IMG/VR virus record: IMGVR_UViG_2512047007_000001
Coordinates: 4,917 to 68,916 of that record
DNA length: 64,000 bases
DNA from: a virus
Reading direction: 5' to 3' (one strand)
This document shows positions 1 to 64,000 of this stretch, one piece after another (position 1 is the stretch's first letter; every line of letters starts with the position of its first letter). The position numbers and the translations under genes are program-made. Under the pieces are notes generated by a model. The model made no database searches, was not told where the DNA came from, and saw only the letters and a program-made list of their open reading frames with translations.

Positions 1-1
1 C

Positions 2-1033
2 ACGTTCGACCTCCCGCCTCTGGCGGACGCACCCACTGCTCGGCTTCTACTTCCTGCCGACGCACCCGAGGCGCAGTGGCACGCCACCCGCGCCGCCGGG
101 ATCGGCGGCTCGGACGTCGCCGCCATCCTCGGCCTGGACAAGTACAGGGGCCCGAGGCACGTCTTCGAGGACAAGCACGGGCGGCCCACCTTCAAGCGCA
201 ACGAGGCCGCCGAGATCGGCACGGAGATCGAAGGGTTCATCGCCAGGCTGTTCAGCAAGCGCAGCGGTGTCCCGATCGCGATGCCGCCAGGGACACTCGT
301 GCACACCGAGCACGAGTGGGCGCGGGTCAACGTCGACCGGTACACCTGCTCTGCGGACGGGGCCGTGACCGGGCTGCTGGAGTGCAAGAACCGCAGCGCC
401 TACCAGCTCGACGACTGGGAGGACGGCGTCCCCGACGCCCCCGCGCTCCAGACTCATTGGGGCATGGCCGTGGGCGGCTGGACGCACGGGTACGTGGCCG
501 CGCTCGTCGGCGGTAACCGGCTGATCTGGCACCGGCTGGAGCGCGACGAGGAGATGATCGCCTACCTCCTCGACTTCTGCGGGAAGTGGTTCGAGCGGCA
601 CGTCGTCGAGGGCTTCGAGCCCGAGGCCGACGGCCTGGAGTCGACGACCGAACTGCTGTCGAAGCTGTGGTCCGTCAAGCCGGAGGCGGTCGCCGAGGTC
701 GATGTGACCAAGGCCAAGGAGCTGCGCGCCAAGGCACTCGACCTCAAGGCGCAGGCCAAGGGCGTCGCGGAGGAGCTGCGGGCCGTCGAGAACGAGATCC
801 GCCTGCTGACCGGCGAGAACGAGATCGCGAAGGCCGACGGCAAGGCCGCCTGGTCCTGGAAGGCGAACGGCACGTTCGCCAGCAAGAGGTTCACGGAGGA
901 CGAACCCGAGCTGGCCGCCGCATACACGCACATGGTGCCCGCCCTCGACGTCGACCGGCTCAAGGACGAGCAGCCCGAGAAGTACGCCGCCTACCGCGCC
1001 CGCGTCCTGCGCATCCCCGCGAAGGGAATCTGA
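2..1033 (+). CDS. YqaJ-like viral recombinase exonuclease (5' truncated by window edge)
   Basis: Frame open from base 2: WHATRAAGIGGSDVAAILG, then D...LLECK PD-(D/E)xK core. Confidence 0.9.
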   Translation, partial: TFDLPPLADAPTARLLLPADAPEAQWHATRAAGIGGSDVAAILGLDKYRGPRHVFEDKHGRPTFKRNEAAEIGTEIEGFIARLFSKRSGVPIAMPPGTLVHTEHEWARVNVDRYTCSADGAVTGLLECKNRSAYQLDDWEDGVPDAPALQTHWGMAVGGWTHGYVAALVGGNRLIWHRLERDEEMIAYLLDFCGKWFERHVVEGFEPEADGLESTTELLSKLWSVKPEAVAEVDVTKAKELRAKALDLKAQAKGVAEELRAVENEIRLLTGENEIAKADGKAAWSWKANGTFASKRFTEDEPELAAAYTHMVPALDVDRLKDEQPEKYAAYRARVLRIPAKGI

Positions 1034-1035
1034 CC

Positions 1036-2067
1036 ATGGCTCTGTCTCTCAAGGACCGCGTGCGCGCGGTCGCCGCCCCCACCGCCGAGCAGCCGACCGT
1101 CGAGGCGACGGTGACCCGGACCGCCGACGTCCCCCAGCAGTCGACGCCCGACGAGCTGCATTCCTCGGCGCAGGGCGAGAGCGGCGACGTCGCCGACATC
1201 GCGCTGGACTGGCTGGAGCGGTACGGCGAGGAGTTCACGAAGGCACTGCCGTCGCACATCGACAATGGTGTTTTCCTCGCCGCCGTACGGGCCGCTCTGC
1301 CGGGCCTGGTCCGCTGCACGCCGGCGTCCCTGCTCCAGGCGCTCCTGACCTGCGCCCGATTCGGCCTGGTGCCGGACGGCCGTCACGCGGTCATCAAGCG
1401 CGAGGGCAAGACGGCCGTGTTCGTGCCGATGGCCCAGGGCTACGTCGAGCTGATGTACCGCTCGGGCCGGGTCGGCTCGGTGCACGTCGGGATGATCCAC
1501 GAGGCCGACGAGTGGAGCTACGAGCCGTCCGCTCCGGCGCCGCTCGACTTCACGCACAAGCCCCGGGTGGAGCTGTCGAAGAAGGACCGGGGCCCGGCGA
1601 TCCTCGCCTACGCCTTCTGCTGGATGACGTCGGGCGCCCGCTCCCAGGTGATCGTCCTGTCCCGCGAGGACGCCGAGGCGATCCGCGACGAGTACAGCTC
1701 GGCGTACCAGCGGGCCAAGGACTCCGGGGCGAACGACAGCTTCTGGCACACCGACTTCGACAAGATGTGGGCCAAGAGCGCGCTGCGGCGGCTGCACAAG
1801 GTCGTGCCGATGTCCGCCGAGCTGGTCGCGCTGCTGGCGGCAGACGACGCGGGCGATGAGGGGCGGGTGCAGGTCGTGCACGCGCCGGACCCGGAGGTCG
1901 CCGTGCTCGCCGCTGAGGCGGAGCGGGCGTATGAGGCGGCCGAGGGCTCCCAGGAGCTCGCCGACGCTGCGCTGCCCCGTAAGAGCCCGCGGACCCGTCG
2001 GACGCAGCCGACGCGTTCTTCTCGGAAGTCGCGCGGGGCCCGGTCTCGGAAGGGGGCCCGCCGATGA
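1036..2067 (+). CDS. recT: RecT family ssDNA annealing protein
   Basis: Follows YqaJ; SLLQALLTCARFGLVPDG, GYVELMYRSG, FDKMWAKSALRRL motifs. Confidence 0.9.
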   Translation: MALSLKDRVRAVAAPTAEQPTVEATVTRTADVPQQSTPDELHSSAQGESGDVADIALDWLERYGEEFTKALPSHIDNGVFLAAVRAALPGLVRCTPASLLQALLTCARFGLVPDGRHAVIKREGKTAVFVPMAQGYVELMYRSGRVGSVHVGMIHEADEWSYEPSAPAPLDFTHKPRVELSKKDRGPAILAYAFCWMTSGARSQVIVLSREDAEAIRDEYSSAYQRAKDSGANDSFWHTDFDKMWAKSALRRLHKVVPMSAELVALLAADDAGDEGRVQVVHAPDPEVAVLAAEAERAYEAAEGSQELADAALPRKSPRTRRTQPTRSSRKSRGARSRKGARR

Positions 2068-2789
2068 GCTGGAACCGGCGCCCGCTGGTCGGCTTCGACC
2101 TGGAGACGACCGGGGTCGACCCGGAGACGGACAGGATCGTGACGGGCTGCGTCGTCCGCTACGGCGGCGGCCGGCCCACCGAGGCACGGACCTGGCTCGC
2201 TGACCCCGGGGTCCCGATCCCGGCCGGGGCAACGGCGGTGCACGGCGTCACCACGGAGGCGGCCCGGGCGTCGGGCCGCCCGGCCGCCGATGTCGTCACA
2301 GAGATCACCGCGGCGCTGGTTCAGGCCGCCGCCGAGGGCCTCCCGATCGTCGCCATGAACGCGGCGTTCGACCTGACGATGCTCGACCGGGAGGCTCGCC
2401 GCCACGGGGTTCGGCCGCTGGGTGACCTGTGTTCCCCGGTGGTGCTGGACCCTCGCGTCCTGGACCGGCAGTTGGACCGGTACCGGCGTGGTGGGCGGAC
2501 CCTCACGGAGCTGTGCAGGCATTACGTGGTGCAGCTGGAGGGGGCGCACAGCGCCGACGCCGACGCGGTCGCGGCCTGTGCCCTCACGTGGAAGCTGGCC
2601 GCCCGCTACCAGGTGCTCGCCCACACCGAGCTCGGCGAGCTGCACGATCTCCAGACGAGGTGGGCTCGGGAGCAGGCTGAGGGACTGCGCGACTACTTCG
2701 TCCGGACGCCCGGCAAGGAGCACCTTGCCGCCTCCGTCCGGCTGGACTGGCCGATGATCCCGGCGCCGCGCGGGGGTGCCCCGCGATGA
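2064..2789 (+). CDS. DEDDh 3'-5' exonuclease (DnaQ-like)
   Basis: FDLETTG, MNAAFDL, AHSADADA motifs. Confidence 0.92.
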   Translation: MSWNRRPLVGFDLETTGVDPETDRIVTGCVVRYGGGRPTEARTWLADPGVPIPAGATAVHGVTTEAARASGRPAADVVTEITAALVQAAAEGLPIVAMNAAFDLTMLDREARRHGVRPLGDLCSPVVLDPRVLDRQLDRYRRGGRTLTELCRHYVVQLEGAHSADADAVAACALTWKLAARYQVLAHTELGELHDLQTRWAREQAEGLRDYFVRTPGKEHLAASVRLDWPMIPAPRGGAPR

Positions 2790-3034
2790 GCGAGCAGACG
2801 TTGACCGCCGCCTTGTTGGTGGCGGTCGGCGTCGCCCTCGTCGTCCTGCTGGTCGCCCGCGTGGGCGGCCCCGGCACCGAGGCCGCCGGCCTGGTGCTGG
2901 ATCTGGATGGCGAGTACGACGCCGTGGATTTCGACCACTGCCCGGCCGAGCGCCGGACCACCCCGCACTTCCTCCACGCCACCGGCGGGCGGACGTGCGT
3001 GTCCTGCAAGACCACCACATCGGGGGACCAGTGA
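2786..3034 (+). CDS. Small membrane-anchored hypothetical protein
   Basis: N-terminal TM segment, C-terminal Cys/His cluster; translationally coupled. Confidence 0.7.
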   Translation: MSEQTLTAALLVAVGVALVVLLVARVGGPGTEAAGLVLDLDGEYDAVDFDHCPAERRTTPHFLHATGGRTCVSCKTTTSGDQ

Positions 3035-3735
3035 TGACGGAGACGTTCGGGCCGGAGTACGTCCGGCCGCCGCAGGAGGCTTGTCCTTCCTGCTCGTGCT
3101 GCACCGCTGAGCTGTGCCTACGGGGCCGGGTCAGCGTGCACGAGTGCCGAGGGCTGACGCCGGAGGAGTACCGGGAGACCGTGCACGGCTGCCCGTGCTC
3201 GGCGGCGACAACGCGCGGTACGCACGCGTGGCGAGCCGCGCAGGTCCGCGTGACCCGCCTCGCCACCGAGCGGCCGCTTCCCCTGCCTGCGGAAGAGCTG
3301 CTGCGGGATCTCGCTGCTGGTCGCGTCCCGGTACTGCCGGACCGGCAGGTCCTCGCGTCGCTCAAGGTCCGGGGCCTGGCCGTCGAGGTCGACTTCGGGT
3401 TGCTGGCGACCGAGCTGGGGCGCGTCTACCTCGCGGCTCGTACCGGCGGCCGCACGGTGACGCGGGTGGTGGTGCAGTCCGTGGACATGGAGACGCGGAC
3501 CGCGCTGGTGATGGTCGAGGGCTGGTCGGACCGGACCCCGGTCCCCGTCCTCCTCGGCCTGCTCCGCGCCGCTTCCTGCCTCGATGCCGAGGCGCTGCCC
3601 GGGCTCGACTTCGAGGCGGAGGCCAATCTCGGCGCGCTGGAGGCAGATGACGTCGTCCTCACCCGCATCGCCGGGCCGACGGCACTGCCCGGCACGGCCG
3701 CGGCGGTGCTCGGGGATGGGGGCGGTCATGAGTGA
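3034..3735 (+). CDS. Hypothetical protein with Cys-rich N-terminus
   Basis: ATG overlaps upstream stop; CPSCSCC motif; phage-like codon usage. Confidence 0.7.
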   Translation: MTETFGPEYVRPPQEACPSCSCCTAELCLRGRVSVHECRGLTPEEYRETVHGCPCSAATTRGTHAWRAAQVRVTRLATERPLPLPAEELLRDLAAGRVPVLPDRQVLASLKVRGLAVEVDFGLLATELGRVYLAARTGGRTVTRVVVQSVDMETRTALVMVEGWSDRTPVPVLLGLLRAASCLDAEALPGLDFEAEANLGALEADDVVLTRIAGPTALPGTAAAVLGDGGGHE

Positions 3736-3976
3736 CCTCGTCGTGCTCGTCGTGGTCGTGCTGCTGGTCGGCTGGGTGGCGGGCATCGTGGCGAGCCTCG
3801 TCACGCTCTCGTCCGAGACGGGCAAGCGCCGGGTAGCCGGTGTCACTGCCGGCACGCCGCTGCCGGAGTGGGTGGCGTACGCCTTCCTCGCGGTCCTGGT
3901 CGTCGCCTGGCCGGCCGTCTACGTCGTCGCGGTCGTGCAGCGTCTCGCTGGGCGGAGTGGAGGTGAGGGGCGGTGA
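3728..3976 (+). CDS. Small two-TM membrane protein
   Basis: Two hydrophobic helices; overlaps neighbours. Confidence 0.7.
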   Translation: MSDLVVLVVVVLLVGWVAGIVASLVTLSSETGKRRVAGVTAGTPLPEWVAYAFLAVLVVAWPAVYVVAVVQRLAGRSGGEGR

Positions 3977-4512
3977 CCGCACCTCAGGTAGTGGGCCTGG
4001 ACCTGTCGTTGACGGCTTCGGGGATCGCCTACCGGGATGGGTCGACCACCACGGTGAAGACCCGGCAGAAGGACGGGGACCGGCGGCTACTCCACATCGC
4101 GGAGGCGGTGCGCGTTGCGGTGGGCGGGCCCCATGTGGGTCTCGGCCCGGTGCCGGACCTCGTGGTATTGGAGGACATTCCGCAGAACTCGTTCGCGGCC
4201 AAGCCGATCAGCATGGTGCACGGCGTGGTGCGGGCCGTCCTCATCGAGGCCGGCGTCCCGTACGCGCTCGTGACGGCCGCGACGCTGAAGGCGTACGCGA
4301 CGGGCAAGGGGTCCGGCGACAAGGTCCCGATGGCCATGGCGGCGTACAAGAGGGCCGGCCGGGAGTTCGCCGACGACAACCAGTGCGACGCCTGGTGGCT
4401 GTGGGTCGCGGGGCTCGACCGGCTCGGCGCTCCGCCCGTCGATCTCCCGGCGGCGCAGCGTGCCCGGCTCGACAAGGTCAAGTGGCCTGACCTGCGGGGT
4501 GGTGCCTGGTGA
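3973..4512 (+). CDS. RuvC-like Holliday junction resolvase
   Basis: VVGLDLSLTASG, LVVLED, TLKAYATGKG, DNQCDAWWL motifs. Confidence 0.85.
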   Translation: MTAPQVVGLDLSLTASGIAYRDGSTTTVKTRQKDGDRRLLHIAEAVRVAVGGPHVGLGPVPDLVVLEDIPQNSFAAKPISMVHGVVRAVLIEAGVPYALVTAATLKAYATGKGSGDKVPMAMAAYKRAGREFADDNQCDAWWLWVAGLDRLGAPPVDLPAAQRARLDKVKWPDLRGGAW

Positions 4513-4919
4513 TCACGGACCAGGAGATCGCGGCGGCTCTGAGCGGTGCGGCTGATACGTCGGACCGGTCGGTCTACCTGCGGCTGGGCGTGAGTGCCCA
4601 GCGGGTCGCCCGGGTGCGCGCGGAGCTGAGGATGGCGCCGTTCCGGCGCGGGCCCCGGCCCCGGTTCGCGTCGTGGGCGGAGCTGTACGCCGCGTACGCG
4701 GTGCCGCTGGCTGACGGGCATGTCGGGTGGGCCGGGAGGCGCACGGGGCGGTCGGAACCCGTGATGCGCCTCCGGCATCGGACGGAGACCGCTGGTCGGT
4801 ATGCGTTCCGCACGCAGCACGGCCGCGAGCCGGTCGGCAACGCCCGGCGGACGTGCGGGATGCCCGGCTGCGTGGCCGGCGCTCACCTCGCCGACCGGCG
4901 GATGCGGGAGGGCTGGTGA
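4509..4919 (+). CDS. HTH plus degenerate His-Me-finger (HNH-like) protein
   Basis: LGVSAQRVARVRAEL HTH; W-x-G...AFR..HGREP...CGMPGCVAGAHL. Confidence 0.65.
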   Translation: MITDQEIAAALSGAADTSDRSVYLRLGVSAQRVARVRAELRMAPFRRGPRPRFASWAELYAAYAVPLADGHVGWAGRRTGRSEPVMRLRHRTETAGRYAFRTQHGREPVGNARRTCGMPGCVAGAHLADRRMREGW

Positions 4920-5137
4920 TGATCTCGCGTGACGCGGCCTTCACCGCCGTGCCGATGGTCGTGGCGCTGCTCCTGGTCCTGGCCGTCCGGGACTCGCGCG
5001 CCTCCTCCGGGGACACGAAGGGGACGCCCGTCCCCTCCGTCCCCGGAGGGGGCGGCCCCGCCGGGGACACGGTGCGCGCCGAGGGTGTGACCTGCGGGGA
5101 CAGCGTCCCCGGCGGGTCGGGGACGGGTGTCTCGTGA
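4916..5137 (+). CDS. Small membrane protein whose C-terminus is encoded by GGGGAC repeats
   Basis: TM segment; coupled to neighbours. Confidence 0.55.
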   Translation: MMISRDAAFTAVPMVVALLLVLAVRDSRASSGDTKGTPVPSVPGGGGPAGDTVRAEGVTCGDSVPGGSGTGVS

Positions 5138-5511
5138 TGGCGCGGCGCGGGCGCCGGCCCGCCCCCGACACGCTGCCCCGCCCCGCGCACTGGTCGGTGC
5201 AGGCGGCGTGCATCGGGGCGGACCCGGAGATTTTCCATCCGCCGCGGGACGCCAGCCTGACTCAGGTGGTGGCTCGGGAGGCGAAGAGCTGGTGCGCGCG
5301 GTGCCCGGTACGGGAGCAGTGCCTCACGGACGCGCTGGACCGGGCCGAGCCGCACGGCGTGTTCGGCGGGATGGACGCGGGCGAGCGGCGACTCATCCTG
5401 CGTCGGCGGCGGGAGCGGGAGCGCAACGCCCGCCGCCGCGCCGAGCGCGACGAGCAGGCGGTGGAGGAGGTGGCGGATGGCGGTCCGGAGGAGTCGCCCG
5501 AAGCCGCCTGA
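5134..5511 (+). CDS. whiB: WhiB family Fe-S transcription factor
   Basis: Four Cys (C...WCARCPVREQC) and GVFGG motif. Confidence 0.92.
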   Translation: MMARRGRRPAPDTLPRPAHWSVQAACIGADPEIFHPPRDASLTQVVAREAKSWCARCPVREQCLTDALDRAEPHGVFGGMDAGERRLILRRRRERERNARRRAERDEQAVEEVADGGPEESPEAA

Positions 5512-5719
5512 GCTGCCGTCAGTGCCGGGCGGCCTCCTGGACTGGCGGGCCTCGGCCCACTGGTCGCAGACGGCCGCCCAGTGCCGCTACTGCCCCGAGA
5601 CCACCCAGCTCCGCGACTCCTACGGCCGCCCCTCGCACAAGACGTGCGCGGAGGAGGCCGCCCGCCGCTGGACGGCGGCGACCACACCCCAGCAGAGCAA
5701 CGAAAGGACCCACCTGTGA
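5477..5719 (+). CDS. Small Zn-binding hypothetical protein
   Basis: CRYC...HKTC. Confidence 0.6.
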   Translation: MAVRRSRPKPPELPSVPGGLLDWRASAHWSQTAAQCRYCPETTQLRDSYGRPSHKTCAEEAARRWTAATTPQQSNERTHL

Positions 5720-5934
5720 GCACCAGCGGTAAGGCTCGGCTCGGCTCGCGCTACCGGCCCCGCCTGCGCGGGGAGGAGCGCACGCGGGTCGCCGCCGCGA
5801 TCGGCGCCGAGTATGCGGCCGGCGCGGGTATCCGGGCCATCGCCGAGGCGCGGGACCTGTCGTACGGCACGGCGCGGGCGCTGATCCTGGAGTCCGGGGC
5901 GCGGCTGCGCGGCCCCGGCGGGTCGAAGCGGTGA
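5716..5934 (+). CDS. Small helix-turn-helix protein
   Basis: EYAAGAGIRAIAEARDLSYGTARALILESGARLR. Confidence 0.8.
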   Translation: MSTSGKARLGSRYRPRLRGEERTRVAAAIGAEYAAGAGIRAIAEARDLSYGTARALILESGARLRGPGGSKR

Positions 5935-6302
5935 AGACCCCCCGCCCGGGCCGGGCTCGATGGCTGCTCGCGGTGCCGCTCGGCGCGCTGCTGCTGTGGG
6001 GCTGCCAGGCCGCCGAGGACCCGGACCGCCGTTGCCGGCCCGCCGGGACCGGCCAGGAGATGAGCCTCGTGGCGGCGGTCGAGGGGCGTGGCGGGGGCCG
6101 TGGCGGCTCCGGCGGCGGCTCGGGGAGCGGGTCCGCGCCCCGGCCGGTGCCCCGGCCTGACGGCCCGTCCGTCGACCTGCGCAAGCCCAAACCCGCCCCG
6201 ACCCGGACGACGCCCCGGGGCCTGGTCCTCGTGCCGGGCGGGGCCCACCCCGCGCCGACCGAGAGCCCGTCACCGAGCGGGTCCACGAGTCCCTGCAAGT
6301 GA
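5931..6302 (+). CDS. Putative lipoprotein, Gly/Pro-rich
   Basis: Basic N-region, hydrophobic core, LLWGC lipobox. Confidence 0.6.
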   Translation: MKTPRPGRARWLLAVPLGALLLWGCQAAEDPDRRCRPAGTGQEMSLVAAVEGRGGGRGGSGGGSGSGSAPRPVPRPDGPSVDLRKPKPAPTRTTPRGLVLVPGGAHPAPTESPSPSGSTSPCK

Positions 6303-6407
6303 GGAGCGCCGGGCCCCCGACCACCGACGGTCGGGGGCCCGGCGCCCGCGCGCCCGGGTCGGCGTCCGGCCCGCCCCCCTCCCCTGTCCTGCTTGAGAGG
6401 AGCCCCC

Positions 6408-6722
6408 GTGCGGTGTGGCACCTGCGGTGCGGCTGTGCACCTGACGATCACCGAGGCCGGCCGCCGTCTGCTGGTCGACGCCCGCCCCGACCCCGAGGGC
6501 AACACCGCGGTGTACCGGGACGGGACGGGGACGTGGCGGTCCCGCCGGCCGACCGCGGAGTTGCCGTTGGCGGGGTGGGAGCGGCTGCACAAACCGCACG
6601 TGGCGACGTGCGGAGGCGGCCGGGGTGCGTCGGCGTCGAGGGCCGCTCGTCCGGCTCGGCCGCTGCCGGAGGGGGTGGCGGATCTGGCCGCGCACCGGAG
6701 CCGTCGAGGCGGCCCCCGGTGA
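6408..6722 (+). CDS. Hypothetical Zn-binding protein
   Basis: RBS GAGGAG; CGTC...HxxHxxxC. Confidence 0.65.
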   Translation: MRCGTCGAAVHLTITEAGRRLLVDARPDPEGNTAVYRDGTGTWRSRRPTAELPLAGWERLHKPHVATCGGGRGASASRAARPARPLPEGVADLAAHRSRRGGPR

Positions 6723-6761
6723 CCCTTTCGGGTGCGCACTCAAACTGCGTGACAGGGCAAC

Positions 6762-6790
6762 TTGACTTTGCAAACTCGGACGGTCAAAGT
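6762..6790 (+). promoter_or_regulatory. Putative promoter of the replication gene
   Basis: TTGACT-17 bp-CAAAGT; contains TTGCAAA shared with sites at 25376 and 28065. Confidence 0.55.
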
Positions 6791-6873
6791 GTTGATCACG
6801 AGCGGGGCGCCCCGGCAAACGGCGGCCCGAACGGAACCGCACTGACCAGCACTTACGGAAGGACCGCCGCCGC

Positions 6874-8142
6874 ATGAGCCACGAAGCGGTCACCTGGGCC
6901 ATGGACGACGCGCCCATGCTCCGGACCGAGAAGGGGCGCCCGGACACCACCACGCGGGGCGTGCTCCAGGTCCTCGCCGAGCACGCCGACAAGGACGGCC
7001 AGAACGCCCGCCCGTCGCTCGCCCGCCTCCGCTACCGCACCGGCTACGACCGCCGCACCGTGCAACGGGCGCTCCGCCGCCTGGAGGCGGCCGGACTCAT
7101 CAAGGCCACTGGCACTCACGGGGAGATCACGGTCTACGCCCTCGCCCTCCGCACGATCCGGCCGGCCTCGGACTGGACGGAGCTCCTGGAGGACGAGCAG
7201 CGGCAGAAGGACGCCGCCCGCGACCGCCAGCGGAAGTCACGCGCCAAGCGCGCCGCCTCGTCGGCAGCCGCCGAACCCTCCACCGATCCGGATGTCACGC
7301 ACCTGGACGACGTGACGGAGCAGGGCGTCACACACTCTGACGACGAACGTCACGCATCCGAAGTGCGTGACGTCACGCACTCTGACGACGCACGTCACGC
7401 ACTCAGTGCCGCCCTAACCGTCAGTGAACCGTCCACAGAACCGTCCACAACCCTTGGTGACGGCCGTAGGCCAACTACCGGTAGTGAGGGCGCGCCCGAG
7501 GGCGGCTGCGCCGCGGCAGCAACAGCGAGCCCGGCCGAGGAGGAGACGGAGGAACTGCGGACGGCCGCCGTCGGCTGCGTCATCGGGCTGATGCCGCACC
7601 GTCTGCGGGACCAGCTCCCCAACCCGGTGCCCCGGGCCGTCACGGACGCCATCCGCACGGAGCTCGCCCGCGGCCTGACCGCCGATCAGCTCGTGGAGCG
7701 GGTCGGGCGCCGCTGGTGGAACCACGGCTACGAGGACGCGGCCGAGTCCGGGGACGGCCCGGGCATCCTCCGCCCGGTGGGCGTCGCCATCGCCCTGGTG
7801 CGCCGGGGGCAGTGCACCTCGGAACGCTGCGACGACGGCACCGACGTCGACACCGGCGCCCGCTGCCGCACCTGCGAGCGGGAGGCCGAGGACCGTAAGC
7901 GCCGCCGTGAAGCGGCCCAGGCGCCCGTACAGGGGACGATCTTGGTCGGCGTGCCCTCCGGGGCCACCGACGCCGCCCCGGCCGCTCCTAGGCCCGCACG
8001 GCGGCTTCCGGCCCAGCGCACGGAGATCCGCGATTGCGAGCGCGACTGCGGCAGCGTCCACCGCACCGTGCCCGCCCCCGCCCCCGCCGGGCTCTGCCCC
8101 CGCTGCACCGCCGACGACGCGGCCCAGGCGGCGAACGGATGA
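6874..8142 (+). CDS. Phage replication initiator with N-terminal wHTH and C-terminal Zn motifs
   Basis: VTWAM...VLQVLAEHADKDG..ARPSLARL...RRTVQRALRRLE; EPSTEPS linker; internal repeats. Confidence 0.8.
   Translation: MSHEAVTWAMDDAPMLRTEKGRPDTTTRGVLQVLAEHADKDGQNARPSLARLRYRTGYDRRTVQRALRRLEAAGLIKATGTHGEITVYALALRTIRPASDWTELLEDEQRQKDAARDRQRKSRAKRAASSAAAEPSTDPDVTHLDDVTEQGVTHSDDERHASEVRDVTHSDDARHALSAALTVSEPSTEPSTTLGDGRRPTTGSEGAPEGGCAAAATASPAEEETEELRTAAVGCVIGLMPHRLRDQLPNPVPRAVTDAIRTELARGLTADQLVERVGRRWWNHGYEDAAESGDGPGILRPVGVAIALVRRGQCTSERCDDGTDVDTGARCRTCEREAEDRKRRREAAQAPVQGTILVGVPSGATDAAPAAPRPARRLPAQRTEIRDCERDCGSVHRTVPAPAPAGLCPRCTADDAAQAANG
7294..7452. repeat. Iteron-like repeats inside the replication gene (candidate origin)
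   Basis: Five GTCAC(G/A)CA units; 31-bp direct repeat at 7326 and 7371; perfect 18-bp palindrome GTGCGTGACGTCACGCAC at 7363-7380. Confidence 0.7.
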
Positions 8143-8552
8143 ACCTCACCGTCCTCCAGGACCTCCGCGCCGCCCTCGCCGACCTCGACAGCTACGGCGA
8201 CCGCCTCAACCCGCACGACGCGACGCCCGAAGCGCTGCGCGCGCTGGACGAAACTCTCGTCCTCGCCCGCCGCCTGGTCGCCGCCGCCGCGAACCGCCCG
8301 GTCACCGGGTGCCGCCTCCACCCCACCGGCCCGGTCGACAACGAGGCCGGCGGGTGCCTCCTGTGCAACACCCGCCGCCGCCGCGCCACCACGACCACAC
8401 CCACCGACGCACCCGTGGAGGACGTCCTCCACGCGGTCGACGCGCACGGCCACGACGCCGCCGTGCGCACCTACGGGGCCCGCCCCGTCGCCCGAGCCCT
8501 CGCCACCGCCGGCCGGGGCACCACCACCAACCTCACCAGGAGCACCCGATGA
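8139..8552 (+). CDS. Hypothetical protein
   Basis: Coupled ORF; CxxH/CxxC. Confidence 0.7.
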   Translation: MNLTVLQDLRAALADLDSYGDRLNPHDATPEALRALDETLVLARRLVAAAANRPVTGCRLHPTGPVDNEAGGCLLCNTRRRRATTTTPTDAPVEDVLHAVDAHGHDAAVRTYGARPVARALATAGRGTTTNLTRSTR

Positions 8553-8764
8553 GCCAGCCACTCACCCCCGCCGAGATCAAGCGCCGCACGGACGCCGCCG
8601 TGGAGGCCGAGCAGGCCGGCGACCACCGCCAGGCCGCACAGCTCTACGACCAGCTCGGCAAGGACATCCAGGCCCAGTCCGGGCGCTTCGACTCCCGCGC
8701 GCTCGACGCCTTCGAGGCCATGTCCCGCGCGATCAGCAACAGCGCCCGGGGCGGGCAGGGATGA
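8549..8764 (+). CDS. Small hypothetical protein
   Basis: RBS AGGAG; coupled. Confidence 0.7.
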   Translation: MSQPLTPAEIKRRTDAAVEAEQAGDHRQAAQLYDQLGKDIQAQSGRFDSRALDAFEAMSRAISNSARGGQG

Positions 8765-8931
8765 CCATGCACCGCACGCCCTCGGCCGCCCCGGACGACC
8801 CCGCCCGCCAGCACGGCCACCACCCCCTCCGCCAGCAGACCACCGCCGACTGCCCGGTGTGCGGCGGCGACATGCCGCCCACCGCCGATGTCTGCTCCCC
8901 GGCCTGCGCGACCGCCCCCGCCCGCTGGTGA
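8761..8931 (+). CDS. Small Zn-ribbon protein
   Basis: CPVCGG...CSPAC; overlaps both neighbours by 4 nt. Confidence 0.55.
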   Translation: MTMHRTPSAAPDDPARQHGHHPLRQQTTADCPVCGGDMPPTADVCSPACATAPARW

Positions 8932-9137
8932 GCGCCCGCACCCGGTGCCGCGCCTGCGGCAACCCGAAACCGGCCCGCACCTACCTGTGCCCGCCGTGCT
9001 GGCGGCAGCTCCCCGACGAGGCCCGACGCCTCCTCTCCCACACCGGCGACCGGGCCCGCGCCACGGCCCGCCTCCGCGAGCTCCACCACCACATCGACAG
9101 CGGGCACCCGCTCGCAGAACTGGAGATCACCCCATGA
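8928..9137 (+). CDS. Small Zn-binding protein
   Basis: CRAC...LCPPCW. Confidence 0.65.
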   Translation: MSARTRCRACGNPKPARTYLCPPCWRQLPDEARRLLSHTGDRARATARLRELHHHIDSGHPLAELEITP

Positions 9138-10306
9138 ATGCCCCCGAGCCCCGCGCCGCCGTTATCGCGGCACTTGAAATCGCTGGCTGGTACCGCGCAG
9201 ACCTTCACCAATTCCCGCTCCTCAAGCACCACTCGGGCATCTGCTGGGAGGTCTCTACCAGCGAGGGGACATGCCACATCGACTACCTCAACGGCACGAG
9301 CACCACGCTCAACCAGGCCACCCCGGACCAGGTCGTCACCGCCGCATGCCTCGCGGCGACCGGTCAGGGCGGCCCCGGCGCCGCCAAGCGCGCCCACTTC
9401 CTTGAGGCTGCCGACACGATTACCCGGCTTCAGGACCAGCTGGACGAGGAGATTCGGACCGAGTACGGCGAGCTCGACCGGGACACCGAGGTCGAGGGCG
9501 CCGCGACCCGGCGCATGGCCGACATGCTCCGCGAACGCGCTGAGACCGAGACCGCACAGACCGCCCTGCCCATCGACTTCTTCGCTCCCGACACCGTCTA
9601 CCGGCGGCGCCGCTGGACCTACCAGTGCCTCGCCGTCGTCCTCAACCCGCTCACTGGGGAGCCTCGCGCGGTCGGTCTCCTCGGCCGGGACGGCGAGCCG
9701 TCCACCGCCACGTCCATGGACCCGGACAACTGGCAGCACGACGGATGGGAGGCGCAGACCGACACGCCCGTTTCGGCGGCCCCGTCCGGCCCGTCCGTTG
9801 CCGAGGTCCAGGCCGCCGCGTACCGCAAGGCCGCCGGCCTGGTCGACGCCCTGCCGCAGGACTACGAGCTCGACCCCGGCCGCGGCGACGCCGTCCAGAT
9901 CCTCCAGCGCCTTGCCGCCGAGGCCCCGACCACGCAGCCCGCGCCGGCCATCACCGACGCCACCAGCACCACAACCGGCAGCGCATGCCGGTGCTACGCC
10001 CCCACCCACCACGCGCCGGACTGCGCGTCCGCGAGGCTCACGTGGCAGGGAAAGGCCTACCCGGCCGCCGTCTGGTACCGCGACGGCGAAGGGGCGTGGT
10101 GGTGGCCGAGCGGTATCGACGCCCGGGGCTGCCTGCTCCTCCTCCACGAGGGCGACCCCACCAACGAGGCCGAGCCCATCGACCAGGTCGAGGCGGAGTA
10201 CCCGCCGCTCACCCCCACCGCGTACGGCGCCTGTCTGCCGCTCGATGACCTCCCCGCTTGGGACCCGAGCACGGGGCAGTGGGTCCCCCCGGCCTACGAC
10301 GCCTGA
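9134..10306 (+). CDS. Mosaic hypothetical protein
   Basis: Long coupled ORF with phage codon usage. Confidence 0.7.
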   Translation: MNAPEPRAAVIAALEIAGWYRADLHQFPLLKHHSGICWEVSTSEGTCHIDYLNGTSTTLNQATPDQVVTAACLAATGQGGPGAAKRAHFLEAADTITRLQDQLDEEIRTEYGELDRDTEVEGAATRRMADMLRERAETETAQTALPIDFFAPDTVYRRRRWTYQCLAVVLNPLTGEPRAVGLLGRDGEPSTATSMDPDNWQHDGWEAQTDTPVSAAPSGPSVAEVQAAAYRKAAGLVDALPQDYELDPGRGDAVQILQRLAAEAPTTQPAPAITDATSTTTGSACRCYAPTHHAPDCASARLTWQGKAYPAAVWYRDGEGAWWWPSGIDARGCLLLLHEGDPTNEAEPIDQVEAEYPPLTPTAYGACLPLDDLPAWDPSTGQWVPPAYDA

Positions 10307-10310
10307 CCTA

Positions 10311-10356
10311 CCGCCCGCACAGCACGGGCCGCCCCCGCGGGAATCGGGGGCGGCCC
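10311..10356 (+). repeat. 46-bp direct repeat, copy 1 (hairpin)
   Basis: Identical to 11179-11224. Confidence 0.9.
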
Positions 10357-10383
10357 CCACCACACACCTATGGAGACCGAACG

Positions 10384-10776
10384 GTGAGCCGAAACCTCTG
10401 GGAACACGACCACCCGTACTACTGCGCCAAGGGCAACTACTTCGCCAGCCCGGACAAGGGCATGCACACGAAGTACGACTCGTGGACCGCCTTCCACGCC
10501 GACTGGGGCGACAACGACCCCGACCTCAACCTCGTCGTCCGCTGGGACTGGGAGCGCCCCGACCCCGCCGACTACAAGCCCTACGGCGAGGCGGTCCCCC
10601 CGGACACGCTGGCCGTGTACTGGGTCCTCCAGCGCAAGGCGATCCTTCGGTCCACCGAATGCGTCGTCACCGAGGCCGACGAGCCCGCCGTCCGCGAGTG
10701 GCTGGCCCGTCGGGCGCAGACCATCGCCGACGTCTGGTCGCCGTTCCTCGCCGCCGCCGAGGGAGCGACGGCGTGA
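10384..10776 (+). CDS. Hypothetical protein
   Basis: RBS GGAG; Trp/Tyr-rich. Confidence 0.7.
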   Translation: MSRNLWEHDHPYYCAKGNYFASPDKGMHTKYDSWTAFHADWGDNDPDLNLVVRWDWERPDPADYKPYGEAVPPDTLAVYWVLQRKAILRSTECVVTEADEPAVREWLARRAQTIADVWSPFLAAAEGATA

Positions 10777-11171
10777 GCGAGATCGAGCCCGTGGGACACC
10801 TCTACGGCATCGAGCCGGGACGCTACGACGCCAACGACGACTGGCAGCCCGAACGCATCGTGGCCTTCCGGATCACCAAGAAGACCCCACGCCGGATCTA
10901 CTACGACGCCGACCTCTACCGCGGGCAGCCGAACATCCGGTTCGTCAACCGTCAGGTCATCGAGGAAAAGGGCGAGATCACCCGCAGGAGCGGCGTCTGG
11001 TCGGAGCCCGACCTCCAGCTGTACGTCAAGCCGCCGCAGACCTGGCCGCCCCAGCCGGACCTGGACATCGCACGACTCAAGGCCGAGATGGCCGCCGCAC
11101 ACCCCGACCGGGGCGGTACCGAAGCGGAGTTCATCGCGGCTCGCGGCCGATACGAGAGCGCGCGCCGCTGA
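10773..11171 (+). CDS. Protein with C-terminal minimal J-domain
   Basis: LKAEMAAAHPDRGGTEAEF (HPD motif). Confidence 0.6.
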   Translation: MSEIEPVGHLYGIEPGRYDANDDWQPERIVAFRITKKTPRRIYYDADLYRGQPNIRFVNRQVIEEKGEITRRSGVWSEPDLQLYVKPPQTWPPQPDLDIARLKAEMAAAHPDRGGTEAEFIAARGRYESARR

Positions 11172-11178
11172 CGCCTGA

Positions 11179-11224
11179 CCGCCCGCACAGCACGGGCCGC
11201 CCCCGCGGGAATCGGGGGCGGCCC
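11179..11224 (+). repeat. 46-bp direct repeat, copy 2 (hairpin)
   Basis: Identical to 10311-10356. Confidence 0.9.
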
Positions 11225-11251
11225 TCCCACCAGCCAACCACGGAGAACATC

Positions 11252-12114
11252 GTGACGACGCCCCGCCCCCGACGCCCGCACCCCAAGACGGCGCAGATCA
11301 TCGAGCTTGCCCGCGCCGGCCGCACCACCGACGAGATCGCCCGCACCCTCCGCGCCGGCCGCGGGACCGTCGCCAGGGTCCGCGAAGAGGCCGGCATCCC
11401 CCCGACCCCCGCACCGCCTGGCGCAAGCCGCCCCACCCCAAGGAGAAGGAGGTCCGGGGCCTCCTCGCCGAGGGGTACAGCAACGCCGAGGCCGCCCGCC
11501 GGACCGGCGTCACCCCGGCCACCGCGGCCCGCATCCGCGAGTCCGCCGGTATCGGGCCCGCCACCATCCCGCCGCCGCCCCGCCCCCACCCGCGCACCGC
11601 CGAGATCACCGCCCTCCTCGCCCACGCCACGAACACGGCCATCGCCGAGCAGCTGGGCGTGGACCGCGCTGCCGTCGCCCGCATCCGCCAGGAGACCGGC
11701 ACCACCTACCGCAAGCCGAAGTACCGCTCAGCCGAGGAGAAGTGGGCCGACCACGTCCGCTTGGTCGACGGCGGCCACCTGGAGTGGCTGGGGGAGCGGT
11801 CCAGCACCGGCACCCCGGTCATGCGCTACCAGGACCAGTGGGTCAGCCCGGCCGGCATCGCCTTCCGCTGGGGCACGGGCCGCGACCCCGTCGACCAGGT
11901 CCGCGCCGAGTGCGGCGTCCGCCACTGCCAGGCCCCCGACCACGTAGACGACGACCTCGGCCGCCAGCGCACCCGCGAGCAACTGCGCTACCTCACCGGG
12001 CGCGGCCCCCGGCCCGAGCGCTGCCGCCACGGCCACCTCCAGGCCGACCACGGCCGGTACACGCCCACCGGCGTCGCCTACTGCAACAAGTGCAAGCAGC
12101 GCAAGCGCAGTTGA
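11252..12114 (+). pseudogene. Triple-HTH plus degenerate HNH-like protein, frameshifted near 11398-11410
   Basis: RBS GGAG plus GTG at 11252; first HTH in one frame, HTH2/HTH3 and HNH-like/Zn C-terminus in the -1 frame after C6/C5 runs. Confidence 0.65.
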
Positions 12115-12201
12115 CCACCGTGCCCCACGAGCGCGGGGCCGCTCCCGCCCGAACCGGGAGCGGCCCCACCCCGCCACCCTCCCACGCCACAGAGGCCCAC
12201 C

Positions 12202-12387
12202 GTGCACCCCATCTGCGCAGCCTGCTGGACACCCCTCCCCGACACCACCGCCCCATGCCCCCGCCCGCGATGCCGCCGGCCCGACCCGCCCGACCCATCC
12301 CCGCCGCCGCCCACGTCCGTCCCCGGACAGACGGCCCTGCCGCTACCTCCGCCACAACCCCGCCAACTGCCCCTGTGGGGCCCGTGA
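12202..12387 (+). CDS. Small Zn/Pro-rich hypothetical protein
   Basis: RBS GAGG; CAAC...CPRPRC. Confidence 0.5.
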   Translation: MHPICAACWTPLPDTTAPCPRPRCRRPDPPDPSPPPPTSVPGQTALPLPPPQPRQLPLWGP

Positions 12388-12418
12388 ACCCGCGCACCGA
12401 CCACACCGGAGACCCCCG

Positions 12419-12895
12419 ATGACCGAGCAGTTCAACGACGAGGTACGCACGATCGGCGATGCCCTCGCCGCCGGCGTCGCAGGCGACCTCGAACGGGGCA
12501 CCACGATGCTCCAGCCCCTCGTGGACCGGGGCCGCCGCGAGACGTTCGCCGTCCTCGGCAGCCTCGCCGAGGCCGCCACGTTCATCGCCCGACGCGACAG
12601 CACCGCCGGCGCCTTCGGCCTGCACGTCGCCGACATCACCACCGGGGAGAGCGCGTCCGCCGACGAGCTACCGCCGCCGGCGCGCTTCGCGTTCCAGTAC
12701 GTCACGGCCTGGGCCAACCGTGACCCTGACGCCGCCCTCGATCTGTTCACCGTCTTCGCGGACCACTGCGAACGCACCGGCGCCCCCGACCTCGGCGAGG
12801 CCATCGGCCTCGTCTACGGCATGGCCGTCACGACCAGCACCCAACTGATCCGCGAAGCCCGCGAGGCTCGCGAGGCCGGAGAGGACCGTCCGTGA
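12419..12895 (+). CDS. Hypothetical protein
   Basis: RBS GGAG; good codon usage. Confidence 0.75.
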   Translation: MTEQFNDEVRTIGDALAAGVAGDLERGTTMLQPLVDRGRRETFAVLGSLAEAATFIARRDSTAGAFGLHVADITTGESASADELPPPARFAFQYVTAWANRDPDAALDLFTVFADHCERTGAPDLGEAIGLVYGMAVTTSTQLIREAREAREAGEDRP

Positions 12896-13173
12896 CCACC
12901 GTCTACCTCCTGGCGGCCCTCCTCGCCGGGTACGGGCTCGGCCGCTGGCAGCCCTACACCCGACTCGGCGACTGGGTCGCATGGGAGGTCCACCTCCACA
13001 TCGACCGGTGGACAACCCGCCCCCGGCAGCTCGTCCTCGCCGCGCTGCTGCTCATCACCGACCCGCGCCGCACCCTCCGGGCCTGGCGCCACCGCCACGA
13101 CCCCCCGCCCACCAGGAGCCCCGCCATGCAAGTCCCGCCCCCGTACCGCCCCGAGGGCGAGGAGGCCCGTTGA
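12892..13173 (+). CDS. Small membrane protein
   Basis: TM segments; coupled. Confidence 0.65.
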   Translation: MTTVYLLAALLAGYGLGRWQPYTRLGDWVAWEVHLHIDRWTTRPRQLVLAALLLITDPRRTLRAWRHRHDPPPTRSPAMQVPPPYRPEGEEAR

Positions 13174-13478
13174 ACCGCCCCCTCGGGTACGCCCTGGCTG
13201 CCGCGCACCTCACCGCCGGCCTCTACCTCGCCCACGCCGCCACCATCACCGTCAACCACGGCGGCGCCCCCGCGACCGCCACCGCCCTCTACGCCACCGC
13301 CGCCCTCGCGGCCGCCGCCGCGCTCACGGCCGCTCCCGGCCCCCGGCGGCCGCCCGTTCCGACCCGGCCGGGCACCGCCGACGAGGACGCCGCCGCCCTC
13401 GCCACCCTCACCTGCGACCAGGACCGCGGCGAGAACCCTTTCGCCTGGACCGCCACCACCCCGGAAGGAAAGCCATGA
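13170..13478 (+). CDS. Small membrane protein
   Basis: TTG start overlapping upstream stop after GGAGG. Confidence 0.55.
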   Translation: MNRPLGYALAAAHLTAGLYLAHAATITVNHGGAPATATALYATAALAAAAALTAAPGPRRPPVPTRPGTADEDAAALATLTCDQDRGENPFAWTATTPEGKP

Positions 13479-14389
13479 CCGACACCACCACGACTGACCA
13501 GTGCTTCACGTGCGGGGACACCACCGAGCCCGGCCACGAGTGCGCCCCCGCACGGCTCAAGGACGCGCTGCGCCACGCCCGGGGCCGCCTGGATCTCCTG
13601 GCCCACTCCCTCCGCACGCTCCTGGCGCACCTCGCGGAGAGCGCGGCCGAGGAGCAGGCCGTCCCGCCCATGATCGTGAAGCGGGCCCGCTCCGCCCTCA
13701 CCGCACGCCGCACCCGCCCGTACCACCCGGATGTTCAAGGCCGCTGCCCGAGCTGCGGCGGCGCCACCCTCTTCCTCGCGAACGGCGGCTACATCACCTG
13801 CTCCTCCCTCCCCTGCCCGACCCCCGACGCCGCAACGACCCTCCTCGAACGCCGACCCACCCGCGAGGACGTGACCGGCGCGTCTTCACCGTGCCGCCAG
13901 GCCGCCTACGAAGCGGTGTACGACCACATCCGCCGCCTCGGCGCCGGCCTCCCTTCGGACACCGCCCAGCGCAACGCCTCGATCTGGCGAGCAGTTCACG
14001 CCGCCCTCGACGCCGCTGGCGTGCCCGCCCGCGCCAACCCAACCGACTCCCACGCCACCACCGAGGGACACCCCGTCCCCACCGGGAGACACCCCGTCCC
14101 TCCGGCGAGGGACACCAGGGAGGACACGCCCCCCGAGCCCGGAGGACGGACACAGGCGTCCCCCCTCGGGGACACCGCCGAACCTTCCCTGACCAGGACT
14201 GTCCCCGTCGCCCCTGCCCCTGTCCCCGACCACCCCGGCCCCGGGGGCGACGGTGGGGACAGTGCGCAAAACGCCGGTGTCCGCTTCGCCTACACCGCCA
14301 CCGTGCGCCGGGGTGAGGTCCGCGACGCCATCACCGAGGCGTTCGACCTCCTGGACGCCGAGCTCCACGCCCAGCGGCGCCAGCCATGA
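13475..14389 (+). CDS. Hypothetical protein containing a GGGGACA repeat patch
   Basis: CPSCGG...YITC Zn motif; coupled. Confidence 0.65.
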   Translation: MTDTTTTDQCFTCGDTTEPGHECAPARLKDALRHARGRLDLLAHSLRTLLAHLAESAAEEQAVPPMIVKRARSALTARRTRPYHPDVQGRCPSCGGATLFLANGGYITCSSLPCPTPDAATTLLERRPTREDVTGASSPCRQAAYEAVYDHIRRLGAGLPSDTAQRNASIWRAVHAALDAAGVPARANPTDSHATTEGHPVPTGRHPVPPARDTREDTPPEPGGRTQASPLGDTAEPSLTRTVPVAPAPVPDHPGPGGDGGDSAQNAGVRFAYTATVRRGEVRDAITEAFDLLDAELHAQRRQP

Positions 14390-14589
14390 CGCTCGACCCC
14401 CCGCTGCCCCGCAGGATCAGCCGGGCCGAGATCGAGCACGCCCTACACCTCGACCGACTCCGCAGGCACGCCGCCGCGGGCGACATCGGAGCAGCCATCG
14501 CCCTCGGCCGGCACCTTCCTCTCCACGAGGCGTACGCCGTGCTCGCCGCTACCCGCTCCCCGGCTGCACCGTCCCCGTCCGCCTTGTGA
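14386..14589 (+). CDS. Small hypothetical protein
   Basis: Coupled ORF. Confidence 0.55.
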   Translation: MTLDPPLPRRISRAEIEHALHLDRLRRHAAAGDIGAAIALGRHLPLHEAYAVLAATRSPAAPSPSAL

Positions 14590-14696
14590 CGAGGCCCACG
14601 GCCGGGGTGCCCACCACAGGGCACCCCGGCCGCCGCTGCTCCACAACCATGACCACCCTCGACGGCCAACAGCCCACCACCTCCAAGGAGACTCCA

Positions 14697-15161
14697 ATGG
14701 CCAGCACCGCCGCCGCCTACGCCGCCGCGTACGCCGTCCTCACCGCCGCCCACGAAGCCGGGGACTACATCGTCCAGCGGGACGCCGACGCCCGCGACAA
14801 GGGCAAGCACGGCCACACCGGCCGCGCCGCCTGCGCCCGCCACGTGGCCTCCTACACCGCCACCCAGGCCCTCGCGCTCCTCGCCGCCCACCGCGGCCTC
14901 CGCCTCCACCTCAACCCCCGCCGCGCCCTCCTCGGCCTCGGCCTCTCCGCCGCCACCCACTACATCGCCGACCGCTGCGCAACCCACTGGGCGGACGACA
15001 CCGCCACGGCGCCGCTCCTCGTCCGCGCCGCCCACGCCACCGGCAAGGGGGCGTGGCTCCAGCGCGATCCCGGCGCCGGCGCCCTCATCGACCAGGCGTG
15101 GCACAAAGCGTGCATCGGCGTCGCCGCCGCCGTTGCCGCCTCCGGACGCCGCACCTGCTGA
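14697..15161 (+). CDS. DUF3307-like membrane protein
   Basis: AHEAGDYIVQ, H..Y, HYIAD, DQAWH His/Asp motifs; RBS AAGGAG. Confidence 0.7.
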   Translation: MASTAAAYAAAYAVLTAAHEAGDYIVQRDADARDKGKHGHTGRAACARHVASYTATQALALLAAHRGLRLHLNPRRALLGLGLSAATHYIADRCATHWADDTATAPLLVRAAHATGKGAWLQRDPGAGALIDQAWHKACIGVAAAVAASGRRTC

Positions 15162-15175
15162 GTTCCGGCCGCTTG

Positions 15176-15205
15176 CTAACTATGCATCATGTGATGCATA
15201 GTTAG
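15176..15205. promoter_or_regulatory. AT-rich palindromic operator
   Basis: CTAACTATGCATCA-TG-TGATGCATAGTTAG, perfect 14-bp arms. Confidence 0.7.
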
Positions 15206-15240
15206 GTCGAGGCCGAGGGACCAGCCCGCCGGCCCAGCGA

Positions 15241-15615
15241 ATGGAGCGTGTACCGATGCCGAGCGCGGACAGCCTTCAGCAGGCCATCAAGGACGCCACG
15301 GAGGAGCGGGCAAGGTCGCTGGACGCGAGCCTCCCCGACGACGAGCGGAAGGACGCGGCGGAGTCCGCCGACATCTACTGGCGCAGCATCATGCACGTCG
15401 CCACGCGCCTCGCCGAGGTCTGCAGGAAGGAGGGCGCCGCCCTGAGCCCCCGACTCCGAGCCCTGGCACCCGACGACTACAGCCGCGAGGCGCAGGAGCT
15501 GGACGACCTCTACCGCACCTGGACGGCCGCGACCTATGACATGGAGGCCCTGGCGGCACACGCCGCACTCCGCCAGGACGCCGAGCGGACGCTCTCCGCA
15601 GAAAGGGCGGGCTGA
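15241..15615 (+). CDS. Hypothetical alpha-helical protein (start may be 15256)
   Basis: ORF downstream of the palindrome; stop overlaps next start. Confidence 0.7.
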   Translation: MERVPMPSADSLQQAIKDATEERARSLDASLPDDERKDAAESADIYWRSIMHVATRLAEVCRKEGAALSPRLRALAPDDYSREAQELDDLYRTWTAATYDMEALAAHAALRQDAERTLSAERAG

Positions 15616-15830
15616 TGCCCGAGCTATGGACCATTGAGCAAGTGGCGCAGGAGCTCGGCATCAAGCCGAACGCCGCTCGCGGACAGCTCTCCCGCTGGGG
15701 CATCCGCCGCGCGGGCACCGGCTCCTCACCGGCCGGGCGCATCACCGCCCAGTACGACGCCGACGAGGTCCGTGATGCAGCCGCCCGCCGGCCCGGCCGC
15801 GGCGCCCGAACCGACCTCCTCAACAAGTAA
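15615..15830 (+). CDS. HTH DNA-binding protein (excisionase/MerR-like)
   Basis: WTIEQVAQELGIKPNAARGQLSR; C-terminal PGRGARTDL. Confidence 0.8.
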   Translation: MPELWTIEQVAQELGIKPNAARGQLSRWGIRRAGTGSSPAGRITAQYDADEVRDAAARRPGRGARTDLLNK

Positions 15831-15853
15831 CCGGCCCACCGCCAGATCCGCAC

Positions 15854-15888
15854 AAAGGCCCCCCTCGACGCATCGAGGGGGGCCTCCT
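15854..15888. terminator. Hairpin between convergent genes
   Basis: AGGCCCCCCTCGA..TCGAGGGGGGCCT. Confidence 0.7.
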
Positions 15889-15902
15889 GGCGTGTGCCTG
15901 CC

Positions 15903-16382
15903 CTACTCCGGCGTCCGCTCCACCGTCGACACCCGCACGGACCGAATGTCCGCCAGTTCCCCGTTCCGAATCTCCGCCTCCAGGGGCGCCGTGTCCCCCT
16001 TCGAGGTCTTCCCCACCCCCAGCTTGTCCGCCGTCACCCCGGTGGACCCCAGGACATCCCCGTCCCCGTCGAGGAACTCCAGCCCCACGAAGTACGAGGC
16101 CCCCTCTTCACCGCGGTTGGTGATCGAGTACGGGGTGACGTACGCCCCCGGCCCCCACACGTCGTGATCCTGGAACCCAGCCTTGCCCAGCTCGACATCC
16201 CGCGCGGCCACATCCTCCTCGCCACCCTTGTCCCCCGCCGGAGCCGCCCCGGCCGGCGCCGACGAACCGGTCGACGCGGGCGCCCCCTCGCCGCCACCCG
16301 TGCCCTCGCTCGACCCCGCGCAGCCGCTCACCAGCGCAGCCGCAGCCACCACCGCACCCACGTACACCCCAACACGCCGCAT
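15903..16382 (-). CDS. Lipoprotein with FxLYD-like Ig-fold domain
   Basis: LVSGC lipobox; YSITN...YFVGLEFLDGDGDVLG. Confidence 0.75.
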   Translation of the reverse strand: MRRVGVYVGAVVAAAALVSGCAGSSEGTGGGEGAPASTGSSAPAGAAPAGDKGGEEDVAARDVELGKAGFQDHDVWGPGAYVTPYSITNRGEEGASYFVGLEFLDGDGDVLGSTGVTADKLGVGKTSKGDTAPLEAEIRNGELADIRSVRVSTVERTPE

Positions 16383-16612
16383 AGCCCTCTCCCATCTGAT
16401 CAGTGCAAAGCCCCGACGCTAGCGACCCGGCACCCGGCCCCCGGGGCAATCCCGGCCGCACCCCCCGAACGAGGGGCGCACCGATCGGGCGTACGGCAGC
16501 ACGGGCCGGCCCACTCTGATCACCCCGAAGCGCTACGGTCGCACCGCTCATCGGGAACCGCGTCGGCCGGGGAATTCGACGCGGACCGGGCCGCTCCGGC
16601 GGTAGCTCCACA

Positions 16613-16650
16613 CGAACAGCCCCCCAACCGATCGGTTGGGGGGCTGTTCG
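16613..16650. terminator. Perfect 38-bp palindrome downstream of the GntR gene
   Basis: CGAACAGCCCCCCAACCGA|TCGGTTGGGGGGCTGTTCG. Confidence 0.7.
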
Positions 16651-16685
16651 CCTGCTCACTTCTCAGCCGCGCCTCGCCGGCCGCG

Positions 16686-17411
16686 TCACACGTCGCACTC
16701 GGCCACCAGCCGCCGGCCAGGCGCCAGGTAGTCCACCGCGTACTCCGTCGGCTCCCCGCGCTGGTCCCAGTAGTGGTTGGTCGTCGCCAGCACCTCGGTC
16801 CCCGCAGGCACGCCCAGGTGCTCCGCGACGTCCAGCGGCACCGGCCGCACCTCATGGGTATCCCGACGCCGGGCCACTCGCCGCCCCGTCCGCTCCTCCA
16901 CGAGCCCGAACGTCATCTTCGGCAGCGGGGCCAGCTGTTCGTACTCCGGCATCAGGTCGGCCAGGGCGCCCGTGACCCACGTCGAGGACACCGCGACCAC
17001 CCCGCCGACGTCGAGGTACCGGCGGCGCCGCCGGGCCACCACCGTCCCGACCTCGACCCCGAGCGCGTCAGCCACCGCCCGGTCGGCTTCCTCGCGCCGG
17101 ACGTCCAGGAGCTCGACGCGCTCGCCCTCGCCGATCGAGGGCCGCGCGGACAGCATCCGCGTCAGCCGCTCCGCGCCGGCCGTCGCCGGGCTCGGGGTAC
17201 GCACGATCGTGCCGATACCGGGCACCGTGTCCACGTACCCCCGGTCACGCAACACCGCCGTCACCCGTGCCGCCGTCGCGGCGGACACGCCCTCCGCCCG
17301 CTCGATCTCCCGCACCGACGGCGCACGGTCACCAGGGCGCAGCCGCCCCGCCTCGATGTCGGTGATGATCTTCTCCGCGATCCGCCGGTACGGCGGCAGG
17401 GCCTGACTCAT
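16686..17411 (-). CDS. GntR/HutC-subfamily repressor with UTRA domain (KorSA-like)
   Basis: YRRIAEKI..DIEAGRLRPGDRAPSVREI...GYVDTVPGIGTIV plus UTRA-type C-terminus. Confidence 0.9.
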   Translation of the reverse strand: MSQALPPYRRIAEKIITDIEAGRLRPGDRAPSVREIERAEGVSAATAARVTAVLRDRGYVDTVPGIGTIVRTPSPATAGAERLTRMLSARPSIGEGERVELLDVRREEADRAVADALGVEVGTVVARRRRRYLDVGGVVAVSSTWVTGALADLMPEYEQLAPLPKMTFGLVEERTGRRVARRRDTHEVRPVPLDVAEHLGVPAGTEVLATTNHYWDQRGEPTEYAVDYLAPGRRLVAECDV

Positions 17412-17452
17412 CCCGGCCTCCCCTCTCTCTGATCACTGAAAGTGCCTGATGC

Positions 17453-17490
17453 GGCACCGCTTGACACCATGCGGTGCCTTAGTACACCTT
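17453..17490. promoter_or_regulatory. Divergent promoter with inverted-repeat operator
   Basis: GGCACCGC-TTGACACCAT-GCGGTGCC: 8-bp arms enclose a perfect TTGACA. Confidence 0.65.
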
Positions 17491-17581
17491 AGAGCGCACC
17501 GAGGCTCCTCGAAAGCCCACGGGGACCCAACGTCCGCGCGGACTGGCCACTAACCGCCCGCGCGAACGCCCCGCCCCGGCC

Positions 17582-17599
17582 CGGGTGGTCGCACACCCG
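17582..17599 (+). promoter_or_regulatory. GUCGCA-loop hairpin (leader element, copy 1)
   Basis: CGGGTG-GTCGCA-CACCCG. Confidence 0.6.
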
Positions 17600-17656
17600 C
17601 GAGGAGCCACCCCGACCCCACGTCGCACCCCCCACAGGGTGGAATCGGAGGAAGCC

Positions 17657-17749
17657 ATGACGGTGGAGCACGATCTCAGCAAGCCGGAGGAGCGGAAGGA
17701 ACTCAAGGACAAGGTTCGAGACGCCAACCGACGCACCGGCAAGGAATGA
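17657..17749 (+). CDS. 30-aa charged peptide
   Basis: Strong RBS GGAGG; MTVEHDLSKPEERKELKDKVRDANRRTGKE. Confidence 0.55.
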   Translation: MTVEHDLSKPEERKELKDKVRDANRRTGKE

Positions 17750-17843
17750 TCTGTCCTCTACGCCACTTCGGCCCCCGCACCAACCCTGGTGCGGGGGCCG
17801 AAGTGCGTTTACCTGGGGGTTGGGTCCCTCGCTGGAGGGGAGG

Positions 17844-18125
17844 TCACTCCGTCGGGCGGTTTTTCTCGCTCAGGTCCGTCCTCTCTCCCTGGCGAGTGAC
17901 GCGCGCACGGAAGTACGTCAGGACGTCCGGCCAGTTCCACAGCCGAATCCGGCCGTGCTCGTACACCGTCGCCGGAAAGTCGGGGTCGGTCGCGACGAGC
18001 TGCCGAATGCGGGGTGCCCCCACGCGCTTGACGCCAGCCGCCACCAGGCGGTCCGGCATGGCCGGGATCGACACCAAATCGGGCTGGCCCTCCTGCCGCT
18101 CCGCTCCCAGGGGGGAGTGAGACAT
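17844..18125 (-). CDS. AlpA/excisionase-like DNA-binding protein
   Basis: RIRQLVATDPDFPATVYEHGRIRLWNWPDVLTYF; C-terminal RQGERTDL. Confidence 0.7.
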   Translation of the reverse strand: MSHSPLGAERQEGQPDLVSIPAMPDRLVAAGVKRVGAPRIRQLVATDPDFPATVYEHGRIRLWNWPDVLTYFRARVTRQGERTDLSEKNRPTE

Positions 18126-18191
18126 GCCGCCATCCTTCCAACTTATTTGCGTTAGCGCAAACGCCACGCTAGTCTCGCAATCTCAGCACGA

Positions 18192-18306
18192 AGCCCCGAC
18201 CCGCGGTCGCACGCGGAGTCGGGGCTGCTGAAAAAGCGGCGGTGCCCGGTAGTCGCATACCGGGCACCGCCTCAACCCCGGCTCGTGGTCGCACACGAGG
18301 TCCGGG
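18192..18306 (+). promoter_or_regulatory. Three tandem GUCGCA-loop hairpins
   Basis: Loops at 18206, 18252 and 18288; unrelated stems, identical hexaloop. Confidence 0.7.
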
Positions 18307-18340
18307 CCGCCACCCCCTGCCGCTAACAGGAGATGACGCA

Positions 18341-18748
18341 ATGCAGCACTTTACGGGGCGTGTCCCCGTGACCTCTACGGCCGGGGGCGCCCAGCGCGCC
18401 GCCGTGGCCGTGGCCTCCCGGAGCGAGGTCGGGGAGGTGCTGGCCGCGATGGCCGGCCACTTCGCCGCCCGTCGGCCGGGGGACCGCATCACCCCCCTTT
18501 CCGTCCAGGCGTGCACCGCCGGGACCGTCTACAACCTCCGTGGGCGCACCTGCCGCAGCAGCGGCAAGGCCCTCTCGAAGGCCGTCGTGGACGCCCTCCC
18601 CGAGCCGGACCTCTCCAGCACCCGCGGCCAGTACGCGGCCCAGCTGGAGCACACCGCCGCGGCGTACGGCTGGGGCCCGGACGACGACAAGCCCGTCATC
18701 CCGAGCATCCCCCGGCCGCGCCCGAGCACGGGGAGGGCCGGCCAGTGA
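18341..18748 (+). CDS. Hypothetical protein
   Basis: RBS AGGAG; first gene after the hairpin leader. Confidence 0.65.
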   Translation: MQHFTGRVPVTSTAGGAQRAAVAVASRSEVGEVLAAMAGHFAARRPGDRITPLSVQACTAGTVYNLRGRTCRSSGKALSKAVVDALPEPDLSSTRGQYAAQLEHTAAAYGWGPDDDKPVIPSIPRPRPSTGRAGQ

Positions 18749-18921
18749 AGCTCAAGCCGAACAAGATCTTCGCCGAGCCCGCGACGGTGGAGGCGTGCCA
18801 GCAGGACCGGGGCACCGCCGCCGAGCGCGCGGCCCGGGCCGAGGACGCCACCGCGCAGCAGGAGAACACCCGCTGGCACGCCAAGGCCGCGGCCGAGGCC
18901 CCGAAGGGGCGTGCGCGGTGA
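18745..18921 (+). CDS. Small hypothetical protein
   Basis: Coupled ORF. Confidence 0.55.
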   Translation: MKLKPNKIFAEPATVEACQQDRGTAAERAARAEDATAQQENTRWHAKAAAEAPKGRAR

Positions 18922-19034
18922 CGTGCTGCGGGCGCGAGATGCGCAACGAGAACGGCGTCCTGGTCTGCGGCAAGTGCGGCAGCTCGTACCAGTCGTCCAC
19001 CACCGGAAAGCGCGCCCAGCCCCACGGGCGCTGA
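18918..19034 (+). CDS. Tiny Zn-ribbon peptide
   Basis: CCG...CGKC; coupled. Confidence 0.45.
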   Translation: MTCCGREMRNENGVLVCGKCGSSYQSSTTGKRAQPHGR

Positions 19035-19144
19035 CGCCCCCTCGCCCCACCACGAGACCGCCGTGGGCGGTGCCCCCTCTTCTTCCTTCTTCGCGCCGCC
19101 CACGGCGCCATTCCGCCATCCCGAAACCCCCCTTGGAGACCCCG

Positions 19145-19588
19145 ATGAACATCAAGCGCATCGCCAGCAACAGCGCCCTCGTCGCCACCCCGGTCGCGAT
19201 CGCTCTTGCCGCCACCCTGCTGATCCCGACCCCGGCCGCCGCCGACCCGCTCGCCCCGCCGACCGGCGGCTGCCCCGGCACCCGCGTCGGCACGTACAGC
19301 CTCAGCACCTCCAGCCACATCGAGATCTACTACTCGCCCGCCCAGGGCGGCACGAACTGCGTGAAGACCGTCTCCTCGAAGACGTCGGCGCGCTACCTCT
19401 ACGCGCAGGCCGCGCTCGTCGGCACCGGCCAGGTCAACTCGGACGAGGGCCTGTACCGGTCGTACGCCGGGCCGATCACCCTCACCGGCACCGACGGCCG
19501 GTGCATCTCCGTGGCAGCCAAGGCCAGCCCGAGCACACGCCCGGCCGAGGCGACCCGACGGTCGCTGGACGCCCTGCACTGCGGCTGA
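19145..19588 (+). CDS. Secreted spore-associated protein A (SapA)-like protein
   Basis: Signal peptide (PAAA/D); IYYS..GGTNCV, DEGLYRSYAGPI, GRCI, four Cys. Confidence 0.65.
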   Translation: MNIKRIASNSALVATPVAIALAATLLIPTPAAADPLAPPTGGCPGTRVGTYSLSTSSHIEIYYSPAQGGTNCVKTVSSKTSARYLYAQAALVGTGQVNSDEGLYRSYAGPITLTGTDGRCISVAAKASPSTRPAEATRRSLDALHCG

Positions 19589-19696
19589 CCCCCCCCAGCC
19601 CCGGCCCCGCACCCAGCGGGGGCCGCGACGACGCCGGATCGAAACCGCGCCCGGGGCACCAGAGCTCTCCCAGACCGACGCCTTCAGGAGCCCGCC

Positions 19697-20167
19697 ATGC
19701 TTCGCTTCCGCAGCACCCGCACCTCCACCACCCCCGAGGTCCTGGCCGCCCTCTGGGCCGACATCGCCGACCTCCGCCGCGACATCGCCCGAGACCGCGC
19801 CGAGCGGCACGAGGTCACCGAGTCGCTGCGCCACCAACTCGCGGAGGCCCGCGCGGCTCTCATCGCCGCCGAGACCGAGCGGGACGGCCTCCGCGCCCAG
19901 CAGCTCCTCGACACCGAAGACCGCGCCGCCCTGCGACTGCTCCTGCGCACCGCACGGAAGCAGCAGGCCGGACCGAGCCAGGTCTACGTCCTCACCCGCG
20001 ACCGGGCCTACCACAGCGCCCACATCACCCGGGACGCCGCCATGGATGCCGCCGCAGCCGCCGGCGCCCCCTGCGACGGGTGGTCCTCCCACCCGGTCGA
20101 CGCCGAACCGCCGCAGGGCAGCACGTCCTGGTCCATCCGGACCGTGCCGCTCGGAGACGCCTCGTGA
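19697..20167 (+). CDS. Coiled-coil hypothetical protein
   Basis: RBS AGGAG; heptad-rich. Confidence 0.7.
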   Translation: MLRFRSTRTSTTPEVLAALWADIADLRRDIARDRAERHEVTESLRHQLAEARAALIAAETERDGLRAQQLLDTEDRAALRLLLRTARKQQAGPSQVYVLTRDRAYHSAHITRDAAMDAAAAAGAPCDGWSSHPVDAEPPQGSTSWSIRTVPLGDAS

Positions 20168-20241
20168 TCCGGACCCTCGTCGTCCTGTCGCTGATCACCA
20201 GCCTCAGCCTCCTCTGCTGGACCGTCTACGCCGCCGCGTAG
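20164..20241 (+). CDS. 25-aa transmembrane peptide
   Basis: GTG overlaps upstream stop; fully hydrophobic. Confidence 0.4.
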   Translation: MIRTLVVLSLITSLSLLCWTVYAAA

Positions 20242-20283
20242 CCCCGACCCCGTACCCACCCACCTGAGTGCGAAAGGCGCACC

Positions 20284-21483
20284 ATGACCACCCCCCAAGA
20301 GCAGCAGCCGCGCGTACCTGGCGTCCGCTACCGCAAGGTACGGCGCACCCGTCAGGAGACCACGGTCATCGGCGGACGAGCGTCCACCCGGACCGTCGAG
20401 TACGACGCCTGGGTGCCCGAGCCCCCGCGGGACTGGGACGCGCTCATCCTGCGGGGCGCCATTGGTGTCGCCGTCGGCTTCACGGCCGTGGCGATCGTGG
20501 CGACCACCGCCAGCATCGGCGGGCTGCTGTCCTCGCTCGTCCCGACGGTCGTGGCGTACGGCATGGGCTGTGTTTTCGCAGCGGGATGGCTGTACTGCCT
20601 CGCAATCGAATGGCTCAACCGCACCCAGCCCAGCCGCGCGCTCCCCGCCCGGATCACCGGCTGGATCTTCCTGGCCTTCAGCATGGGGGCGGTCTACGCC
20701 TACGGCGCCCAGCTCGGGGTGCACTGGGCGGGCGGTATCGGCGCGTGCATCGACGTGCTCGCCAAAACCGCATGGTGGCTGCTCCTGCGCGAGTACGCGG
20801 TCCCGCTGTCCCCGGCCGTCGCGCACTGGGTCCACGACCAAGAACAGGCCCTTGCAGGGCAGTCCCTCCTCGCGACCCGCCTGCGGCGTCTCAACCGGCG
20901 CGCGGCGTACGACGAAGTTGTGGGCGGCGTCGAGTATCAGGCCGCGAGCGCGATCCTGGCGGCCGATGCCCGGCCGGCCGTCACTGGTGCTGCCCCTCAG
21001 ACGACGACCGAGGACACCGGCGGGGACAGGGCGGGGACGCCTGTCCCCGCTGCCCCCGTTGGTCCCGTCGCCCCTCCGGCTCCGGTGTCCCCCGCTGTCC
21101 CCCCGGCTCCGACCGGCCCGGTGTCCACGCCCACAGGGACAACGTCCGCCCCGGCGTCCCCGGCGTCCCCGCCCCCGGCGGACGTAGGCCCGTTCGTCAA
21201 GTCCCTCGGCTTCCCCGTCTCTCACGTCCCGGCCGCACCCCCTGCACCCCCGGCAGCCGCAGTGCAGGAGCCCACAGTGCAGCCGACGCCGACGGCACCG
21301 CTCCACGTCGTGGACGGCCCCCCGGTCAGCAAGACGGCGTTTATCCGATCCGTCCTCGCGGAGACCCCGGACATCGCCCTGGACGACCTCACCACCAAGG
21401 TCAGGGCGCAGTTCGGGGACAAGCCCGACCTCCGCAAGGACGTGCGGCGGCTCCAGGCCCGCATCGAGGGCCGCGCCTCCTGA
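20284..21483 (+). CDS. Four-TM protein with Pro-rich linker and C-terminal HTH-like domain (DUF2637/Spd-like)
   Basis: Hydrophobic helices, GGGGACA patch, KTAFIRSVLAETPDIALDDL. Confidence 0.7.
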   Translation: MTTPQEQQPRVPGVRYRKVRRTRQETTVIGGRASTRTVEYDAWVPEPPRDWDALILRGAIGVAVGFTAVAIVATTASIGGLLSSLVPTVVAYGMGCVFAAGWLYCLAIEWLNRTQPSRALPARITGWIFLAFSMGAVYAYGAQLGVHWAGGIGACIDVLAKTAWWLLLREYAVPLSPAVAHWVHDQEQALAGQSLLATRLRRLNRRAAYDEVVGGVEYQAASAILAADARPAVTGAAPQTTTEDTGGDRAGTPVPAAPVGPVAPPAPVSPAVPPAPTGPVSTPTGTTSAPASPASPPPADVGPFVKSLGFPVSHVPAAPPAPPAAAVQEPTVQPTPTAPLHVVDGPPVSKTAFIRSVLAETPDIALDDLTTKVRAQFGDKPDLRKDVRRLQARIEGRAS

Positions 21484-21535
21484 TCCCTCGTCCCTCCTGT
21501 CCCTTCCACCACCCCTTGACTGCCGGGAGTACGGC

Positions 21536-22672
21536 ATGACCACCCACCCCGAGACCGACGCCGACGAGGCCCGCATCCGGTCGCTCCTCATCGCGGCCGG
21601 CGTCGGCCCGCTCGCGGACCACCACACCGCCCCCGACACCACCGTGGACGCCGACCCGGCGCCGAACAGCGCGGGGCAAGGCGACGAGCCGGGCGCCGAC
21701 GACGAGACCGACTGGCGCGCCCGCCTCCTCCGCCTCACCGAGCGCCTCGAGGAGAGGGCCGGCGTGTCTCCGCCCACCCCGGTCGACGCCGACGAGGACC
21801 ACGACGACAAGGGTGACGAGGGCCAGGACGACGAGGACGAGGCCGCCCCGGCGGCCGGAGCGAACCGGATGCCGGACTGGCGGACCGGCGCCCACATCGA
21901 CCTCACCAAGCCCCAGCCGGACGACGCCGACGACGCGGACGACGACGCCCCCACGAAGGCGTCCGGCGGCGGGGGAGCGGACGCCGCCGCCGAGGACGAC
22001 GACCAGGACGACGACGCCGACGAGCAGGGCCACGACGCCGAGGGCGACCCGGAGGCGGGCCTCCCCTGGTGGCAGCGCACCGCCGGACGGCTGGAGCGCA
22101 AAGCCGGGGTGGAGCCCCCCGCCGGCACCGAGCCCCCGCCCGGCCCGGGAGGCAACGGCGGGGGAGACGACGACACGACCGGCGACGACGCGGGAGACGA
22201 CGACCACGCCCCGGCCGCCAAGAAGACCCCCGCCCCGAGCGGGGGCGGGGGAGCGGCACGGTTCTGGCCCTCGTGGGGCAGCGGCCGACGCCCCAAGTTC
22301 GACGCCCCCGGCCTCCACCAGGACCGCCGCTCCGTCCTCGACATCATCCGCTCCACGCCCCGCCACGTCTGGTGGCTCCTCTACTCCGGCAGCGCCGCCG
22401 CCGTCGGCTGGCACTTCGGCTGGCCCCAGTGGGTGAGCGGCGCCCTGCTCCGGCTGGAGACCACCCAGGCGTCGTGGACCACCGTCGACTGCATCACCAG
22501 CTACGCCCTCGCGGCCTGCGTTTTCGCGGTCGACTCCGCTACCCGGAAGTGGTTTTACCCCCTGGCCTGGGCCACCCGCGTTCCCACCGCCTCCCTCGTC
22601 CTCGGCTTCCTGCTGTGGGGCGACCCCACCCCGATCTCCGACCTGGTCACCCCTGAACGGACAAGCGCATGA
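21536..22672 (+). CDS. Acidic low-complexity protein with C-terminal TM segments
   Basis: Asp-rich tracts; duplicated W..R...RLE..AGV.PP motif. Confidence 0.7.
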   Translation: MTTHPETDADEARIRSLLIAAGVGPLADHHTAPDTTVDADPAPNSAGQGDEPGADDETDWRARLLRLTERLEERAGVSPPTPVDADEDHDDKGDEGQDDEDEAAPAAGANRMPDWRTGAHIDLTKPQPDDADDADDDAPTKASGGGGADAAAEDDDQDDDADEQGHDAEGDPEAGLPWWQRTAGRLERKAGVEPPAGTEPPPGPGGNGGGDDDTTGDDAGDDDHAPAAKKTPAPSGGGGAARFWPSWGSGRRPKFDAPGLHQDRRSVLDIIRSTPRHVWWLLYSGSAAAVGWHFGWPQWVSGALLRLETTQASWTTVDCITSYALAACVFAVDSATRKWFYPLAWATRVPTASLVLGFLLWGDPTPISDLVTPERTSA

Positions 22673-23076
22673 GCTTCCTCGCTGGCATCGGCCTCTTCGG
22701 TCTCGCCGCCATCCTGACTGTTGTCCTCTGGTTCGGAAGCAAGGAGAACGAGGGGGGAAAGGTCAAGCTGTCGTGGGGCTGGTGCCTCGGCCTCAGCCTC
22801 CTCGCCGGTGTCTCATACTCCGCCGCGGGCTTCCCCTTCGACCTCATCGGCTCCGCGATCAACGACCTGCTCGGCGTCGTCTCGGCTGTCGCGCCCGACC
22901 TCAAGATGCCTGCCTTGGCCGCTCTTATGCTCGCGCTCGCGATGTTCCGAAAGTTCACGAAGCGCGGCATTAGCTGCCTGTGCATCGTGTGGATTCACGT
23001 CGCCACCGGGGCCGGCGGACCGTACGCCCGGTTCGCCGCCGCGCTGGCCGACGCCGCGGAGAGGCTGGCCGCATGA
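22669..23076 (+). CDS. Multi-TM membrane protein
   Basis: Hydrophobic; coupled. Confidence 0.75.
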   Translation: MSFLAGIGLFGLAAILTVVLWFGSKENEGGKVKLSWGWCLGLSLLAGVSYSAAGFPFDLIGSAINDLLGVVSAVAPDLKMPALAALMLALAMFRKFTKRGISCLCIVWIHVATGAGGPYARFAAALADAAERLAA

Positions 23077-24401
23077 CCACCGTCGAGCAGCTGGGGGAGG
23101 GGGCCGTCCTCCCGGCCCCTACGCGCCTCCCTGAGGCCCCCGCCCCGGTCGAGGCCCCCGCCCCGGCCGGGGCGGGCCCGTCCCGCCCCCACGGGCCCCT
23201 CACCACCGCCGTGGAGACCGGCGACCCTGCGGGGGAGCAGCCCCTCCCGGACCAGGCCGACAGCGCGAAGGACGCCGAGCCGGAGGACACCGAGGAGCCC
23301 GGCCCTCGCCGTGCCCTGGCGATGCCGGCGCTCCGCCCGTACCTGCCCGACCGCACCACCCCACGCATCCTCGCCCGGGAGGCCGTGGCCACCGCCCGCA
23401 GTGCGCACCGTGCACGGCGCGCCGGACGGCTCGCCGTACGGGCCACCGCCTACCTCGTCCGGCGCGGCCTCCGGCTCCTCCGCGACTGCGCCACCGTCCT
23501 CTACATCGCCGCCGCCGCCTGGTGCACCGGAAAGGTCGGCAAGCGCTTCCACCCCCTCGTCCGCCTTATCGCCATTCCGGGCGGCACCGTATACGCGCTC
23601 ATCCAGTCCCCTCGTGACGTCCAGATCGGCGCACTAATCGTCGTGCTCGCCGTCGTCGTCCTTACGGCGATGGCCGTATCCCGGAAGGCGGATGCCAACT
23701 CGGAGGAGGAGCCGGTTAAGGCTGCGGAGAAGTCCACCGAGAAGACCGAAGAGGAGGGCGCCGGAAAGGCCGAGAAGAAGGCCACCGGAAAGGGGAAGCG
23801 GACCCCCAAGGGCGGGAAGAAGGCGCGGCCCGCCTGGTCCCTCGCGGGGGCCCTGGAAAGCGCCCTCGCCCGACCCGCCCCCGACTCCCCCGCCGGCCCC
23901 TCCCCGCAGACCCCCGCCGAGCCCTCGGGTGAGGCCCCGCAGGAGCCCCCACAGGAGGCCCCGCAGGAGGCCCCGGCCCCGCCTTCCCGGGACGACCTCG
24001 CGCGCTCCCTCCACGCCCACCTGCGGGGCGCCCGCGGGGTCCTCCTCACCACCCTCCAGGAGGCCCACAACCTCCCCTCCACCAAGGCCGTGAAAGCGGC
24101 CCTCGACGGGGCCGGCATCCGGCACCGGGAGGGGGTCCGCGCAGCGGTCCTCGACGGGGGCCAGGTGAAGCGGAAGAACGGGCCCGGCGTACACCTGGAA
24201 GACATCCCCCCACTGCCGACCTCCCGAGAGGGGTCCCCTGTAGGCGTTGTTGCCGCAGGTCAGGAGCCAACGCCAACGCCAACAACACCCGGAGAGGCCC
24301 CCGAGAAGGGGTTGAGTGCACAGGGCACCGATCTTCCCTTCGACGTCGTCCCCGACCCCGAGCGCGGCCCCTCCGCGTGGAAGGTGATTCAGCGCCCCTG
24401 A
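23073..24401 (+). CDS. Membrane protein with Pro-rich and charged linkers
   Basis: Central TM helices; coupled. Confidence 0.7.
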   Translation: MTTVEQLGEGAVLPAPTRLPEAPAPVEAPAPAGAGPSRPHGPLTTAVETGDPAGEQPLPDQADSAKDAEPEDTEEPGPRRALAMPALRPYLPDRTTPRILAREAVATARSAHRARRAGRLAVRATAYLVRRGLRLLRDCATVLYIAAAAWCTGKVGKRFHPLVRLIAIPGGTVYALIQSPRDVQIGALIVVLAVVVLTAMAVSRKADANSEEEPVKAAEKSTEKTEEEGAGKAEKKATGKGKRTPKGGKKARPAWSLAGALESALARPAPDSPAGPSPQTPAEPSGEAPQEPPQEAPQEAPAPPSRDDLARSLHAHLRGARGVLLTTLQEAHNLPSTKAVKAALDGAGIRHREGVRAAVLDGGQVKRKNGPGVHLEDIPPLPTSREGSPVGVVAAGQEPTPTPTTPGEAPEKGLSAQGTDLPFDVVPDPERGPSAWKVIQRP

Positions 24402-24488
24402 CGCCCCCGGCCCGGCTATCGTCAGTACCCCGCCCCGGCGCGACCCTCGCGCCGCACCGCCCCGCACAGCCGCTCCCCGGAGGACACG

Positions 24489-24731
24489 ATGGCCCAGTCC
24501 CAGTACCGGTGCACACAGTGCCGCGAGACCTCCCCGCCGGTCGGCCGGCAGGAGCTCGACCGCATCCGCGCCCGGCACCGCCGAGTGGCGCACGGGGGCC
24601 TCATCCCGGACGGGGAGCAGGTGATCGAGGAGCCCCGCGTCCGGCTGGTCGACATGCCCAGGCCGCAGAAGATCGCGTGCGTGCTCCTCCTGGCATTCAT
24701 CGTCTTCGCGTGGGCCACGGGAATGCTGTAG
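24489..24731 (+). CDS. Small Zn-finger protein with C-terminal TM anchor
   Basis: YRCTQC...RHRRVAH; RBS GGAGG. Confidence 0.7.
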   Translation: MAQSQYRCTQCRETSPPVGRQELDRIRARHRRVAHGGLIPDGEQVIEEPRVRLVDMPRPQKIACVLLLAFIVFAWATGML

Positions 24732-24739
24732 GGGCGCGG

Positions 24740-24787
24740 GAAAGCCGAAAGGCCGCACAGTGCGCACTGTGCGGCCTTTCGGCTTTC
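24740..24787. terminator. Perfect 48-bp palindrome, bidirectional terminator
   Basis: GAAAGCCGAAAGGCCGCACAGTGC|GCACTGTGCGGCCTTTCGGCTTTC between convergent genes. Confidence 0.8.
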
Positions 24788-24803
24788 TCACGGGGCGGGA
24801 GTA

Positions 24804-25301
24804 TCAGGAGGATCGGCTTTCCCGATGCCTCTTCGTGGAGGCGCTGCGGGCAATCTCGCCGATCCAGTTCCGGTCATAGGGGACATGGGCCGACATCTCT
24901 TCCGGGGTGGCGCCGGCCTCGTATTCGGTCACGATCTCCTTGTGCACGAGCGGACGGGTCCGCTCGATAGCGCCTTCCGCCCGCTCCCATACGGCGGTGA
25001 GCTGGTCGAGTTCGGCCAGGGCGGCGGCCTGGACCTCCGGGTCGTACTTGGGCGGCGGGCCGACGGCGCGCGGGCCTCGAAGGGCCGGGATTTCGGCGCG
25101 GCGCCCCAGCTCCCCGATCCAGTTCCGGTCGTAGGGGGTGTGCGCGGCGATCTTTCCGGGCGGGGCGCTGCGGGACCGGAGGTGCCTGAGGATCGCGTCA
25201 TGTAGGGCATCGCGGGCGGTGGCCTGGTCGGCCTCGGCCTTTTCGAGGGCCGCGGCAAGCTTCTTCAGCCGGGTGAAGGGCCGGGGGCGGGTGGGGGTCA
25301 T
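24804..25301 (-). CDS. Tandem-duplicated HTH regulator
   Basis: H(T/V)PYDRNWIGE occurs twice; divergent from the 25376 promoter. Confidence 0.7.
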   Translation of the reverse strand: MTPTRPRPFTRLKKLAAALEKAEADQATARDALHDAILRHLRSRSAPPGKIAAHTPYDRNWIGELGRRAEIPALRGPRAVGPPPKYDPEVQAAALAELDQLTAVWERAEGAIERTRPLVHKEIVTEYEAGATPEEMSAHVPYDRNWIGEIARSASTKRHRESRSS

Positions 25302-25365
25302 GGCGAGCACTATGCCATCCGGGTTTACAAAGCGGCAAGGCTAAGGGGGCGGCGAGCCGTCCAGC

Positions 25366-25404
25366 GCTAAGCGCGTTGACATTGCAAAGTGGCTGTGCTT
25401 ATCT
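25366..25404 (+). promoter_or_regulatory. Conserved early promoter
   Basis: GCTAAGC-N3-TTGACATTGCAAA-N4-CTGTGC; same layout at 28055. Confidence 0.65.
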
Positions 25405-25452
25405 AGTGGTGCGCGGGGTCGCCGGGACCCCGCCCAGCACGAGGAGCCGGAC

Positions 25453-26484
25453 ATGCCCCGCACGATCACCCGCCCCCAGGCCGAGGCCCTGCGCACCGCC
25501 GCTCCCATCACCGAGTGGCAGGACCTCCCCGACGCGCACCCCCTGGCCCGTCTCAAGGCACGCCGGGTGACCGGCGCCCGCCGCTCCACCGTCGACGTCC
25601 TCAAGCGCCTGGGCCTGGTCGAGGACGCGGAGGCCGGCACCAGCGAGACGACCGGCCGCCCCTGGACCGTCGTGACCGCACTCACCCCCGCCGGCGAAGC
25701 CCTCGCCGCCACCCTGGAAGAGGGCGGCCCGCTCCCCACCCTGGACGCCGTCGCCACCGCCGTTGCCGCACAGACCGCCCCGGCCGCCGCCGACCAGCCC
25801 GCCACCCCCGGCGACGTCGTCCGCCCCGGCGTCACGATCCGCAAGGACGGCCGCTCGCAGTGGACCGTGGAGCGCGACGGCCACATGGGCGTCATCCACG
25901 ACGAGAAGGGCATGACCCGCGGCCGGTGGGCCGCCTGGTCCCCCTTCGCCCGCACCCGCCACAGCATCGCCGCGTTCACCGACGACCCGGCCGAGGCCGT
26001 AGACGCGATCCTCGCCACCCTCCCCGTCCTCGTCTCCACCCTCGCCGCCACCAGCGGCCACACCGCGGCGGACATCCTGGACGAGGCCGGCACCCTCGCC
26101 GCCGAGTGGGCCGACCAGGGCCCCCGCGCCGTCCACCACACCCCGGTCGACGGCGGCCGGACGGAGCTGTCCGGCCCGGCCGCCCTCGTCATCCTCGACG
26201 CCCTCACAACCCCCGCCACCGAAGCGCCGGCCGAGGAGCCCGCCCCCGTCCCCGCCGAGCCGGAGTGGCGCACCCTCAAGGGCCTCACCGCCCCGTTCTT
26301 CATCTGGGGCACGGAAGACGAGCGCAGCTGGCGCCCCGCCGGGGACCGGGAGCAGTGCACCGGCGACCCGCTCCGCATCGAGCGCACGTGGATGCGCGGA
26401 ACCCGGTACGCCGAGGACACGGCCGGCCGGGAGATTCACCTCTGGGGCGTCGCGACCAAGTATTGGGCCGCCCCCGCGGCCTGA
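25453..26484 (+). CDS. Multidomain hypothetical protein
   Basis: RBS GAGGAG; strong codon bias. Confidence 0.8.
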   Translation: MPRTITRPQAEALRTAAPITEWQDLPDAHPLARLKARRVTGARRSTVDVLKRLGLVEDAEAGTSETTGRPWTVVTALTPAGEALAATLEEGGPLPTLDAVATAVAAQTAPAAADQPATPGDVVRPGVTIRKDGRSQWTVERDGHMGVIHDEKGMTRGRWAAWSPFARTRHSIAAFTDDPAEAVDAILATLPVLVSTLAATSGHTAADILDEAGTLAAEWADQGPRAVHHTPVDGGRTELSGPAALVILDALTTPATEAPAEEPAPVPAEPEWRTLKGLTAPFFIWGTEDERSWRPAGDREQCTGDPLRIERTWMRGTRYAEDTAGREIHLWGVATKYWAAPAA

Positions 26485-26620
26485 CCCCCTCTGCCACGGG
26501 CCGGGGGCCGCCTACCCCCGGCCCGGCCCCACCCGGGCACCCTCCGGACCGCCCGCCCCCCGGCGGACCGCCCGGAGGGTGCCCGGACACCAGAGTCCGC
26601 ACCTCGACCACGGAGGAACC

Positions 26621-27703
26621 GTGACCACCCAGACCGCCCCGGCCACCTTCCAGGCCGGCGACCGCATCCTCTGCGCGGACGGCGTCGCCCGCACCGTCCG
26701 CGCCATGGCCCCGCTCACCGCCGGCGAGCCCGTCCGCGTCGTCGTGGAGGACGGAACGGAGTGGGCCGCGCTCACCTGCCGGCGCGCCAACCAGGAGGAC
26801 CTGGCCGCCGCCCGCCTCCTCGCGTCCGCATCCGCCGCCCGCGTCCGCCTGGCCGACCCGGACGCCCCCCAGTGGCGCGCCGCCCTCGCCGACCTTGGCG
26901 CCGCAGAGGACTACCTCAAGGACGCCGACCCGGACCCGCGGGTCCGCGCCGCCATGGCCGAGGGGGAAGCATCCGCCGCCCGGACCCTGGCTGAGATCGG
27001 CATGCAGACGGCCGCCGTGGAGACGCCGGAGGAGACCGCCCTCCGCGAGGAGCTGGCCGCCCTCTTCACAGCCCTGGCAGGGGACCGCAACGCTCACTGC
27101 TTCCAGCCCGTCCACCTCCGCGGCGCGGACCACCCGGCGGCCTGGACATACCGCACCGGCTACGGCTCCGCCGCCCGGTACGGGTGGATCACCGCCCGCA
27201 CCGGGGAGCAGTGCACCGCGCCGGTGGAGTACCGGTGGCGGGCGGAGGAGGCCGCCGTGACGGCCGTAAAGGCGGAGGACCGCGCCGCCGCCTCGCCGGC
27301 ATTCGCCTTCACCGCCATGTCTCCGGCCGACCTCCGCGTGGCCCTCGACCACTTCCGCGACCGCGCCGCACGCACCCGCGGCACTGCCCCGCGTTACGTC
27401 CTGGACGACAACGTGGCGGCGGCCCTCAAGGTGCTGGACGCCGCCACCTTCGCAGAGGTCCCCGACGGCTTCACCCCGGAGTCCATGGAGGACGTGGACG
27501 TGGACGTGACCGGACTCGTGGTCCAGCCCCTCGCCGCGACCGGCGTGACGGCGTACTGGGTGGAGAACGGCCGCCATGTCGCCCTGTCCGGCCGCCCGCA
27601 CACGGCGCAGCTCAGGAGCATCCGCCGGATGTTCGAGGAGGCCGGGTGGTCGCTCGCCCCCGGCAGCGGCTGTGCGGTGAGCGCCTACCGGCCCACCACC
27701 TGA
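26621..27703 (+). CDS. Multidomain hypothetical protein
   Basis: RBS GGAGG plus GTG. Confidence 0.75.
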   Translation: MTTQTAPATFQAGDRILCADGVARTVRAMAPLTAGEPVRVVVEDGTEWAALTCRRANQEDLAAARLLASASAARVRLADPDAPQWRAALADLGAAEDYLKDADPDPRVRAAMAEGEASAARTLAEIGMQTAAVETPEETALREELAALFTALAGDRNAHCFQPVHLRGADHPAAWTYRTGYGSAARYGWITARTGEQCTAPVEYRWRAEEAAVTAVKAEDRAAASPAFAFTAMSPADLRVALDHFRDRAARTRGTAPRYVLDDNVAAALKVLDAATFAEVPDGFTPESMEDVDVDVTGLVVQPLAATGVTAYWVENGRHVALSGRPHTAQLRSIRRMFEEAGWSLAPGSGCAVSAYRPTT

Positions 27704-27743
27704 CCCCACGCACCCGACCCGCCTACCGCCACCAGGAGGACAC

Positions 27744-27950
27744 GTGAAGCACCTGCGTCAGAACTACTGCACCGAGGTCCAGATTCGCACCGCACCCGGT
27801 GCCGACCTCTCCACCGTCTATTGGGACTTCACCGGCCCCGCCGGCCTCTCGGACGTCGAGGTCCACGCCCGCGCGGCGCGGGCCGCCCTCGCCGAGGTGC
27901 CCGGGGAAGTCGTCGGCTCCCGCGTCATCACCGACGGCCACGCGTACTGA
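27744..27950 (+). CDS. Small hypothetical protein
   Basis: RBS AGGAGG. Confidence 0.7.
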   Translation: MKHLRQNYCTEVQIRTAPGADLSTVYWDFTGPAGLSDVEVHARAARAALAEVPGEVVGSRVITDGHAY

Positions 27951-27960
27951 CACACCCTGA

Positions 27961-27998
27961 GACGAGCCCCCGCCGGGACGCCCGGCGGGGGCTCGTCC
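27961..27998 (+). terminator. GC hairpin
   Basis: GACGAGCCCCCGCCGGG...CCCGGCGGGGGCTCGTC. Confidence 0.6.
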
Positions 27999-28054
27999 GT
28001 GCCTGGGGAGCTGCCGAGTCACCGTCACGGTCAGGCAACACGCCAAGCAAAGAG

Positions 28055-28093
28055 GCTAAGCAAGTTGAGATTGCAAACTCACTGTGCCAACAT
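28055..28093 (+). promoter_or_regulatory. Conserved early promoter, copy 2
   Basis: GCTAAGC-N3-TTGAGATTGCAAA-N4-CTGTGC-CAACAT. Confidence 0.65.
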
Positions 28094-28143
28094 GGGGGTG
28101 CAGGCAGGGCGAGGGGCCCGGCCTCAGACGACGGGAGCACACC

Positions 28144-28908
28144 ATGAGCAAGACCACCGCCGCCGCCGCCCGCCACCTCGCCAACCTCCTCGCCGCCGAG
28201 GACGCCCTCACCGCCGCCACCCGCGAGGAAGCCCGCGCCACCCGCGCCGCCACCCGCGCCACCGCCCGCGTCCTCAAGGCCCGCGCCCTTCGCACCGAGG
28301 CCCGCAAGGCCGCCCGCGCCGCCGAGCGCACCGGCAAGGGCATCGCCGCCGCCACCCGCCGCCTCGCCACCCGCGAAGCCCGCCTCGCCGAGCTGGTCGA
28401 CGCCGCCCGCGCCCGCAAGGCCGAGGCCACCACCGCCCGCCGCGCCCGCCGCGCCGCCGAGCGCCGCGTAGAGCGCATCGCCCGCCGCGCCGCACTCGCC
28501 GCCACCCGCAGCGTCGAGAAGATCGCCGCCACCCTCGGGGACGTCGCCCTCACCCCGGCCCCGGAGACGGACCCGGTCCTCCCCGTCGACGAGCTCCCCG
28601 CCGCGGAGGTCGTGGAGGCTCACGCGGTTCAGTACGCAGCCCTGGACCGCCAGGCGAAGGACCTCGCCAAGCTCGCGGAGGCGGAGCGCACCTGGCTGCG
28701 GCAGCTCCCCAACGGCACCTACGGCCGGGTCGTGATCATGCGCACCCCGGGTCGGTCCGTGCTGGACGGCGCGGCCGTGGCCCTGGCCTACACCGCCCGC
28801 GGCGAGGTCCCCCCGCGGAAGTCGACGCGGACCACGTTCAAGTGCGACGCGACCGCCGTCCTGGCCGCCGAAGAGGCGGACGCCTCCGCCCTCACCCTCA
28901 CCGCCTGA
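28144..28908 (+). CDS. Ala/Arg-rich coiled-coil protein
   Basis: RBS GGAG; long heptad N-terminus. Confidence 0.75.
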   Translation: MSKTTAAAARHLANLLAAEDALTAATREEARATRAATRATARVLKARALRTEARKAARAAERTGKGIAAATRRLATREARLAELVDAARARKAEATTARRARRAAERRVERIARRAALAATRSVEKIAATLGDVALTPAPETDPVLPVDELPAAEVVEAHAVQYAALDRQAKDLAKLAEAERTWLRQLPNGTYGRVVIMRTPGRSVLDGAAVALAYTARGEVPPRKSTRTTFKCDATAVLAAEEADASALTLTA

Positions 28909-28978
28909 CCCACACCACCCACAACACCCGAGAGCGACCCGCCGGGCGCCCAACAACGCCCGGCCCGAAGGAGGACCC

Positions 28979-29506
28979 GTGTTCGCCGAGACCGTGCTCC
29001 ACTCCGGGGGCATCACCGAGGGCCACGCCAGCGAGGCCCACGCCGCCCACCTCATCCGCCGCGCGCTCCACCGCGGCTACACCGTCACCCCCACCCCCGA
29101 CGGCGGCGCCTGCATCACCTGGACCGCCCGGCGCCTGGGCAGCGGCAGCCTGATCGAGGAGCCCCGCTCCGTCGTCCTCACCCCCCACACCCCCGCCGGA
29201 CACCTCCACGCCAGCGTCCGCACCGCCCTCCACGCCATCGCCCGGTCGGCCGACGCACACGCCTACCTCGACAAGCAGGACCGGGACCGCCCCCGCCCCG
29301 GCCTCCGCATCCGCACCAGCGCCGACGCCGAGCCGGTCGACGTCCGCACCACCTCCCGCCTCTACGGGTGCCGCCTCGTCACCGAGGAGCGCGGCAGGGT
29401 CCGCCTCACGCTCACCGCCACGCTCGCGCTCCTCGCCGCCCACGGCGCCGACCGCGACGCCCTGACCGCCGTGTTCCTCCCGGCCCCGGCCGCCGTCCCC
29501 GCCTGA
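28979..29506 (+). CDS. Hypothetical protein
   Basis: RBS GGAGG. Confidence 0.7.
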   Translation: MFAETVLHSGGITEGHASEAHAAHLIRRALHRGYTVTPTPDGGACITWTARRLGSGSLIEEPRSVVLTPHTPAGHLHASVRTALHAIARSADAHAYLDKQDRDRPRPGLRIRTSADAEPVDVRTTSRLYGCRLVTEERGRVRLTLTATLALLAAHGADRDALTAVFLPAPAAVPA

Positions 29507-29583
29507 CCCACCCGGAGCGGGCCGCCACCACCGCGGCCCGCCCTCTACCCTCACGCCCTCCGCGTGAGCAAGGAGAACCCCGC

Positions 29584-30312
29584 ATGCGCACCTACGCCAT
29601 CGCCAAGCACACCGGCGCCCGCCCCCGGCAGTGCGACACCGCAACCGTCGTCGCCGCCCCCGGCGGCGTCCGCGCCTTCGCCCTCCTCGACGGCGTCGGC
29701 TCGACCGAGGAAGTGGCCCGCTGGACCCGCGGCGCCGCCCACCAGGTCGCCGCGCTCGCCGCCCGCCACCAGAACGCCGGGGCCGGCCTGCGCGCCGCTT
29801 ACGCCGAGTACGCCGCCCGCCCCGGCCACAACGACCCGTGGGTCGACCTTCCGCACGCCGCCGCCGTCGTCGTCGTCACTGTCCCCGGCCGGCCCCTCAC
29901 CGTGGCGTGGTGCGGCGACGCCCGCGCGTACCTCTGGTCCGAATTCGACGCCGTCCAGCTCACCGACGACCACAACGACCGCCGCGTCTACCCCCCGTAC
30001 GGCGCGCGGAACATTCTGACCTCCGCCCTCGGCGCACAGAGCACGGACGCCGGGCTGCAGGCCCTCCACGGCCACCCCGCGGTCGAGGAGACCACCCACA
30101 CTCCCGCCGACGAGTGGGCGCGGCTCTGGCTCGCCAGCGACGGCGCCTACGAGCCGATGGAGGAGGCGTCCATGCCCCTCTCCGACTTCCTCTACGGGGA
30201 CCTGGAGAAGGCCGCCCGCACCGTCGTGGAGTCCGCCATCGAGGCCGACGGAGAGCGAGCCGACAACGCCACCACCCTCCTCGCGGACCTCTACCGCGGC
30301 ACCCACTACTGA
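29584..30312 (+). CDS. PP2C/SpoIIE-family Ser/Thr protein phosphatase
   Basis: LLDGVG, WCGDARAY, LTDDH, NILTSALG, LASDG, DNAT. Confidence 0.9.
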   Translation: MRTYAIAKHTGARPRQCDTATVVAAPGGVRAFALLDGVGSTEEVARWTRGAAHQVAALAARHQNAGAGLRAAYAEYAARPGHNDPWVDLPHAAAVVVVTVPGRPLTVAWCGDARAYLWSEFDAVQLTDDHNDRRVYPPYGARNILTSALGAQSTDAGLQALHGHPAVEETTHTPADEWARLWLASDGAYEPMEEASMPLSDFLYGDLEKAARTVVESAIEADGERADNATTLLADLYRGTHY

Positions 30313-30376
30313 CCACCCATCCCCCGGGGCGGCGGAACGGCCGCCGCCCCGCCACCGCACAGAAGGAGCAACCAGC

Positions 30377-30586
30377 ATGAGCACCACGTACACGATCGGG
30401 CAGCGCGTCCGCACCGCCATCGACCTCGCCCCCGGGTGGGAGGGAGCGTGGGGCGCCCCCGCCGGCACCCTGGGCACCGTGACCGGCCTCCCGGTCGGCC
30501 AGGGCTGCGGGTACGGCGTGGTCCTCGACGGTGACCCGGACCGCCTGCCCGTAGCCCTGGACCCCCACGAGTTCACGGAGGCCTGA
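30377..30586 (+). CDS. Small SH3-like beta protein
   Basis: IGQRVRT...GTLGTVT...YGVVLD; RBS AAGGAG. Confidence 0.65.
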   Translation: MSTTYTIGQRVRTAIDLAPGWEGAWGAPAGTLGTVTGLPVGQGCGYGVVLDGDPDRLPVALDPHEFTEA

Positions 30587-30609
30587 CCGCCGCCACCTCC
30601 GCGAGGGGC

Positions 30610-30895
30610 GGGGGACACCACCCGGGAGACACCTGTCCCCGGACGCGTCCCCCGCTCCTCGCGCGCTCCACCAGCCCCACCCCACCGCCCCGCCCGTCCC
30701 CATGTCGAGGGACAGGCCGTCCCCGGGTCGGGAGACACCCCGCTCGGACCGTGTCCCCTCGGCACGGACACCCGTAGCCACCTGCGGAGACAACCGCCCC
30801 CGGGACTGCCCCGAGTGCCCCGCCGGGCACCCGCGAGGACACCTGCCCCGGTGCGAGGACACACCGCCCGGAGCCCGTCCCCGGCCATGTCCCCG
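30610..30895. repeat. Intergenic GG(G/A)GACA / TGTCCCC repeat cluster
   Basis: About 15 exact or near copies in both orientations. Confidence 0.7.
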
Positions 30896-30926
30896 AGCCC
30901 ACCCACACCCCGAAGGAACCGAACCC

Positions 30927-31616
30927 GTGACGTTAACCGCCCTCCTCGCCATCGCGGCCGCCGCCTGGTGGTGGCACAACCACCGCCCCCGGCACGGCGC
31001 CGGGGCCTCGGCCGCCGCCCGGGCCCGCGCCCTGCGCACCCCCCTGGTCCGCCTCGCCACCGCCCTCGGCATCCGCACCCGCGCCGCCGCGCTCGCAGAC
31101 CGCAGCGACGCCGGCGCCGCCGGGGAACGGCGCACCGCCGCGCGCCTCGCACCCCTCACCCGCGCGGGCTGGCTCATCTACCACGACCTCGCCCTCCCCA
31201 CCGGCCGCGCCAACGTCGACCACCTCCTCGTCAGCCCGGCCGGGGCCGTCTTCCTCCCCGACAGCAAGCGGTGGTCGGCCGCCCGCCCGGTCCTCATCCG
31301 CGCCGGCCGCCTCCTCCACGGCAACCAGGACGTCACCGACCGCCTCAACGGCCTCCGCCACGAAACCGCCACCGTCGCCCGCGTCCTCGGCGTCCCCGTC
31401 ACCCCCATCGCGGTCATGGACGGCCCCCAGCTCATCGGCCCCCACGGACGCCCCGCCACCCAACTTGAGTTCCGCGGCGTCCAGATCGTCCCCGCCGACC
31501 GCCTCACCGACTACCTCACCAGCCGCGCGACCATCCCCGGCCAGCGCCGCCCCGCCGACCTCGCCGCCACCATCACCAGCGACCTCCCGCCCTACACCCG
31601 CCGCCACCGCAGCTAA
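30927..31616 (+). CDS. NERD-domain nuclease-related protein with N-terminal anchor
   Basis: GAAGERRTA, IYHDL, NVDHLLVSPAGAVFLPDSKRW; third codon is TTA. Confidence 0.85.
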   Translation: MTLTALLAIAAAAWWWHNHRPRHGAGASAAARARALRTPLVRLATALGIRTRAAALADRSDAGAAGERRTAARLAPLTRAGWLIYHDLALPTGRANVDHLLVSPAGAVFLPDSKRWSAARPVLIRAGRLLHGNQDVTDRLNGLRHETATVARVLGVPVTPIAVMDGPQLIGPHGRPATQLEFRGVQIVPADRLTDYLTSRATIPGQRRPADLAATITSDLPPYTRRHRS

Positions 31617-31630
31617 CCGAAGGAGCAAGC

Positions 31631-32005
31631 ATGCGCACCACCGATGCCACCTGCCCCGACCCCGACCACCCGACGTGGCTCCGCGCCCACGACGACACCC
31701 GAGGCTGCCCCTGGTGCCGCGTTGAGGAGCTGGAGCAGGCCGCCGCCTGGAGCGGCGCCAACCGCGACCGCTGGGCCGATGTCCACGACCTCGTGGAACA
31801 GGCCATCGAGAAGGGCTACACCTCGATCCCCACGGAGGAGCTGGAAAGCGCCCTCGGCCCCGACCCCGCCACCGACAGCAGCGTTCGCATCTGCGGCGAC
31901 TGCGCGGTGGACGAGGCAGTCCGCGACGCCGCCACCCTCGCCCCGATCCCGCCCGACGAATGGCCGGTGGAGGGGAACCTCACCTGGGCCAGCCTCTCCA
32001 GCTGA
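31631..32005 (+). CDS. Hypothetical protein
   Basis: RBS AAGGAG; CPWC. Confidence 0.7.
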   Translation: MRTTDATCPDPDHPTWLRAHDDTRGCPWCRVEELEQAAAWSGANRDRWADVHDLVEQAIEKGYTSIPTEELESALGPDPATDSSVRICGDCAVDEAVRDAATLAPIPPDEWPVEGNLTWASLSS

Positions 32006-32127
32006 CCGTCGACTACAGGGCCCGCCCGGCACCCGCCCGGGCGGGCCCTTCCACGTCCCCGAATGTGATCAAGACGGGCGCTTATCCTCCTGGGCCGCCG
32101 ACCCCGACCCGACCAGGAGCAACGCCC

Positions 32128-32820
32128 ATGCCACCCGCCACCCACGTACGCACGGACACCCTGCTCCTCAACCAGCTCCAGCACTTCCCCGGCAACGCCC
32201 GCCGCGGGGACGTCGAACTCATCCTCACCAGCCTCAAGCGCAACGGCCAGTACCGCGGCCTCGTCGTCCGCGACGTACAGCCGGACGGCCCGCTCGTCGT
32301 CCTCGCCGGCAACCACACCATGCAGGCCCTCGCCCTCCACGGCCCCGGCGCCTGCACCTACCGCACCACCCACCAGGGGCAGGAGCGGCCGTGCGGCGTC
32401 TGCTACGGCGAGGACTGGACGCCCTCCGCCCGCTGCGAGGTGATCATCTGCGACGACGACACCGCCCGCCGCATCAACCTCGTGGACAACAAGGCGAGCG
32501 ACGACGGCACCTACGACCGCGACGCCCTCGCCGAACTCCTGTCGTACCTCGATGACGACGGGTACGAAGGCACCGGCTACACCGACACCGACATCAACCT
32601 CCTCGTGGCACCGCCCCCCTCCCTCGAGGAACTGGCCGACACCTACGGCGACCCCGAAGCAGACGACTTCTGGCCCGTCCTCAAGTTCCGCGTGTCCCCG
32701 GAACTCCGGGACGCCTTCTACGGCCTCACGATCAACTGCCCCAACCCCAACGACGACGCCGAGCGCTTCCGCTACCTCCTGGAACGCGCCCGCACCGCCC
32801 CCGACCCGGAGACCGCGTGA
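32128..32820 (+). CDS. ParB/Srx-like N-terminal domain protein
   Basis: FPGNARRGDV..ILTSLKRNGQYRGLVV...VLAGNHT...INLVDNK. Confidence 0.85.
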   Translation: MPPATHVRTDTLLLNQLQHFPGNARRGDVELILTSLKRNGQYRGLVVRDVQPDGPLVVLAGNHTMQALALHGPGACTYRTTHQGQERPCGVCYGEDWTPSARCEVIICDDDTARRINLVDNKASDDGTYDRDALAELLSYLDDDGYEGTGYTDTDINLLVAPPPSLEELADTYGDPEADDFWPVLKFRVSPELRDAFYGLTINCPNPNDDAERFRYLLERARTAPDPETA

Positions 32821-33743
32821 TGCGGCTCCTCGTCTCATACCACTACCACCGGAACACCGACCTCGCCGGCCTCGTCGCCGAGCTGGGCGGGGACGTCGAC
32901 CTGTTCGCGGACTCCGGCGCATACTCCGCCGCCACCACCGGCGCCACCATCAACCTGACCGACTACGCCGCCTGGCTCCGCGACTGGGAACCGCTGTGGA
33001 CCGTACGGGCCGGCCTCGACGTCATCGGCGACCACGAGGCCACCGCCGCCAACACCACCGCGCTCCAAGACGCCGGGCTGCCCGTGCTGCCCACGTTCCA
33101 CCTCGGCTCACCCTGGCCGGTCCTGGAGCAGCTGTGCGCCAGCCACGAGTACGTCGCCCTGGGCGGCATGGCCCTCCACGCCGTCGGAGCCGCGAAGCAA
33201 CGCCCGCTCATGGCATGGCTCGTACGCGCCTTCACCATCGCCCGCGACCACGGCACCCGCTTCCACGGCTTCGGCCTCACCTCGGCACAGATCGTCAAGC
33301 ACCTGCCGTTCTACTCCATCGACTCCTCCTCCTACATGTTCGGGGAGCGCTGGGGCCTGACCTACCTCTGGAACGCCCGGGCCTGGCGCATGGAGTCGGT
33401 CCTCTTCCGCAACCCCGAAGAGGTCCGCCCCCACGCACAGCTGTTCCGCCGCCACGGCCTCGACCCCGCCCGGGTCATCCACCCCGACTTCATGCGCCCC
33501 GGCCGGGGCAACGTCGCAGACGACCGAGCCGCCGTCTCCGCCGCCGCAGCCCGCGCCTACGGCTTCATGGAGACCTCCCTCGCCCGCCGCCACCAGGTCC
33601 CCCCGCCACCGCTCCCACGCAAGGCGGACACCGGCACAAAGGTCTACCTCGCCCTCGGCGGCGCCGGCGAGAAGGACCGCGAACCGCTGCGCCGCCTCAT
33701 CCGCCAGGCCCCGCTCCCCGACCGAAAGGCACCACACCCATGA
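32817..33743 (+). CDS. dpdA: TGT-fold DNA transglycosylase (DpdA-like)
   Basis: FADSGAYS, LDVIGD, VALGGM, FHGFG, SIDSSS; directly upstream of queC. Confidence 0.75.
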   Translation: MMRLLVSYHYHRNTDLAGLVAELGGDVDLFADSGAYSAATTGATINLTDYAAWLRDWEPLWTVRAGLDVIGDHEATAANTTALQDAGLPVLPTFHLGSPWPVLEQLCASHEYVALGGMALHAVGAAKQRPLMAWLVRAFTIARDHGTRFHGFGLTSAQIVKHLPFYSIDSSSYMFGERWGLTYLWNARAWRMESVLFRNPEEVRPHAQLFRRHGLDPARVIHPDFMRPGRGNVADDRAAVSAAAARAYGFMETSLARRHQVPPPPLPRKADTGTKVYLALGGAGEKDREPLRRLIRQAPLPDRKAPHP

Positions 33744-34432
33744 CCACCCCCTCCGCCCAGCCGCTCGCGGTCCTCGCGTTCTCCGGCGGCATGGACTCCA
33801 CCACCCTCGCCGCCTACTACCACCGCCGCGGCTACCGCCTGCTGCTCCTGACCGTCGACTACGGCCAGCGCCACGCCCGCGAGCTGGAAGCGGCCCGCGC
33901 GGTCGCCGCCCACTACGCCGCCGAACACCACATCGTGGACCTGACCACGGTGGGCGCGCTCATGCCCGGCTCCGCGCTCACCGACCCCACCGTGGACGTC
34001 CCCGAAGGCCACTACGCCGCCGAGTCGATGCGCGCCACCGTCGTCCCCAACCGCAACGCGATCATGGCGAACATCGCCGCCGGCATCGGCTCCGCCCGCG
34101 CCGCGCACGTCGTCGCCCTCGGTATCCACGCCGGCGACCACCACGTCTACCCCGACTGCCGGCCCGCCTTCCTCACCGCCCTCCAAGCGTCCACCACGGC
34201 CGCCCTCGACGGCTTCCACACCCCCTACGTGGACGCCCCGTTCATCAACCGCACCAAGACCGACATTGCCCGCCTGGCCGCCACCCTGGACGCCCCCCTC
34301 GCCCTGTCCTGGTCCTGCTACCAGGGCGGCACCGCCCACTGCGGACGCTGCGGCACCTGCGTGGAGCGCCGCGAGGCCTTCACCGACGCCGGCGTGCCCG
34401 ACCCCACCACCTACGCCACCGAAGGGATCTGA
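33740..34432 (+). CDS. queC: 7-cyano-7-deazaguanine (preQ0) synthase
   Basis: FSGGMDST, VPNRN, YPDCRP, SWSCY..G..HCGRCGTC. Confidence 0.97.
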   Translation: MTTPSAQPLAVLAFSGGMDSTTLAAYYHRRGYRLLLLTVDYGQRHARELEAARAVAAHYAAEHHIVDLTTVGALMPGSALTDPTVDVPEGHYAAESMRATVVPNRNAIMANIAAGIGSARAAHVVALGIHAGDHHVYPDCRPAFLTALQASTTAALDGFHTPYVDAPFINRTKTDIARLAATLDAPLALSWSCYQGGTAHCGRCGTCVERREAFTDAGVPDPTTYATEGI

Positions 34433-34433
34433 C

Positions 34434-34877
34434 GTGCACTCCGTGACCGTCCGCCACAACTTCGAGACCGCCCACCGCCTCCCGCACCTGCCCGGCAAGT
34501 GCGAGTCCCTGCACGGCCACTCCTGGTGGGCCGAGATCACCGTCACCGCCCCCCAGCTCGCGGACGGCCTCGTGGTGGAGTTCGGCCCGTTCAAACAGCA
34601 CATCCGCCGGTGGATCGATGAGCACCTGGATCACGGCGTCATGCTCGGCCCCCAAGACCCGCTCGTCCCCCTGCTCCGCGCCCACACCACCAAGGTCCAC
34701 CAGGTGCCCGGCTGGCCGACCGTGGAGAACGTCGCCGCGCTCCTCGCCGACGTCGCCCACCTCGCCCTCCTCGACCTCCGCCGTGCCCCCGGCGCCGCCG
34801 TCACCCGCGTCCACGTCCAGGAGACCCACGTCAACGCCGCCACCTGGCACGCACCCAGCACGAGGACAGCCGCATGA
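34434..34877 (+). CDS. queD: 6-carboxytetrahydropterin synthase
   Basis: FETAHRL...CESLHGHSW, LDH, PTVEN, VQET. Confidence 0.95.
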   Translation: MHSVTVRHNFETAHRLPHLPGKCESLHGHSWWAEITVTAPQLADGLVVEFGPFKQHIRRWIDEHLDHGVMLGPQDPLVPLLRAHTTKVHQVPGWPTVENVAALLADVAHLALLDLRRAPGAAVTRVHVQETHVNAATWHAPSTRTAA

Positions 34878-35602
34878 CCACCACCCCACCCGCCCCCACC
34901 CCGGCCACTCTCGTCGTCGCCGAGACGTTCGGCCCGACCGTGCAAGGCGAAGGCCCCTCCCTCGGCCGCCGCGCCTCGTTCGTTCGCCTCGGCGGCTGCA
35001 ACCTGTCCTGTACGTGGTGCGACACCCCCTACACCTGGGACGGGGACCGGTACGACCTGCGCGCCGAGCTCACCCGCACCCCCGTGGCCGACATCGCCGC
35101 CCGCGCGCTCCAGGGCGCCCCCGGCGTCGTCGTCATCACCGGCGGCGAACCCCTCCTCCACCAGCACCAGCCCGGCTGGACGACGCTCCTCGACCTCCTC
35201 ACCGCGGGCGGCGCGGAGATCGAGGTGGAGACCAACGGCACCATCGGCCCCACCCCCACCACGGTGGCCGCCGTCGCACGCTTCAACGTCTCCCCGAAGC
35301 TCCCCCACGCCGGCGACCCCGAGCGGGCCCGTATCCGCCCCGCCCAGCTCGCCGCGCTCAACGCCACCGGCCGCGCCGCGTTCAAGTTCGTGTGCCGCAC
35401 CCCCGCCGACGTCGACCAGGTAGCCACCTACACGACCGCGTGGGGCGTCCCCCCGGCCCGGGTGTGGGTCATGCCCGAAGGCACCACCCCCGCCGCCCTG
35501 AACGCCCACCTGGCCGCCATCGCAGACCCCGCCATCACGGCCGGGTTCAACCTCACTACCCGCCTCCACGTCCACGCGTGGGGCGACGAAAGGGCCCGCT
35601 GA
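34874..35602 (+). CDS. queE: 7-carboxy-7-deazaguanine synthase (radical SAM)
   Basis: TVQGEG, FVRLGGCNLSCTWCDT, ITGGEP, ETNGT, SPK. Confidence 0.96.
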   Translation: MTTTPPAPTPATLVVAETFGPTVQGEGPSLGRRASFVRLGGCNLSCTWCDTPYTWDGDRYDLRAELTRTPVADIAARALQGAPGVVVITGGEPLLHQHQPGWTTLLDLLTAGGAEIEVETNGTIGPTPTTVAAVARFNVSPKLPHAGDPERARIRPAQLAALNATGRAAFKFVCRTPADVDQVATYTTAWGVPPARVWVMPEGTTPAALNAHLAAIADPAITAGFNLTTRLHVHAWGDERAR

Positions 35603-35604
35603 CC

Positions 35605-36216
35605 ATGACCACCACCACCCCGCCCCCCGCCAGCCTCCCCACCGCCCAGGAGACCGCCGCCGACGCCTACACCGCCGGCCTCCGCTCCTGGCTCACCGCC
35701 CGCGGCCTCGACCCCACGAGCCCCGCCCTCACCGACACCCCCGCCCGCGTCCTCCGCGCCCTCACCGAGATGACCGCCGGATACGACGAAGACCCCGCCG
35801 ACCACCTCGCCCGCACCTTCCCCGTCGACCACGACGGCGGCCCCATCCTCGTCACCGGCGTCCCCTTCACCTCCCTCTGCGAACACCACCTCCTCCCCTT
35901 CACCGGCCACGCGGACATCGCCTACCAGCCCGCCCCCGGCGCCCCCGTCGCCGGCCTGTCCAAACTCCCGCGAGTCCTCGACGTCTACGCCCGACGCCTC
36001 CAGACACAGGAACAGCTCACCCAGCAGGTCACGACCGCCCTGGACACCCACCTCGACACCCTCGGCGCCGCCTGCATCATCCGCTCCGCCCACGGCTGCC
36101 TCACCCACCGCGGCGCCCGCAAGCCCGGCTCCGTCATGGTCACCGCCTCCTACACCGGGCACTTCCACGCCTCCCCCCAGGCGCGCGCAGACCTCCACCA
36201 CCTCATGACCACCTGA
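35605..36216 (+). CDS. folE: GTP cyclohydrolase I
   Basis: TPARV, SLCEHHLLPF.G, GLSKL.R, RRLQTQE, HGC...RG. Confidence 0.96.
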   Translation: MTTTTPPPASLPTAQETAADAYTAGLRSWLTARGLDPTSPALTDTPARVLRALTEMTAGYDEDPADHLARTFPVDHDGGPILVTGVPFTSLCEHHLLPFTGHADIAYQPAPGAPVAGLSKLPRVLDVYARRLQTQEQLTQQVTTALDTHLDTLGAACIIRSAHGCLTHRGARKPGSVMVTASYTGHFHASPQARADLHHLMTT

Positions 36217-36305
36217 CCACCCCACCCCCCCCGGCGACCGCCCCCGCACCGCCCACCGGGCACCGGGGCGTCCCTGGAACCCATAAGACTCTGGAAAGAG
36301 GGACC

Positions 36306-36734
36306 GTGGGCGCATCGAAAGCACAGCGGGCCACCGCGGCGAAGAAGCGCGCGCAGGCGACCGCGCTGCGCGTCGCCGGCGTCGACTGGGCGACGATCGC
36401 GGAACGCGTCGGCTACGCCTCACCCGGCGCCGCCTGCACCGCCGTGAGCGAGGCCCTGAAAGCGAACCTCCGCGAGCAGCACGACAACGTGGACCAGCTG
36501 CGCGCCCTCACCGTCGCCCGCTACGACCGGCTCCAGGCCGCGTTCTGGCCGCTCGCCATCCAGGAGAAGGACAAGAAGGCCGCGGACGTCGTGCTCCGCT
36601 GCCTGGCGGGCCGCGCGGACGTCGAGGGCACCAAGGCCCCGACCCGCCTCAACGTGGAGGCACAGAAGCTCGGCGACGAGATCATGGCCATGCTGGAGGG
36701 CGGCGGCGACGACGGGCCGGGGGACGGGCCGTGA
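36306..36734 (+). CDS. terS: Terminase small subunit
   Basis: HTH (LRVAGVDWATIAERVGY) directly upstream of terL. Confidence 0.75.
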   Translation: MGASKAQRATAAKKRAQATALRVAGVDWATIAERVGYASPGAACTAVSEALKANLREQHDNVDQLRALTVARYDRLQAAFWPLAIQEKDKKAADVVLRCLAGRADVEGTKAPTRLNVEAQKLGDEIMAMLEGGGDDGPGDGP

Positions 36735-39547
36735 GGTCCCGTGAGGACGTGGAGCGCCAGGTCCTCGCGCTCGTCCAGGCCGGCGACGTGACCGCGCTCC
36801 GGGAGGTCCGCGACGCCGTCCGCCGGGCCCGGGCGCGGAAGAACTCCCGCCGCGTCATCCGCTACATGTACGACCCCGTCGGGTGGGCCCGCGACTGCAT
36901 CGCCTGGCAGCCCGGCGAGGGCCTGACCGCCTACCAGGAGGACGCCCTCGGCGCGATCCCCACCCGGCGGCGCGTGGCCGTACGAGGCCCCCACGGGCTC
37001 GGCAAAACGGGCATGTCCGCGATCGGTGTCCTGTGGTTCGCGACGACCCGGGAGGCCGCAGGCATCGACTGGAAAGTCATCATGACCGCCTCGGCGTGGC
37101 GGCACCTGTCGGTGTACCTCGTGCCGGAGCTGCGGAAGTGGGCCAAGCGCATCCGCTGGGACCAGGTGGGCCGGCCGCCGTTCTCCGAGCGGACGGAACT
37201 CCTCGCGCTGAACCTGAAGCTGGAGAGCGGCGCGGCCACTCCGGTGGCGTCCAACAAGCCGGAGCTGATCGAGGGCGCCCACGCAGACTCCCTCCTCTAC
37301 CTCGTGGACGAAGCGAAGATCGTGCCCGACGGCACGTGGGACGCGATCGAAGGCGCCTTCTCCGGCGGCCATACCGAGGGCCCGCCCGGGCAGCTCCCGG
37401 AGGCGTTCGCGTTCGCCATCAGCACGCCGGGCCCCCCGGCCGGCCGGTTCTACGACATCCACCGCCGCGCCCCCGGCCTGGAGGACTGGTGGGTCCGCCA
37501 CGTCACCCTGGACGAAGCGATCGCGGCGGGCCGGATCTCCCAGGGGTGGGCGGAGCAGCGGGCGCGGCAGTGGGGCCGCGACTCCGCCATGTACGCCAAC
37601 CGCGTGTTGGGGGAGTTCCACGCGTCGGACGAGGACTCCGTCATCCCGCTGGCGTGGGTGGAGGCCGCCGTGGAGCGCTGGCACGAGTGGGACCAGGCCG
37701 GCCGCCCCACACTGACCGGCCGCCAGTACCTCGGTGTCGACGTCGCCCGGACCGGCGGCGACTCCACCGTCCTCGCCCACCGACACGGCTCCGCCGTCAC
37801 CGCCCTGGAGACCCACGACAAGGAAGACACCATGCGCACGGTGGCGCGGGTCCAGGCGGCCGCAGGAGCGGACGGAAAGGTCACGCCGGTGGTCGACTCC
37901 ATCGGCGTCGGCGGCGGCGTCGTAGACCGCCTCCGAGAGCTCGACGTACCAGTCCTCGCCTACACCGGAGCGGCCAAGGCCACCGGCCGCACCCGCGACC
38001 GCGAGTGGGGCTTCCGCAACTGCCTAACCGGCGACGCCCGCGTTCACCCCATCGGGGGCCTCCGGCGCATCTACCGGAGCTGGCACGAGGGCCCGATGTT
38101 CAAGGTCGAAACGGCCAGCGGTGACAAGTTCACCGCCACCCCGAATCACCAGGTACTGACGCGGCGAGGATGGGTCACGGTTCAGTCGCTCCGCGTGGGT
38201 GACCAGCTCCTCAACGCCGCGCGGCGTGATACGGCGCACGCCGGCGTTAGGCCAGAAGTACAGGACATGCCACCCATGCTCAGCGAGGTCTACAGCGCGG
38301 CTCGCCGTGCTTTCGGAGCGGAACGGGTGAAGGGCGGAACAGTGGACTTCCACGGCGACCGGCCCGTGGGTGAGGTCGATGTTGTAACGGTCAACGGCCA
38401 GTTGCTCGGCGTCGACCCACCCGGCAGGCAGCATCCCGAGCAGCGATACTTCGGTGGGCTGCTGCATGGATTTGGTCCGCTGTTGGGTGGCGGCCTTCTT
38501 CCTCATGCCCTCCGGGTAGGCGCACGGGCTGGGCGGGTAGGTGCGGCCCTCCCACACGCGCTGGTGGCGGGTAGCCCGAACCTGGCGCTCTTGGAGCGTC
38601 AACCGTTCCTCGTGAAGCCTGTTCGCCTCGCCGCAGTCACGGAGGGGTACGCCGTGATCGCGCAGCACGGTTTCGATGAATCCGTAGCTCACCCCGGCGT
38701 CTTGCGCGAGGGCGTTCCGACTTTCTCCGCTTCCGTAGCGGCGGACGATCTCCACCTCGTCCACCCGCGCCTGTCGGTTAACGCGCAGCGCCTCACGCCG
38801 CCCCCGGATCTGCACGCCATGGTCCCGGAGGATGCGGCGAACGGCGTACATGTCGATACCGAAGGCCTCCGCCAGTGGGAGTTGTGCCTCTCCCGCTTGG
38901 TACCGGGCGACCAACGCGGGCTCATCCACGCCGGTGAGGGCCACGGCCAGGCGGTGAGCCTCCCTGCGCCCACGTGGCTCGACTCCGCGTTCGCTGAGGA
39001 CTCGGTGAATGGTGGTCCGGTCCGTCCGGAACTCCTTCGTGAGCGAGTTGAGGGACTGGCCGGCGGTGTACCGCTGGACCAGGTCGTCAACGTTGAACGG
39101 ACTACGTCCGGGCATGGGGGTACCTACGTCTTCACGCTTGAGACGGATACGGGCTCCTACAGGACACGGAGCGTAGCCCACCGCAACTGTCGGTCGCAGG
39201 CGTACTGGAGGATGCGCGAGCTCCTGGACCCGGCGTACGAGTCGGAGGTGATGCTCCCGCCCGATGACGAGCTGCTGGCCGACCTCACCGCGCCGACGTG
39301 GGACACCACCACCGGCGTCCCCCCGAAGATCCGCGTGGAGACCAAGGAGGACCTTGTGAAGCGGATGGGTCGCTCCCCGGACAAGGGAGACGCCGTGGTC
39401 ATGGCGTTCGCGGGGGAGTGGATGAAGGCCGGCGCCGTGCACTCCCCGGCCCGCCCCGGCGGCGGGGGGACAGCGGCCCGGGCCGCGTCCCGGTACGCCC
39501 GGCCCATCGGCGGCGGCGGGAGCGGCAGCGGCGGGCGTGGCCGGTGA
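36731..39547 (+). CDS. terL: Terminase large subunit interrupted by an intein
   Basis: VRGPHGLGKT Walker A, LVDEAK Walker B, GVDVARTGGDST nuclease, SPDKGDA. Confidence 0.95.
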   Translation: MRSREDVERQVLALVQAGDVTALREVRDAVRRARARKNSRRVIRYMYDPVGWARDCIAWQPGEGLTAYQEDALGAIPTRRRVAVRGPHGLGKTGMSAIGVLWFATTREAAGIDWKVIMTASAWRHLSVYLVPELRKWAKRIRWDQVGRPPFSERTELLALNLKLESGAATPVASNKPELIEGAHADSLLYLVDEAKIVPDGTWDAIEGAFSGGHTEGPPGQLPEAFAFAISTPGPPAGRFYDIHRRAPGLEDWWVRHVTLDEAIAAGRISQGWAEQRARQWGRDSAMYANRVLGEFHASDEDSVIPLAWVEAAVERWHEWDQAGRPTLTGRQYLGVDVARTGGDSTVLAHRHGSAVTALETHDKEDTMRTVARVQAAAGADGKVTPVVDSIGVGGGVVDRLRELDVPVLAYTGAAKATGRTRDREWGFRNCLTGDARVHPIGGLRRIYRSWHEGPMFKVETASGDKFTATPNHQVLTRRGWVTVQSLRVGDQLLNAARRDTAHAGVRPEVQDMPPMLSEVYSAARRAFGAERVKGGTVDFHGDRPVGEVDVVTVNGQLLGVDPPGRQHPEQRYFGGLLHGFGPLLGGGLLPHALRVGARAGRVGAALPHALVAGSPNLALLERQPFLVKPVRLAAVTEGYAVIAQHGFDESVAHPGVLREGVPTFSASVAADDLHLVHPRLSVNAQRLTPPPDLHAMVPEDAANGVHVDTEGLRQWELCLSRLVPGDQRGLIHAGEGHGQAVSLPAPTWLDSAFAEDSVNGGPVRPELLRERVEGLAGGVPLDQVVNVERTTSGHGGTYVFTLETDTGSYRTRSVAHRNCRSQAYWRMRELLDPAYESEVMLPPDDELLADLTAPTWDTTTGVPPKIRVETKEDLVKRMGRSPDKGDAVVMAFAGEWMKAGAVHSPARPGGGGTAARAASRYARPIGGGGSGSGGRGR
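38021..39187 (+). mobile_element. Intein, 389 aa (C1...HRN / C+1)
   Basis: FRN|CLTGD, block B FTATPNHQVLTRRGW, block F VFTLET, block G VAHRN|C. Confidence 0.93.
38024..39115 (-). CDS. Antisense-encoded 3xHTH plus Vsr/DUF559-like endonuclease (candidate homing endonuclease) nested in the intein
   Basis: Three RYxxGxS..LA..FG...V.R.L..xGV..R repeats; PTEVSL...EQLAVDRYNIDL...VAVEVH...H...DLAEHGWHVLYFW. Confidence 0.85.
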   Translation of the reverse strand: MPGRSPFNVDDLVQRYTAGQSLNSLTKEFRTDRTTIHRVLSERGVEPRGRREAHRLAVALTGVDEPALVARYQAGEAQLPLAEAFGIDMYAVRRILRDHGVQIRGRREALRVNRQARVDEVEIVRRYGSGESRNALAQDAGVSYGFIETVLRDHGVPLRDCGEANRLHEERLTLQERQVRATRHQRVWEGRTYPPSPCAYPEGMRKKAATQQRTKSMQQPTEVSLLGMLPAGWVDAEQLAVDRYNIDLTHGPVAVEVHCSALHPFRSESTASRAVDLAEHGWHVLYFWPNAGVRRITPRGVEELVTHAERLNRDPSSPRQYLVIRGGGELVTAGRFDLEHRALVPAPVDAPEAPDGVNAGVAG

Positions 39548-39566
39548 CACCCCGGGCGGCGGCTCC

Positions 39567-39950
39567 TCAGGCGCCCACCGGGAAGACGTGCGGCTCCTCG
39601 TCCCCGTCGAGCCTGATCGTTGCCCCGTGCCCGCACTCCCCGTACACAGCAGTCACGTACGTCCCGGCCTCGGGGCCGAGGTCATGCTCCTGGCTCATGA
39701 GCCCTTGGTTGATGTCCGGGCACCGGGGACACCCCCGGGTGACCGCCCACCGGCGCCGATTCTCGGCAGTGTCAGCAGGGATGATCAGCGTTCCGCCGCC
39801 GCAGAGCCGGTCGTCCTCGCCGGCCGGGTGGAACACCATCTCCCGGCCACGCTCGGTGTCCAGGGTCACCACGGCGACAGGGGGAACGGACCTGAGGGCG
39901 TCCGCCGCCATGGCCTCGAACGCGCGCAAGAGATTTCGGTCGGTGCTCAT
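39567..39950 (-). CDS. Hypothetical protein
   Basis: Antisense ORF between terL and portal; Cys motifs. Confidence 0.55.
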   Translation of the reverse strand: MSTDRNLLRAFEAMAADALRSVPPVAVVTLDTERGREMVFHPAGEDDRLCGGGTLIIPADTAENRRRWAVTRGCPRCPDINQGLMSQEHDLGPEAGTYVTAVYGECGHGATIRLDGDEEPHVFPVGA

Positions 39951-40038
39951 GCCGGGAGCGTAGCCGCGGCCGCCCCCCGCCGGGCTGTCGATGCTCTACC
40001 CTCACCCTCCGCACACCAGCCGCACGAGAGGGGCAGAC

Positions 40039-40749
40039 ATGAGTGGCGGCGGCTTCGACTACCTCCACGAGCACGCCGGGACACTGGACGAGCTCGCGGC
40101 CCGGCGGTCCACGGTGGAGTCCATGGGGGATTACCTGGTGGCCCCGGACGCCCTCGGCTGCGGCGACACCGCCCGGGCCGGCCGGGACACCCTGGAGCTC
40201 GCTCGGCTCCTCCATCAGTGGGAGACCCGCGCCGTGGCCCGTGCCGCGCCCCTCTTGGACGTCTGGCGGGTCGCGGACCGCGTGGAGTCCGGCGACGCCG
40301 GGGAGACGGAGCTCCGCGCCGCCGCCGAGGCCTACGCCACACGCCCCGCCCACGCCCCGCCCACGCCGCGCCCCGTGGAGGACCCGGCCGCCTACCTCCG
40401 GGACGCCCTGGCCGCCCACGAGCGCCAGGAGCGCGCCGCCCGTACCCTCCGGGTCAACAGCCCTGAGGTCCACTTCTCCAGCGGGGGCGACTCCTGGACG
40501 ACGGAGGACGGCCAGCCGCTCACCGCCGAGTGGTGGGAGGAGCACTCCACCTCCGGCGCTGACCCCTTCGTCCTGACGCTCATCGACGTCATGCGGGAGG
40601 TCCTGGACGACTACCTCAAGGACGTGGAACTCCTCAAGACGCTCGACCCGGCCGGGGAGGCGTACGGCATGACCATTCGGGGCCAGGCCGTCCGCGCCGG
40701 GATCGTCCACCAGTGGGCCGCCGCCTACTCTGTCCGGCAGGAGGCGTGA
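40039..40749 (+). CDS. Hypothetical protein
   Basis: RBS GAGGGG; upstream CTACCCT -10-like site. Confidence 0.7.
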   Translation: MSGGGFDYLHEHAGTLDELAARRSTVESMGDYLVAPDALGCGDTARAGRDTLELARLLHQWETRAVARAAPLLDVWRVADRVESGDAGETELRAAAEAYATRPAHAPPTPRPVEDPAAYLRDALAAHERQERAARTLRVNSPEVHFSSGGDSWTTEDGQPLTAEWWEEHSTSGADPFVLTLIDVMREVLDDYLKDVELLKTLDPAGEAYGMTIRGQAVRAGIVHQWAAAYSVRQEA

Positions 40750-40961
40750 ACGTGGAGCAGGAGTACAACCCGGGTGGCCTGGTGCCGCCCGCCACGACCG
40801 CCGGCCGGTTCACCGTGCCCGTGGTGTTCGTGCCGCTCGGCTACGGCCCGGCCGTCGCCGCCCGCGCCCGGCGCCTCGCTCTCCTCAACGGCCCGACCTC
40901 CGGGCCCCGGGAGTGGGCGCGGCGCCCCGACACCGGCCGACCGACGAACAAGCCCGCCTAG
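40746..40961 (+). CDS. Small hypothetical protein
   Basis: Coupled GTG after GGAGG. Confidence 0.45.
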   Translation: MNVEQEYNPGGLVPPATTAGRFTVPVVFVPLGYGPAVAARARRLALLNGPTSGPREWARRPDTGRPTNKPA

Positions 40962-41278
40962 CCGTACCGCAACACCTCGGCCCCCGGCCTCCCTCGCGCA
41001 AGGGGGCCCGGGGCCGAGTGCTGGAAGGGGCGGGCGGGTACGGGGAGCGTACTTCCGCGCAGTCCGGACGCTGTATCTGCGTAACCGTCGCCCCCCGGCG
41101 CCAGCTCCGTACCCCAATTCACCTGGGAATTACCCCCGGAATTGATCAGAATTACTGCGCACTAAACGCGTACTTTCCCGCCCCGTGCCCCTCCTGACGA
41201 GCGGAAACGGCCCGCGAGAGCCCTTTCCGGCTGGCCTATGATGCTCCGCCGAATGACGGCGATCACCAAGGGGCAGCG

Positions 41279-41605
41279 ATGATCACAATCCCGGAACTCG
41301 TAATCCTGGCGCTCGCCGGATATCGACTCACCCAACTCGGCGTACATGACGCCATCCTCGACCCCGCCCGGGACAAGGTGTTCGACTGGCAGACCCGCCG
41401 CCCCGAGTCCAGCGCCCGGGCGTTCGTCGTCACCCTCATCTCCTGCATCTACTGCCTCGGCTGGTGGCTGACCGGCGCCGTCCTCGCCGCCTGGCTCCTG
41501 TGGCCCGACAACCGCGTGGTCCAGGTCGGCGTGCTGTGGTTCGCGGTCGCCGGCGCCGCCGCGCTCCTCAACCGCTGGGACGACTCCCGCAAGGCCGCCT
41601 CGTGA
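41279..41605 (+). CDS. DUF1360-family membrane protein
   Basis: YRLTQLGVHDAILDPAR, SCIYCLGWW. Confidence 0.8.
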   Translation: MITIPELVILALAGYRLTQLGVHDAILDPARDKVFDWQTRRPESSARAFVVTLISCIYCLGWWLTGAVLAAWLLWPDNRVVQVGVLWFAVAGAAALLNRWDDSRKAAS

Positions 41606-43347
41606 CCGCCCCCGCGGCGCGCCACCGCGTCATCACCGCCGCAGCCTCCCGCTACACCGCCCGCAAGACCAAGAACCAGACCAAGGGAACCGACTCCGGC
41701 TGGCAGTCCCGCGCCTGGAGCTTCTACGACACCACCCCCGAGGTCCGCTTCGCCGCACAGTGGATCTCCGGCGCGATGAGCGCCGCCACCCTCTACGCCG
41801 GGCGCCTCGCCGACGACGGCAAGACGATCGAGCCCGCGCCGCCCGGCGACCGCGCCGCCGAGATCGTCGCGAGCATCGCCGGCGGCCCCGAAGGCCAGTC
41901 ACAGCTCCTCGGACGGTTCGGCCCCCACCTCGTCGTCCCCGGCGAAGGCTGGATCGTCGTCCAGCCCAACGAAGACGGGACACAGGACTGGCACGTCCTC
42001 TCCGTCCAGGAGGTCCGCAAGCAGGGGCAGAAGCTCGTGGCGGACATCGAAGGGGAGCCCGTCGAGGTCCCCCCGGCCGACCCCGACGGCGGCGGCAACG
42101 ACACCGACCCCATCGCCATCCGCGTCTGGCAGCCCCACCCCCGCACCTTCATGGAGGCCGACAGCCCCGTACGGGCATCCCTCGTGCTCCTGGAGGAACT
42201 ACAACTCCTCAACGCCGCCGTGGCCGCCATCGCCCGGTCCCGCCTCACCGGACGCGGAGTCCTCCTCGTCCCCCAAGGCACCCGCTTCCCCTCCACCCCC
42301 GTCCAGGGCGACGCCGAAGACGACCTGATCGAGGTGTTCATGCAGGTGGCGGAGACCGCCATCCGCGAACCGGAGTCGGCGGCGGCCACGGTCCCGCTGA
42401 TCCTGGAAGTACCGGCCGAGCACATCGCCGCCATCAAGCGCCTCACGTTCGAGAGCGACTTCGATGAGCTCGCGCTGAAGCTCCGGGACGAGGCAATCCG
42501 CCGGTTCGCGACCGGCATGGACGTCCCCGCGGAAGTCCTCCTCGGCTCCACCGGCCTCAACCACTGGGGCGTGTGGGCCATGAAAGAGGAAGCCATCACC
42601 CTCGGCGTGCAACCCCGGCTCGACACCGTCACCCACGCCCTGACCACACGGTGGCTCCGCCCGATCCTCCAGGCCGACGGCGTCGAGGACGCGCACCGGT
42701 ACGTCGTCGCCTCCGACACCTCCGGCCTCCGCGTCCGCGGCAACCGCTCCCAGACCGCGCTGGACGTCTACAAGGCCGGCGGCGTCATCAGCGCCGCCGC
42801 GCTCCGCCGCGAGACCGGCTTCGACGAGAGCGACGCCCCCACCGCCGAGGAGGAGGAGCAGCGGCGCGCCCCGCAGACCGACCCCGCCGACGACCAGCCG
42901 GACCCGGCAGACCTGCCCGTGGACGAGTCCGAGAGCGAGCCGGACACCCTGCCCGCCCCGGACACCCTCCCCGCCTCCGCCGCGCCGTCCACAGCCGTCC
43001 TGGAGGCCGCCGACGCCCTGATCTGGGCCGCCCTCGCCTCCGCCGGGGAGAAGTTGCGCCGGACCCCGGCGTGCCCCCGCTCGGAGCGGGCCCGGGCCCG
43101 GGAGATCGAGCCCGCCGCCCTCCACACCGCGCTCCGCGTCGAGGCCGTACAAGTCGAGCAGTGGGGCCTGCTGGAGGGGGCGTGGCCGCGCCTGCCCGAC
43201 GTCGCCGCCCGCCACGGCCTCGACCCCGACTGCCTCACCACCACCCTCGACACCTACTGCCGCGAGCTGATCGCGGCGGGCATCCCCCACGCCTACGACC
43301 TCACCCCCGGCGCGCTCCGCGCCTCGTGCCTGGCGGTCGCCGCGTGA
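41602..43347 (+). CDS. Portal protein
   Basis: Position and size; WQSRAWSFYD..PEVRFA, RVWQPHP, NHWGVW. Confidence 0.85.
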   Translation: MTAPAARHRVITAAASRYTARKTKNQTKGTDSGWQSRAWSFYDTTPEVRFAAQWISGAMSAATLYAGRLADDGKTIEPAPPGDRAAEIVASIAGGPEGQSQLLGRFGPHLVVPGEGWIVVQPNEDGTQDWHVLSVQEVRKQGQKLVADIEGEPVEVPPADPDGGGNDTDPIAIRVWQPHPRTFMEADSPVRASLVLLEELQLLNAAVAAIARSRLTGRGVLLVPQGTRFPSTPVQGDAEDDLIEVFMQVAETAIREPESAAATVPLILEVPAEHIAAIKRLTFESDFDELALKLRDEAIRRFATGMDVPAEVLLGSTGLNHWGVWAMKEEAITLGVQPRLDTVTHALTTRWLRPILQADGVEDAHRYVVASDTSGLRVRGNRSQTALDVYKAGGVISAAALRRETGFDESDAPTAEEEEQRRAPQTDPADDQPDPADLPVDESESEPDTLPAPDTLPASAAPSTAVLEAADALIWAALASAGEKLRRTPACPRSERARAREIEPAALHTALRVEAVQVEQWGLLEGAWPRLPDVAARHGLDPDCLTTTLDTYCRELIAAGIPHAYDLTPGALRASCLAVAA

Positions 43348-43565
43348 CGCCCCGCCAGCAGCCCGTACCGCCCCCTCTGGCGACCGCCACCGTCTACGTG
43401 ACCGCCAGCGAGCCCCGCACCGCCTGGTGCCACGTCTGCAAGGCATGGACCCGGTTCACCGGCGACGTCCTCTACCTCGACCGGGGCGGCGTGTCCGTCG
43501 TCGGCTCGTACGCCGGGTGCGAGGTCTGCGACGAGCCCGACGACCCGGAGGCCGGCCGTGGCTGA
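43344..43565 (+). CDS. Small Zn-ribbon protein
   Basis: WCHVC...CEVC. Confidence 0.6.
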   Translation: MTPRQQPVPPPLATATVYVTASEPRTAWCHVCKAWTRFTGDVLYLDRGGVSVVGSYAGCEVCDEPDDPEAGRG

Positions 43566-43761
43566 CCTCACCACCATGCTCGCGGACTTCCTCGCCGACT
43601 TCAGACGCCAGATCTACGCGGATGCCGCCCGGGCCCTTGAGGACGCCCCTCCCGGCCAGGAGGCGGGCGTCATCATCACCCCCGTCCTCGTCTTCGAGGA
43701 CCAACGGGTGGAGCTGGAACCGATGACGTTCCACCGCCCCGGGGAGGCCGGCCGTGGCTGA
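43558..43761 (+). CDS. Small hypothetical protein
   Basis: Coupled ORF. Confidence 0.55.
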   Translation: MADLTTMLADFLADFRRQIYADAARALEDAPPGQEAGVIITPVLVFEDQRVELEPMTFHRPGEAGRG

Positions 43762-43999
43762 CCAGCCGACCGCCCCGAACGGCCGGCCCCTGGACCACAC
43801 GGCGCGGGTCGGGCACTCCACCGCCGCGCACCGCGCCCACGGCTGGTGCGCTGCCTGCCCCGGCATCGAGCCGGACACGGAGCTGGTGGCCTGGCGGGCA
43901 CGGGACAACGCCCTCCACGCCGCCGCAGATCCGGCCCAAGCACACGACCCCGACTCGTGCCCGGACCCCCGGGCGGAAGAGGTGACCCATGGCCGATGA
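43754..43999 (+). CDS. Small hypothetical protein
   Basis: WCAAC; coupled. Confidence 0.55.
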   Translation: MADQPTAPNGRPLDHTARVGHSTAAHRAHGWCAACPGIEPDTELVAWRARDNALHAAADPAQAHDPDSCPDPRAEEVTHGR

Positions 44000-46900
44000 G
44001 GAGGCCACGCTCCAGCAGGCGGAGGAGGAGGTGAGCCGCGTCGTCGCGGACGTCCTCGCCGAGGTGGCCGAGGAGTTCGCGGACGCCGTGTCCGGCGCGG
44101 ACGAGCTGGTGGCCGCCAGATTCTCCGTCGGCCGCATCGCCCGCATGTGGGCATCACGCATGCCCCGGGTCGTCGCCCGGCTCCTCGGCGTCGCGGAGAC
44201 CGCCGCGCATCAGGCCGCGGACTCCGTGGACGCCGACCTCGACGGCACGTGGGACGACCTCCCCGGCCGGTACGAGGACGGCCGGGACCTCCCCGCCGGC
44301 ATCGGCCAGTACGTGGAGACCACCGAGCACCTGCTCCGCGCCGTGGGGGACAGCCTCGCGGACGTCGCCCGCCAGGAACTCGCGGAGGGCCTGGAGGCCG
44401 GGGAGGACGTCGACCAGCTCCGGGCGCGCCTTCTGACCCGGTTCCGGGCGGACGGGCCGCAGCTCGGCGCGGGCCGCCAGGAGCGCACCGCGGCCACCGA
44501 GGCGTCCCGCGCGTGGAACACGGCGACGCTGGAGGCCGCCCGGGCGCTGTCCGGCCCGGACCGGCCCCTGGTGAAGCAGTGGCGCACCCGGGGCGACCGG
44601 CGCGTGCGGCACGCCCACGATGAGGTGGACGGCCAACTCCGCATGCTGGACGAGCCGTTCCGGGTCGGCGGGCACGACATGGACGCCCCCGGCGACCCCT
44701 CCGCCCCCGCCTCCCTCGTCGTGAACTGCCGGTGCCAGCTCCGCGTGTCCCGCGCGGAGGGCCGCGCCTCCTCCGCCGCCCCCACTTCCGAAGACGCCGG
44801 ACGGACGGCTTCTTACGAATCATCGGCGCACCACGGCGCCACGCCTTCGAATGCCGGGCCGATCGTGGCTGCGGCGGACGGGAGCCACCTCATGGGCGGC
44901 ATGATCGCGCTCATCCCCACCGAGGACGACGCCGCCCGCCTCGCCCTCGACGGCGGCGAAGCGGCCGACGAGCTCCACCTCACCCTGTACTTCCTCGGCG
45001 ACCAGGGCGGCGACTGGACCGAGGACCAGCGCCAGGAACTCGCGGACCTCGTCCGCTCCCGCGTCCGCGACCTCGGCGGACCCATCACCGCCCGGGCGTT
45101 CGGCGCCGCCCACTGGAACGCCGGCAGCGACTCCCCGTCGTGGGTGTGGTCGGTCGGCGGTGACCGCGACGCCCCCGACGACGCCCCCACCCTCGTCCAG
45201 GCCCACGCCCTCGCCACGGACGCCCTGGAGAGCACCCACGACCGCCCCGAGCTGCCCACCCAGCACTCCCCCTGGGCGCCCCATGTGTGCGCTGCGTATA
45301 GCGACGACCCGGGCCTCCTGGCAGCCCTGGAGGACCGCCTCGGCCCGATCACCTTCGACCGCGTCCGCCTCGCCTTCGGCGGGGACCGCATCGACATCCC
45401 CCTACAGCTGGAGGACGACCCCATGCCCACAGAGGAGACCACGGCGGCCGGCCTGCCGACCCGCGCGTGGAGCACGCCGGACGGCACCGCGCTCGCCTAC
45501 GAGAACCAGACCACCGGCGACGGAAGGGTCTTCCGGCCGGGCGCGCTCTCCTGGGACGGCGCCGGCCCCTGGCCCCTCCAGTACGCCGACGAAATGCTGT
45601 CCGGCCACCAGGGCGCCGAGCTGGCCGGAGCGATCACCAGCGTGGGCCGGGACGGGGACCGCATCACCGGCAGCGGCGTCCTGTACCTCACCCAGCGCTC
45701 CGGCGCCGAGGCCGCCCTCCTCCTCGAGGAAGAGGCCCCGCTCGGCGTGTCCGTCGACCTGGACGACGTCGACGTGGAGTTCGTGGACAAGACCCTCGCC
45801 GAGGACGAGGCCGGGAACCTGGTCCTGGCCGCGTCCCTCGCCTCCGCGTCGCTCCTCCCCCTGGAAGACGGCGGCTGGCTCATCACCGCCCAGCCCACCG
45901 CCGAGTGGGAAGCGTCCGCCGGCGTCCTCTCCCGCACCCGCCAGACCGTCCAGCTCATCACCGGCCCCGGCGGACAGGTCAACGCCTCCGCGCTCCTCAA
46001 CGCGTTCGCCGGGACGGCACTCCTCCCGGACGCCATCGTGGCCGCCGCCGGCGACGCCGACGACCCCGACACCGGCGTGGTCGTCCACTCCGAGAAGTCC
46101 GGGGACTTCCTCGTCCGCATCACCCGCGCCCGCCTCCGCGGCGCCACCCTCGTGGCCGTCCCCGCGTTCGCGGCCGCCCGGATCGTCCTGGACCCGCTGG
46201 ACGACGACGAGGCCGAGCGGGAAGCGTCCGCCCGCCCCCCGCTGCTGGACGACGTCACGGCCAGCAGCGAGGCCACCCGCCGCCGCATCATCACCTACGT
46301 CCGTACAGCGCCCGCCCCCGTCGGCGCGGCCCACGTCGCCAAGGCCCTCGGCATCTCCGTGTCGACCGCTCGCAAGCACCTCGGCGCGGCGGTCAAGGCC
46401 GGAGACCTCGTGCGGCTCCGCCCCGGCCTGTACGTCGGCGCGACGGCCGGCCCCGGCACCGAGGCGTCGGCGTCGGTGGCTGCGGCGGCCGGAACCGTCC
46501 CCGGCGCTCCCGCCGACGTCCCGGCCTCGCTGCGCCTCCACCCGGTGCCGGACGACGTCCTCACCGACCTCGCCGCGTCGGCCTGGACCGCCATGCGCGA
46601 CGCCGACCCCATGCCCGCCGCCTGGTTCCGCGAGCCGACCGAGGCCGAACTCCCGCCCGGCTCCGGGGGAGTGCACTACGCCGACGGCCGCGTGTTCGGA
46701 TGGGTGGCGCAGGCCGGGGAACCCCACGCCGGGTACCCGGGCCGCAACCTCACCGTGGAGTCCCTGGGCGAGCTGGACATGTCGCACTTTCTCCGCGCCC
46801 GGTTCCGGCTGGACGACGGCACGTTCGTCAAGGCCGGCGCCTTCACCATGAACGTGCCCCACAGCAAGGACGGCGCCGAGTGCGACACCGCGTCGTGCCA

Positions 46901-47375
46901 GTTCGATGACACCCGGACCGTCGCCGCGGTCGTCACCACCGGCATGAACGAGCGCGGGTTGTGGTTCTCCGGCGCAGCCGCACCGTGGCTGAGCCAGTGG
47001 GACCGGACCGTCTTCACGGCGTGCCAGCCGAGCTACCACATGCGGCAGGGCGCTGACGGCCGCTGGCAGCTCCGCGCGGTCCTGTCCGTGCCCGTGCCCG
47101 GGCACTCCTCGCCGCTCCTGGCGGCCGCCGTGGAGCGCTCGAACCTCGCGCTGGCCGCGTCCGCCGCGAGCGGCATGCCCGCCCCCGCCCCCGCTCCGGC
47201 CGCTGGTGCCCCGGCCACGTCACCCGTGCCGACCCCGGCCCTGACTGCCGCGCTCGACAGCCCCGACGTCCTCGACACCCTCTTGGACGCCCTGTCCCGC
47301 CGGCAGCAGCAGCGGGCCGACGAACGACGCGCGGAGGTGGAGCGCCTGGCCGCCACCGTCTCCGCCGCCGCCTAA
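43989..47375 (+). CDS. Head morphogenesis fusion: MuF domain, 2H phosphoesterase, capsid maturation protease-like region, wHTH
   Basis: KQWRTRGDRRVRHAH...NCRC (MuF); HLT at 44976 and HVC at 45282 (2H); TGDGRVF...GA.LVAVPAF. Confidence 0.85.
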   Translation: MADEEATLQQAEEEVSRVVADVLAEVAEEFADAVSGADELVAARFSVGRIARMWASRMPRVVARLLGVAETAAHQAADSVDADLDGTWDDLPGRYEDGRDLPAGIGQYVETTEHLLRAVGDSLADVARQELAEGLEAGEDVDQLRARLLTRFRADGPQLGAGRQERTAATEASRAWNTATLEAARALSGPDRPLVKQWRTRGDRRVRHAHDEVDGQLRMLDEPFRVGGHDMDAPGDPSAPASLVVNCRCQLRVSRAEGRASSAAPTSEDAGRTASYESSAHHGATPSNAGPIVAAADGSHLMGGMIALIPTEDDAARLALDGGEAADELHLTLYFLGDQGGDWTEDQRQELADLVRSRVRDLGGPITARAFGAAHWNAGSDSPSWVWSVGGDRDAPDDAPTLVQAHALATDALESTHDRPELPTQHSPWAPHVCAAYSDDPGLLAALEDRLGPITFDRVRLAFGGDRIDIPLQLEDDPMPTEETTAAGLPTRAWSTPDGTALAYENQTTGDGRVFRPGALSWDGAGPWPLQYADEMLSGHQGAELAGAITSVGRDGDRITGSGVLYLTQRSGAEAALLLEEEAPLGVSVDLDDVDVEFVDKTLAEDEAGNLVLAASLASASLLPLEDGGWLITAQPTAEWEASAGVLSRTRQTVQLITGPGGQVNASALLNAFAGTALLPDAIVAAAGDADDPDTGVVVHSEKSGDFLVRITRARLRGATLVAVPAFAAARIVLDPLDDDEAEREASARPPLLDDVTASSEATRRRIITYVRTAPAPVGAAHVAKALGISVSTARKHLGAAVKAGDLVRLRPGLYVGATAGPGTEASASVAAAAGTVPGAPADVPASLRLHPVPDDVLTDLAASAWTAMRDADPMPAAWFREPTEAELPPGSGGVHYADGRVFGWVAQAGEPHAGYPGRNLTVESLGELDMSHFLRARFRLDDGTFVKAGAFTMNVPHSKDGAECDTASCQFDDTRTVAAVVTTGMNERGLWFSGAAAPWLSQWDRTVFTACQPSYHMRQGADGRWQLRAVLSVPVPGHSSPLLAAAVERSNLALAASAASGMPAPAPAPAAGAPATSPVPTPALTAALDSPDVLDTLLDALSRRQQQRADERRAEVERLAATVSAAA

Positions 47376-47401
47376 CCCACCCACCCGAGAGGAGCACCGC
47401 T

Positions 47402-47806
47402 ATGGCATGCGCGTGCAAGAACAAGCGCCAGACGTACGAGGTCGTCCCGAACGCCGGCCGCGCGAACCGGCCCGCGTTCACCAGCTCCAGCCGCGGCACG
47501 GCCGAGGCCGTCGCGGACCGGTACCCGACCAGCGTCGTCCGGGACAAGAAGACCGGCGACGCCGTCTACCACGCCTGGCCCAAGGGCGCGTACGAGGTCG
47601 TCGCCGGGGACACGGTGATCCTCCCCGCCCACACCGTCCGCAACGACGCCGACAAGGCCCCGCTGCGGGCCGCTGCGGACGAGCGGGCGGCCGACGGCGC
47701 CGTGGTCCGCGCCGTGAGCAGCGGGGCCGTGGTCTACCCGCTCCCGGCGGCGCTCACCGCCTCGGGCGCCACCCTCACCGCCGAGCAGGCCCCCACCCCG
47801 GCCTGA
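47402..47806 (+). CDS. Hypothetical head-region protein
   Basis: RBS GAGGAG; MACACK start. Confidence 0.7.
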   Translation: MACACKNKRQTYEVVPNAGRANRPAFTSSSRGTAEAVADRYPTSVVRDKKTGDAVYHAWPKGAYEVVAGDTVILPAHTVRNDADKAPLRAAADERAADGAVVRAVSSGAVVYPLPAALTASGATLTAEQAPTPA

Positions 47807-47843
47807 CCACCCCTCACATCACCGCGTAGCTGCCCTCCGGGGT

Positions 47844-47883
47844 GGCTATGCTGGTGCACTAGTACCGCTGGTTATGGGCCGGG
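47844..47883 (+). promoter_or_regulatory. Late promoter plus leader motif, copy 1
   Basis: GGCTATGCT followed by GCTGGTTATGGGCCGGG. Confidence 0.7.
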
Positions 47884-47915
47884 TCATCAGGCTTCACCTC
47901 CTGGAGACCCGACCC

Positions 47916-49595
47916 ATGGCCTTCGAGCTTCCGCAGGACCTCAACCAGCTCTCCGACGGCGCTTTCCTCTCCACCCTCACGGACGAGGACCTGAGCGCGG
48001 CCACGGAGACCACCGCGCGCACCTTCGCCGCGCTGTCCGCTCAGGACGAGATCACGGACGACGCGCTCGCCCAGATGCGGGCGCTCGCCGCCGGCACCGA
48101 GGCGATCCGGTCGGAGCAGCGCTCCCGCCGTGAGGCCGCCGAGGCCGCCGTGAGCGAGATCGACCAGCTCGCCGCGCAGATCCGCGGCGACGAGCCGCAG
48201 ACCGCGCCCGCCGAGCCGGAGCAGTCCGCGGCGGAGGAGACCACCGCGGCCGCCGACCCGGCCCCCGAGCAGCCCGCCGCCCCGGCGGCCCCGGCCGCTC
48301 CGGCGGCGCCCGCGACCGCCACCGCCTCGGCCGTCGCCCGGCCCGCCCTCAACCTCAGCGCCGTGCGCCGGGTCCAGCCCCGCGTCCTGCCCGAGGCCCC
48401 GGCCCCGGGAACCACCATCACCGCGGCGGTCGACGTCCCCGGCTACACCCCCGGCGCGGCCCTGGACTTCAACGACATCACCGCCGGCATCATCTCCAGG
48501 GCGAATGCCCTGAAGACCGCGGGCGGCGGCGTCGGACAGGTCATCTCGTACCGGCACCCGTACCCGCAGGAGCTCATCGTCACCGACTCCTCGTCGGCGC
48601 CGGAGGGCACGAGCGTGGCCCTGACCGCCTCCAGCCAGAGCCGCCTGCCGGAGCGGGAGCTCGTCGCGTCGGGCGGCTGGTGCGCCCCGTCGGAGACCAT
48701 CTACGAGCTGACCGACACGGCGTGCCCCGACCTCCTGTGGGACGCACCGGAAATCCAGCTCGCCCGGGGCGGCCTGCGCTACTACATGCCGCTCTCCCTC
48801 GACGTCGCCGCCATGACGTGGGTGCACACCGAGGCCGACGACATCAGCGGTGCGGAGAAGCCCTGCTTCCGCATCCCCTGCCCGGAACCCGTCGAGGTGC
48901 GCTGCGACGCCATCGGCGTGTGCCTGGAGGCCGGCATCCTCACACAGCGCCACTTCCCCGAGCTGGTCGCCTGGTACCTGCGCAACTCGATGGTGGCGCA
49001 CGAAATCCGCATCAAGCAGCAGCTGTTCCAGCAGGCGCTCAACACCGCCACGCCCGTGGACATCCCGGCGTCGTTCGGCGCGCTCTCCAGCGTGTTCGCC
49101 GCGGTGGGTCTCCAGGCGGCCGACATGATCGAGCGCCACAGCCTGTGCGAGTCGACGGCCCTGGAGGTCGTGTTCCCGTACTGGTCGAGGCAGCTGTTCC
49201 TCGCCGACCTCGCGCGACAGAACGGCGTCAACATCTGCGACCTCGACCCCAACTGCATCCAGGACACGTTCAGCAAGCTCGGCGTCCGCGTGCAGTTCGC
49301 GCGGGGCCTCAACCCGGCCGTGCCCGACGAGATCGGCGGCCCCGACCCCGCCACCGCGTTCCCCGGCGAGGTCAAGTTCCTGATCTACCCCGCCGGCGGC
49401 CTCGTCATCGGCCGTGGCGAGGAGGTCAACCTCGGCGTCATCCACGACTCCACGAAGTTCCGCGTGAACGACTACACCGCGCTCTTCGCGGAGGAGTGCG
49501 CCGCGCTGGTCAACCGCAGCGTGGACACCCGCCTCGTCACCGTCCCGGTCTGCCCCTCCGGCGAGACCGGCGCACAGACGCTCCTCGCCTGCTGA
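47916..49595 (+). CDS. Major capsid protein with N-terminal scaffold
   Basis: Coiled-coil N-terminus; ASGGWCAPSE, RGGLRY; position. Confidence 0.85.
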   Translation: MAFELPQDLNQLSDGAFLSTLTDEDLSAATETTARTFAALSAQDEITDDALAQMRALAAGTEAIRSEQRSRREAAEAAVSEIDQLAAQIRGDEPQTAPAEPEQSAAEETTAAADPAPEQPAAPAAPAAPAAPATATASAVARPALNLSAVRRVQPRVLPEAPAPGTTITAAVDVPGYTPGAALDFNDITAGIISRANALKTAGGGVGQVISYRHPYPQELIVTDSSSAPEGTSVALTASSQSRLPERELVASGGWCAPSETIYELTDTACPDLLWDAPEIQLARGGLRYYMPLSLDVAAMTWVHTEADDISGAEKPCFRIPCPEPVEVRCDAIGVCLEAGILTQRHFPELVAWYLRNSMVAHEIRIKQQLFQQALNTATPVDIPASFGALSSVFAAVGLQAADMIERHSLCESTALEVVFPYWSRQLFLADLARQNGVNICDLDPNCIQDTFSKLGVRVQFARGLNPAVPDEIGGPDPATAFPGEVKFLIYPAGGLVIGRGEEVNLGVIHDSTKFRVNDYTALFAEECAALVNRSVDTRLVTVPVCPSGETGAQTLLAC

Positions 49596-49680
49596 CCGCA
49601 CCTCCCCCCGACCCGGACGCGCCGGGCTCTCGGCCATGAGCCGGGGGCCCGGCGCCCCTTGAACGCACCGGAGGTGCACG

Positions 49681-50520
49681 ATGCCGTCAGACATGCGTAA
49701 GGCTGTCGAGCCCATCACCGGGACGCCGCTGCCGCACGGCATCCTCAACGCCTGTACCACCGTCGTGGACGTCGATGACGTCCACGAGCTGATGGGCGTG
49801 GAGTGGCTGGGCCTCGGCTGCTCCCCGGTCCGCCACTGGGTGGACCCCTGCCTCACCGACGAGTCGCCCGGCGAGTCGCCCGGGGAACCCGCCGTCAAGA
49901 TCTTCGACCGGCCGGAGATCGAGGCCGCCGACCCCATCACCCTGTACGCCGGTGCCGAGTGCAGCGCCCTTGGCTGGTCGTACGCCGAGGCGGTGGAGCA
50001 CGCCCGGGCCACCATGGACCTCGGCGAGCAACAGGGCCTTGAAGCCGCGTTCATGGCCTCCCACCTCTCCCAGCAGGCCGTGGACCTCACCCCGGCCGAG
50101 GGGCCGGTGTCAGTCGCTCAGGGCGTCGCCGCGCTGGAAGGCTGCCTCGCCGAGTCCTACGGCGGCGTGGGCGTCCTCCACGTTCCCGCCGGCGTCGCCG
50201 CGCTCCTCGGCTGCTGCAACATCCTCCGCGAGGACCCCGTCACGGGCGACCTGCGGACCCTGGCTGGCAACTGCGCGGTGATCGGCGCCGGGTACTCCGC
50301 GCTCAACGTCGGCCCCGGCGGGCTGCCTGCCGAGCCCGGCACGACCTGGCTCTACATCACCGGCCCCGTCCACATCCGGCGCGGCCCCCTCGACACCATC
50401 CCCGACCGCTCCGCGTCGGTGAACATCCGCACCAACGACCGCCGGGTGCTCCTGGAGCGCTCCTACGTGGTCGGCACGACGTGCACCGTGTGCGCAATCC
50501 AGGTGGTGACTTGCCCGTGA
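49681..50520 (+). CDS. Putative head decoration/completion protein
   Basis: RBS GGAGG; follows the capsid gene. Confidence 0.65.
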   Translation: MPSDMRKAVEPITGTPLPHGILNACTTVVDVDDVHELMGVEWLGLGCSPVRHWVDPCLTDESPGESPGEPAVKIFDRPEIEAADPITLYAGAECSALGWSYAEAVEHARATMDLGEQQGLEAAFMASHLSQQAVDLTPAEGPVSVAQGVAALEGCLAESYGGVGVLHVPAGVAALLGCCNILREDPVTGDLRTLAGNCAVIGAGYSALNVGPGGLPAEPGTTWLYITGPVHIRRGPLDTIPDRSASVNIRTNDRRVLLERSYVVGTTCTVCAIQVVTCP

Positions 50521-51137
50521 ATCCGCTCATCACAGTGCAGCCGTGTCCCGAGCAGCGGCAGGCACTCGCCCGGTGGGCCGTGGCTCAGGTGCCGAAGGTA
50601 CGCACCGTGGGCCCGTCCTCGTTCGGGGTGCCCCCGCACCTGTACACCGACATGCCCGAGGCGCTGCTCCGCGGCGCCCTGGTCGACGGCCACCCCTACC
50701 GGTCGCCCGACGACTACGAGGCCACCGAGCCCGCGCCGGCCGGAGCGCCGACACTGCTCGGCGTGGCCACCCCAGACGGCCTCCGGGACGCGGTGCTGGT
50801 CCCCCCGCTCCCGGAGGCTCCCCAGACGTTCGAGGAAGGGGAACTCGTCGTCCTCGCGGGCGGGGCGGACGGCCAGGAAACCTACGTCCCCCTCGGGGAC
50901 AGCAGCGGGGACACGGGCGGAGACGCCCCGGCCCCGCCCTCGCCGGGCCCCACGGCTGCACCGGCCGTGACCAGCGGGGACACCGCCGGGGACACGGGCA
51001 GGGACGCGGGGGACACGAGCGGGGATAGTGGCGCCACCGCACCCGCCAAGCCGTACCTCTGCGGCGACGGGTGCCCGCGAGCCTTCACCACCGCACGCGG
51101 CCGGGCGCGGCACCGGCGCACCGTCCACGGGAGGTAG
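50517..51137 (+). CDS. Protein with GGGGACA-encoded linker and C-terminal C2H2 zinc finger
   Basis: KPYLCGDGCPRAFTTARGRARHRRTVH. Confidence 0.65.
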   Translation: MNPLITVQPCPEQRQALARWAVAQVPKVRTVGPSSFGVPPHLYTDMPEALLRGALVDGHPYRSPDDYEATEPAPAGAPTLLGVATPDGLRDAVLVPPLPEAPQTFEEGELVVLAGGADGQETYVPLGDSSGDTGGDAPAPPSPGPTAAPAVTSGDTAGDTGRDAGDTSGDSGATAPAKPYLCGDGCPRAFTTARGRARHRRTVHGR

Positions 51138-51140
51138 CCC

Positions 51141-52055
51141 ATGCCCGTCCAGCCAGTTCCTTGCGCCCCCGGCGGCGGTGGGGGCGGCGAGCCCGGCCCG
51201 TCCTGCTGCGCCCCCTCCATCGCCTCCACCCCGCTCTGCCGGGAGGACGGCTCCACGATCCTCCTCGTGCTCCGCTCCGCGTGCGCGTGCGACGGCGCCG
51301 AGCCCGCCCCACCGGAGATCACCGGATGGCTCGACCCGGTCACCGGCGAGTTCACCGAGGGCGCGGCACCGGCCGACGCCCGGCCGTGCGGCGCGGACGA
51401 CTGCGCGTCCGTCTCTCTCCTGCGCCTGTGTGACCAGACGGAGGAGGAGTGCGTCCCCTTCCTCCGGCACCTGGTGCACGACTGCTCCGGCACGGTCACC
51501 GCGAGCACGGACACCACCCTCGACGGCGTCACGCCGTACGTGGTGGCCGGCGAGACGGGGGACTGCGACGACTGCCCGTGCGAGGACGGCAGCAAGGTCC
51601 TCCCGCTCTGCGACTACCAGCCAGACGGCACGAGCGTGCCGTTCCTGCGGCACCTCACCTACGACTGCACGACCGGGCAGGTGACGGAGGAGACCGACAC
51701 CGAGACGGACGCCACCACCCCCTACACCCCGACCGGCGACATCGGAGAGTGCGGCGAGTGCCGTCCAGCGCCGATGTGCCCCCAGCTCCTCGGCTTGTCC
51801 GGGCCCGAGACCTGGACCATGCCGGAGGGCACCGAGTCCGTCGCCGTCACCGTGGCCTGCGGCCCCGTCACCATCACCGACTGCGCCGGCAACGCGACCG
51901 TGGTCAACGAGTGCGGAACCGCCTTCTCCTGGGCCGCGCCCGCCTCCGGCGGCTGCGGTCCCGCCTCCCTCTGCACGCCCTTCACCGTGGAGCTACCCGA
52001 TGGCGCCGCGGTCTACCTCAACTTCGTGAGCCCTTGCCTGGGAGACGCCTCGTGA
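51141..52055 (+). CDS. Cys-rich repeat virion protein
   Basis: Two LCD..VPFLRHL.xDC..DT..D..TPY..G..G.C units. Confidence 0.75.
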   Translation: MPVQPVPCAPGGGGGGEPGPSCCAPSIASTPLCREDGSTILLVLRSACACDGAEPAPPEITGWLDPVTGEFTEGAAPADARPCGADDCASVSLLRLCDQTEEECVPFLRHLVHDCSGTVTASTDTTLDGVTPYVVAGETGDCDDCPCEDGSKVLPLCDYQPDGTSVPFLRHLTYDCTTGQVTEETDTETDATTPYTPTGDIGECGECRPAPMCPQLLGLSGPETWTMPEGTESVAVTVACGPVTITDCAGNATVVNECGTAFSWAAPASGGCGPASLCTPFTVELPDGAAVYLNFVSPCLGDAS

Positions 52056-52984
52056 ACTGCAACTGCTGCCCCCCTGTGATCATCAGCAGCAACGGTGGGG
52101 GGCCGCCCCAACCGCCGGCACCGCCGTGCGTCAGCCCGGGGTCAGAGACGGTCCTCACCGTGGACAGTGACGGATGCCTCGGCCTCATCACCGATCCGGC
52201 CGGCCCGGTCCGGCCAGGCCCTGACGGCCTCACCGTGTGCCTCTCGGAGCAGGCGGACAACACGCTCACGCAGGACGGGGACGGCTGCCTCTACGTCCCG
52301 ACCGCCCAGCCGGAGCCGATCGCCACCGGCTGCGGCATCCTCGGCGACGGAACCACCGGGGCACCCCTGGCCGCCGGCACTTCCGGCACCTGGGGAGCCG
52401 GGCAGCTCGCCTTCCCCTGCGACGACATCAACGGCGGCTCGATCTACTGCGACAGCCGAGGCCGGATGCGTACCGCGCCCCCGACGTATGCCCGCGGCTT
52501 CTCCCAGTTCGCGCAGGAGAGCGTGAGCGGCCCGCCGGAGGCCGTGGGCACCACCAGGACGACGCACGACGTGACGCTTACCGTCACGAACCCCTCGCCG
52601 TGCCGCACGATGATCACGTCAACCCGCGTCAGCGTCAACGGCGTCGCCTTCACTCAGACCGCCGCCAACGACTGGTCGATCGACTGGGGGTTGTCGTTCT
52701 CGACGGACGGCAGCGAGCCGCCGCCGCCCGCGGTCGGCTCTGGCCTCATGCGGCGGCGCACCGCCCCTGACCTCGCCTCGCCGGACGAGTGGGAGTTCCC
52801 CGTCATCGACGCCGTGACCAGCGCAGGCGCCTTCGGGTTCGTCGGCCCCGGCGAGACGATCAAGGTCCGCGCGGCGGTCGGGATCACCTTCCACGCGGTC
52901 AACCCGGCGGCTGGAGCGGACGGGACCCCGCCCGCCTGGCGCATCCGTGAGTTCGGCCTCTACGCCTGGGGCTTCGCGATCTGA
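52052..52984 (+). CDS. Putative virion structural protein
   Basis: Coupled; Cys-rich N-terminus, beta-rich C-terminus. Confidence 0.7.
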   Translation: MNCNCCPPVIISSNGGGPPQPPAPPCVSPGSETVLTVDSDGCLGLITDPAGPVRPGPDGLTVCLSEQADNTLTQDGDGCLYVPTAQPEPIATGCGILGDGTTGAPLAAGTSGTWGAGQLAFPCDDINGGSIYCDSRGRMRTAPPTYARGFSQFAQESVSGPPEAVGTTRTTHDVTLTVTNPSPCRTMITSTRVSVNGVAFTQTAANDWSIDWGLSFSTDGSEPPPPAVGSGLMRRRTAPDLASPDEWEFPVIDAVTSAGAFGFVGPGETIKVRAAVGITFHAVNPAAGADGTPPAWRIREFGLYAWGFAI

Positions 52985-53039
52985 CCCGCCCCGGCTCCCC
53001 TTCTTCCGTTGCTGACTCGACCCGAGAGCGAGACGACCG

Positions 53040-56000
53040 ATGCCCGTAGGCGGCAACTTCACCAACTGCAACTGCGGGCCCGAGACGTCCGCCTGTGAGA
53101 GCCCCACCGAGCCCCTGGCGACTGTCGGCCTGTGCCTGGCAGACGGCTCCCCGATCGCGGTCACGGTGGTCCGTGACTGCGCCGGAGTGGTCACCTCGGA
53201 GGGCTGGCTCGACCTCGCCACCGGCGCATGGTCAGCCGGGCCGCCCCCGGTCGGCACGGTCGCGTGTGGGGACTCCCGCTCCATCCAGGTCTCCGGCACC
53301 TTCTGCGACATCGCCCCGGACAGCGGCGACGTCCTCGGCCTGGTCCTCGTGGAGTACAGCTACGCCGCCGATGGCTCGATCGACGGCGTGCGCCTGGTCG
53401 ACGCCGTCACCGGCGAGACGTACACCCCGACCGGCACGGTGACGACCTGTCCGGCCGGGGTGGAGCAGCCGGAGCGGGACCTCACACAGCTCTGCGACAT
53501 CAACGACGACGAGTCCGGCACCGTCCAGGCGGTCCCGTTCCTGCGGGACTACCAGCGCGACGAGAACGGGCGGATCACTGGCCACAGTGACTACACGCTC
53601 GCCGGCGAGGCGTACGAGCCGACCGGCACCGTGGACGTCTGCCACCCGGCCGAGACGGAGCCGTGTGCCTCCACGGTGTCTACGCTGCGCCTCTGCGACC
53701 TCAACCCGGACGTGGCCCCGGACGAGACGGGCAAGCGGTGCGCGGTGCCGTTCCTGCGGCACCTGGTCTACGACTGCACCGGCGCCCTCACCGAGGCCCG
53801 GGACACGGCTACGGACGGCGTCACCCCGTACACGCCGGTGGAGGCCGTGGACTGCGGCACCGGCGGCGTGCCGGCCATGGTGGAAGTGCCGTGGGAAGTC
53901 GTGGACATCCAGCCGGACCCGGCGAGCGCGGTCGGCCGCGGCCTCATCTACACCCTGTCGCCGATCGACGACCCGACGACGACCGGCACGGTGACGGTCA
54001 CCACGAGCAGTAGCTACAACACGGCCTCCTGCCCGGCGACTCCGCCGGCCTACGCGTACCGCAACCCCACGCAGTACACGTTTACGCCGGACCAGGCGCT
54101 CCGGGACGCCGCAAGCTACGTGCGTTGTGACCTGGTGGACTTCGACCGCTTCGAGCCGGTCACCGGCCTGTCCCCGGCCCCGTCACGGCTCGGCGGCACC
54201 GCCTACTGGGACGGGACGACCGTCCGCCCGACCGCGAATGACGGCGTCGGCGAGATGTACTACGACGGCCCGCCTGAGCAGTGGACGTACCGCGTCGGCA
54301 ACACCGGCGGAGGCAACTCCTGTAGCTCCCTCTCCTTCGCCGCGGTGTCGCTGCGCCCGGAGGGCTGCTGCGCCCCGTGCGGCGGGAGCGGCGGCGGGGA
54401 CGGCAGCGGGCGCACCGTGCAGGAGGTATGCGTCATCGCCAACGCCGCTCCGGACGACGTGATGACGTGGACGCGGGTGATCGAGGACGGCGGCGCCACG
54501 ATCTACTACCTGGACCAGGACGGTGCCCGCTACGACGGCACCCTTCCCGCCGGGCACCAGATCGTGGCGTGTCCGGTGGAGGAGTCGGACACCTGCCAGC
54601 ACTGCGAGACCCTGACTCTGTGCGACGTCCAGCCGGACGAGTCCCCGGGGGAACCGGAGATCGCGTACGAGGCGATCCCGCTCGCCGAGCTCGGCCCGGC
54701 CGGCTCGTACGGCGACGGCAGCCCCGTCACGGGCACGCTGCCCAACGGCGTCGGCTACAGCGTGAACGTGGGCGAGTGGGGCCCCGGCCAGGGGCACTAC
54801 ACGTTTTACCCGTACGACGGCACGCAGGTGTGGTCGTTCACCGAGCCGGTCTATGTCCGGTTCGGGCTGCGCGGCCTCAACATCACGCCCACGGAGTGCT
54901 ACGTCCTCCCCGAGGGCGCGGTGGCCGAGTCCATCAGCCCCAGCCATACGTGGGACCCGGACAGCCGGTACCTGTGTGAGATCACCGGCCAGTCGAGCGC
55001 CACGGATGAATCTGTGTTCCGCCTCGGCCCGGTCACCGAACTGCCCATCGTCCCCTCGGGCAGCAACACCGGCGGCCGTGGCCCCGGCCTGATCGAGGTC
55101 GGCTTCCCCGTGGACGCGCCGGCGCCGGGCTCCTCCACCAGCTTCCTGCGCGTGGTGTGCCGGGACTGCTCCGGCGTCGTCACCTCGGTCACGGATACGG
55201 ACCTGGACGGCACGCCGTACACCCCGAGCGGGACCGTCACGGCCTGCACCAGCAGCAGCGGCGGCGGGGACCAGCCCGCGGAGCCGTGCCGGGACAGCTC
55301 CACGCTCCTGGTCTGCGACCTGCCTACCGAAGGTGTGGACGGCACGGCGACCGCGTCCGACGTGAGCGCGCAGGCCGCGGAGTATCCGTTCGACGCGGAC
55401 CCGATTCGCTGCGTCAACCCTCTGCCGGGCGGCGCAGCCAGCCTGTGGGCCGGCGGTGCCGGGAACGTCGTCTTCCCGGCGGAGACCACGGCATCAGGCA
55501 CGTGCGATGACCGGCCGCGCGGTCAGGTACTGCGCGGTATCGCCGCGGAACTCCAGGCCGATCCGCCGTCGTGCACTGACGGGACCGTCGACGTGACGGT
55601 GTCCGTGCGCGTCACCAACGACAGCCCGCACGCCGCCGCCGCCAACTACAACGGCGGCCTACGGCTCCACCGGGTCGACACCGGGGAGCGGCTGGCGCTC
55701 TCACAGAGCCTCCTTTCTACCCCGGCCAACGCCTCGCGGACGCTCACCGCCACCGCTACCGGCATCGACGCCGGGTTGCTGGAGACCGGGCAACTCGTCG
55801 TCGTCCTCGATGTGGAAACCTTCGACGGCACCAACCCGGCCGGCAACGGGAACCGGTGGACGGCCGACCAGTTCATGGCCACCTACGCCTACGGCACCGA
55901 GGGCTGCGCGAACCAGATCCTCCGCACGGTCGTCACGGACTGCGAGACCGGCGCCGTCCTGTCCGTGTCGGACACCACGATGGACGGCGAGCCGTACGAG

Positions 56001-58373
56001 GTGACGGGCGACGTCGGCCAGTGCGAGAGCACCGGAGGCGGAGCGACAGCGCCGCCGGAGATCCGGTTGGACGTGGAGACGGCGCTCCTGTGCATCCGGG
56101 ACGACGCCGGGAACATCACCGGTCAGGTCTTCGTGGAGCGCATCTACGCCGACCAGACCGGGGAGCGCATCGCGCAGCGCCTCACCGACCCCACCACCGG
56201 GGATGAGGTGGAACTCCCGGACGGCGCCGAGCTGGTCGCCTGCCAGGAGCCCGCGTGCCCGGTCGCGTTCTCCACGGAGTGCGTGGGCGCGGTCACCCGC
56301 ACGGAGGCCGGCTACGACAACACCTCCACGATCAACGGGGTGCCCGGCAAGTGCGGGTCGGTCCAGGGCCCGGGCGGGCAGTTCCCGTGCCAGCCGACCG
56401 GCGCCCTGACGATCACCTCGTGGATCGTGGACGGGGAAGAGGTCATCGGCGAGGGTGGCGGCCGGTCCTTCAACGGCGGCCCCTGTGGGCAGGGCACCAC
56501 CGCCAACCGCGGTATGCACCACAACTGGGCCCTTGCCCTCACCAACCTCGACCCGTCTGGCGCCAACTGGAGCGCCCAGGAGGCGGACGGCTGCGCCTGG
56601 TTCGTCGGCTCCACGGGCGGGACCCGCACCGTGTACGGCGCCATGACGGTGCAGGACGCGGCGGGACAGCAGTGGATTCTCGGCCCGGCGCAGGCCTGCG
56701 AAGAGGTCCAGTACACCAAGGTGTACACGCAGGAGTGCGACGGCACCGTGTCCGTCTCCTGGCTGGACGCTCAGGGCGTGGCGACGGACGCCCCGGACGG
56801 CGACCTCGTCCCGTGCGGCACGGGCTGCGGGAGCGGTGGCGGGGCCGGCCTGGACGTGGAGACGGTGGCGCTCTGCGACGTCCAGGCGGACGGCACCACC
56901 GTGCCGTTCCTGCGGCACATCACCTACGGGACCGGCGGGCAAGTCTCCGTCGTCCTGGACACCGGCCTCGACGCGTACTCCCCGTACGTCCCGAGCGGCA
57001 CCGTGGGCGTGTGCCAGCCGCGCGAGGACGGCCAGGACGTGGAACTCCTGGCCATGTGCGTCATCGACAACGCCACCGGCGGCACCGTGCAGCGCATCCT
57101 GGCGGAGGTCCGCTACGACGCGGAGACCGGCGAGCGCACTGGCGTCTCCTACGTGGACCCGAGCACCTGGGGGCCGGTCGCGCTCCCGGGCGGCACGCAC
57201 ATTGGTCTGTGCCCGGAAGCCGAGCCCGAGCCCGCCGAGGAGTGCCGGAACACGAGCACGCTCCTGCTGTGCGACGACACGGCCGGCACGCCGGAGACCG
57301 AGGCTGTGCCGCTGTCCACCCTCGCGGAGTCCCCGCCGGCGGTGAGCGGCACGCTACCGAACGGCGTCGGGTGGTCCGTGAGCGCCGGCCGGTGGGCTGA
57401 GGCCGCGGCCGGATACTCGATCGCGGTCAACCCCGGGCAGACCAACCCCGAGGGCCCGCAGGCGTGGACGTTCGATCAGCCGGTGCACGTCCGCGTCGGC
57501 ATGACCGGGCTCAACCAGGAGGAGTGCGCGCAGCTCCCGCCCGGCCTGGAGGTCGAATCCCTCAACACCGGGCACACCTGGGACCCCGTCACGCGCCGTC
57601 TGTGCGGGCTGCCCGGTGCGCCGGCGACCGCCATGACCATCCTGCGGAGCACCGCCCCGCTCACCAGCCTCGAATGGGACGCCGTCTACGACGGCGGTGC
57701 GGCGCCCGCCGCGAGCGGGGTGGGCCTGCTGGAGCTCACGACGGTGCCCGAGCCGGTGCAGTTCCTCCGGCACGTCACCGTGGACTGCGAGACGGGCGCC
57801 GTGGTGTCCGTCGCAGACTCCACCCTGGATGGCGACCCGTACACGGTCGTGGGTGAGGTCGGGCAGTGCACCAACGCCGCGCCCGCCGAGCCGGAGACCC
57901 CTCCGTGTGACGCCCAATCCGTGCTGTCCGCCTGCCGGTGGGACGACACGGACGGCGACGGCATCGCGGACACGGAGTACGTCGAGCTCCTGGCTGTCGA
58001 CTGCGACGGTGTCCTCGCCGGGATCGGCACGTACCTGCCGGACCTCTCCGAGCCGTACGAGCCCGTGAGCCCCGTGGACGGGAGCACGGCCGACCCTGGC
58101 CCGGAGCCCGCGGTGAACGTCCAGGCGCACCGGGTGCAGCTTGCGCCCGGCGGCACGTGGGACGCGGCGGACGTCGCCGCGCTCCGCTCCGTCACCCTGA
58201 CCGCGCACAGCGGCACGGGTCAGATCACCACGGCGGACGGGGTGTCCACCCTGTTCTCCGGTGAGTCGGTGACCTGGTCCGTGGACAAGGACGTGGACGC
58301 CGCTCTTGTCGGCCCGCTCACCGTCACCGCGGGCACGGGCACCGTCACCGTGACGTGGACGCGCTCCGTCTGA
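53040..58373 (+). CDS. 1777-aa Cys-rich repeat protein with inserted beta domains
   Basis: About a dozen related repeat units; paralogous inserts. Confidence 0.85.
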   Translation: MPVGGNFTNCNCGPETSACESPTEPLATVGLCLADGSPIAVTVVRDCAGVVTSEGWLDLATGAWSAGPPPVGTVACGDSRSIQVSGTFCDIAPDSGDVLGLVLVEYSYAADGSIDGVRLVDAVTGETYTPTGTVTTCPAGVEQPERDLTQLCDINDDESGTVQAVPFLRDYQRDENGRITGHSDYTLAGEAYEPTGTVDVCHPAETEPCASTVSTLRLCDLNPDVAPDETGKRCAVPFLRHLVYDCTGALTEARDTATDGVTPYTPVEAVDCGTGGVPAMVEVPWEVVDIQPDPASAVGRGLIYTLSPIDDPTTTGTVTVTTSSSYNTASCPATPPAYAYRNPTQYTFTPDQALRDAASYVRCDLVDFDRFEPVTGLSPAPSRLGGTAYWDGTTVRPTANDGVGEMYYDGPPEQWTYRVGNTGGGNSCSSLSFAAVSLRPEGCCAPCGGSGGGDGSGRTVQEVCVIANAAPDDVMTWTRVIEDGGATIYYLDQDGARYDGTLPAGHQIVACPVEESDTCQHCETLTLCDVQPDESPGEPEIAYEAIPLAELGPAGSYGDGSPVTGTLPNGVGYSVNVGEWGPGQGHYTFYPYDGTQVWSFTEPVYVRFGLRGLNITPTECYVLPEGAVAESISPSHTWDPDSRYLCEITGQSSATDESVFRLGPVTELPIVPSGSNTGGRGPGLIEVGFPVDAPAPGSSTSFLRVVCRDCSGVVTSVTDTDLDGTPYTPSGTVTACTSSSGGGDQPAEPCRDSSTLLVCDLPTEGVDGTATASDVSAQAAEYPFDADPIRCVNPLPGGAASLWAGGAGNVVFPAETTASGTCDDRPRGQVLRGIAAELQADPPSCTDGTVDVTVSVRVTNDSPHAAAANYNGGLRLHRVDTGERLALSQSLLSTPANASRTLTATATGIDAGLLETGQLVVVLDVETFDGTNPAGNGNRWTADQFMATYAYGTEGCANQILRTVVTDCETGAVLSVSDTTMDGEPYEVTGDVGQCESTGGGATAPPEIRLDVETALLCIRDDAGNITGQVFVERIYADQTGERIAQRLTDPTTGDEVELPDGAELVACQEPACPVAFSTECVGAVTRTEAGYDNTSTINGVPGKCGSVQGPGGQFPCQPTGALTITSWIVDGEEVIGEGGGRSFNGGPCGQGTTANRGMHHNWALALTNLDPSGANWSAQEADGCAWFVGSTGGTRTVYGAMTVQDAAGQQWILGPAQACEEVQYTKVYTQECDGTVSVSWLDAQGVATDAPDGDLVPCGTGCGSGGGAGLDVETVALCDVQADGTTVPFLRHITYGTGGQVSVVLDTGLDAYSPYVPSGTVGVCQPREDGQDVELLAMCVIDNATGGTVQRILAEVRYDAETGERTGVSYVDPSTWGPVALPGGTHIGLCPEAEPEPAEECRNTSTLLLCDDTAGTPETEAVPLSTLAESPPAVSGTLPNGVGWSVSAGRWAEAAAGYSIAVNPGQTNPEGPQAWTFDQPVHVRVGMTGLNQEECAQLPPGLEVESLNTGHTWDPVTRRLCGLPGAPATAMTILRSTAPLTSLEWDAVYDGGAAPAASGVGLLELTTVPEPVQFLRHVTVDCETGAVVSVADSTLDGDPYTVVGEVGQCTNAAPAEPETPPCDAQSVLSACRWDDTDGDGIADTEYVELLAVDCDGVLAGIGTYLPDLSEPYEPVSPVDGSTADPGPEPAVNVQAHRVQLAPGGTWDAADVAALRSVTLTAHSGTGQITTADGVSTLFSGESVTWSVDKDVDAALVGPLTVTAGTGTVTVTWTRSV

Positions 58374-58436
58374 CCCGCTCAAGGGCCCGCCGCTCATCGA
58401 GGGCGGCGGGCCCGCCCTGTACCTGAGGAGGTACCT

Positions 58437-58898
58437 ATGTCTGGCACCAACGGCAGCGTGGCCGCCGCGTCCAGTGACGTGGAGTACGAGGTCCTGTGCG
58501 ACGACGGAGGCCCGTTCCTCCGCCGCTACACCACGGTGGGGGGAGGCGCCCCGACCGTCACGGACACCGAGCTGGACGGCGCTACGCCGTACACGCCGGC
58601 CGGGGCCGTCACCCGGTGCGGCACTCCGGCAGCCGCGGCGCTCGTGGAGGCGACGGTGGAGAGGGTGAGCGGGGCGGGCTCGGTCACCATCGACGCCGGC
58701 GCCCGCTCCGTCACCGTCGTGGTCTACGCCGGGGCGCCCGCCGTCGCCATCGGCGGCGGCACGGCGGCGGCCCTCCCCGCCGGCACGTCCCTCACGTGGG
58801 GCGTCAACCAGGGCGGCGGGGAGGCCCTGGGGGACGCGCTGGTCTTCACCGGAGTGGCCGGGGATGACTTCCTCGTCACCAGCACCCGTGAGGTCTAG
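58437..58898 (+). CDS. Short paralog of the repeat protein (one repeat plus C-terminal domain)
   Basis: VLCDDGGPFLRRY..DTELDGATPYTPAG.V..C. Confidence 0.8.
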   Translation: MSGTNGSVAAASSDVEYEVLCDDGGPFLRRYTTVGGGAPTVTDTELDGATPYTPAGAVTRCGTPAAAALVEATVERVSGAGSVTIDAGARSVTVVVYAGAPAVAIGGGTAAALPAGTSLTWGVNQGGGEALGDALVFTGVAGDDFLVTSTREV

Positions 58899-59213
58899 GT
58901 GGCAGAAGGAACGGACGGCGCGTACGCCGCGCCCGGGCCTCGGGTGGAGCGTGCCCGGGGTGTGACGGACAGCGCGGGGAACGTCACCTTCGCGTGGCCC
59001 GTCGGCGCGTTCACCGCTCCACCCGTCGTCACCATCGGCGTGCAGGCCGGGGCCGGATTCCGGTCGCACGCCATCACGGCATCCTCGGCGACGGCCACCA
59101 CGGTGAATGTGCAGGTGTCCGCCGGTGTGACGTTGCTGGGTATCGGTGTGCTCGCCGTAGGCGCGGCGGCGGCCGGCGTCACGGTCCACGCTCAGGCGGT
59201 CGCCGCGCCCTGA
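58899..59213 (+). CDS. Small beta-rich fibre-tip-like protein
   Basis: VTFAWPVGAFTAPPVVT. Confidence 0.6.
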   Translation: MAEGTDGAYAAPGPRVERARGVTDSAGNVTFAWPVGAFTAPPVVTIGVQAGAGFRSHAITASSATATTVNVQVSAGVTLLGIGVLAVGAAAAGVTVHAQAVAAP

Positions 59214-59260
59214 GACGGAAGGGCCGGGGTGCGCGGGCCCGCTTGGGGCCGGGCGTCCCC

Positions 59261-59328
59261 GGCTAGACTCCTGGTAGCCGCTGGTTCTGGGCCGGGCTGA
59301 TCTTCACCGCTGCTGGTTGTGGGCCGAG
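59261..59328 (+). promoter_or_regulatory. Late promoter plus two leader motifs
   Basis: GGCTAGACT; GCTGGTTCTGGGCCGGG (59280); GCTGGTTGTGGGCCGAG (59312). Confidence 0.7.
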
Positions 59329-59359
59329 CCGTCCAACTCCGCTTTGTTGGAGGGCCCCA

Positions 59360-60061
59360 GTGCCAGCACCGCTCATTTCCAATGCCGCCACGGTGCGCGT
59401 CACGCGCGTGGACGGCTGTGGTCGCCCTGTCTGCGGCGAGGACTCCTCGTTCGTCACCGACTGCTTCGCCTCCGTCTCCATGGCGGCGAACATCGAGGAG
59501 GGCGAGGACATCACCTTCACCGCCGCCAACGGCCGTCAGTGCGGGTTCAAGCGAGGCTGCCCCACCCTCAACGGCTACGACCTCACGTTCGGGTTCTTCG
59601 AGGCGTCGCCGGAGCTCATCGAGATCATGACCGGCAGCCCCGTGTACTTCGACTACGACGGCCGCCCGATCGGTTTCGATTCGTGTTCGATTCCCTGTAA
59701 CTCCGGTTTCGCGCTGGAGGTGTGGACGGACGTGCTCGGCGCGGACGTCTGCGAGGACGAGGCCGCCGAGGGCGCGTGGGTCTACTTCCTCCTCCCGTGG
59801 GTCACCAACGGCATCCTCGGGGACGTCGAACTCGCCAACGAGGCCGTGAACCTGGAGCTGACTGGCGCGACCCGCGCGGGCGGCAAGTGGGGCACCGGCC
59901 CGTACGACGTCCAGGCCATCGACGCCGGCGGCACGCCCGGCCCGATGCTCGCCCCGCTCGGCTCCACCTGCCACCGGCGCATGTTCATCACCTCCATCGC
60001 CCCGCCGGAGACCAGCAACACCTACATCCCGGTGGCCGGCGACTTCTGCGTGGCGTCCTGA
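59360..60061 (+). CDS. Major tail (tube) protein
   Basis: RVTRVDGCG, GFALEVWT, YFLLPW; RBS GGAGG. Confidence 0.8.
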   Translation: MPAPLISNAATVRVTRVDGCGRPVCGEDSSFVTDCFASVSMAANIEEGEDITFTAANGRQCGFKRGCPTLNGYDLTFGFFEASPELIEIMTGSPVYFDYDGRPIGFDSCSIPCNSGFALEVWTDVLGADVCEDEAAEGAWVYFLLPWVTNGILGDVELANEAVNLELTGATRAGGKWGTGPYDVQAIDAGGTPGPMLAPLGSTCHRRMFITSIAPPETSNTYIPVAGDFCVAS

Positions 60062-60063
60062 CC

Positions 60064-60765
60064 ATGGCGCTGGACATCGTGGTGCCGGTGCGGGAGGGCG
60101 TCGTCCACGAGCAACTGCGCTACGCGCTCCGCTCGTGGGCGGCGACCCTCCCGCACCGGCGGGTGTGGCTGGTCGGCGCCCGGCCGTCGTGGGCGACCAA
60201 CGTTGAGCACATCCGCACCCGCCAGGGCGGCACCAAGTACCGCAACACGACGGTGGCCATGGAGGCGGTGTGCCTTCACCCGGAGATCAGCGACCCGTTC
60301 ATCTACTGCAACGATGACTTCTTCGTCCTCCGTCGCCTGGCCGCGGTGCCCGTGTTCCACCGGGGGCCGGTGGCGGAGGTGGAGGCGTACTACGCCACCC
60401 GAGGCAACGGCCGGTACCTGCGCGGCCTGCGGGAGACGCGGGATCTCCTGGTCGAGCTCGGCCACCCCGACCCGCTGTCGTACGAGCTGCACGTCCCCCT
60501 CCCCGTCAACAAGCGCGGGATGCTCGCCGCGCTGGAGACCGGCCGTCACCTCGACGTCCTCCACAAGCGATCGCTGTACGGGAACCTCGCCGGGATCGGC
60601 GGGGAGCGGATGGCGGACGTGAAGGTGATCAACCGGGCGCCAGGGTTCGACACGGCCAGCGGGTTCCTGTCGACCATGCCGGACAGCTTCACCCGGGGCG
60701 CCGTCGGCGGGTACCTGCGGCAAGCGTTCTTCAGGCCGTCCCGGTACGAGCGGGGGCGGCGATGA
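60064..60765 (+). CDS. Stealth-family hexose-1-phosphate transferase-like protein
   Basis: DIVVP, EQLRYALRS, RVWLVG, FIYCNDDFFV, YELHVPLP. Confidence 0.75.
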   Translation: MALDIVVPVREGVVHEQLRYALRSWAATLPHRRVWLVGARPSWATNVEHIRTRQGGTKYRNTTVAMEAVCLHPEISDPFIYCNDDFFVLRRLAAVPVFHRGPVAEVEAYYATRGNGRYLRGLRETRDLLVELGHPDPLSYELHVPLPVNKRGMLAALETGRHLDVLHKRSLYGNLAGIGGERMADVKVINRAPGFDTASGFLSTMPDSFTRGAVGGYLRQAFFRPSRYERGRR

Positions 60766-61580
60766 GCCTGCGCGTCGGGCCCTGCGAGCCGTGGCCCACG
60801 GTGCTCTGCTGCGACACCGACGAGTACCCGCCGGAGGAGGTCGAGCGGTGGACCCGCGTCGCCTCCACCATCCTCTTCCACCTCACGGGGATGCGGTACG
60901 GGCCGTGCCCAGTGACCGTACGGCCGTGCTCCCGCTCGTGCCTCGACGGCGGCGCCCCGCTCTCGTTCCAGGCGATGCCGGGGGCGTCCACGGGCGGGTG
61001 GGTGCCGTACATCGACGGCGCCGGTATCTGGCGGAACGCCTCACTGTGCGGCTGCAAGTCGTCGTGCTCCTGCGGGGAGCTGTCCGAGATCTACCTACCC
61101 GGCCCGGTCTACGACGTCGTGGAGGTCAACGAGAACGGCCAGGTCCTCGCGCCCGGCCTGGAGTACCGGCTCGACGCCCCGGGGCGGCTGGTGCGGCTCG
61201 GCGGCGCCCGCTGGCCGACGTGTCAGGAGATGGCGGAGCCCGAGGGCGCGCCGGGCACGCTCACGGTCACCTACCGGTGGGGCCTGGAGCTGGACGACGC
61301 CGCGGTGGCCGCCGTCTCCGAACTCACCTGCCACCTCCTCCGCGGCTGCGGCGCCGGCGGCGGGTCGTGCGGCTGCAAGGCCAACCCCCGCGCCACCCGC
61401 GTCTCCCGGCAAGGCGTCGAGATCGAGCGGCAGGACGTGACGCTCATGTACACCGAGGGCCTGACCGGTCTCCCCGTCGCGGACGCCTGGATCAAGGCCG
61501 TCAACCCCTACGGGCTCCGCTCCCCGGGCCGGGTCTACTCCCCGGACTACCAGCGCCCCCGCTTCACCGTCTGGCCGTAG
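60762..61580 (+). CDS. Head-tail adaptor
   Basis: ASTILFHLTG, AVSELTC, VSRQGV, GLPVADAWI..VNP. Confidence 0.75.
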   Translation: MSLRVGPCEPWPTVLCCDTDEYPPEEVERWTRVASTILFHLTGMRYGPCPVTVRPCSRSCLDGGAPLSFQAMPGASTGGWVPYIDGAGIWRNASLCGCKSSCSCGELSEIYLPGPVYDVVEVNENGQVLAPGLEYRLDAPGRLVRLGGARWPTCQEMAEPEGAPGTLTVTYRWGLELDDAAVAAVSELTCHLLRGCGAGGGSCGCKANPRATRVSRQGVEIERQDVTLMYTEGLTGLPVADAWIKAVNPYGLRSPGRVYSPDYQRPRFTVWP

Positions 61581-61590
61581 GAGGCCCCTG

Positions 61591-62193
61591 ATGCCGCTCT
61601 CCCCGCTCGCGGTGCACGACCTCGCGGAGGCCGTCCTCGGCTGCGTGTGCGCCGCCCTGGACGCCGCCGTGACGGACGGCGTGGACGGCGCGGCCGGATG
61701 CCCCTGCCGGGCCTGCGTGGTCCCCGGCACGCCCGCGTGGGACGAGTGCGACGCCCTCGACGGCTGCGCCGGCGGCCCGCCCGGACAGCTCACCGTCAAC
61801 ATCGCCCGCGTCTTCCCGTCGAGCCCGGACCGGTTCCCGGCGCAGGACGTCAGTGTCCAGGGCGTGCGGGGGTGCACGCCGCCGCACATCACCGCCGTGG
61901 AGCTGGTCGTCACCCTCCTGCGGTGCGTCCCCACGGTGGACGAGACCGGCTGCGCGCCGACGTGCGAGGAGCTGAACGAGGCGGCGCGGGCGATTCACGT
62001 GGACGCGGCCACCGTCTACTCCGCGCTCTGGTGCTGCCTGCCCGGCCTCAGCCCCAACCCGCGCCGGCCCCGCCGGTTCGTCTTCGGCGCACAGACCATC
62101 ATCGGCCCTCAAGGCGGGTGCGCCGGCCTGGAGCAGAGGGTCACGGTCGCGCTGCCCGGCTGCGGGCAGTGCCCCGGAGAGGAGTCCCCGTGA
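61591..62193 (+). CDS. Tail terminator/completion protein
   Basis: Position; Cys-rich. Confidence 0.65.
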   Translation: MPLSPLAVHDLAEAVLGCVCAALDAAVTDGVDGAAGCPCRACVVPGTPAWDECDALDGCAGGPPGQLTVNIARVFPSSPDRFPAQDVSVQGVRGCTPPHITAVELVVTLLRCVPTVDETGCAPTCEELNEAARAIHVDAATVYSALWCCLPGLSPNPRRPRRFVFGAQTIIGPQGGCAGLEQRVTVALPGCGQCPGEESP

Positions 62194-62567
62194 GCGTCCA
62201 GGTGACCGTACGGCCCGGCGCCCTCGCCCGGCTCCTGCGGCTCCGCAACGGGCCCGTGGAGCGGCGCCTCCGAGAGCGGACCCGGAGGGTGGCGGACATC
62301 GCCGCCCGGGAAGCGCCCGGCTCGATGGGGGACTACGTGGACTGGCGGGTGGAGAACGGCCCGCGCGGGCTCCGGGGCGTCGTCGTGTGCAACCACCACG
62401 CCGTTCGCTTCGTGCTCGATGGCACGCGGCCTCACCTCATCCGGCCGCGCCGGCGGAACGTGCTGCGGTTCCAGATCGGCGGGCGGGTCGTCTACTCCAA
62501 GCTCGTCCGGCACCCCGGCACCAAGGCCAACGACTTCATGAAACGGGCCCTGGAGCAGGGGCGGTAG
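62190..62567 (+). CDS. HK97 gp10-like neck/tail completion protein
   Basis: FVLDGTRPHLIRP...HPGTKANDFMKRAL. Confidence 0.75.
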   Translation: MSVQVTVRPGALARLLRLRNGPVERRLRERTRRVADIAAREAPGSMGDYVDWRVENGPRGLRGVVVCNHHAVRFVLDGTRPHLIRPRRRNVLRFQIGGRVVYSKLVRHPGTKANDFMKRALEQGR

Positions 62568-62959
62568 GCCGGCCCCGGCGGGGTGTTTGACCGCCGGGGC
62601 CGGTCGTGCCACGCTGCTGCGAGCTGATCAGTGCAGCGGCGGAGGCCGCTCCCCTTCACCCCGGGTCTCCCGGGGGCCCCTCATGCCGGGAGGGCGGGGA
62701 GCGGCCTCCGTGCCGTTCCGGGAGTCAGGAGCCCCCGCCGTCGCATCCTCCGCCGCTGGAGCTGGAGCCGGAGTCTCCCCCGGACGAGCCGCCGGAGGAG
62801 CCGCAGGACGGCGAGCTGGTGTCCTGGAGGTAGGGCGTGGGGTCCTGGCGCGTCGAGGACGACCCGAACGGACGTGGGCGGCGGGGAGCAGGCTTGCGCT
62901 GAGAGGCTGTCATGCCCGGGGTCTTCCGCACTTCCGCCCGGCCCACACATCACGGGGGC

Positions 62960-63002
62960 GGCTACCCTGCTGGGGCCGCCGCGCTGCTGGTTGTGGGCCG
63001 GG
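62960..63002 (+). promoter_or_regulatory. Late promoter plus leader motif
   Basis: GGCTACCCT; GCTGGTTGTGGGCCGGG (62986). Confidence 0.7.
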
Positions 63003-63031
63003 CGAGGAGCGGCCGCACGAGGGGCAGACCC

Positions 63032-63592
63032 GTGAGGAAGAGTTTCGCGCTCGCCACCGAGCCGCATGTAGCTGAGCTTCCGTCGCTCGGCCTGGAGCTC
63101 CGCTTCCTGGCCGAGGTGATGGGGGACGAGTACCTGGACGCCTACGCCGAGATGCGCGACATGCAGAAGGCGGAGACCGGTGTGGACGTCGATGACCTGG
63201 AGGGCGCCGACGTGGAGAAGGTCAAGGCGGCGAGCAGCGGGCTCCGGGTGTTCCTGTCGCGCCTCATGCTGCCGGAGTCGGCGGCGCTCATCACGCGCGT
63301 GGACGTCGTACGCGGCGAGAAGGTCGTGAACTCCTTCCAGTCGTGGGACGAGGCGAAGGCCCACGCGGAGAAGGTCAAGGGCGGCGGCCGGCCGGTGTGG
63401 GCGCTACGCCTCCCGGACCGCGTCCTGGTCGAGCTCCTGGAGTGGACCGTGGAGCTCTACACGGGGGGCCGCCGCCCTCCTACGTCGTCTGGCGGCTCCT
63501 CGACGGCCTCGCGCAAGGGTGGGACGCGTGGGACGGGCACCTCGCGCTCCAAGGGGTCGACCCGCACGGCTGGCCGCTCCGCCGCCTCCTGA
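63032..63592 (+). CDS. Tail assembly chaperone (gpG)
   Basis: Position; ends with RPPTSSGGSS after a slippery site. Confidence 0.75.
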   Translation: MRKSFALATEPHVAELPSLGLELRFLAEVMGDEYLDAYAEMRDMQKAETGVDVDDLEGADVEKVKAASSGLRVFLSRLMLPESAALITRVDVVRGEKVVNSFQSWDEAKAHAEKVKGGGRPVWALRLPDRVLVELLEWTVELYTGGRRPPTSSGGSSTASRKGGTRGTGTSRSKGSTRTAGRSAAS

Positions 63593-63888
63593 ACGCGGCT
63601 GAGGCACACATCCTCGCGTCGGCCGAGGACGAGGCGGCCCAGGAACGCATCCGGACGGACCTCTACGCGCCTGCGGGCGGCACGGGGCGCCGCCGGGTCG
63701 GGGCGACCCGTCCGGCCCGTAGGGACGCCGACGACGGCCCCGGGGCCGGGGCCGGGGCCGGAGCCGGGGTGGCGGCGGAGCGCCGGGCGCCGGCGGGGCC
63801 GGGTGGCGGGATGGCGCTGGGGCAGGCGCAGGCCCTCATGGCGCAGCTCGCGGCCGAGGAGCAGCGGTTCGCGGGCCCGCGTCGGTGA
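63466..63888 (+). CDS. Tail assembly chaperone gpT portion (-1 frameshift extension)
   Basis: G GGG GGC heptamer at 63463-63469; overlapping -1 ORF with WPLRRLLNAAE. Confidence 0.65.
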   Translation, partial: GPPPSYVVWRLLDGLAQGWDAWDGHLALQGVDPHGWPLRRLLNAAEAHILASAEDEAAQERIRTDLYAPAGGTGRRRVGATRPARRDADDGPGAGAGAGAGVAAERRAPAGPGGGMALGQAQALMAQLAAEEQRFAGPRR

Positions 63889-63898
63889 CCCGTCCACC

Positions 63899-63955
63899 GG
63901 CTAACCTGAGCGTGACCGGCCGTCGTGCCGGTCACGCCGCTGGTTCTGGGCCGGG
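63899..63955 (+). promoter_or_regulatory. Late promoter, 10-bp hairpin and leader motif, upstream of the presumed tape measure gene
   Basis: GGCTAACCT; CGTGACCGGC/GCCGGTCACG; GCTGGTTCTGGGCCGGG (63939). Confidence 0.7.
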
Positions 63956-64000
63956 CGACCGTCACGAGTTCCGTGAGGTTGCCCGGTGGCTAGCGAAGAG

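What the first reader, a model, noticed from the sequence alone, without database searches (positions are those of the whole stretch)
51141..58898. Cys-rich repeat scaffold with swappable domains inserted in one loop
Seen: three genes share the unit LCD-x-(F/I)LR-xxx-DC-xG-V-x-DT-xDG-xPY-xG-xVG-xC, about a dozen times in the 1777-aa protein. In three units the loop between LCD and FLR holds a 160-220 aa beta domain (about 54630-55140, 55320-55910, 57275-57760). The first and third inserts are paralogous (GTLPNGVG..W.F..PV.VR.G..GLN...HTWDP..R.LC). The C-terminus resembles that of the short 58437 gene. The position between capsid and tail tube genes is unusual for a receptor-binding protein. 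Inference: a modular, disulfide-stabilised head fibre or adhesin that diversifies by cassette insertion.
Basis: partly seen in the sequence, partly recalled or inferred. Interest (0 to 1): 0.65.

Follow-up and report, generated by a model that had tools for sequence, protein, structure and literature searches.

The report
Modular cysteine-stapled phage adhesin fibres
A Streptomyces phage carries an optional, fast-swapping set of genes whose proteins string together small cysteine-bracketed beta units and display sugar-binding-like domains from one loop; it is probably an extra virion surface adhesin, built on a protein scaffold that has not been described.

Summary
Three genes share a ~55-aa unit: P0002 has 3, P0001 has 12 and P0003 has 1. 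Three units of P0001 are split by 158-194 aa domains at the coordinates given, and inserts 1 and 3 are paralogous (38% identity, E 1e-24).

AlphaFold models (pLDDT 88.6 and 89.2) show each unit as a four-strand beta meander. The insert replaces the beta1-beta2 hairpin turn. The inserts are CBM-like jelly rolls (Z about 8, a generic level). All three proteins end in a small jelly roll, called T here.

Across 1506 complete units from relatives, the two bracketing Cys are 100% and 99% conserved, and about a quarter of all units carry an insert in that same loop.

The family has 874 clusters at 50% identity, with no Pfam or PDB match and a PHROG of unknown function. Its domain architecture is highly mosaic.

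A phage about 94% DNA-identical on both flanks has a different module across 50495-59058. Isolated relatives have nothing (YDN12) or a glycosyltransferase (TurkishDelight) in that slot, and canonical tail-fibre genes lie downstream.

Best reading: a dispensable, recombining, glycan-binding virion fibre set. Disulfides, head attachment and presence in virions are not shown.

The parts
50481..51137 (+). p30321 (218 aa). Its N-terminal ~80 aa resemble gp16 of module-free relatives. It is the first gene inside the variable block.
   Evidence: phrog_30321 E 2.9e-122 and phrog_17728 for residues 16-90. It is 47% identical in L021, whose flanking genes are 93-99% identical. DNA identity to L021 drops at 50495. 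It has a 29% match to the YDN12 gp16 region.
51141..52055 (+). P0002, the minimal scaffold protein. It has a Cys-rich N-terminus, 3 units (residues 30-84, 92-143, 153-205) and a C-terminal jelly roll T (206-304).
   Evidence: The AF2 model has mean pLDDT 89.2, four strands per unit and a T sandwich at 212-298.
52052..52984 (+). Its GTG start overlaps the P0002 stop. It has an N-terminal NCNCC motif like that of P0001 and contains no units. It is probably a short fibre with a knob; that reading is only a lead.
   Evidence: The GC3 frame plot and translation show a real frame. No Pfam or PHROG match. Its residues 60-196 recur in genes between x58899 and the tail gene in many loci. Atlas look-alikes are fibre proteins at TM 0.20-0.39 only.
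53040..58373 (+). P0001 (1777 aa): 12 units, 3 loop inserts, 2 inter-unit domains and a C-terminal T.
   Evidence: phrog_18824 at 1239 bits.
53121..53858 (+). Units 1-4 of P0001 (residues 28-77, 86-138, 148-202, 214-273).
   Evidence: Unit profile hits with E 1.6e-10 to 1.3e-20.
53859..54416 (+). Inter-unit domain C (residues 274-459).
   Evidence: Clusters with 52 other segments from relatives. No Pfam match at E<=1. Not folded here.
54417..54575 (+). Unit 5 (residues 460-512).
   Evidence: E 6.7e-11.
54606..55250 (+). Unit 6, split by insert B1. The insert covers about residues 538-694, window 54651-55121.
   Evidence: One search finds the N-part at 523-537 and the C-part at 695-737. In AF2, beta1 is at model residues 7-16 and beta2 at 185-194, with a beta domain between them. 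The best structural matches are the Sgo0707 adhesin N-domain (Z 8.0) and CBM22/CBM29 (Z 7-7.9).
55296..56027 (+). Unit 7, split by insert A. The insert covers about residues 766-954, window 55335-55901.
   Evidence: One search finds the C-part at 955-996 (E 2.3e-13); the N-part boundary comes from the unit alignment. AF2 model residues 250-440 form a jelly roll. Matches include CBM61 2xom (Z 8.4), the phage J-1 Dit CBM2 (Z 8.0), the cyanophage A-1(L) short-tail-fibre CBD (Z 7.8) and TNF-like lectins.
56076..56246 (+). Unit 8 (residues 1013-1069).
   Evidence: E 8.2e-15.
56247..56858 (+). Inter-unit domain D (residues 1070-1273, Cys-rich).
   Evidence: Clusters with 49 other segments. No Pfam match. 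No Atlas hit. Not folded here.
56859..57215 (+). Units 9 and 10 (residues 1274-1326 and 1335-1392).
   Evidence: The recombination joint with P0005 lies just after unit 10, near residue 1399.
57252..57872 (+). Unit 11, split by insert B2. The insert covers about residues 1416-1570, window 57285-57749. It is a paralogue of B1.
   Evidence: One search finds the C-part at 1571-1611 (E 3.7e-13); the N-part boundary comes from the unit alignment. B1 versus B2: 37.7% identity, E 1.4e-24.
57918..58076 (+). Unit 12 (residues 1627-1679).
   Evidence: E 3.5e-14.
58077..58370 (+). T domain of P0001 (residues 1680-1777), the constant C-terminal domain.
   Evidence: 149 bits to an independent profile of 116 C-termini. 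In relatives T is always at the extreme C-terminus.
58437..58898 (+). P0003 (153 aa): one unit (residues 17-62) plus T (63-153).
   Evidence: A one-unit-plus-T gene is present in 45 of 60 non-duplicate loci that reach the tail gene.
58899..59213 (+). x58899 (104 aa), the last gene of the module. It has a hydrophobic Gly/Ala-rich C-terminus.
   Evidence: Present in Xkcd426 and Mischief19 and absent from YDN12. It co-occurs with the one-unit gene: both present 44, neither 7, x58899 only 8, one-unit gene only 1, of 60 loci. Identity to L021 resumes at 59058.

Best explanation
The block 50495-59058 is an accessory, exchangeable module of the phage's late structural operon. It encodes extra virion-surface fibres that act as glycan-binding adhesins.

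The proteins are chains of ~55-aa four-strand beta units, each bracketed by a near-invariant pair of Cys. I infer that this pair forms a staple, most simply a disulfide formed once the particle is outside the cell. The tip of the first hairpin of a unit tolerates a whole 150-200 aa jelly-roll domain whose two ends meet. One chain can therefore display several different CBM-like binding domains: two B-type and one A-type in P0001, plus the two inter-unit domains C and D.

A small C-terminal jelly roll (T) is the one constant globular part. I infer that it docks the protein to the particle or to its paralogues.

The conserved units and linkers provide homology for recombination. This reshuffles units, inserts and whole genes between phages and so retunes which host-surface polymers the particle sticks to.

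The module helps adsorption, as T4 Hoc and the CBM-bearing neck and tail decorations of lactococcal phages do, but it is not needed to build an infectious particle.

Shown: the anatomy, the folds, the mosaicism, the exchange of the module, its absence from viable relatives, and separate tail-tip genes. Inferred: disulfides, glycan binding, presence on the virion, the site of attachment and the role of T.
For: Anatomy:
- 16 units in 3 genes.
- In 1506 complete units from 302 non-redundant relatives, Cys6 is 100% and Cys54 99% conserved, and Gly29 97%.
- Of 2385 unit hits, 597 lack the first strand. Of these, 594 follow a gap of 100 aa or more, and 483 of the 594 have the LCD-type first strand right after the previous unit. 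The break always falls at profile positions 8-16.

Folds:
- The AF2 model of P0001 515-1000 has pLDDT 88.6, and that of P0002 has 89.2.
- In intact units beta1 and beta2 form a hairpin with a 4-residue turn (P0002 90-99 and 104-113). In split units the same strands flank the insert.
- Both inserts match CBMs, phage CBDs, adhesin domains and TNF-like lectins at Z 7-8.4. In BFVD they match minor tail, CBM-cenC and host-specificity proteins.

Mosaicism:
- 122 architectures were compared.
- About 12 extra-domain families were found.
- P0005 is nearly identical to P0001 up to about residue 1399, then differs in architecture.

Exchange: L021 is 94.4% DNA-identical up to 50495 and 92.6-94.4% identical from 59058 onward. 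In between it has only patchy 68-74% identity and different unit genes (7, 6 and 1 units).

Accessory nature:
- YDN12 has no units and no T.
- PMC5511901 (whole text read) reports a >6-kb insertion of orphan genes in Xkcd426 exactly where P0001 matches.
- TurkishDelight, whose capsid is 87% identical, has a glycosyltransferase in the same slot.
- Only 3 of 50,697 phage records match P0001.

Late structural context is conserved in every locus that reaches both flanks. A canonical tape measure, minor tail, collagen-like and tail-fibre genes lie downstream in the window's own genome.
Against: - No proteomic, microscopy or binding data exist for any member; six literature searches found nothing.
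- The structural matches are at the level the tool itself calls common (Z 7-8), so 'CBM-like' describes a fold, not a function.
- No sugar-binding residues were examined.
- Phage proteins fold in a reducing cytoplasm, so disulfides would have to form after lysis. Cys-Cys distances in the models could not be read.
- T resembles cupins, Ena pilus subunits, XepA/YomS and a PM2 spike about equally (Z 6.3-8.1). This gives no attachment site.
- Nothing ties the module to the head rather than the neck or tail.
- The isolated phages that carry it (Xkcd426, Mischief19) were described as ordinary siphoviruses with prolate heads, and no fibres were reported (PMC5511901).
Confidence: 0.5

Rival explanations
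1. The unit proteins are tail-associated side fibres or the true primary receptor-binding proteins. They set host range, and their genes merely sit upstream of the tail genes.
For: The module is hypervariable and exchanged as a block, as RBP loci are. BFVD look-alikes of the insert model are mostly minor tail, host-specificity and tail-fibre proteins. The module directly abuts the major tail protein gene. P0124 has fibre-like Atlas look-alikes.
Against: Viable relatives lack the module altogether (YDN12, TurkishDelight). A full set of tail-tip genes lies downstream: minor tail phrog_837, a collagen-like minor tail protein and tail fibre phrog_863/6202. The structural look-alikes have low TM scores (0.13-0.24).
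Confidence: 0.2
2. The proteins are not part of the particle. They are made late and released at lysis, and act as free adhesins or decoys that bind host wall polymers, debris or competing cells.
For: The module is dispensable for particle formation. No recognisable virion-docking domain was found. x58899 has a hydrophobic C-terminal stretch.
Against: The module sits inside the head-to-tail morphogenesis operon in every locus that reaches both flanks, with overlapping or abutting stop and start codons. No secretion signal was looked for. Very large multi-domain proteins at this position are usually structural in other phages; this last point is general knowledge, not tested here.
Confidence: 0.12
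3. The proteins are capsid cement that stabilises the prolate head, and have no binding role.
For: The genes follow the capsid gene. The invariant Cys could cross-link. T is a jelly roll like some decoration or spike bases.
Against: Cement proteins are usually small and conserved. Here length ranges from 153 to more than 2600 aa and the architecture is mosaic. Close relatives with 57-87% identical capsids do without the module.
Confidence: 0.05
4. The Cys- and Thr-rich units are substrates for thioether (lanthionine-type) or other enzymatic cross-linking rather than disulfides.
For: The units combine invariant Cys with conserved D-T and T-P-Y positions.
Against: No LanC, LanM or dehydratase-type Pfam family was found among the 50 window ORFs scanned (18, 32). 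The only radical-SAM gene pairs with a 6-pyruvoyl-tetrahydropterin synthase family protein (PTPS, QueD-type), which fits deazaguanine synthesis.
Confidence: 0.03

Closest known systems
CBM-bearing accessory adhesion proteins of lactococcal, streptococcal and Lactobacillus siphophages: the neck passage structure, the TpeX extension of the tail tube protein, and 'evolved' Dit/Tal with CBMs inserted in loops (PMC6669499, abstract and outline read; J-1 Dit CBM2, PDB 5ly8)
   Same: Jelly-roll carbohydrate-binding-type modules are added as interchangeable 'bricks' to virion proteins, sometimes nested in a loop of the carrier domain. They are dispensable for assembly and vary between close phages. 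Insert A matches 5ly8 at Z 8.0 (rmsd 4.0, 156 aligned).
   Different: The carrier here is not Dit, Tal, tail tube or NPS. It is a new tandem array of Cys-bracketed four-strand units. Up to several inserts sit in one chain, always in the same hairpin. The genes lie between head and tail-tube genes. There is no sequence relation.
T4 Hoc and other non-essential capsid decoration or fibre proteins, such as the phi29 head fibre gp8.5 (PMC7602432, search listing only; details recalled)
   Same: It is a non-essential surface protein made of a string of small beta domains that project outward, with a distinct terminal domain for docking. The gene lies next to the capsid gene, as in phi29. A role in weak adhesion to surfaces has been proposed.
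   Different: The units are not Ig-like by any search. The proteins are far larger and more mosaic, and carry nested domains. No Pfam Phage_head_fibr or Ig hit was found for P0001-P0003. Capsid binding was not tested.
phrog_18824 (PHROGs v4, unknown function), with Xkcd426 gp17/gp18, Mischief19 gp18 and a Saccharomonospora phage PIS 136 protein
   Same: Direct sequence family: P0001 scores 1239 bits. tblastn matches reach 33-49% identity. The BFVD top hits A0A125RNU7, A0A125RNU6 and I4AZD5 have the lengths of these proteins.
   Different: None of these proteins is annotated or studied. The window's version is longer and has a different set of inserts.
Bacillus endospore appendage (Ena) subunits, which are disulfide-linked jelly-roll pili (PDB 7a02, 9i0y, 8pdz)
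   Same: T matches Ena1B at Z 7.3 (rmsd 3.5, 83 aligned) and Ena2A/Ena3A at Z 7.2 and 6.6. Both systems combine a small jelly roll with Cys-rich terminal segments in an extracellular fibre.
   Different: Cupins score the same or higher (Z up to 8.1). There is no sequence match. Polymerisation and intermolecular disulfides were not tested here.
Virion glycosylation cassettes of actinobacteriophages: glycosyltransferases in the structural operon. PMC11256854 (abstract seen in the search listing) suggests capsid glycosylation in a mycobacteriophage. The primary study of virion glycosylation is recalled, not read.
   Same: They occupy the same slot: TurkishDelight gp20, a glycosyltransferase, sits between the p30321 homologue and the major tail protein. 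Both would change the particle's surface chemistry without being needed for assembly.
   Different: One is an enzyme that modifies virion proteins; the other is a set of large structural or adhesive proteins. There is no homology between them.

Membership tests
phrog_18824 | Significant match to the family profile | tested here: met
   P0001 E 0 (1239 bits), P0002 E 1.7e-45, P0003 E 4.6e-14.
Cys-bracketed unit family (defined here) | A ~55-aa unit with Cys at profile positions 6 and 54 and Gly at 29, repeated in tandem | tested here: met
   16 units in the window. Conservation is 100%, 99% and 97% in 1506 units of relatives.
Cys-bracketed unit family (defined here) | The two bracketing Cys form a disulfide | not testable with these tools
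Carbohydrate-binding modules (CAZy CBM families) | Beta-sandwich or jelly-roll fold | tested here: met
   Insert A matches CBM61 2xom at Z 8.4 (rmsd 3.3, 125 aligned). Insert B matches CBM22 and CBM29 at Z 7.0-7.9. The tool calls these Z values middling.
Carbohydrate-binding modules (CAZy CBM families) | Sequence membership in a CBM family | tested here: not met
   No Pfam family at E<=1 for either insert. No PDB sequence match for the profile of A2.
Carbohydrate-binding modules (CAZy CBM families) | Binds a carbohydrate | not testable with these tools
   This needs binding assays.
Evolved Dit / neck passage structure of Gram-positive siphophages | A Dit or NPS carrier domain hosting the CBM | tested here: not met
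   No PHROG or Pfam match to Dit, Tal or NPS for P0001-P0003 or P0124. The carrier is the unit array.
T4 Hoc-like decoration proteins | Tandem Ig-like domains | tested here: not met
   No Ig-type Pfam hit. The units have four strands. The unit fold on its own could not be searched, because T filled the hit list.
T4 Hoc-like decoration proteins | A C-terminal domain binds the capsid lattice | not tested
phi29-type head fibre (Pfam PF11133) | Profile match | tested here: not met
   No hit for P0001-P0003 or P0124. There is only an Atlas structural lead for P0124 at TM 0.20.
Ena / DUF3992 jelly-roll pilins | Jelly roll with an N-terminal Cys connector that polymerises | tested here: inconclusive
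   T matches 7a02 at Z 7.3, no better than cupins. There is no sequence match.

The most novel reading that the evidence does not exclude
The unit array is a natural 'loop-display' scaffold. It is a previously undescribed mini-domain, covalently stapled by its invariant Cys pair, whose first hairpin accepts whole folded domains. Phages use its repeated sequence as built-in recombination joints to assemble multivalent lectin fibres combinatorially.

The up to three T-bearing paralogues per phage (never more than three in 73 locus entries, each T in its own clade) might join through T, or through the N-terminal CxC clusters, into one hetero-oligomeric, disulfide-locked appendage with arms of very different length on a prolate head.
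Probability: 0.2. Interest if true: 0.8.

Novelty: new variant of a known kind. Interest (0 to 1): 0.6.

Why it matters
Adsorption of Streptomyces phages is poorly understood, and this module is entirely unannotated. The family has 874 clusters at 50% identity, is found in prophages of at least six actinomycete genera, and has no Pfam, PDB or named PHROG match.

If these are adhesin fibres, they mark a second, fast-evolving layer of host recognition in soil phages. They would also explain a large orphan insertion noted in 2017 in phage Xkcd426.

The scaffold itself is a small stapled beta unit that tolerates 150-200 aa domains in one hairpin, repeated up to 17 times per chain. It would be a new protein-architecture principle and a possible display framework.

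The same genomic slot holds a glycosyltransferase in a close relative. This points to a general hot spot for remodelling the surface of the phage particle.

Tried and rejected
- Lanthipeptide-type cross-linking: no such enzyme family was found among the 50 ORFs scanned, so the idea was dropped.
- Folding long segments (1-760 and 750-1777) with fragment alignments: MAFFT misplaced 34 of 114 and 73 of 118 fragment rows onto the wrong units. I folded a two-unit piece and P0002 instead, for which 93 of 95 rows and all rows respectively were placed correctly.
- PDB sequence searches with the A2 and A3 profiles: nothing below E 0.7.
- Pfam on every sub-domain at E<=1: only noise.
- Atlas search of domain D: no usable hit.
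- Pfam and PHROG searches of ten P0124-like proteins from other loci: nothing informative.
- Test of whether recombination breakpoints favour units or linkers: only 4 high-identity segments were available, too few to say.
- Earlier notes of this scan on the same genome concern other features and did not bear on this finding.
Full report
**What the window is.** The window is part of a 78-kb IMG/VR virus record with 73% G+C. Its late operon reads as follows:
- a portal-like gene (41464-43347);
- a MuF/protease-type fusion (43989-47375);
- the major head protein (47874-49595, phrog_777);
- p779 (49681-50520);
- p30321 (50481-51137);
- the genes of the finding;
- the major tail protein (59360-60061, phrog_792);
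- a phrog_7999 protein;
- the head-tail adaptor (60762-61580).

The nearest isolated phages are Streptomyces siphoviruses. TurkishDelight has a capsid 87% identical. The cluster BG/Woodruffvirus phages (YDN12, TP1604, Xkcd426, Mischief19 and others) have capsids 56-58% identical. PMC5511901, read in full, describes the BG phages as siphoviruses with prolate heads.

**The observation.** The three ORFs and the repeat are real.
- Sixteen units align in register: 12 in P0001, 3 in P0002 and 1 in P0003.
- A search of the window's own genome with P0002 finds P0001 (E 7.9e-16 and 8.0e-14) and P0003 (E 3.8e-9).
- All three proteins belong to phrog_18824, a family of unknown function.
- Three units of P0001 are split. 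The first strand (xLxLCD) is followed by 157-189 residues and only then by the FLR strand.
- Inserts 1 and 3 are paralogues (37.7% identity over 167 aa, E 1.4e-24).
- The C-terminal likeness of P0001 and P0003 is not significant pairwise (E 0.15). An independent profile of 116 large-protein C-termini does hit P0003 (22.4 bits, E 6.7e-9) and, more weakly, P0002 (9.6 bits, E 6.3e-5).

- P0001 has two further non-unit domains between units: C (residues 274-459) and D (residues 1070-1273).
- The apparent gap at 52055-53040 holds a real gene, P0124 (52052-52984, 310 aa). The frame plot and translation show this. Its GTG start overlaps the stop of P0002, and it begins with an NCNCC motif like the NCNC near the start of P0001.
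- P0124 has no Pfam or PHROG match. Its central part recurs in genes that lie between x58899 and the tail gene in many related loci. Its Atlas look-alikes are fibre proteins (collar/adenovirus-type fibre, C1q, phi29 head-fibre clusters), but only at TM 0.20-0.39, so they are leads and not evidence.

**Structure.** I folded P0001 residues 515-1000 (two split units) with a 94-row alignment. The result had mean pLDDT 88.6 and pTM 0.54. I folded the whole of P0002 with 93 rows. The result had mean pLDDT 89.2.
- Each unit has four strands. In intact units the first two strands form a hairpin with a four-residue turn (P0002 90-99 and 104-113; 150-159 and 165-174).
- In the split units the same two strands (model residues 7-16 and 185-194; 237-247 and 444-453) flank an all-beta domain. 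The insert therefore replaces the hairpin turn.
- Against 48,161 PDB representatives, insert A (model residues 250-440) is closest to CBM61 (2xom, Z 8.4, rmsd 3.3, 125 aligned) and a CBM-like cyclase (Z 8.4). It also matches the TNF-like C-domain of Pgp3 (Z 8.3), other CBMs, the CBM2 of the phage J-1 evolved Dit (Z 8.0), the cyanophage A-1(L) short-tail-fibre CBD (Z 7.8) and TNF-family ligands and lectins.
- Insert B (model residues 25-178) is closest to the Sgo0707 adhesin N-domain (Z 8.0), CBM22, CBM29 and DUF4465 (Z about 7-7.9).
- The tool warns that a best Z of 7-8 is common for models with no true relative. I therefore take this as 'jelly roll of the CBM/TNF-like kind' and no more.
- Foldseek against the PDB gave only weak multi-domain matches.
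- In BFVD, after a family member, the list is dominated by minor tail proteins, CBM-cenC proteins, host-specificity and tail-fibre proteins, all at low TM.
- T (P0002 residues 210-303) is a small eight-strand jelly roll. It matches cupins (Z up to 8.1), Ena pilus subunits (Z 7.3), XepA/YomS (Z 7.0 and 6.9) and the PM2 spike (Z 6.3). Again this is generic.
- Profiles of both alignments find nothing in the PDB by sequence. No sub-domain has a Pfam match at E<=1.

**The family.**
- A word-indexed search returned 238 proteins of 977-3110 aa. Every named one is 'hypothetical protein', none has a Pfam domain, and they come from Streptomyces, Kitasatospora, Nonomuraea, Microtetraspora and Streptosporangium.
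- An exhaustive profile search of 1.84 billion cluster representatives found 874 clusters at E<=1e-3, 549 at E<=1e-10 and 289 at E<=1e-30.
- In 302 non-redundant proteins (database hits plus ORFs from 68 fetched loci) there are 2385 unit hits. Of these, 1786 are whole and 597 lack the first strand. Of the 597, 594 follow a gap of at least 100 aa, and 483 of those 594 have an LCD-type first strand directly after the previous unit. The break always falls at profile positions 8-16.
- In 1506 whole units, Cys6 is 100% conserved, Cys54 99%, Gly29 97%, Gly49 85% and Pro47 78%. A third Cys, at position 27, occurs in 31%.
- The extra domains fall into about a dozen families. A has 209 segments, B 98, C 53 and D 50, and there are others that P0001 lacks.
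- Architectures differ in almost every protein.

**How it varies.**
- P0005, from a Streptomyces genome, is nearly identical to P0001 up to about residue 1399, in the linker after unit 10. From there it is about 60% identical and has an unsplit unit where P0001 has unit 11 with insert B2.
- At the DNA level, locus L021 is 94.4% identical to the window up to 50495 and 92.6-94.4% identical from 59058 onward. Between those points only patches of 68-74% identity align, and its unit genes have 7, 6 and 1 units instead of 3, 12 and 1.
- The exchanged block therefore runs from the start of p30321 to the middle of x58899.
- I could not show statistically that breakpoints prefer units or linkers, because only four informative segments were available.

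**Context and dispensability.**
- In every locus that reaches both a capsid and a tail-protein homologue, the unit genes lie between them, after the p779 and p30321 homologues. This is my reading of the listing; it was not counted by a script.
- YDN12 goes straight from gp16 (p30321-like) to the major tail protein. It has no unit, T or x58899 match.
- Xkcd426 and Mischief19 carry unit genes there. PMC5511901 independently notes a >6-kb insertion of five orphan genes at that place in Xkcd426.
- TurkishDelight has a 678-aa glycosyltransferase in the slot and no unit or T match in its first 28.7 kb.
- Only 3 of 50,697 phage records match P0001 by tblastn. Of the 13 distinct Streptomyces phages listed with a related capsid, 2 are among those 3 records.
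- The window's own genome has a tape measure (1109 aa), phrog_838, a minor tail protein (phrog_837), a collagen-like minor tail protein and a tail-fibre protein further downstream.

**The constant parts.**
- T is always at the extreme C-terminus. Of 73 locus entries (duplicates included), 51 have three T-bearing ORFs, 17 have two and 5 have one. None has more than three.
- On a midpoint-rooted tree, the T domains of P0002-type small proteins form their own clade (15 sequences, support 1.0). P0001-type T domains group with the first large protein of other loci (68 sequences). P0003-type T domains group with the second large protein (81 sequences).
- Among 60 non-duplicate loci that reach the tail gene, the one-unit gene and x58899 are both present in 44 and both absent in 7. 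x58899 is present alone in 8 and the one-unit gene alone in 1. Related loci share both genes by descent, so this is not independent evidence of an interaction.
- Whether T domains associate could not be tested.

**Interpretation.** The best-supported reading is an accessory, recombining set of virion-surface fibres that carry several CBM-like domains on a new stapled mini-domain scaffold and aid adsorption.
- What is shown: the anatomy, the folds, the mosaicism, the exchange of the block, its absence from viable relatives, the late structural context and the separate tail-tip genes.
- What is inferred: disulfides, glycan binding, presence in the particle and the attachment site.
- I put this reading at about 0.5, a tail-associated host-range fibre at 0.2, a released non-virion adhesin at 0.12, capsid cement at 0.05 and enzymatic thioether cross-linking at 0.03.

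**Literature.** Six full-text searches found no description of this protein family. Supplements were not consulted. For comparison, the concept of CBM 'bricks' decorating siphophage virions is established for lactococcal phages (PMC6669499, abstract and outline read).

Noticed in passing
window 52052-52984 (+): An unannotated 310-aa gene (P0124) sits between P0002 and P0001. It is hidden because its frame runs on from an alternative frame over P0002. Its GTG start overlaps the P0002 stop (GTGA).
   Followed up: yes
L080 (TurkishDelight) 16432-18468; window slot 51141-59213: The closest isolated phage has a glycosyltransferase where the window has the unit module. The slot between the p30321 homologue and the major tail protein looks like a hot spot for cargo that remodels the virion surface.
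   Followed up: partly
window 59722-60765 (phrog_7999; probably starts near 60075): The gene between the major tail protein and the adaptor has a sub-threshold Pfam match to Stealth CR2 (E 2.9e-5, 24.6 bits, cut-off 39.4). Stealth proteins are sugar-phosphate transferases (recalled). This might point to virion glycosylation.
   Followed up: no
window 59360-61580: The major tail protein gene precedes the head-tail adaptor gene. The order is unusual, and the BG phages and TurkishDelight share it.
   Followed up: no
window 51141-51240, 53040-53140, 52052-52130, 51100-51137: P0002, P0001 and P0124 all begin with short Cys clusters (CC, CxC, CxCC), and p30321 ends in CGDGC. AF2 gave pLDDT below 50 for P0002 residues 1-16. 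These could be inter-chain disulfide or metal sites.
   Followed up: no
window 58899-59213: x58899 ends in a ~20-residue Gly/Ala/Val/Leu stretch that could be a membrane segment or a strand. The gene occurs only together with the module.
   Followed up: partly
window 34266-35602: A PTPS (QueD-type) and a radical-SAM (QueE-type) gene lie side by side. This suggests 7-deazaguanine modification of the phage DNA.
   Followed up: no
window 29368-30312: An ORF with a PP2C phosphatase match (E 7.7e-7).
   Followed up: no
L007 11423-17566: In this IMG/VR relative the large unit gene is split into overlapping frames (11423-14218, 13857-14852, 14485-16998). This is either frameshifts or assembly errors.
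   Followed up: no
window 43989-47375: The MuF-type head protein also carries an RNA-ligase/2H-type region (phrog_2659, residues 277-473) and HTH-like matches (residues 761-816).
   Followed up: no
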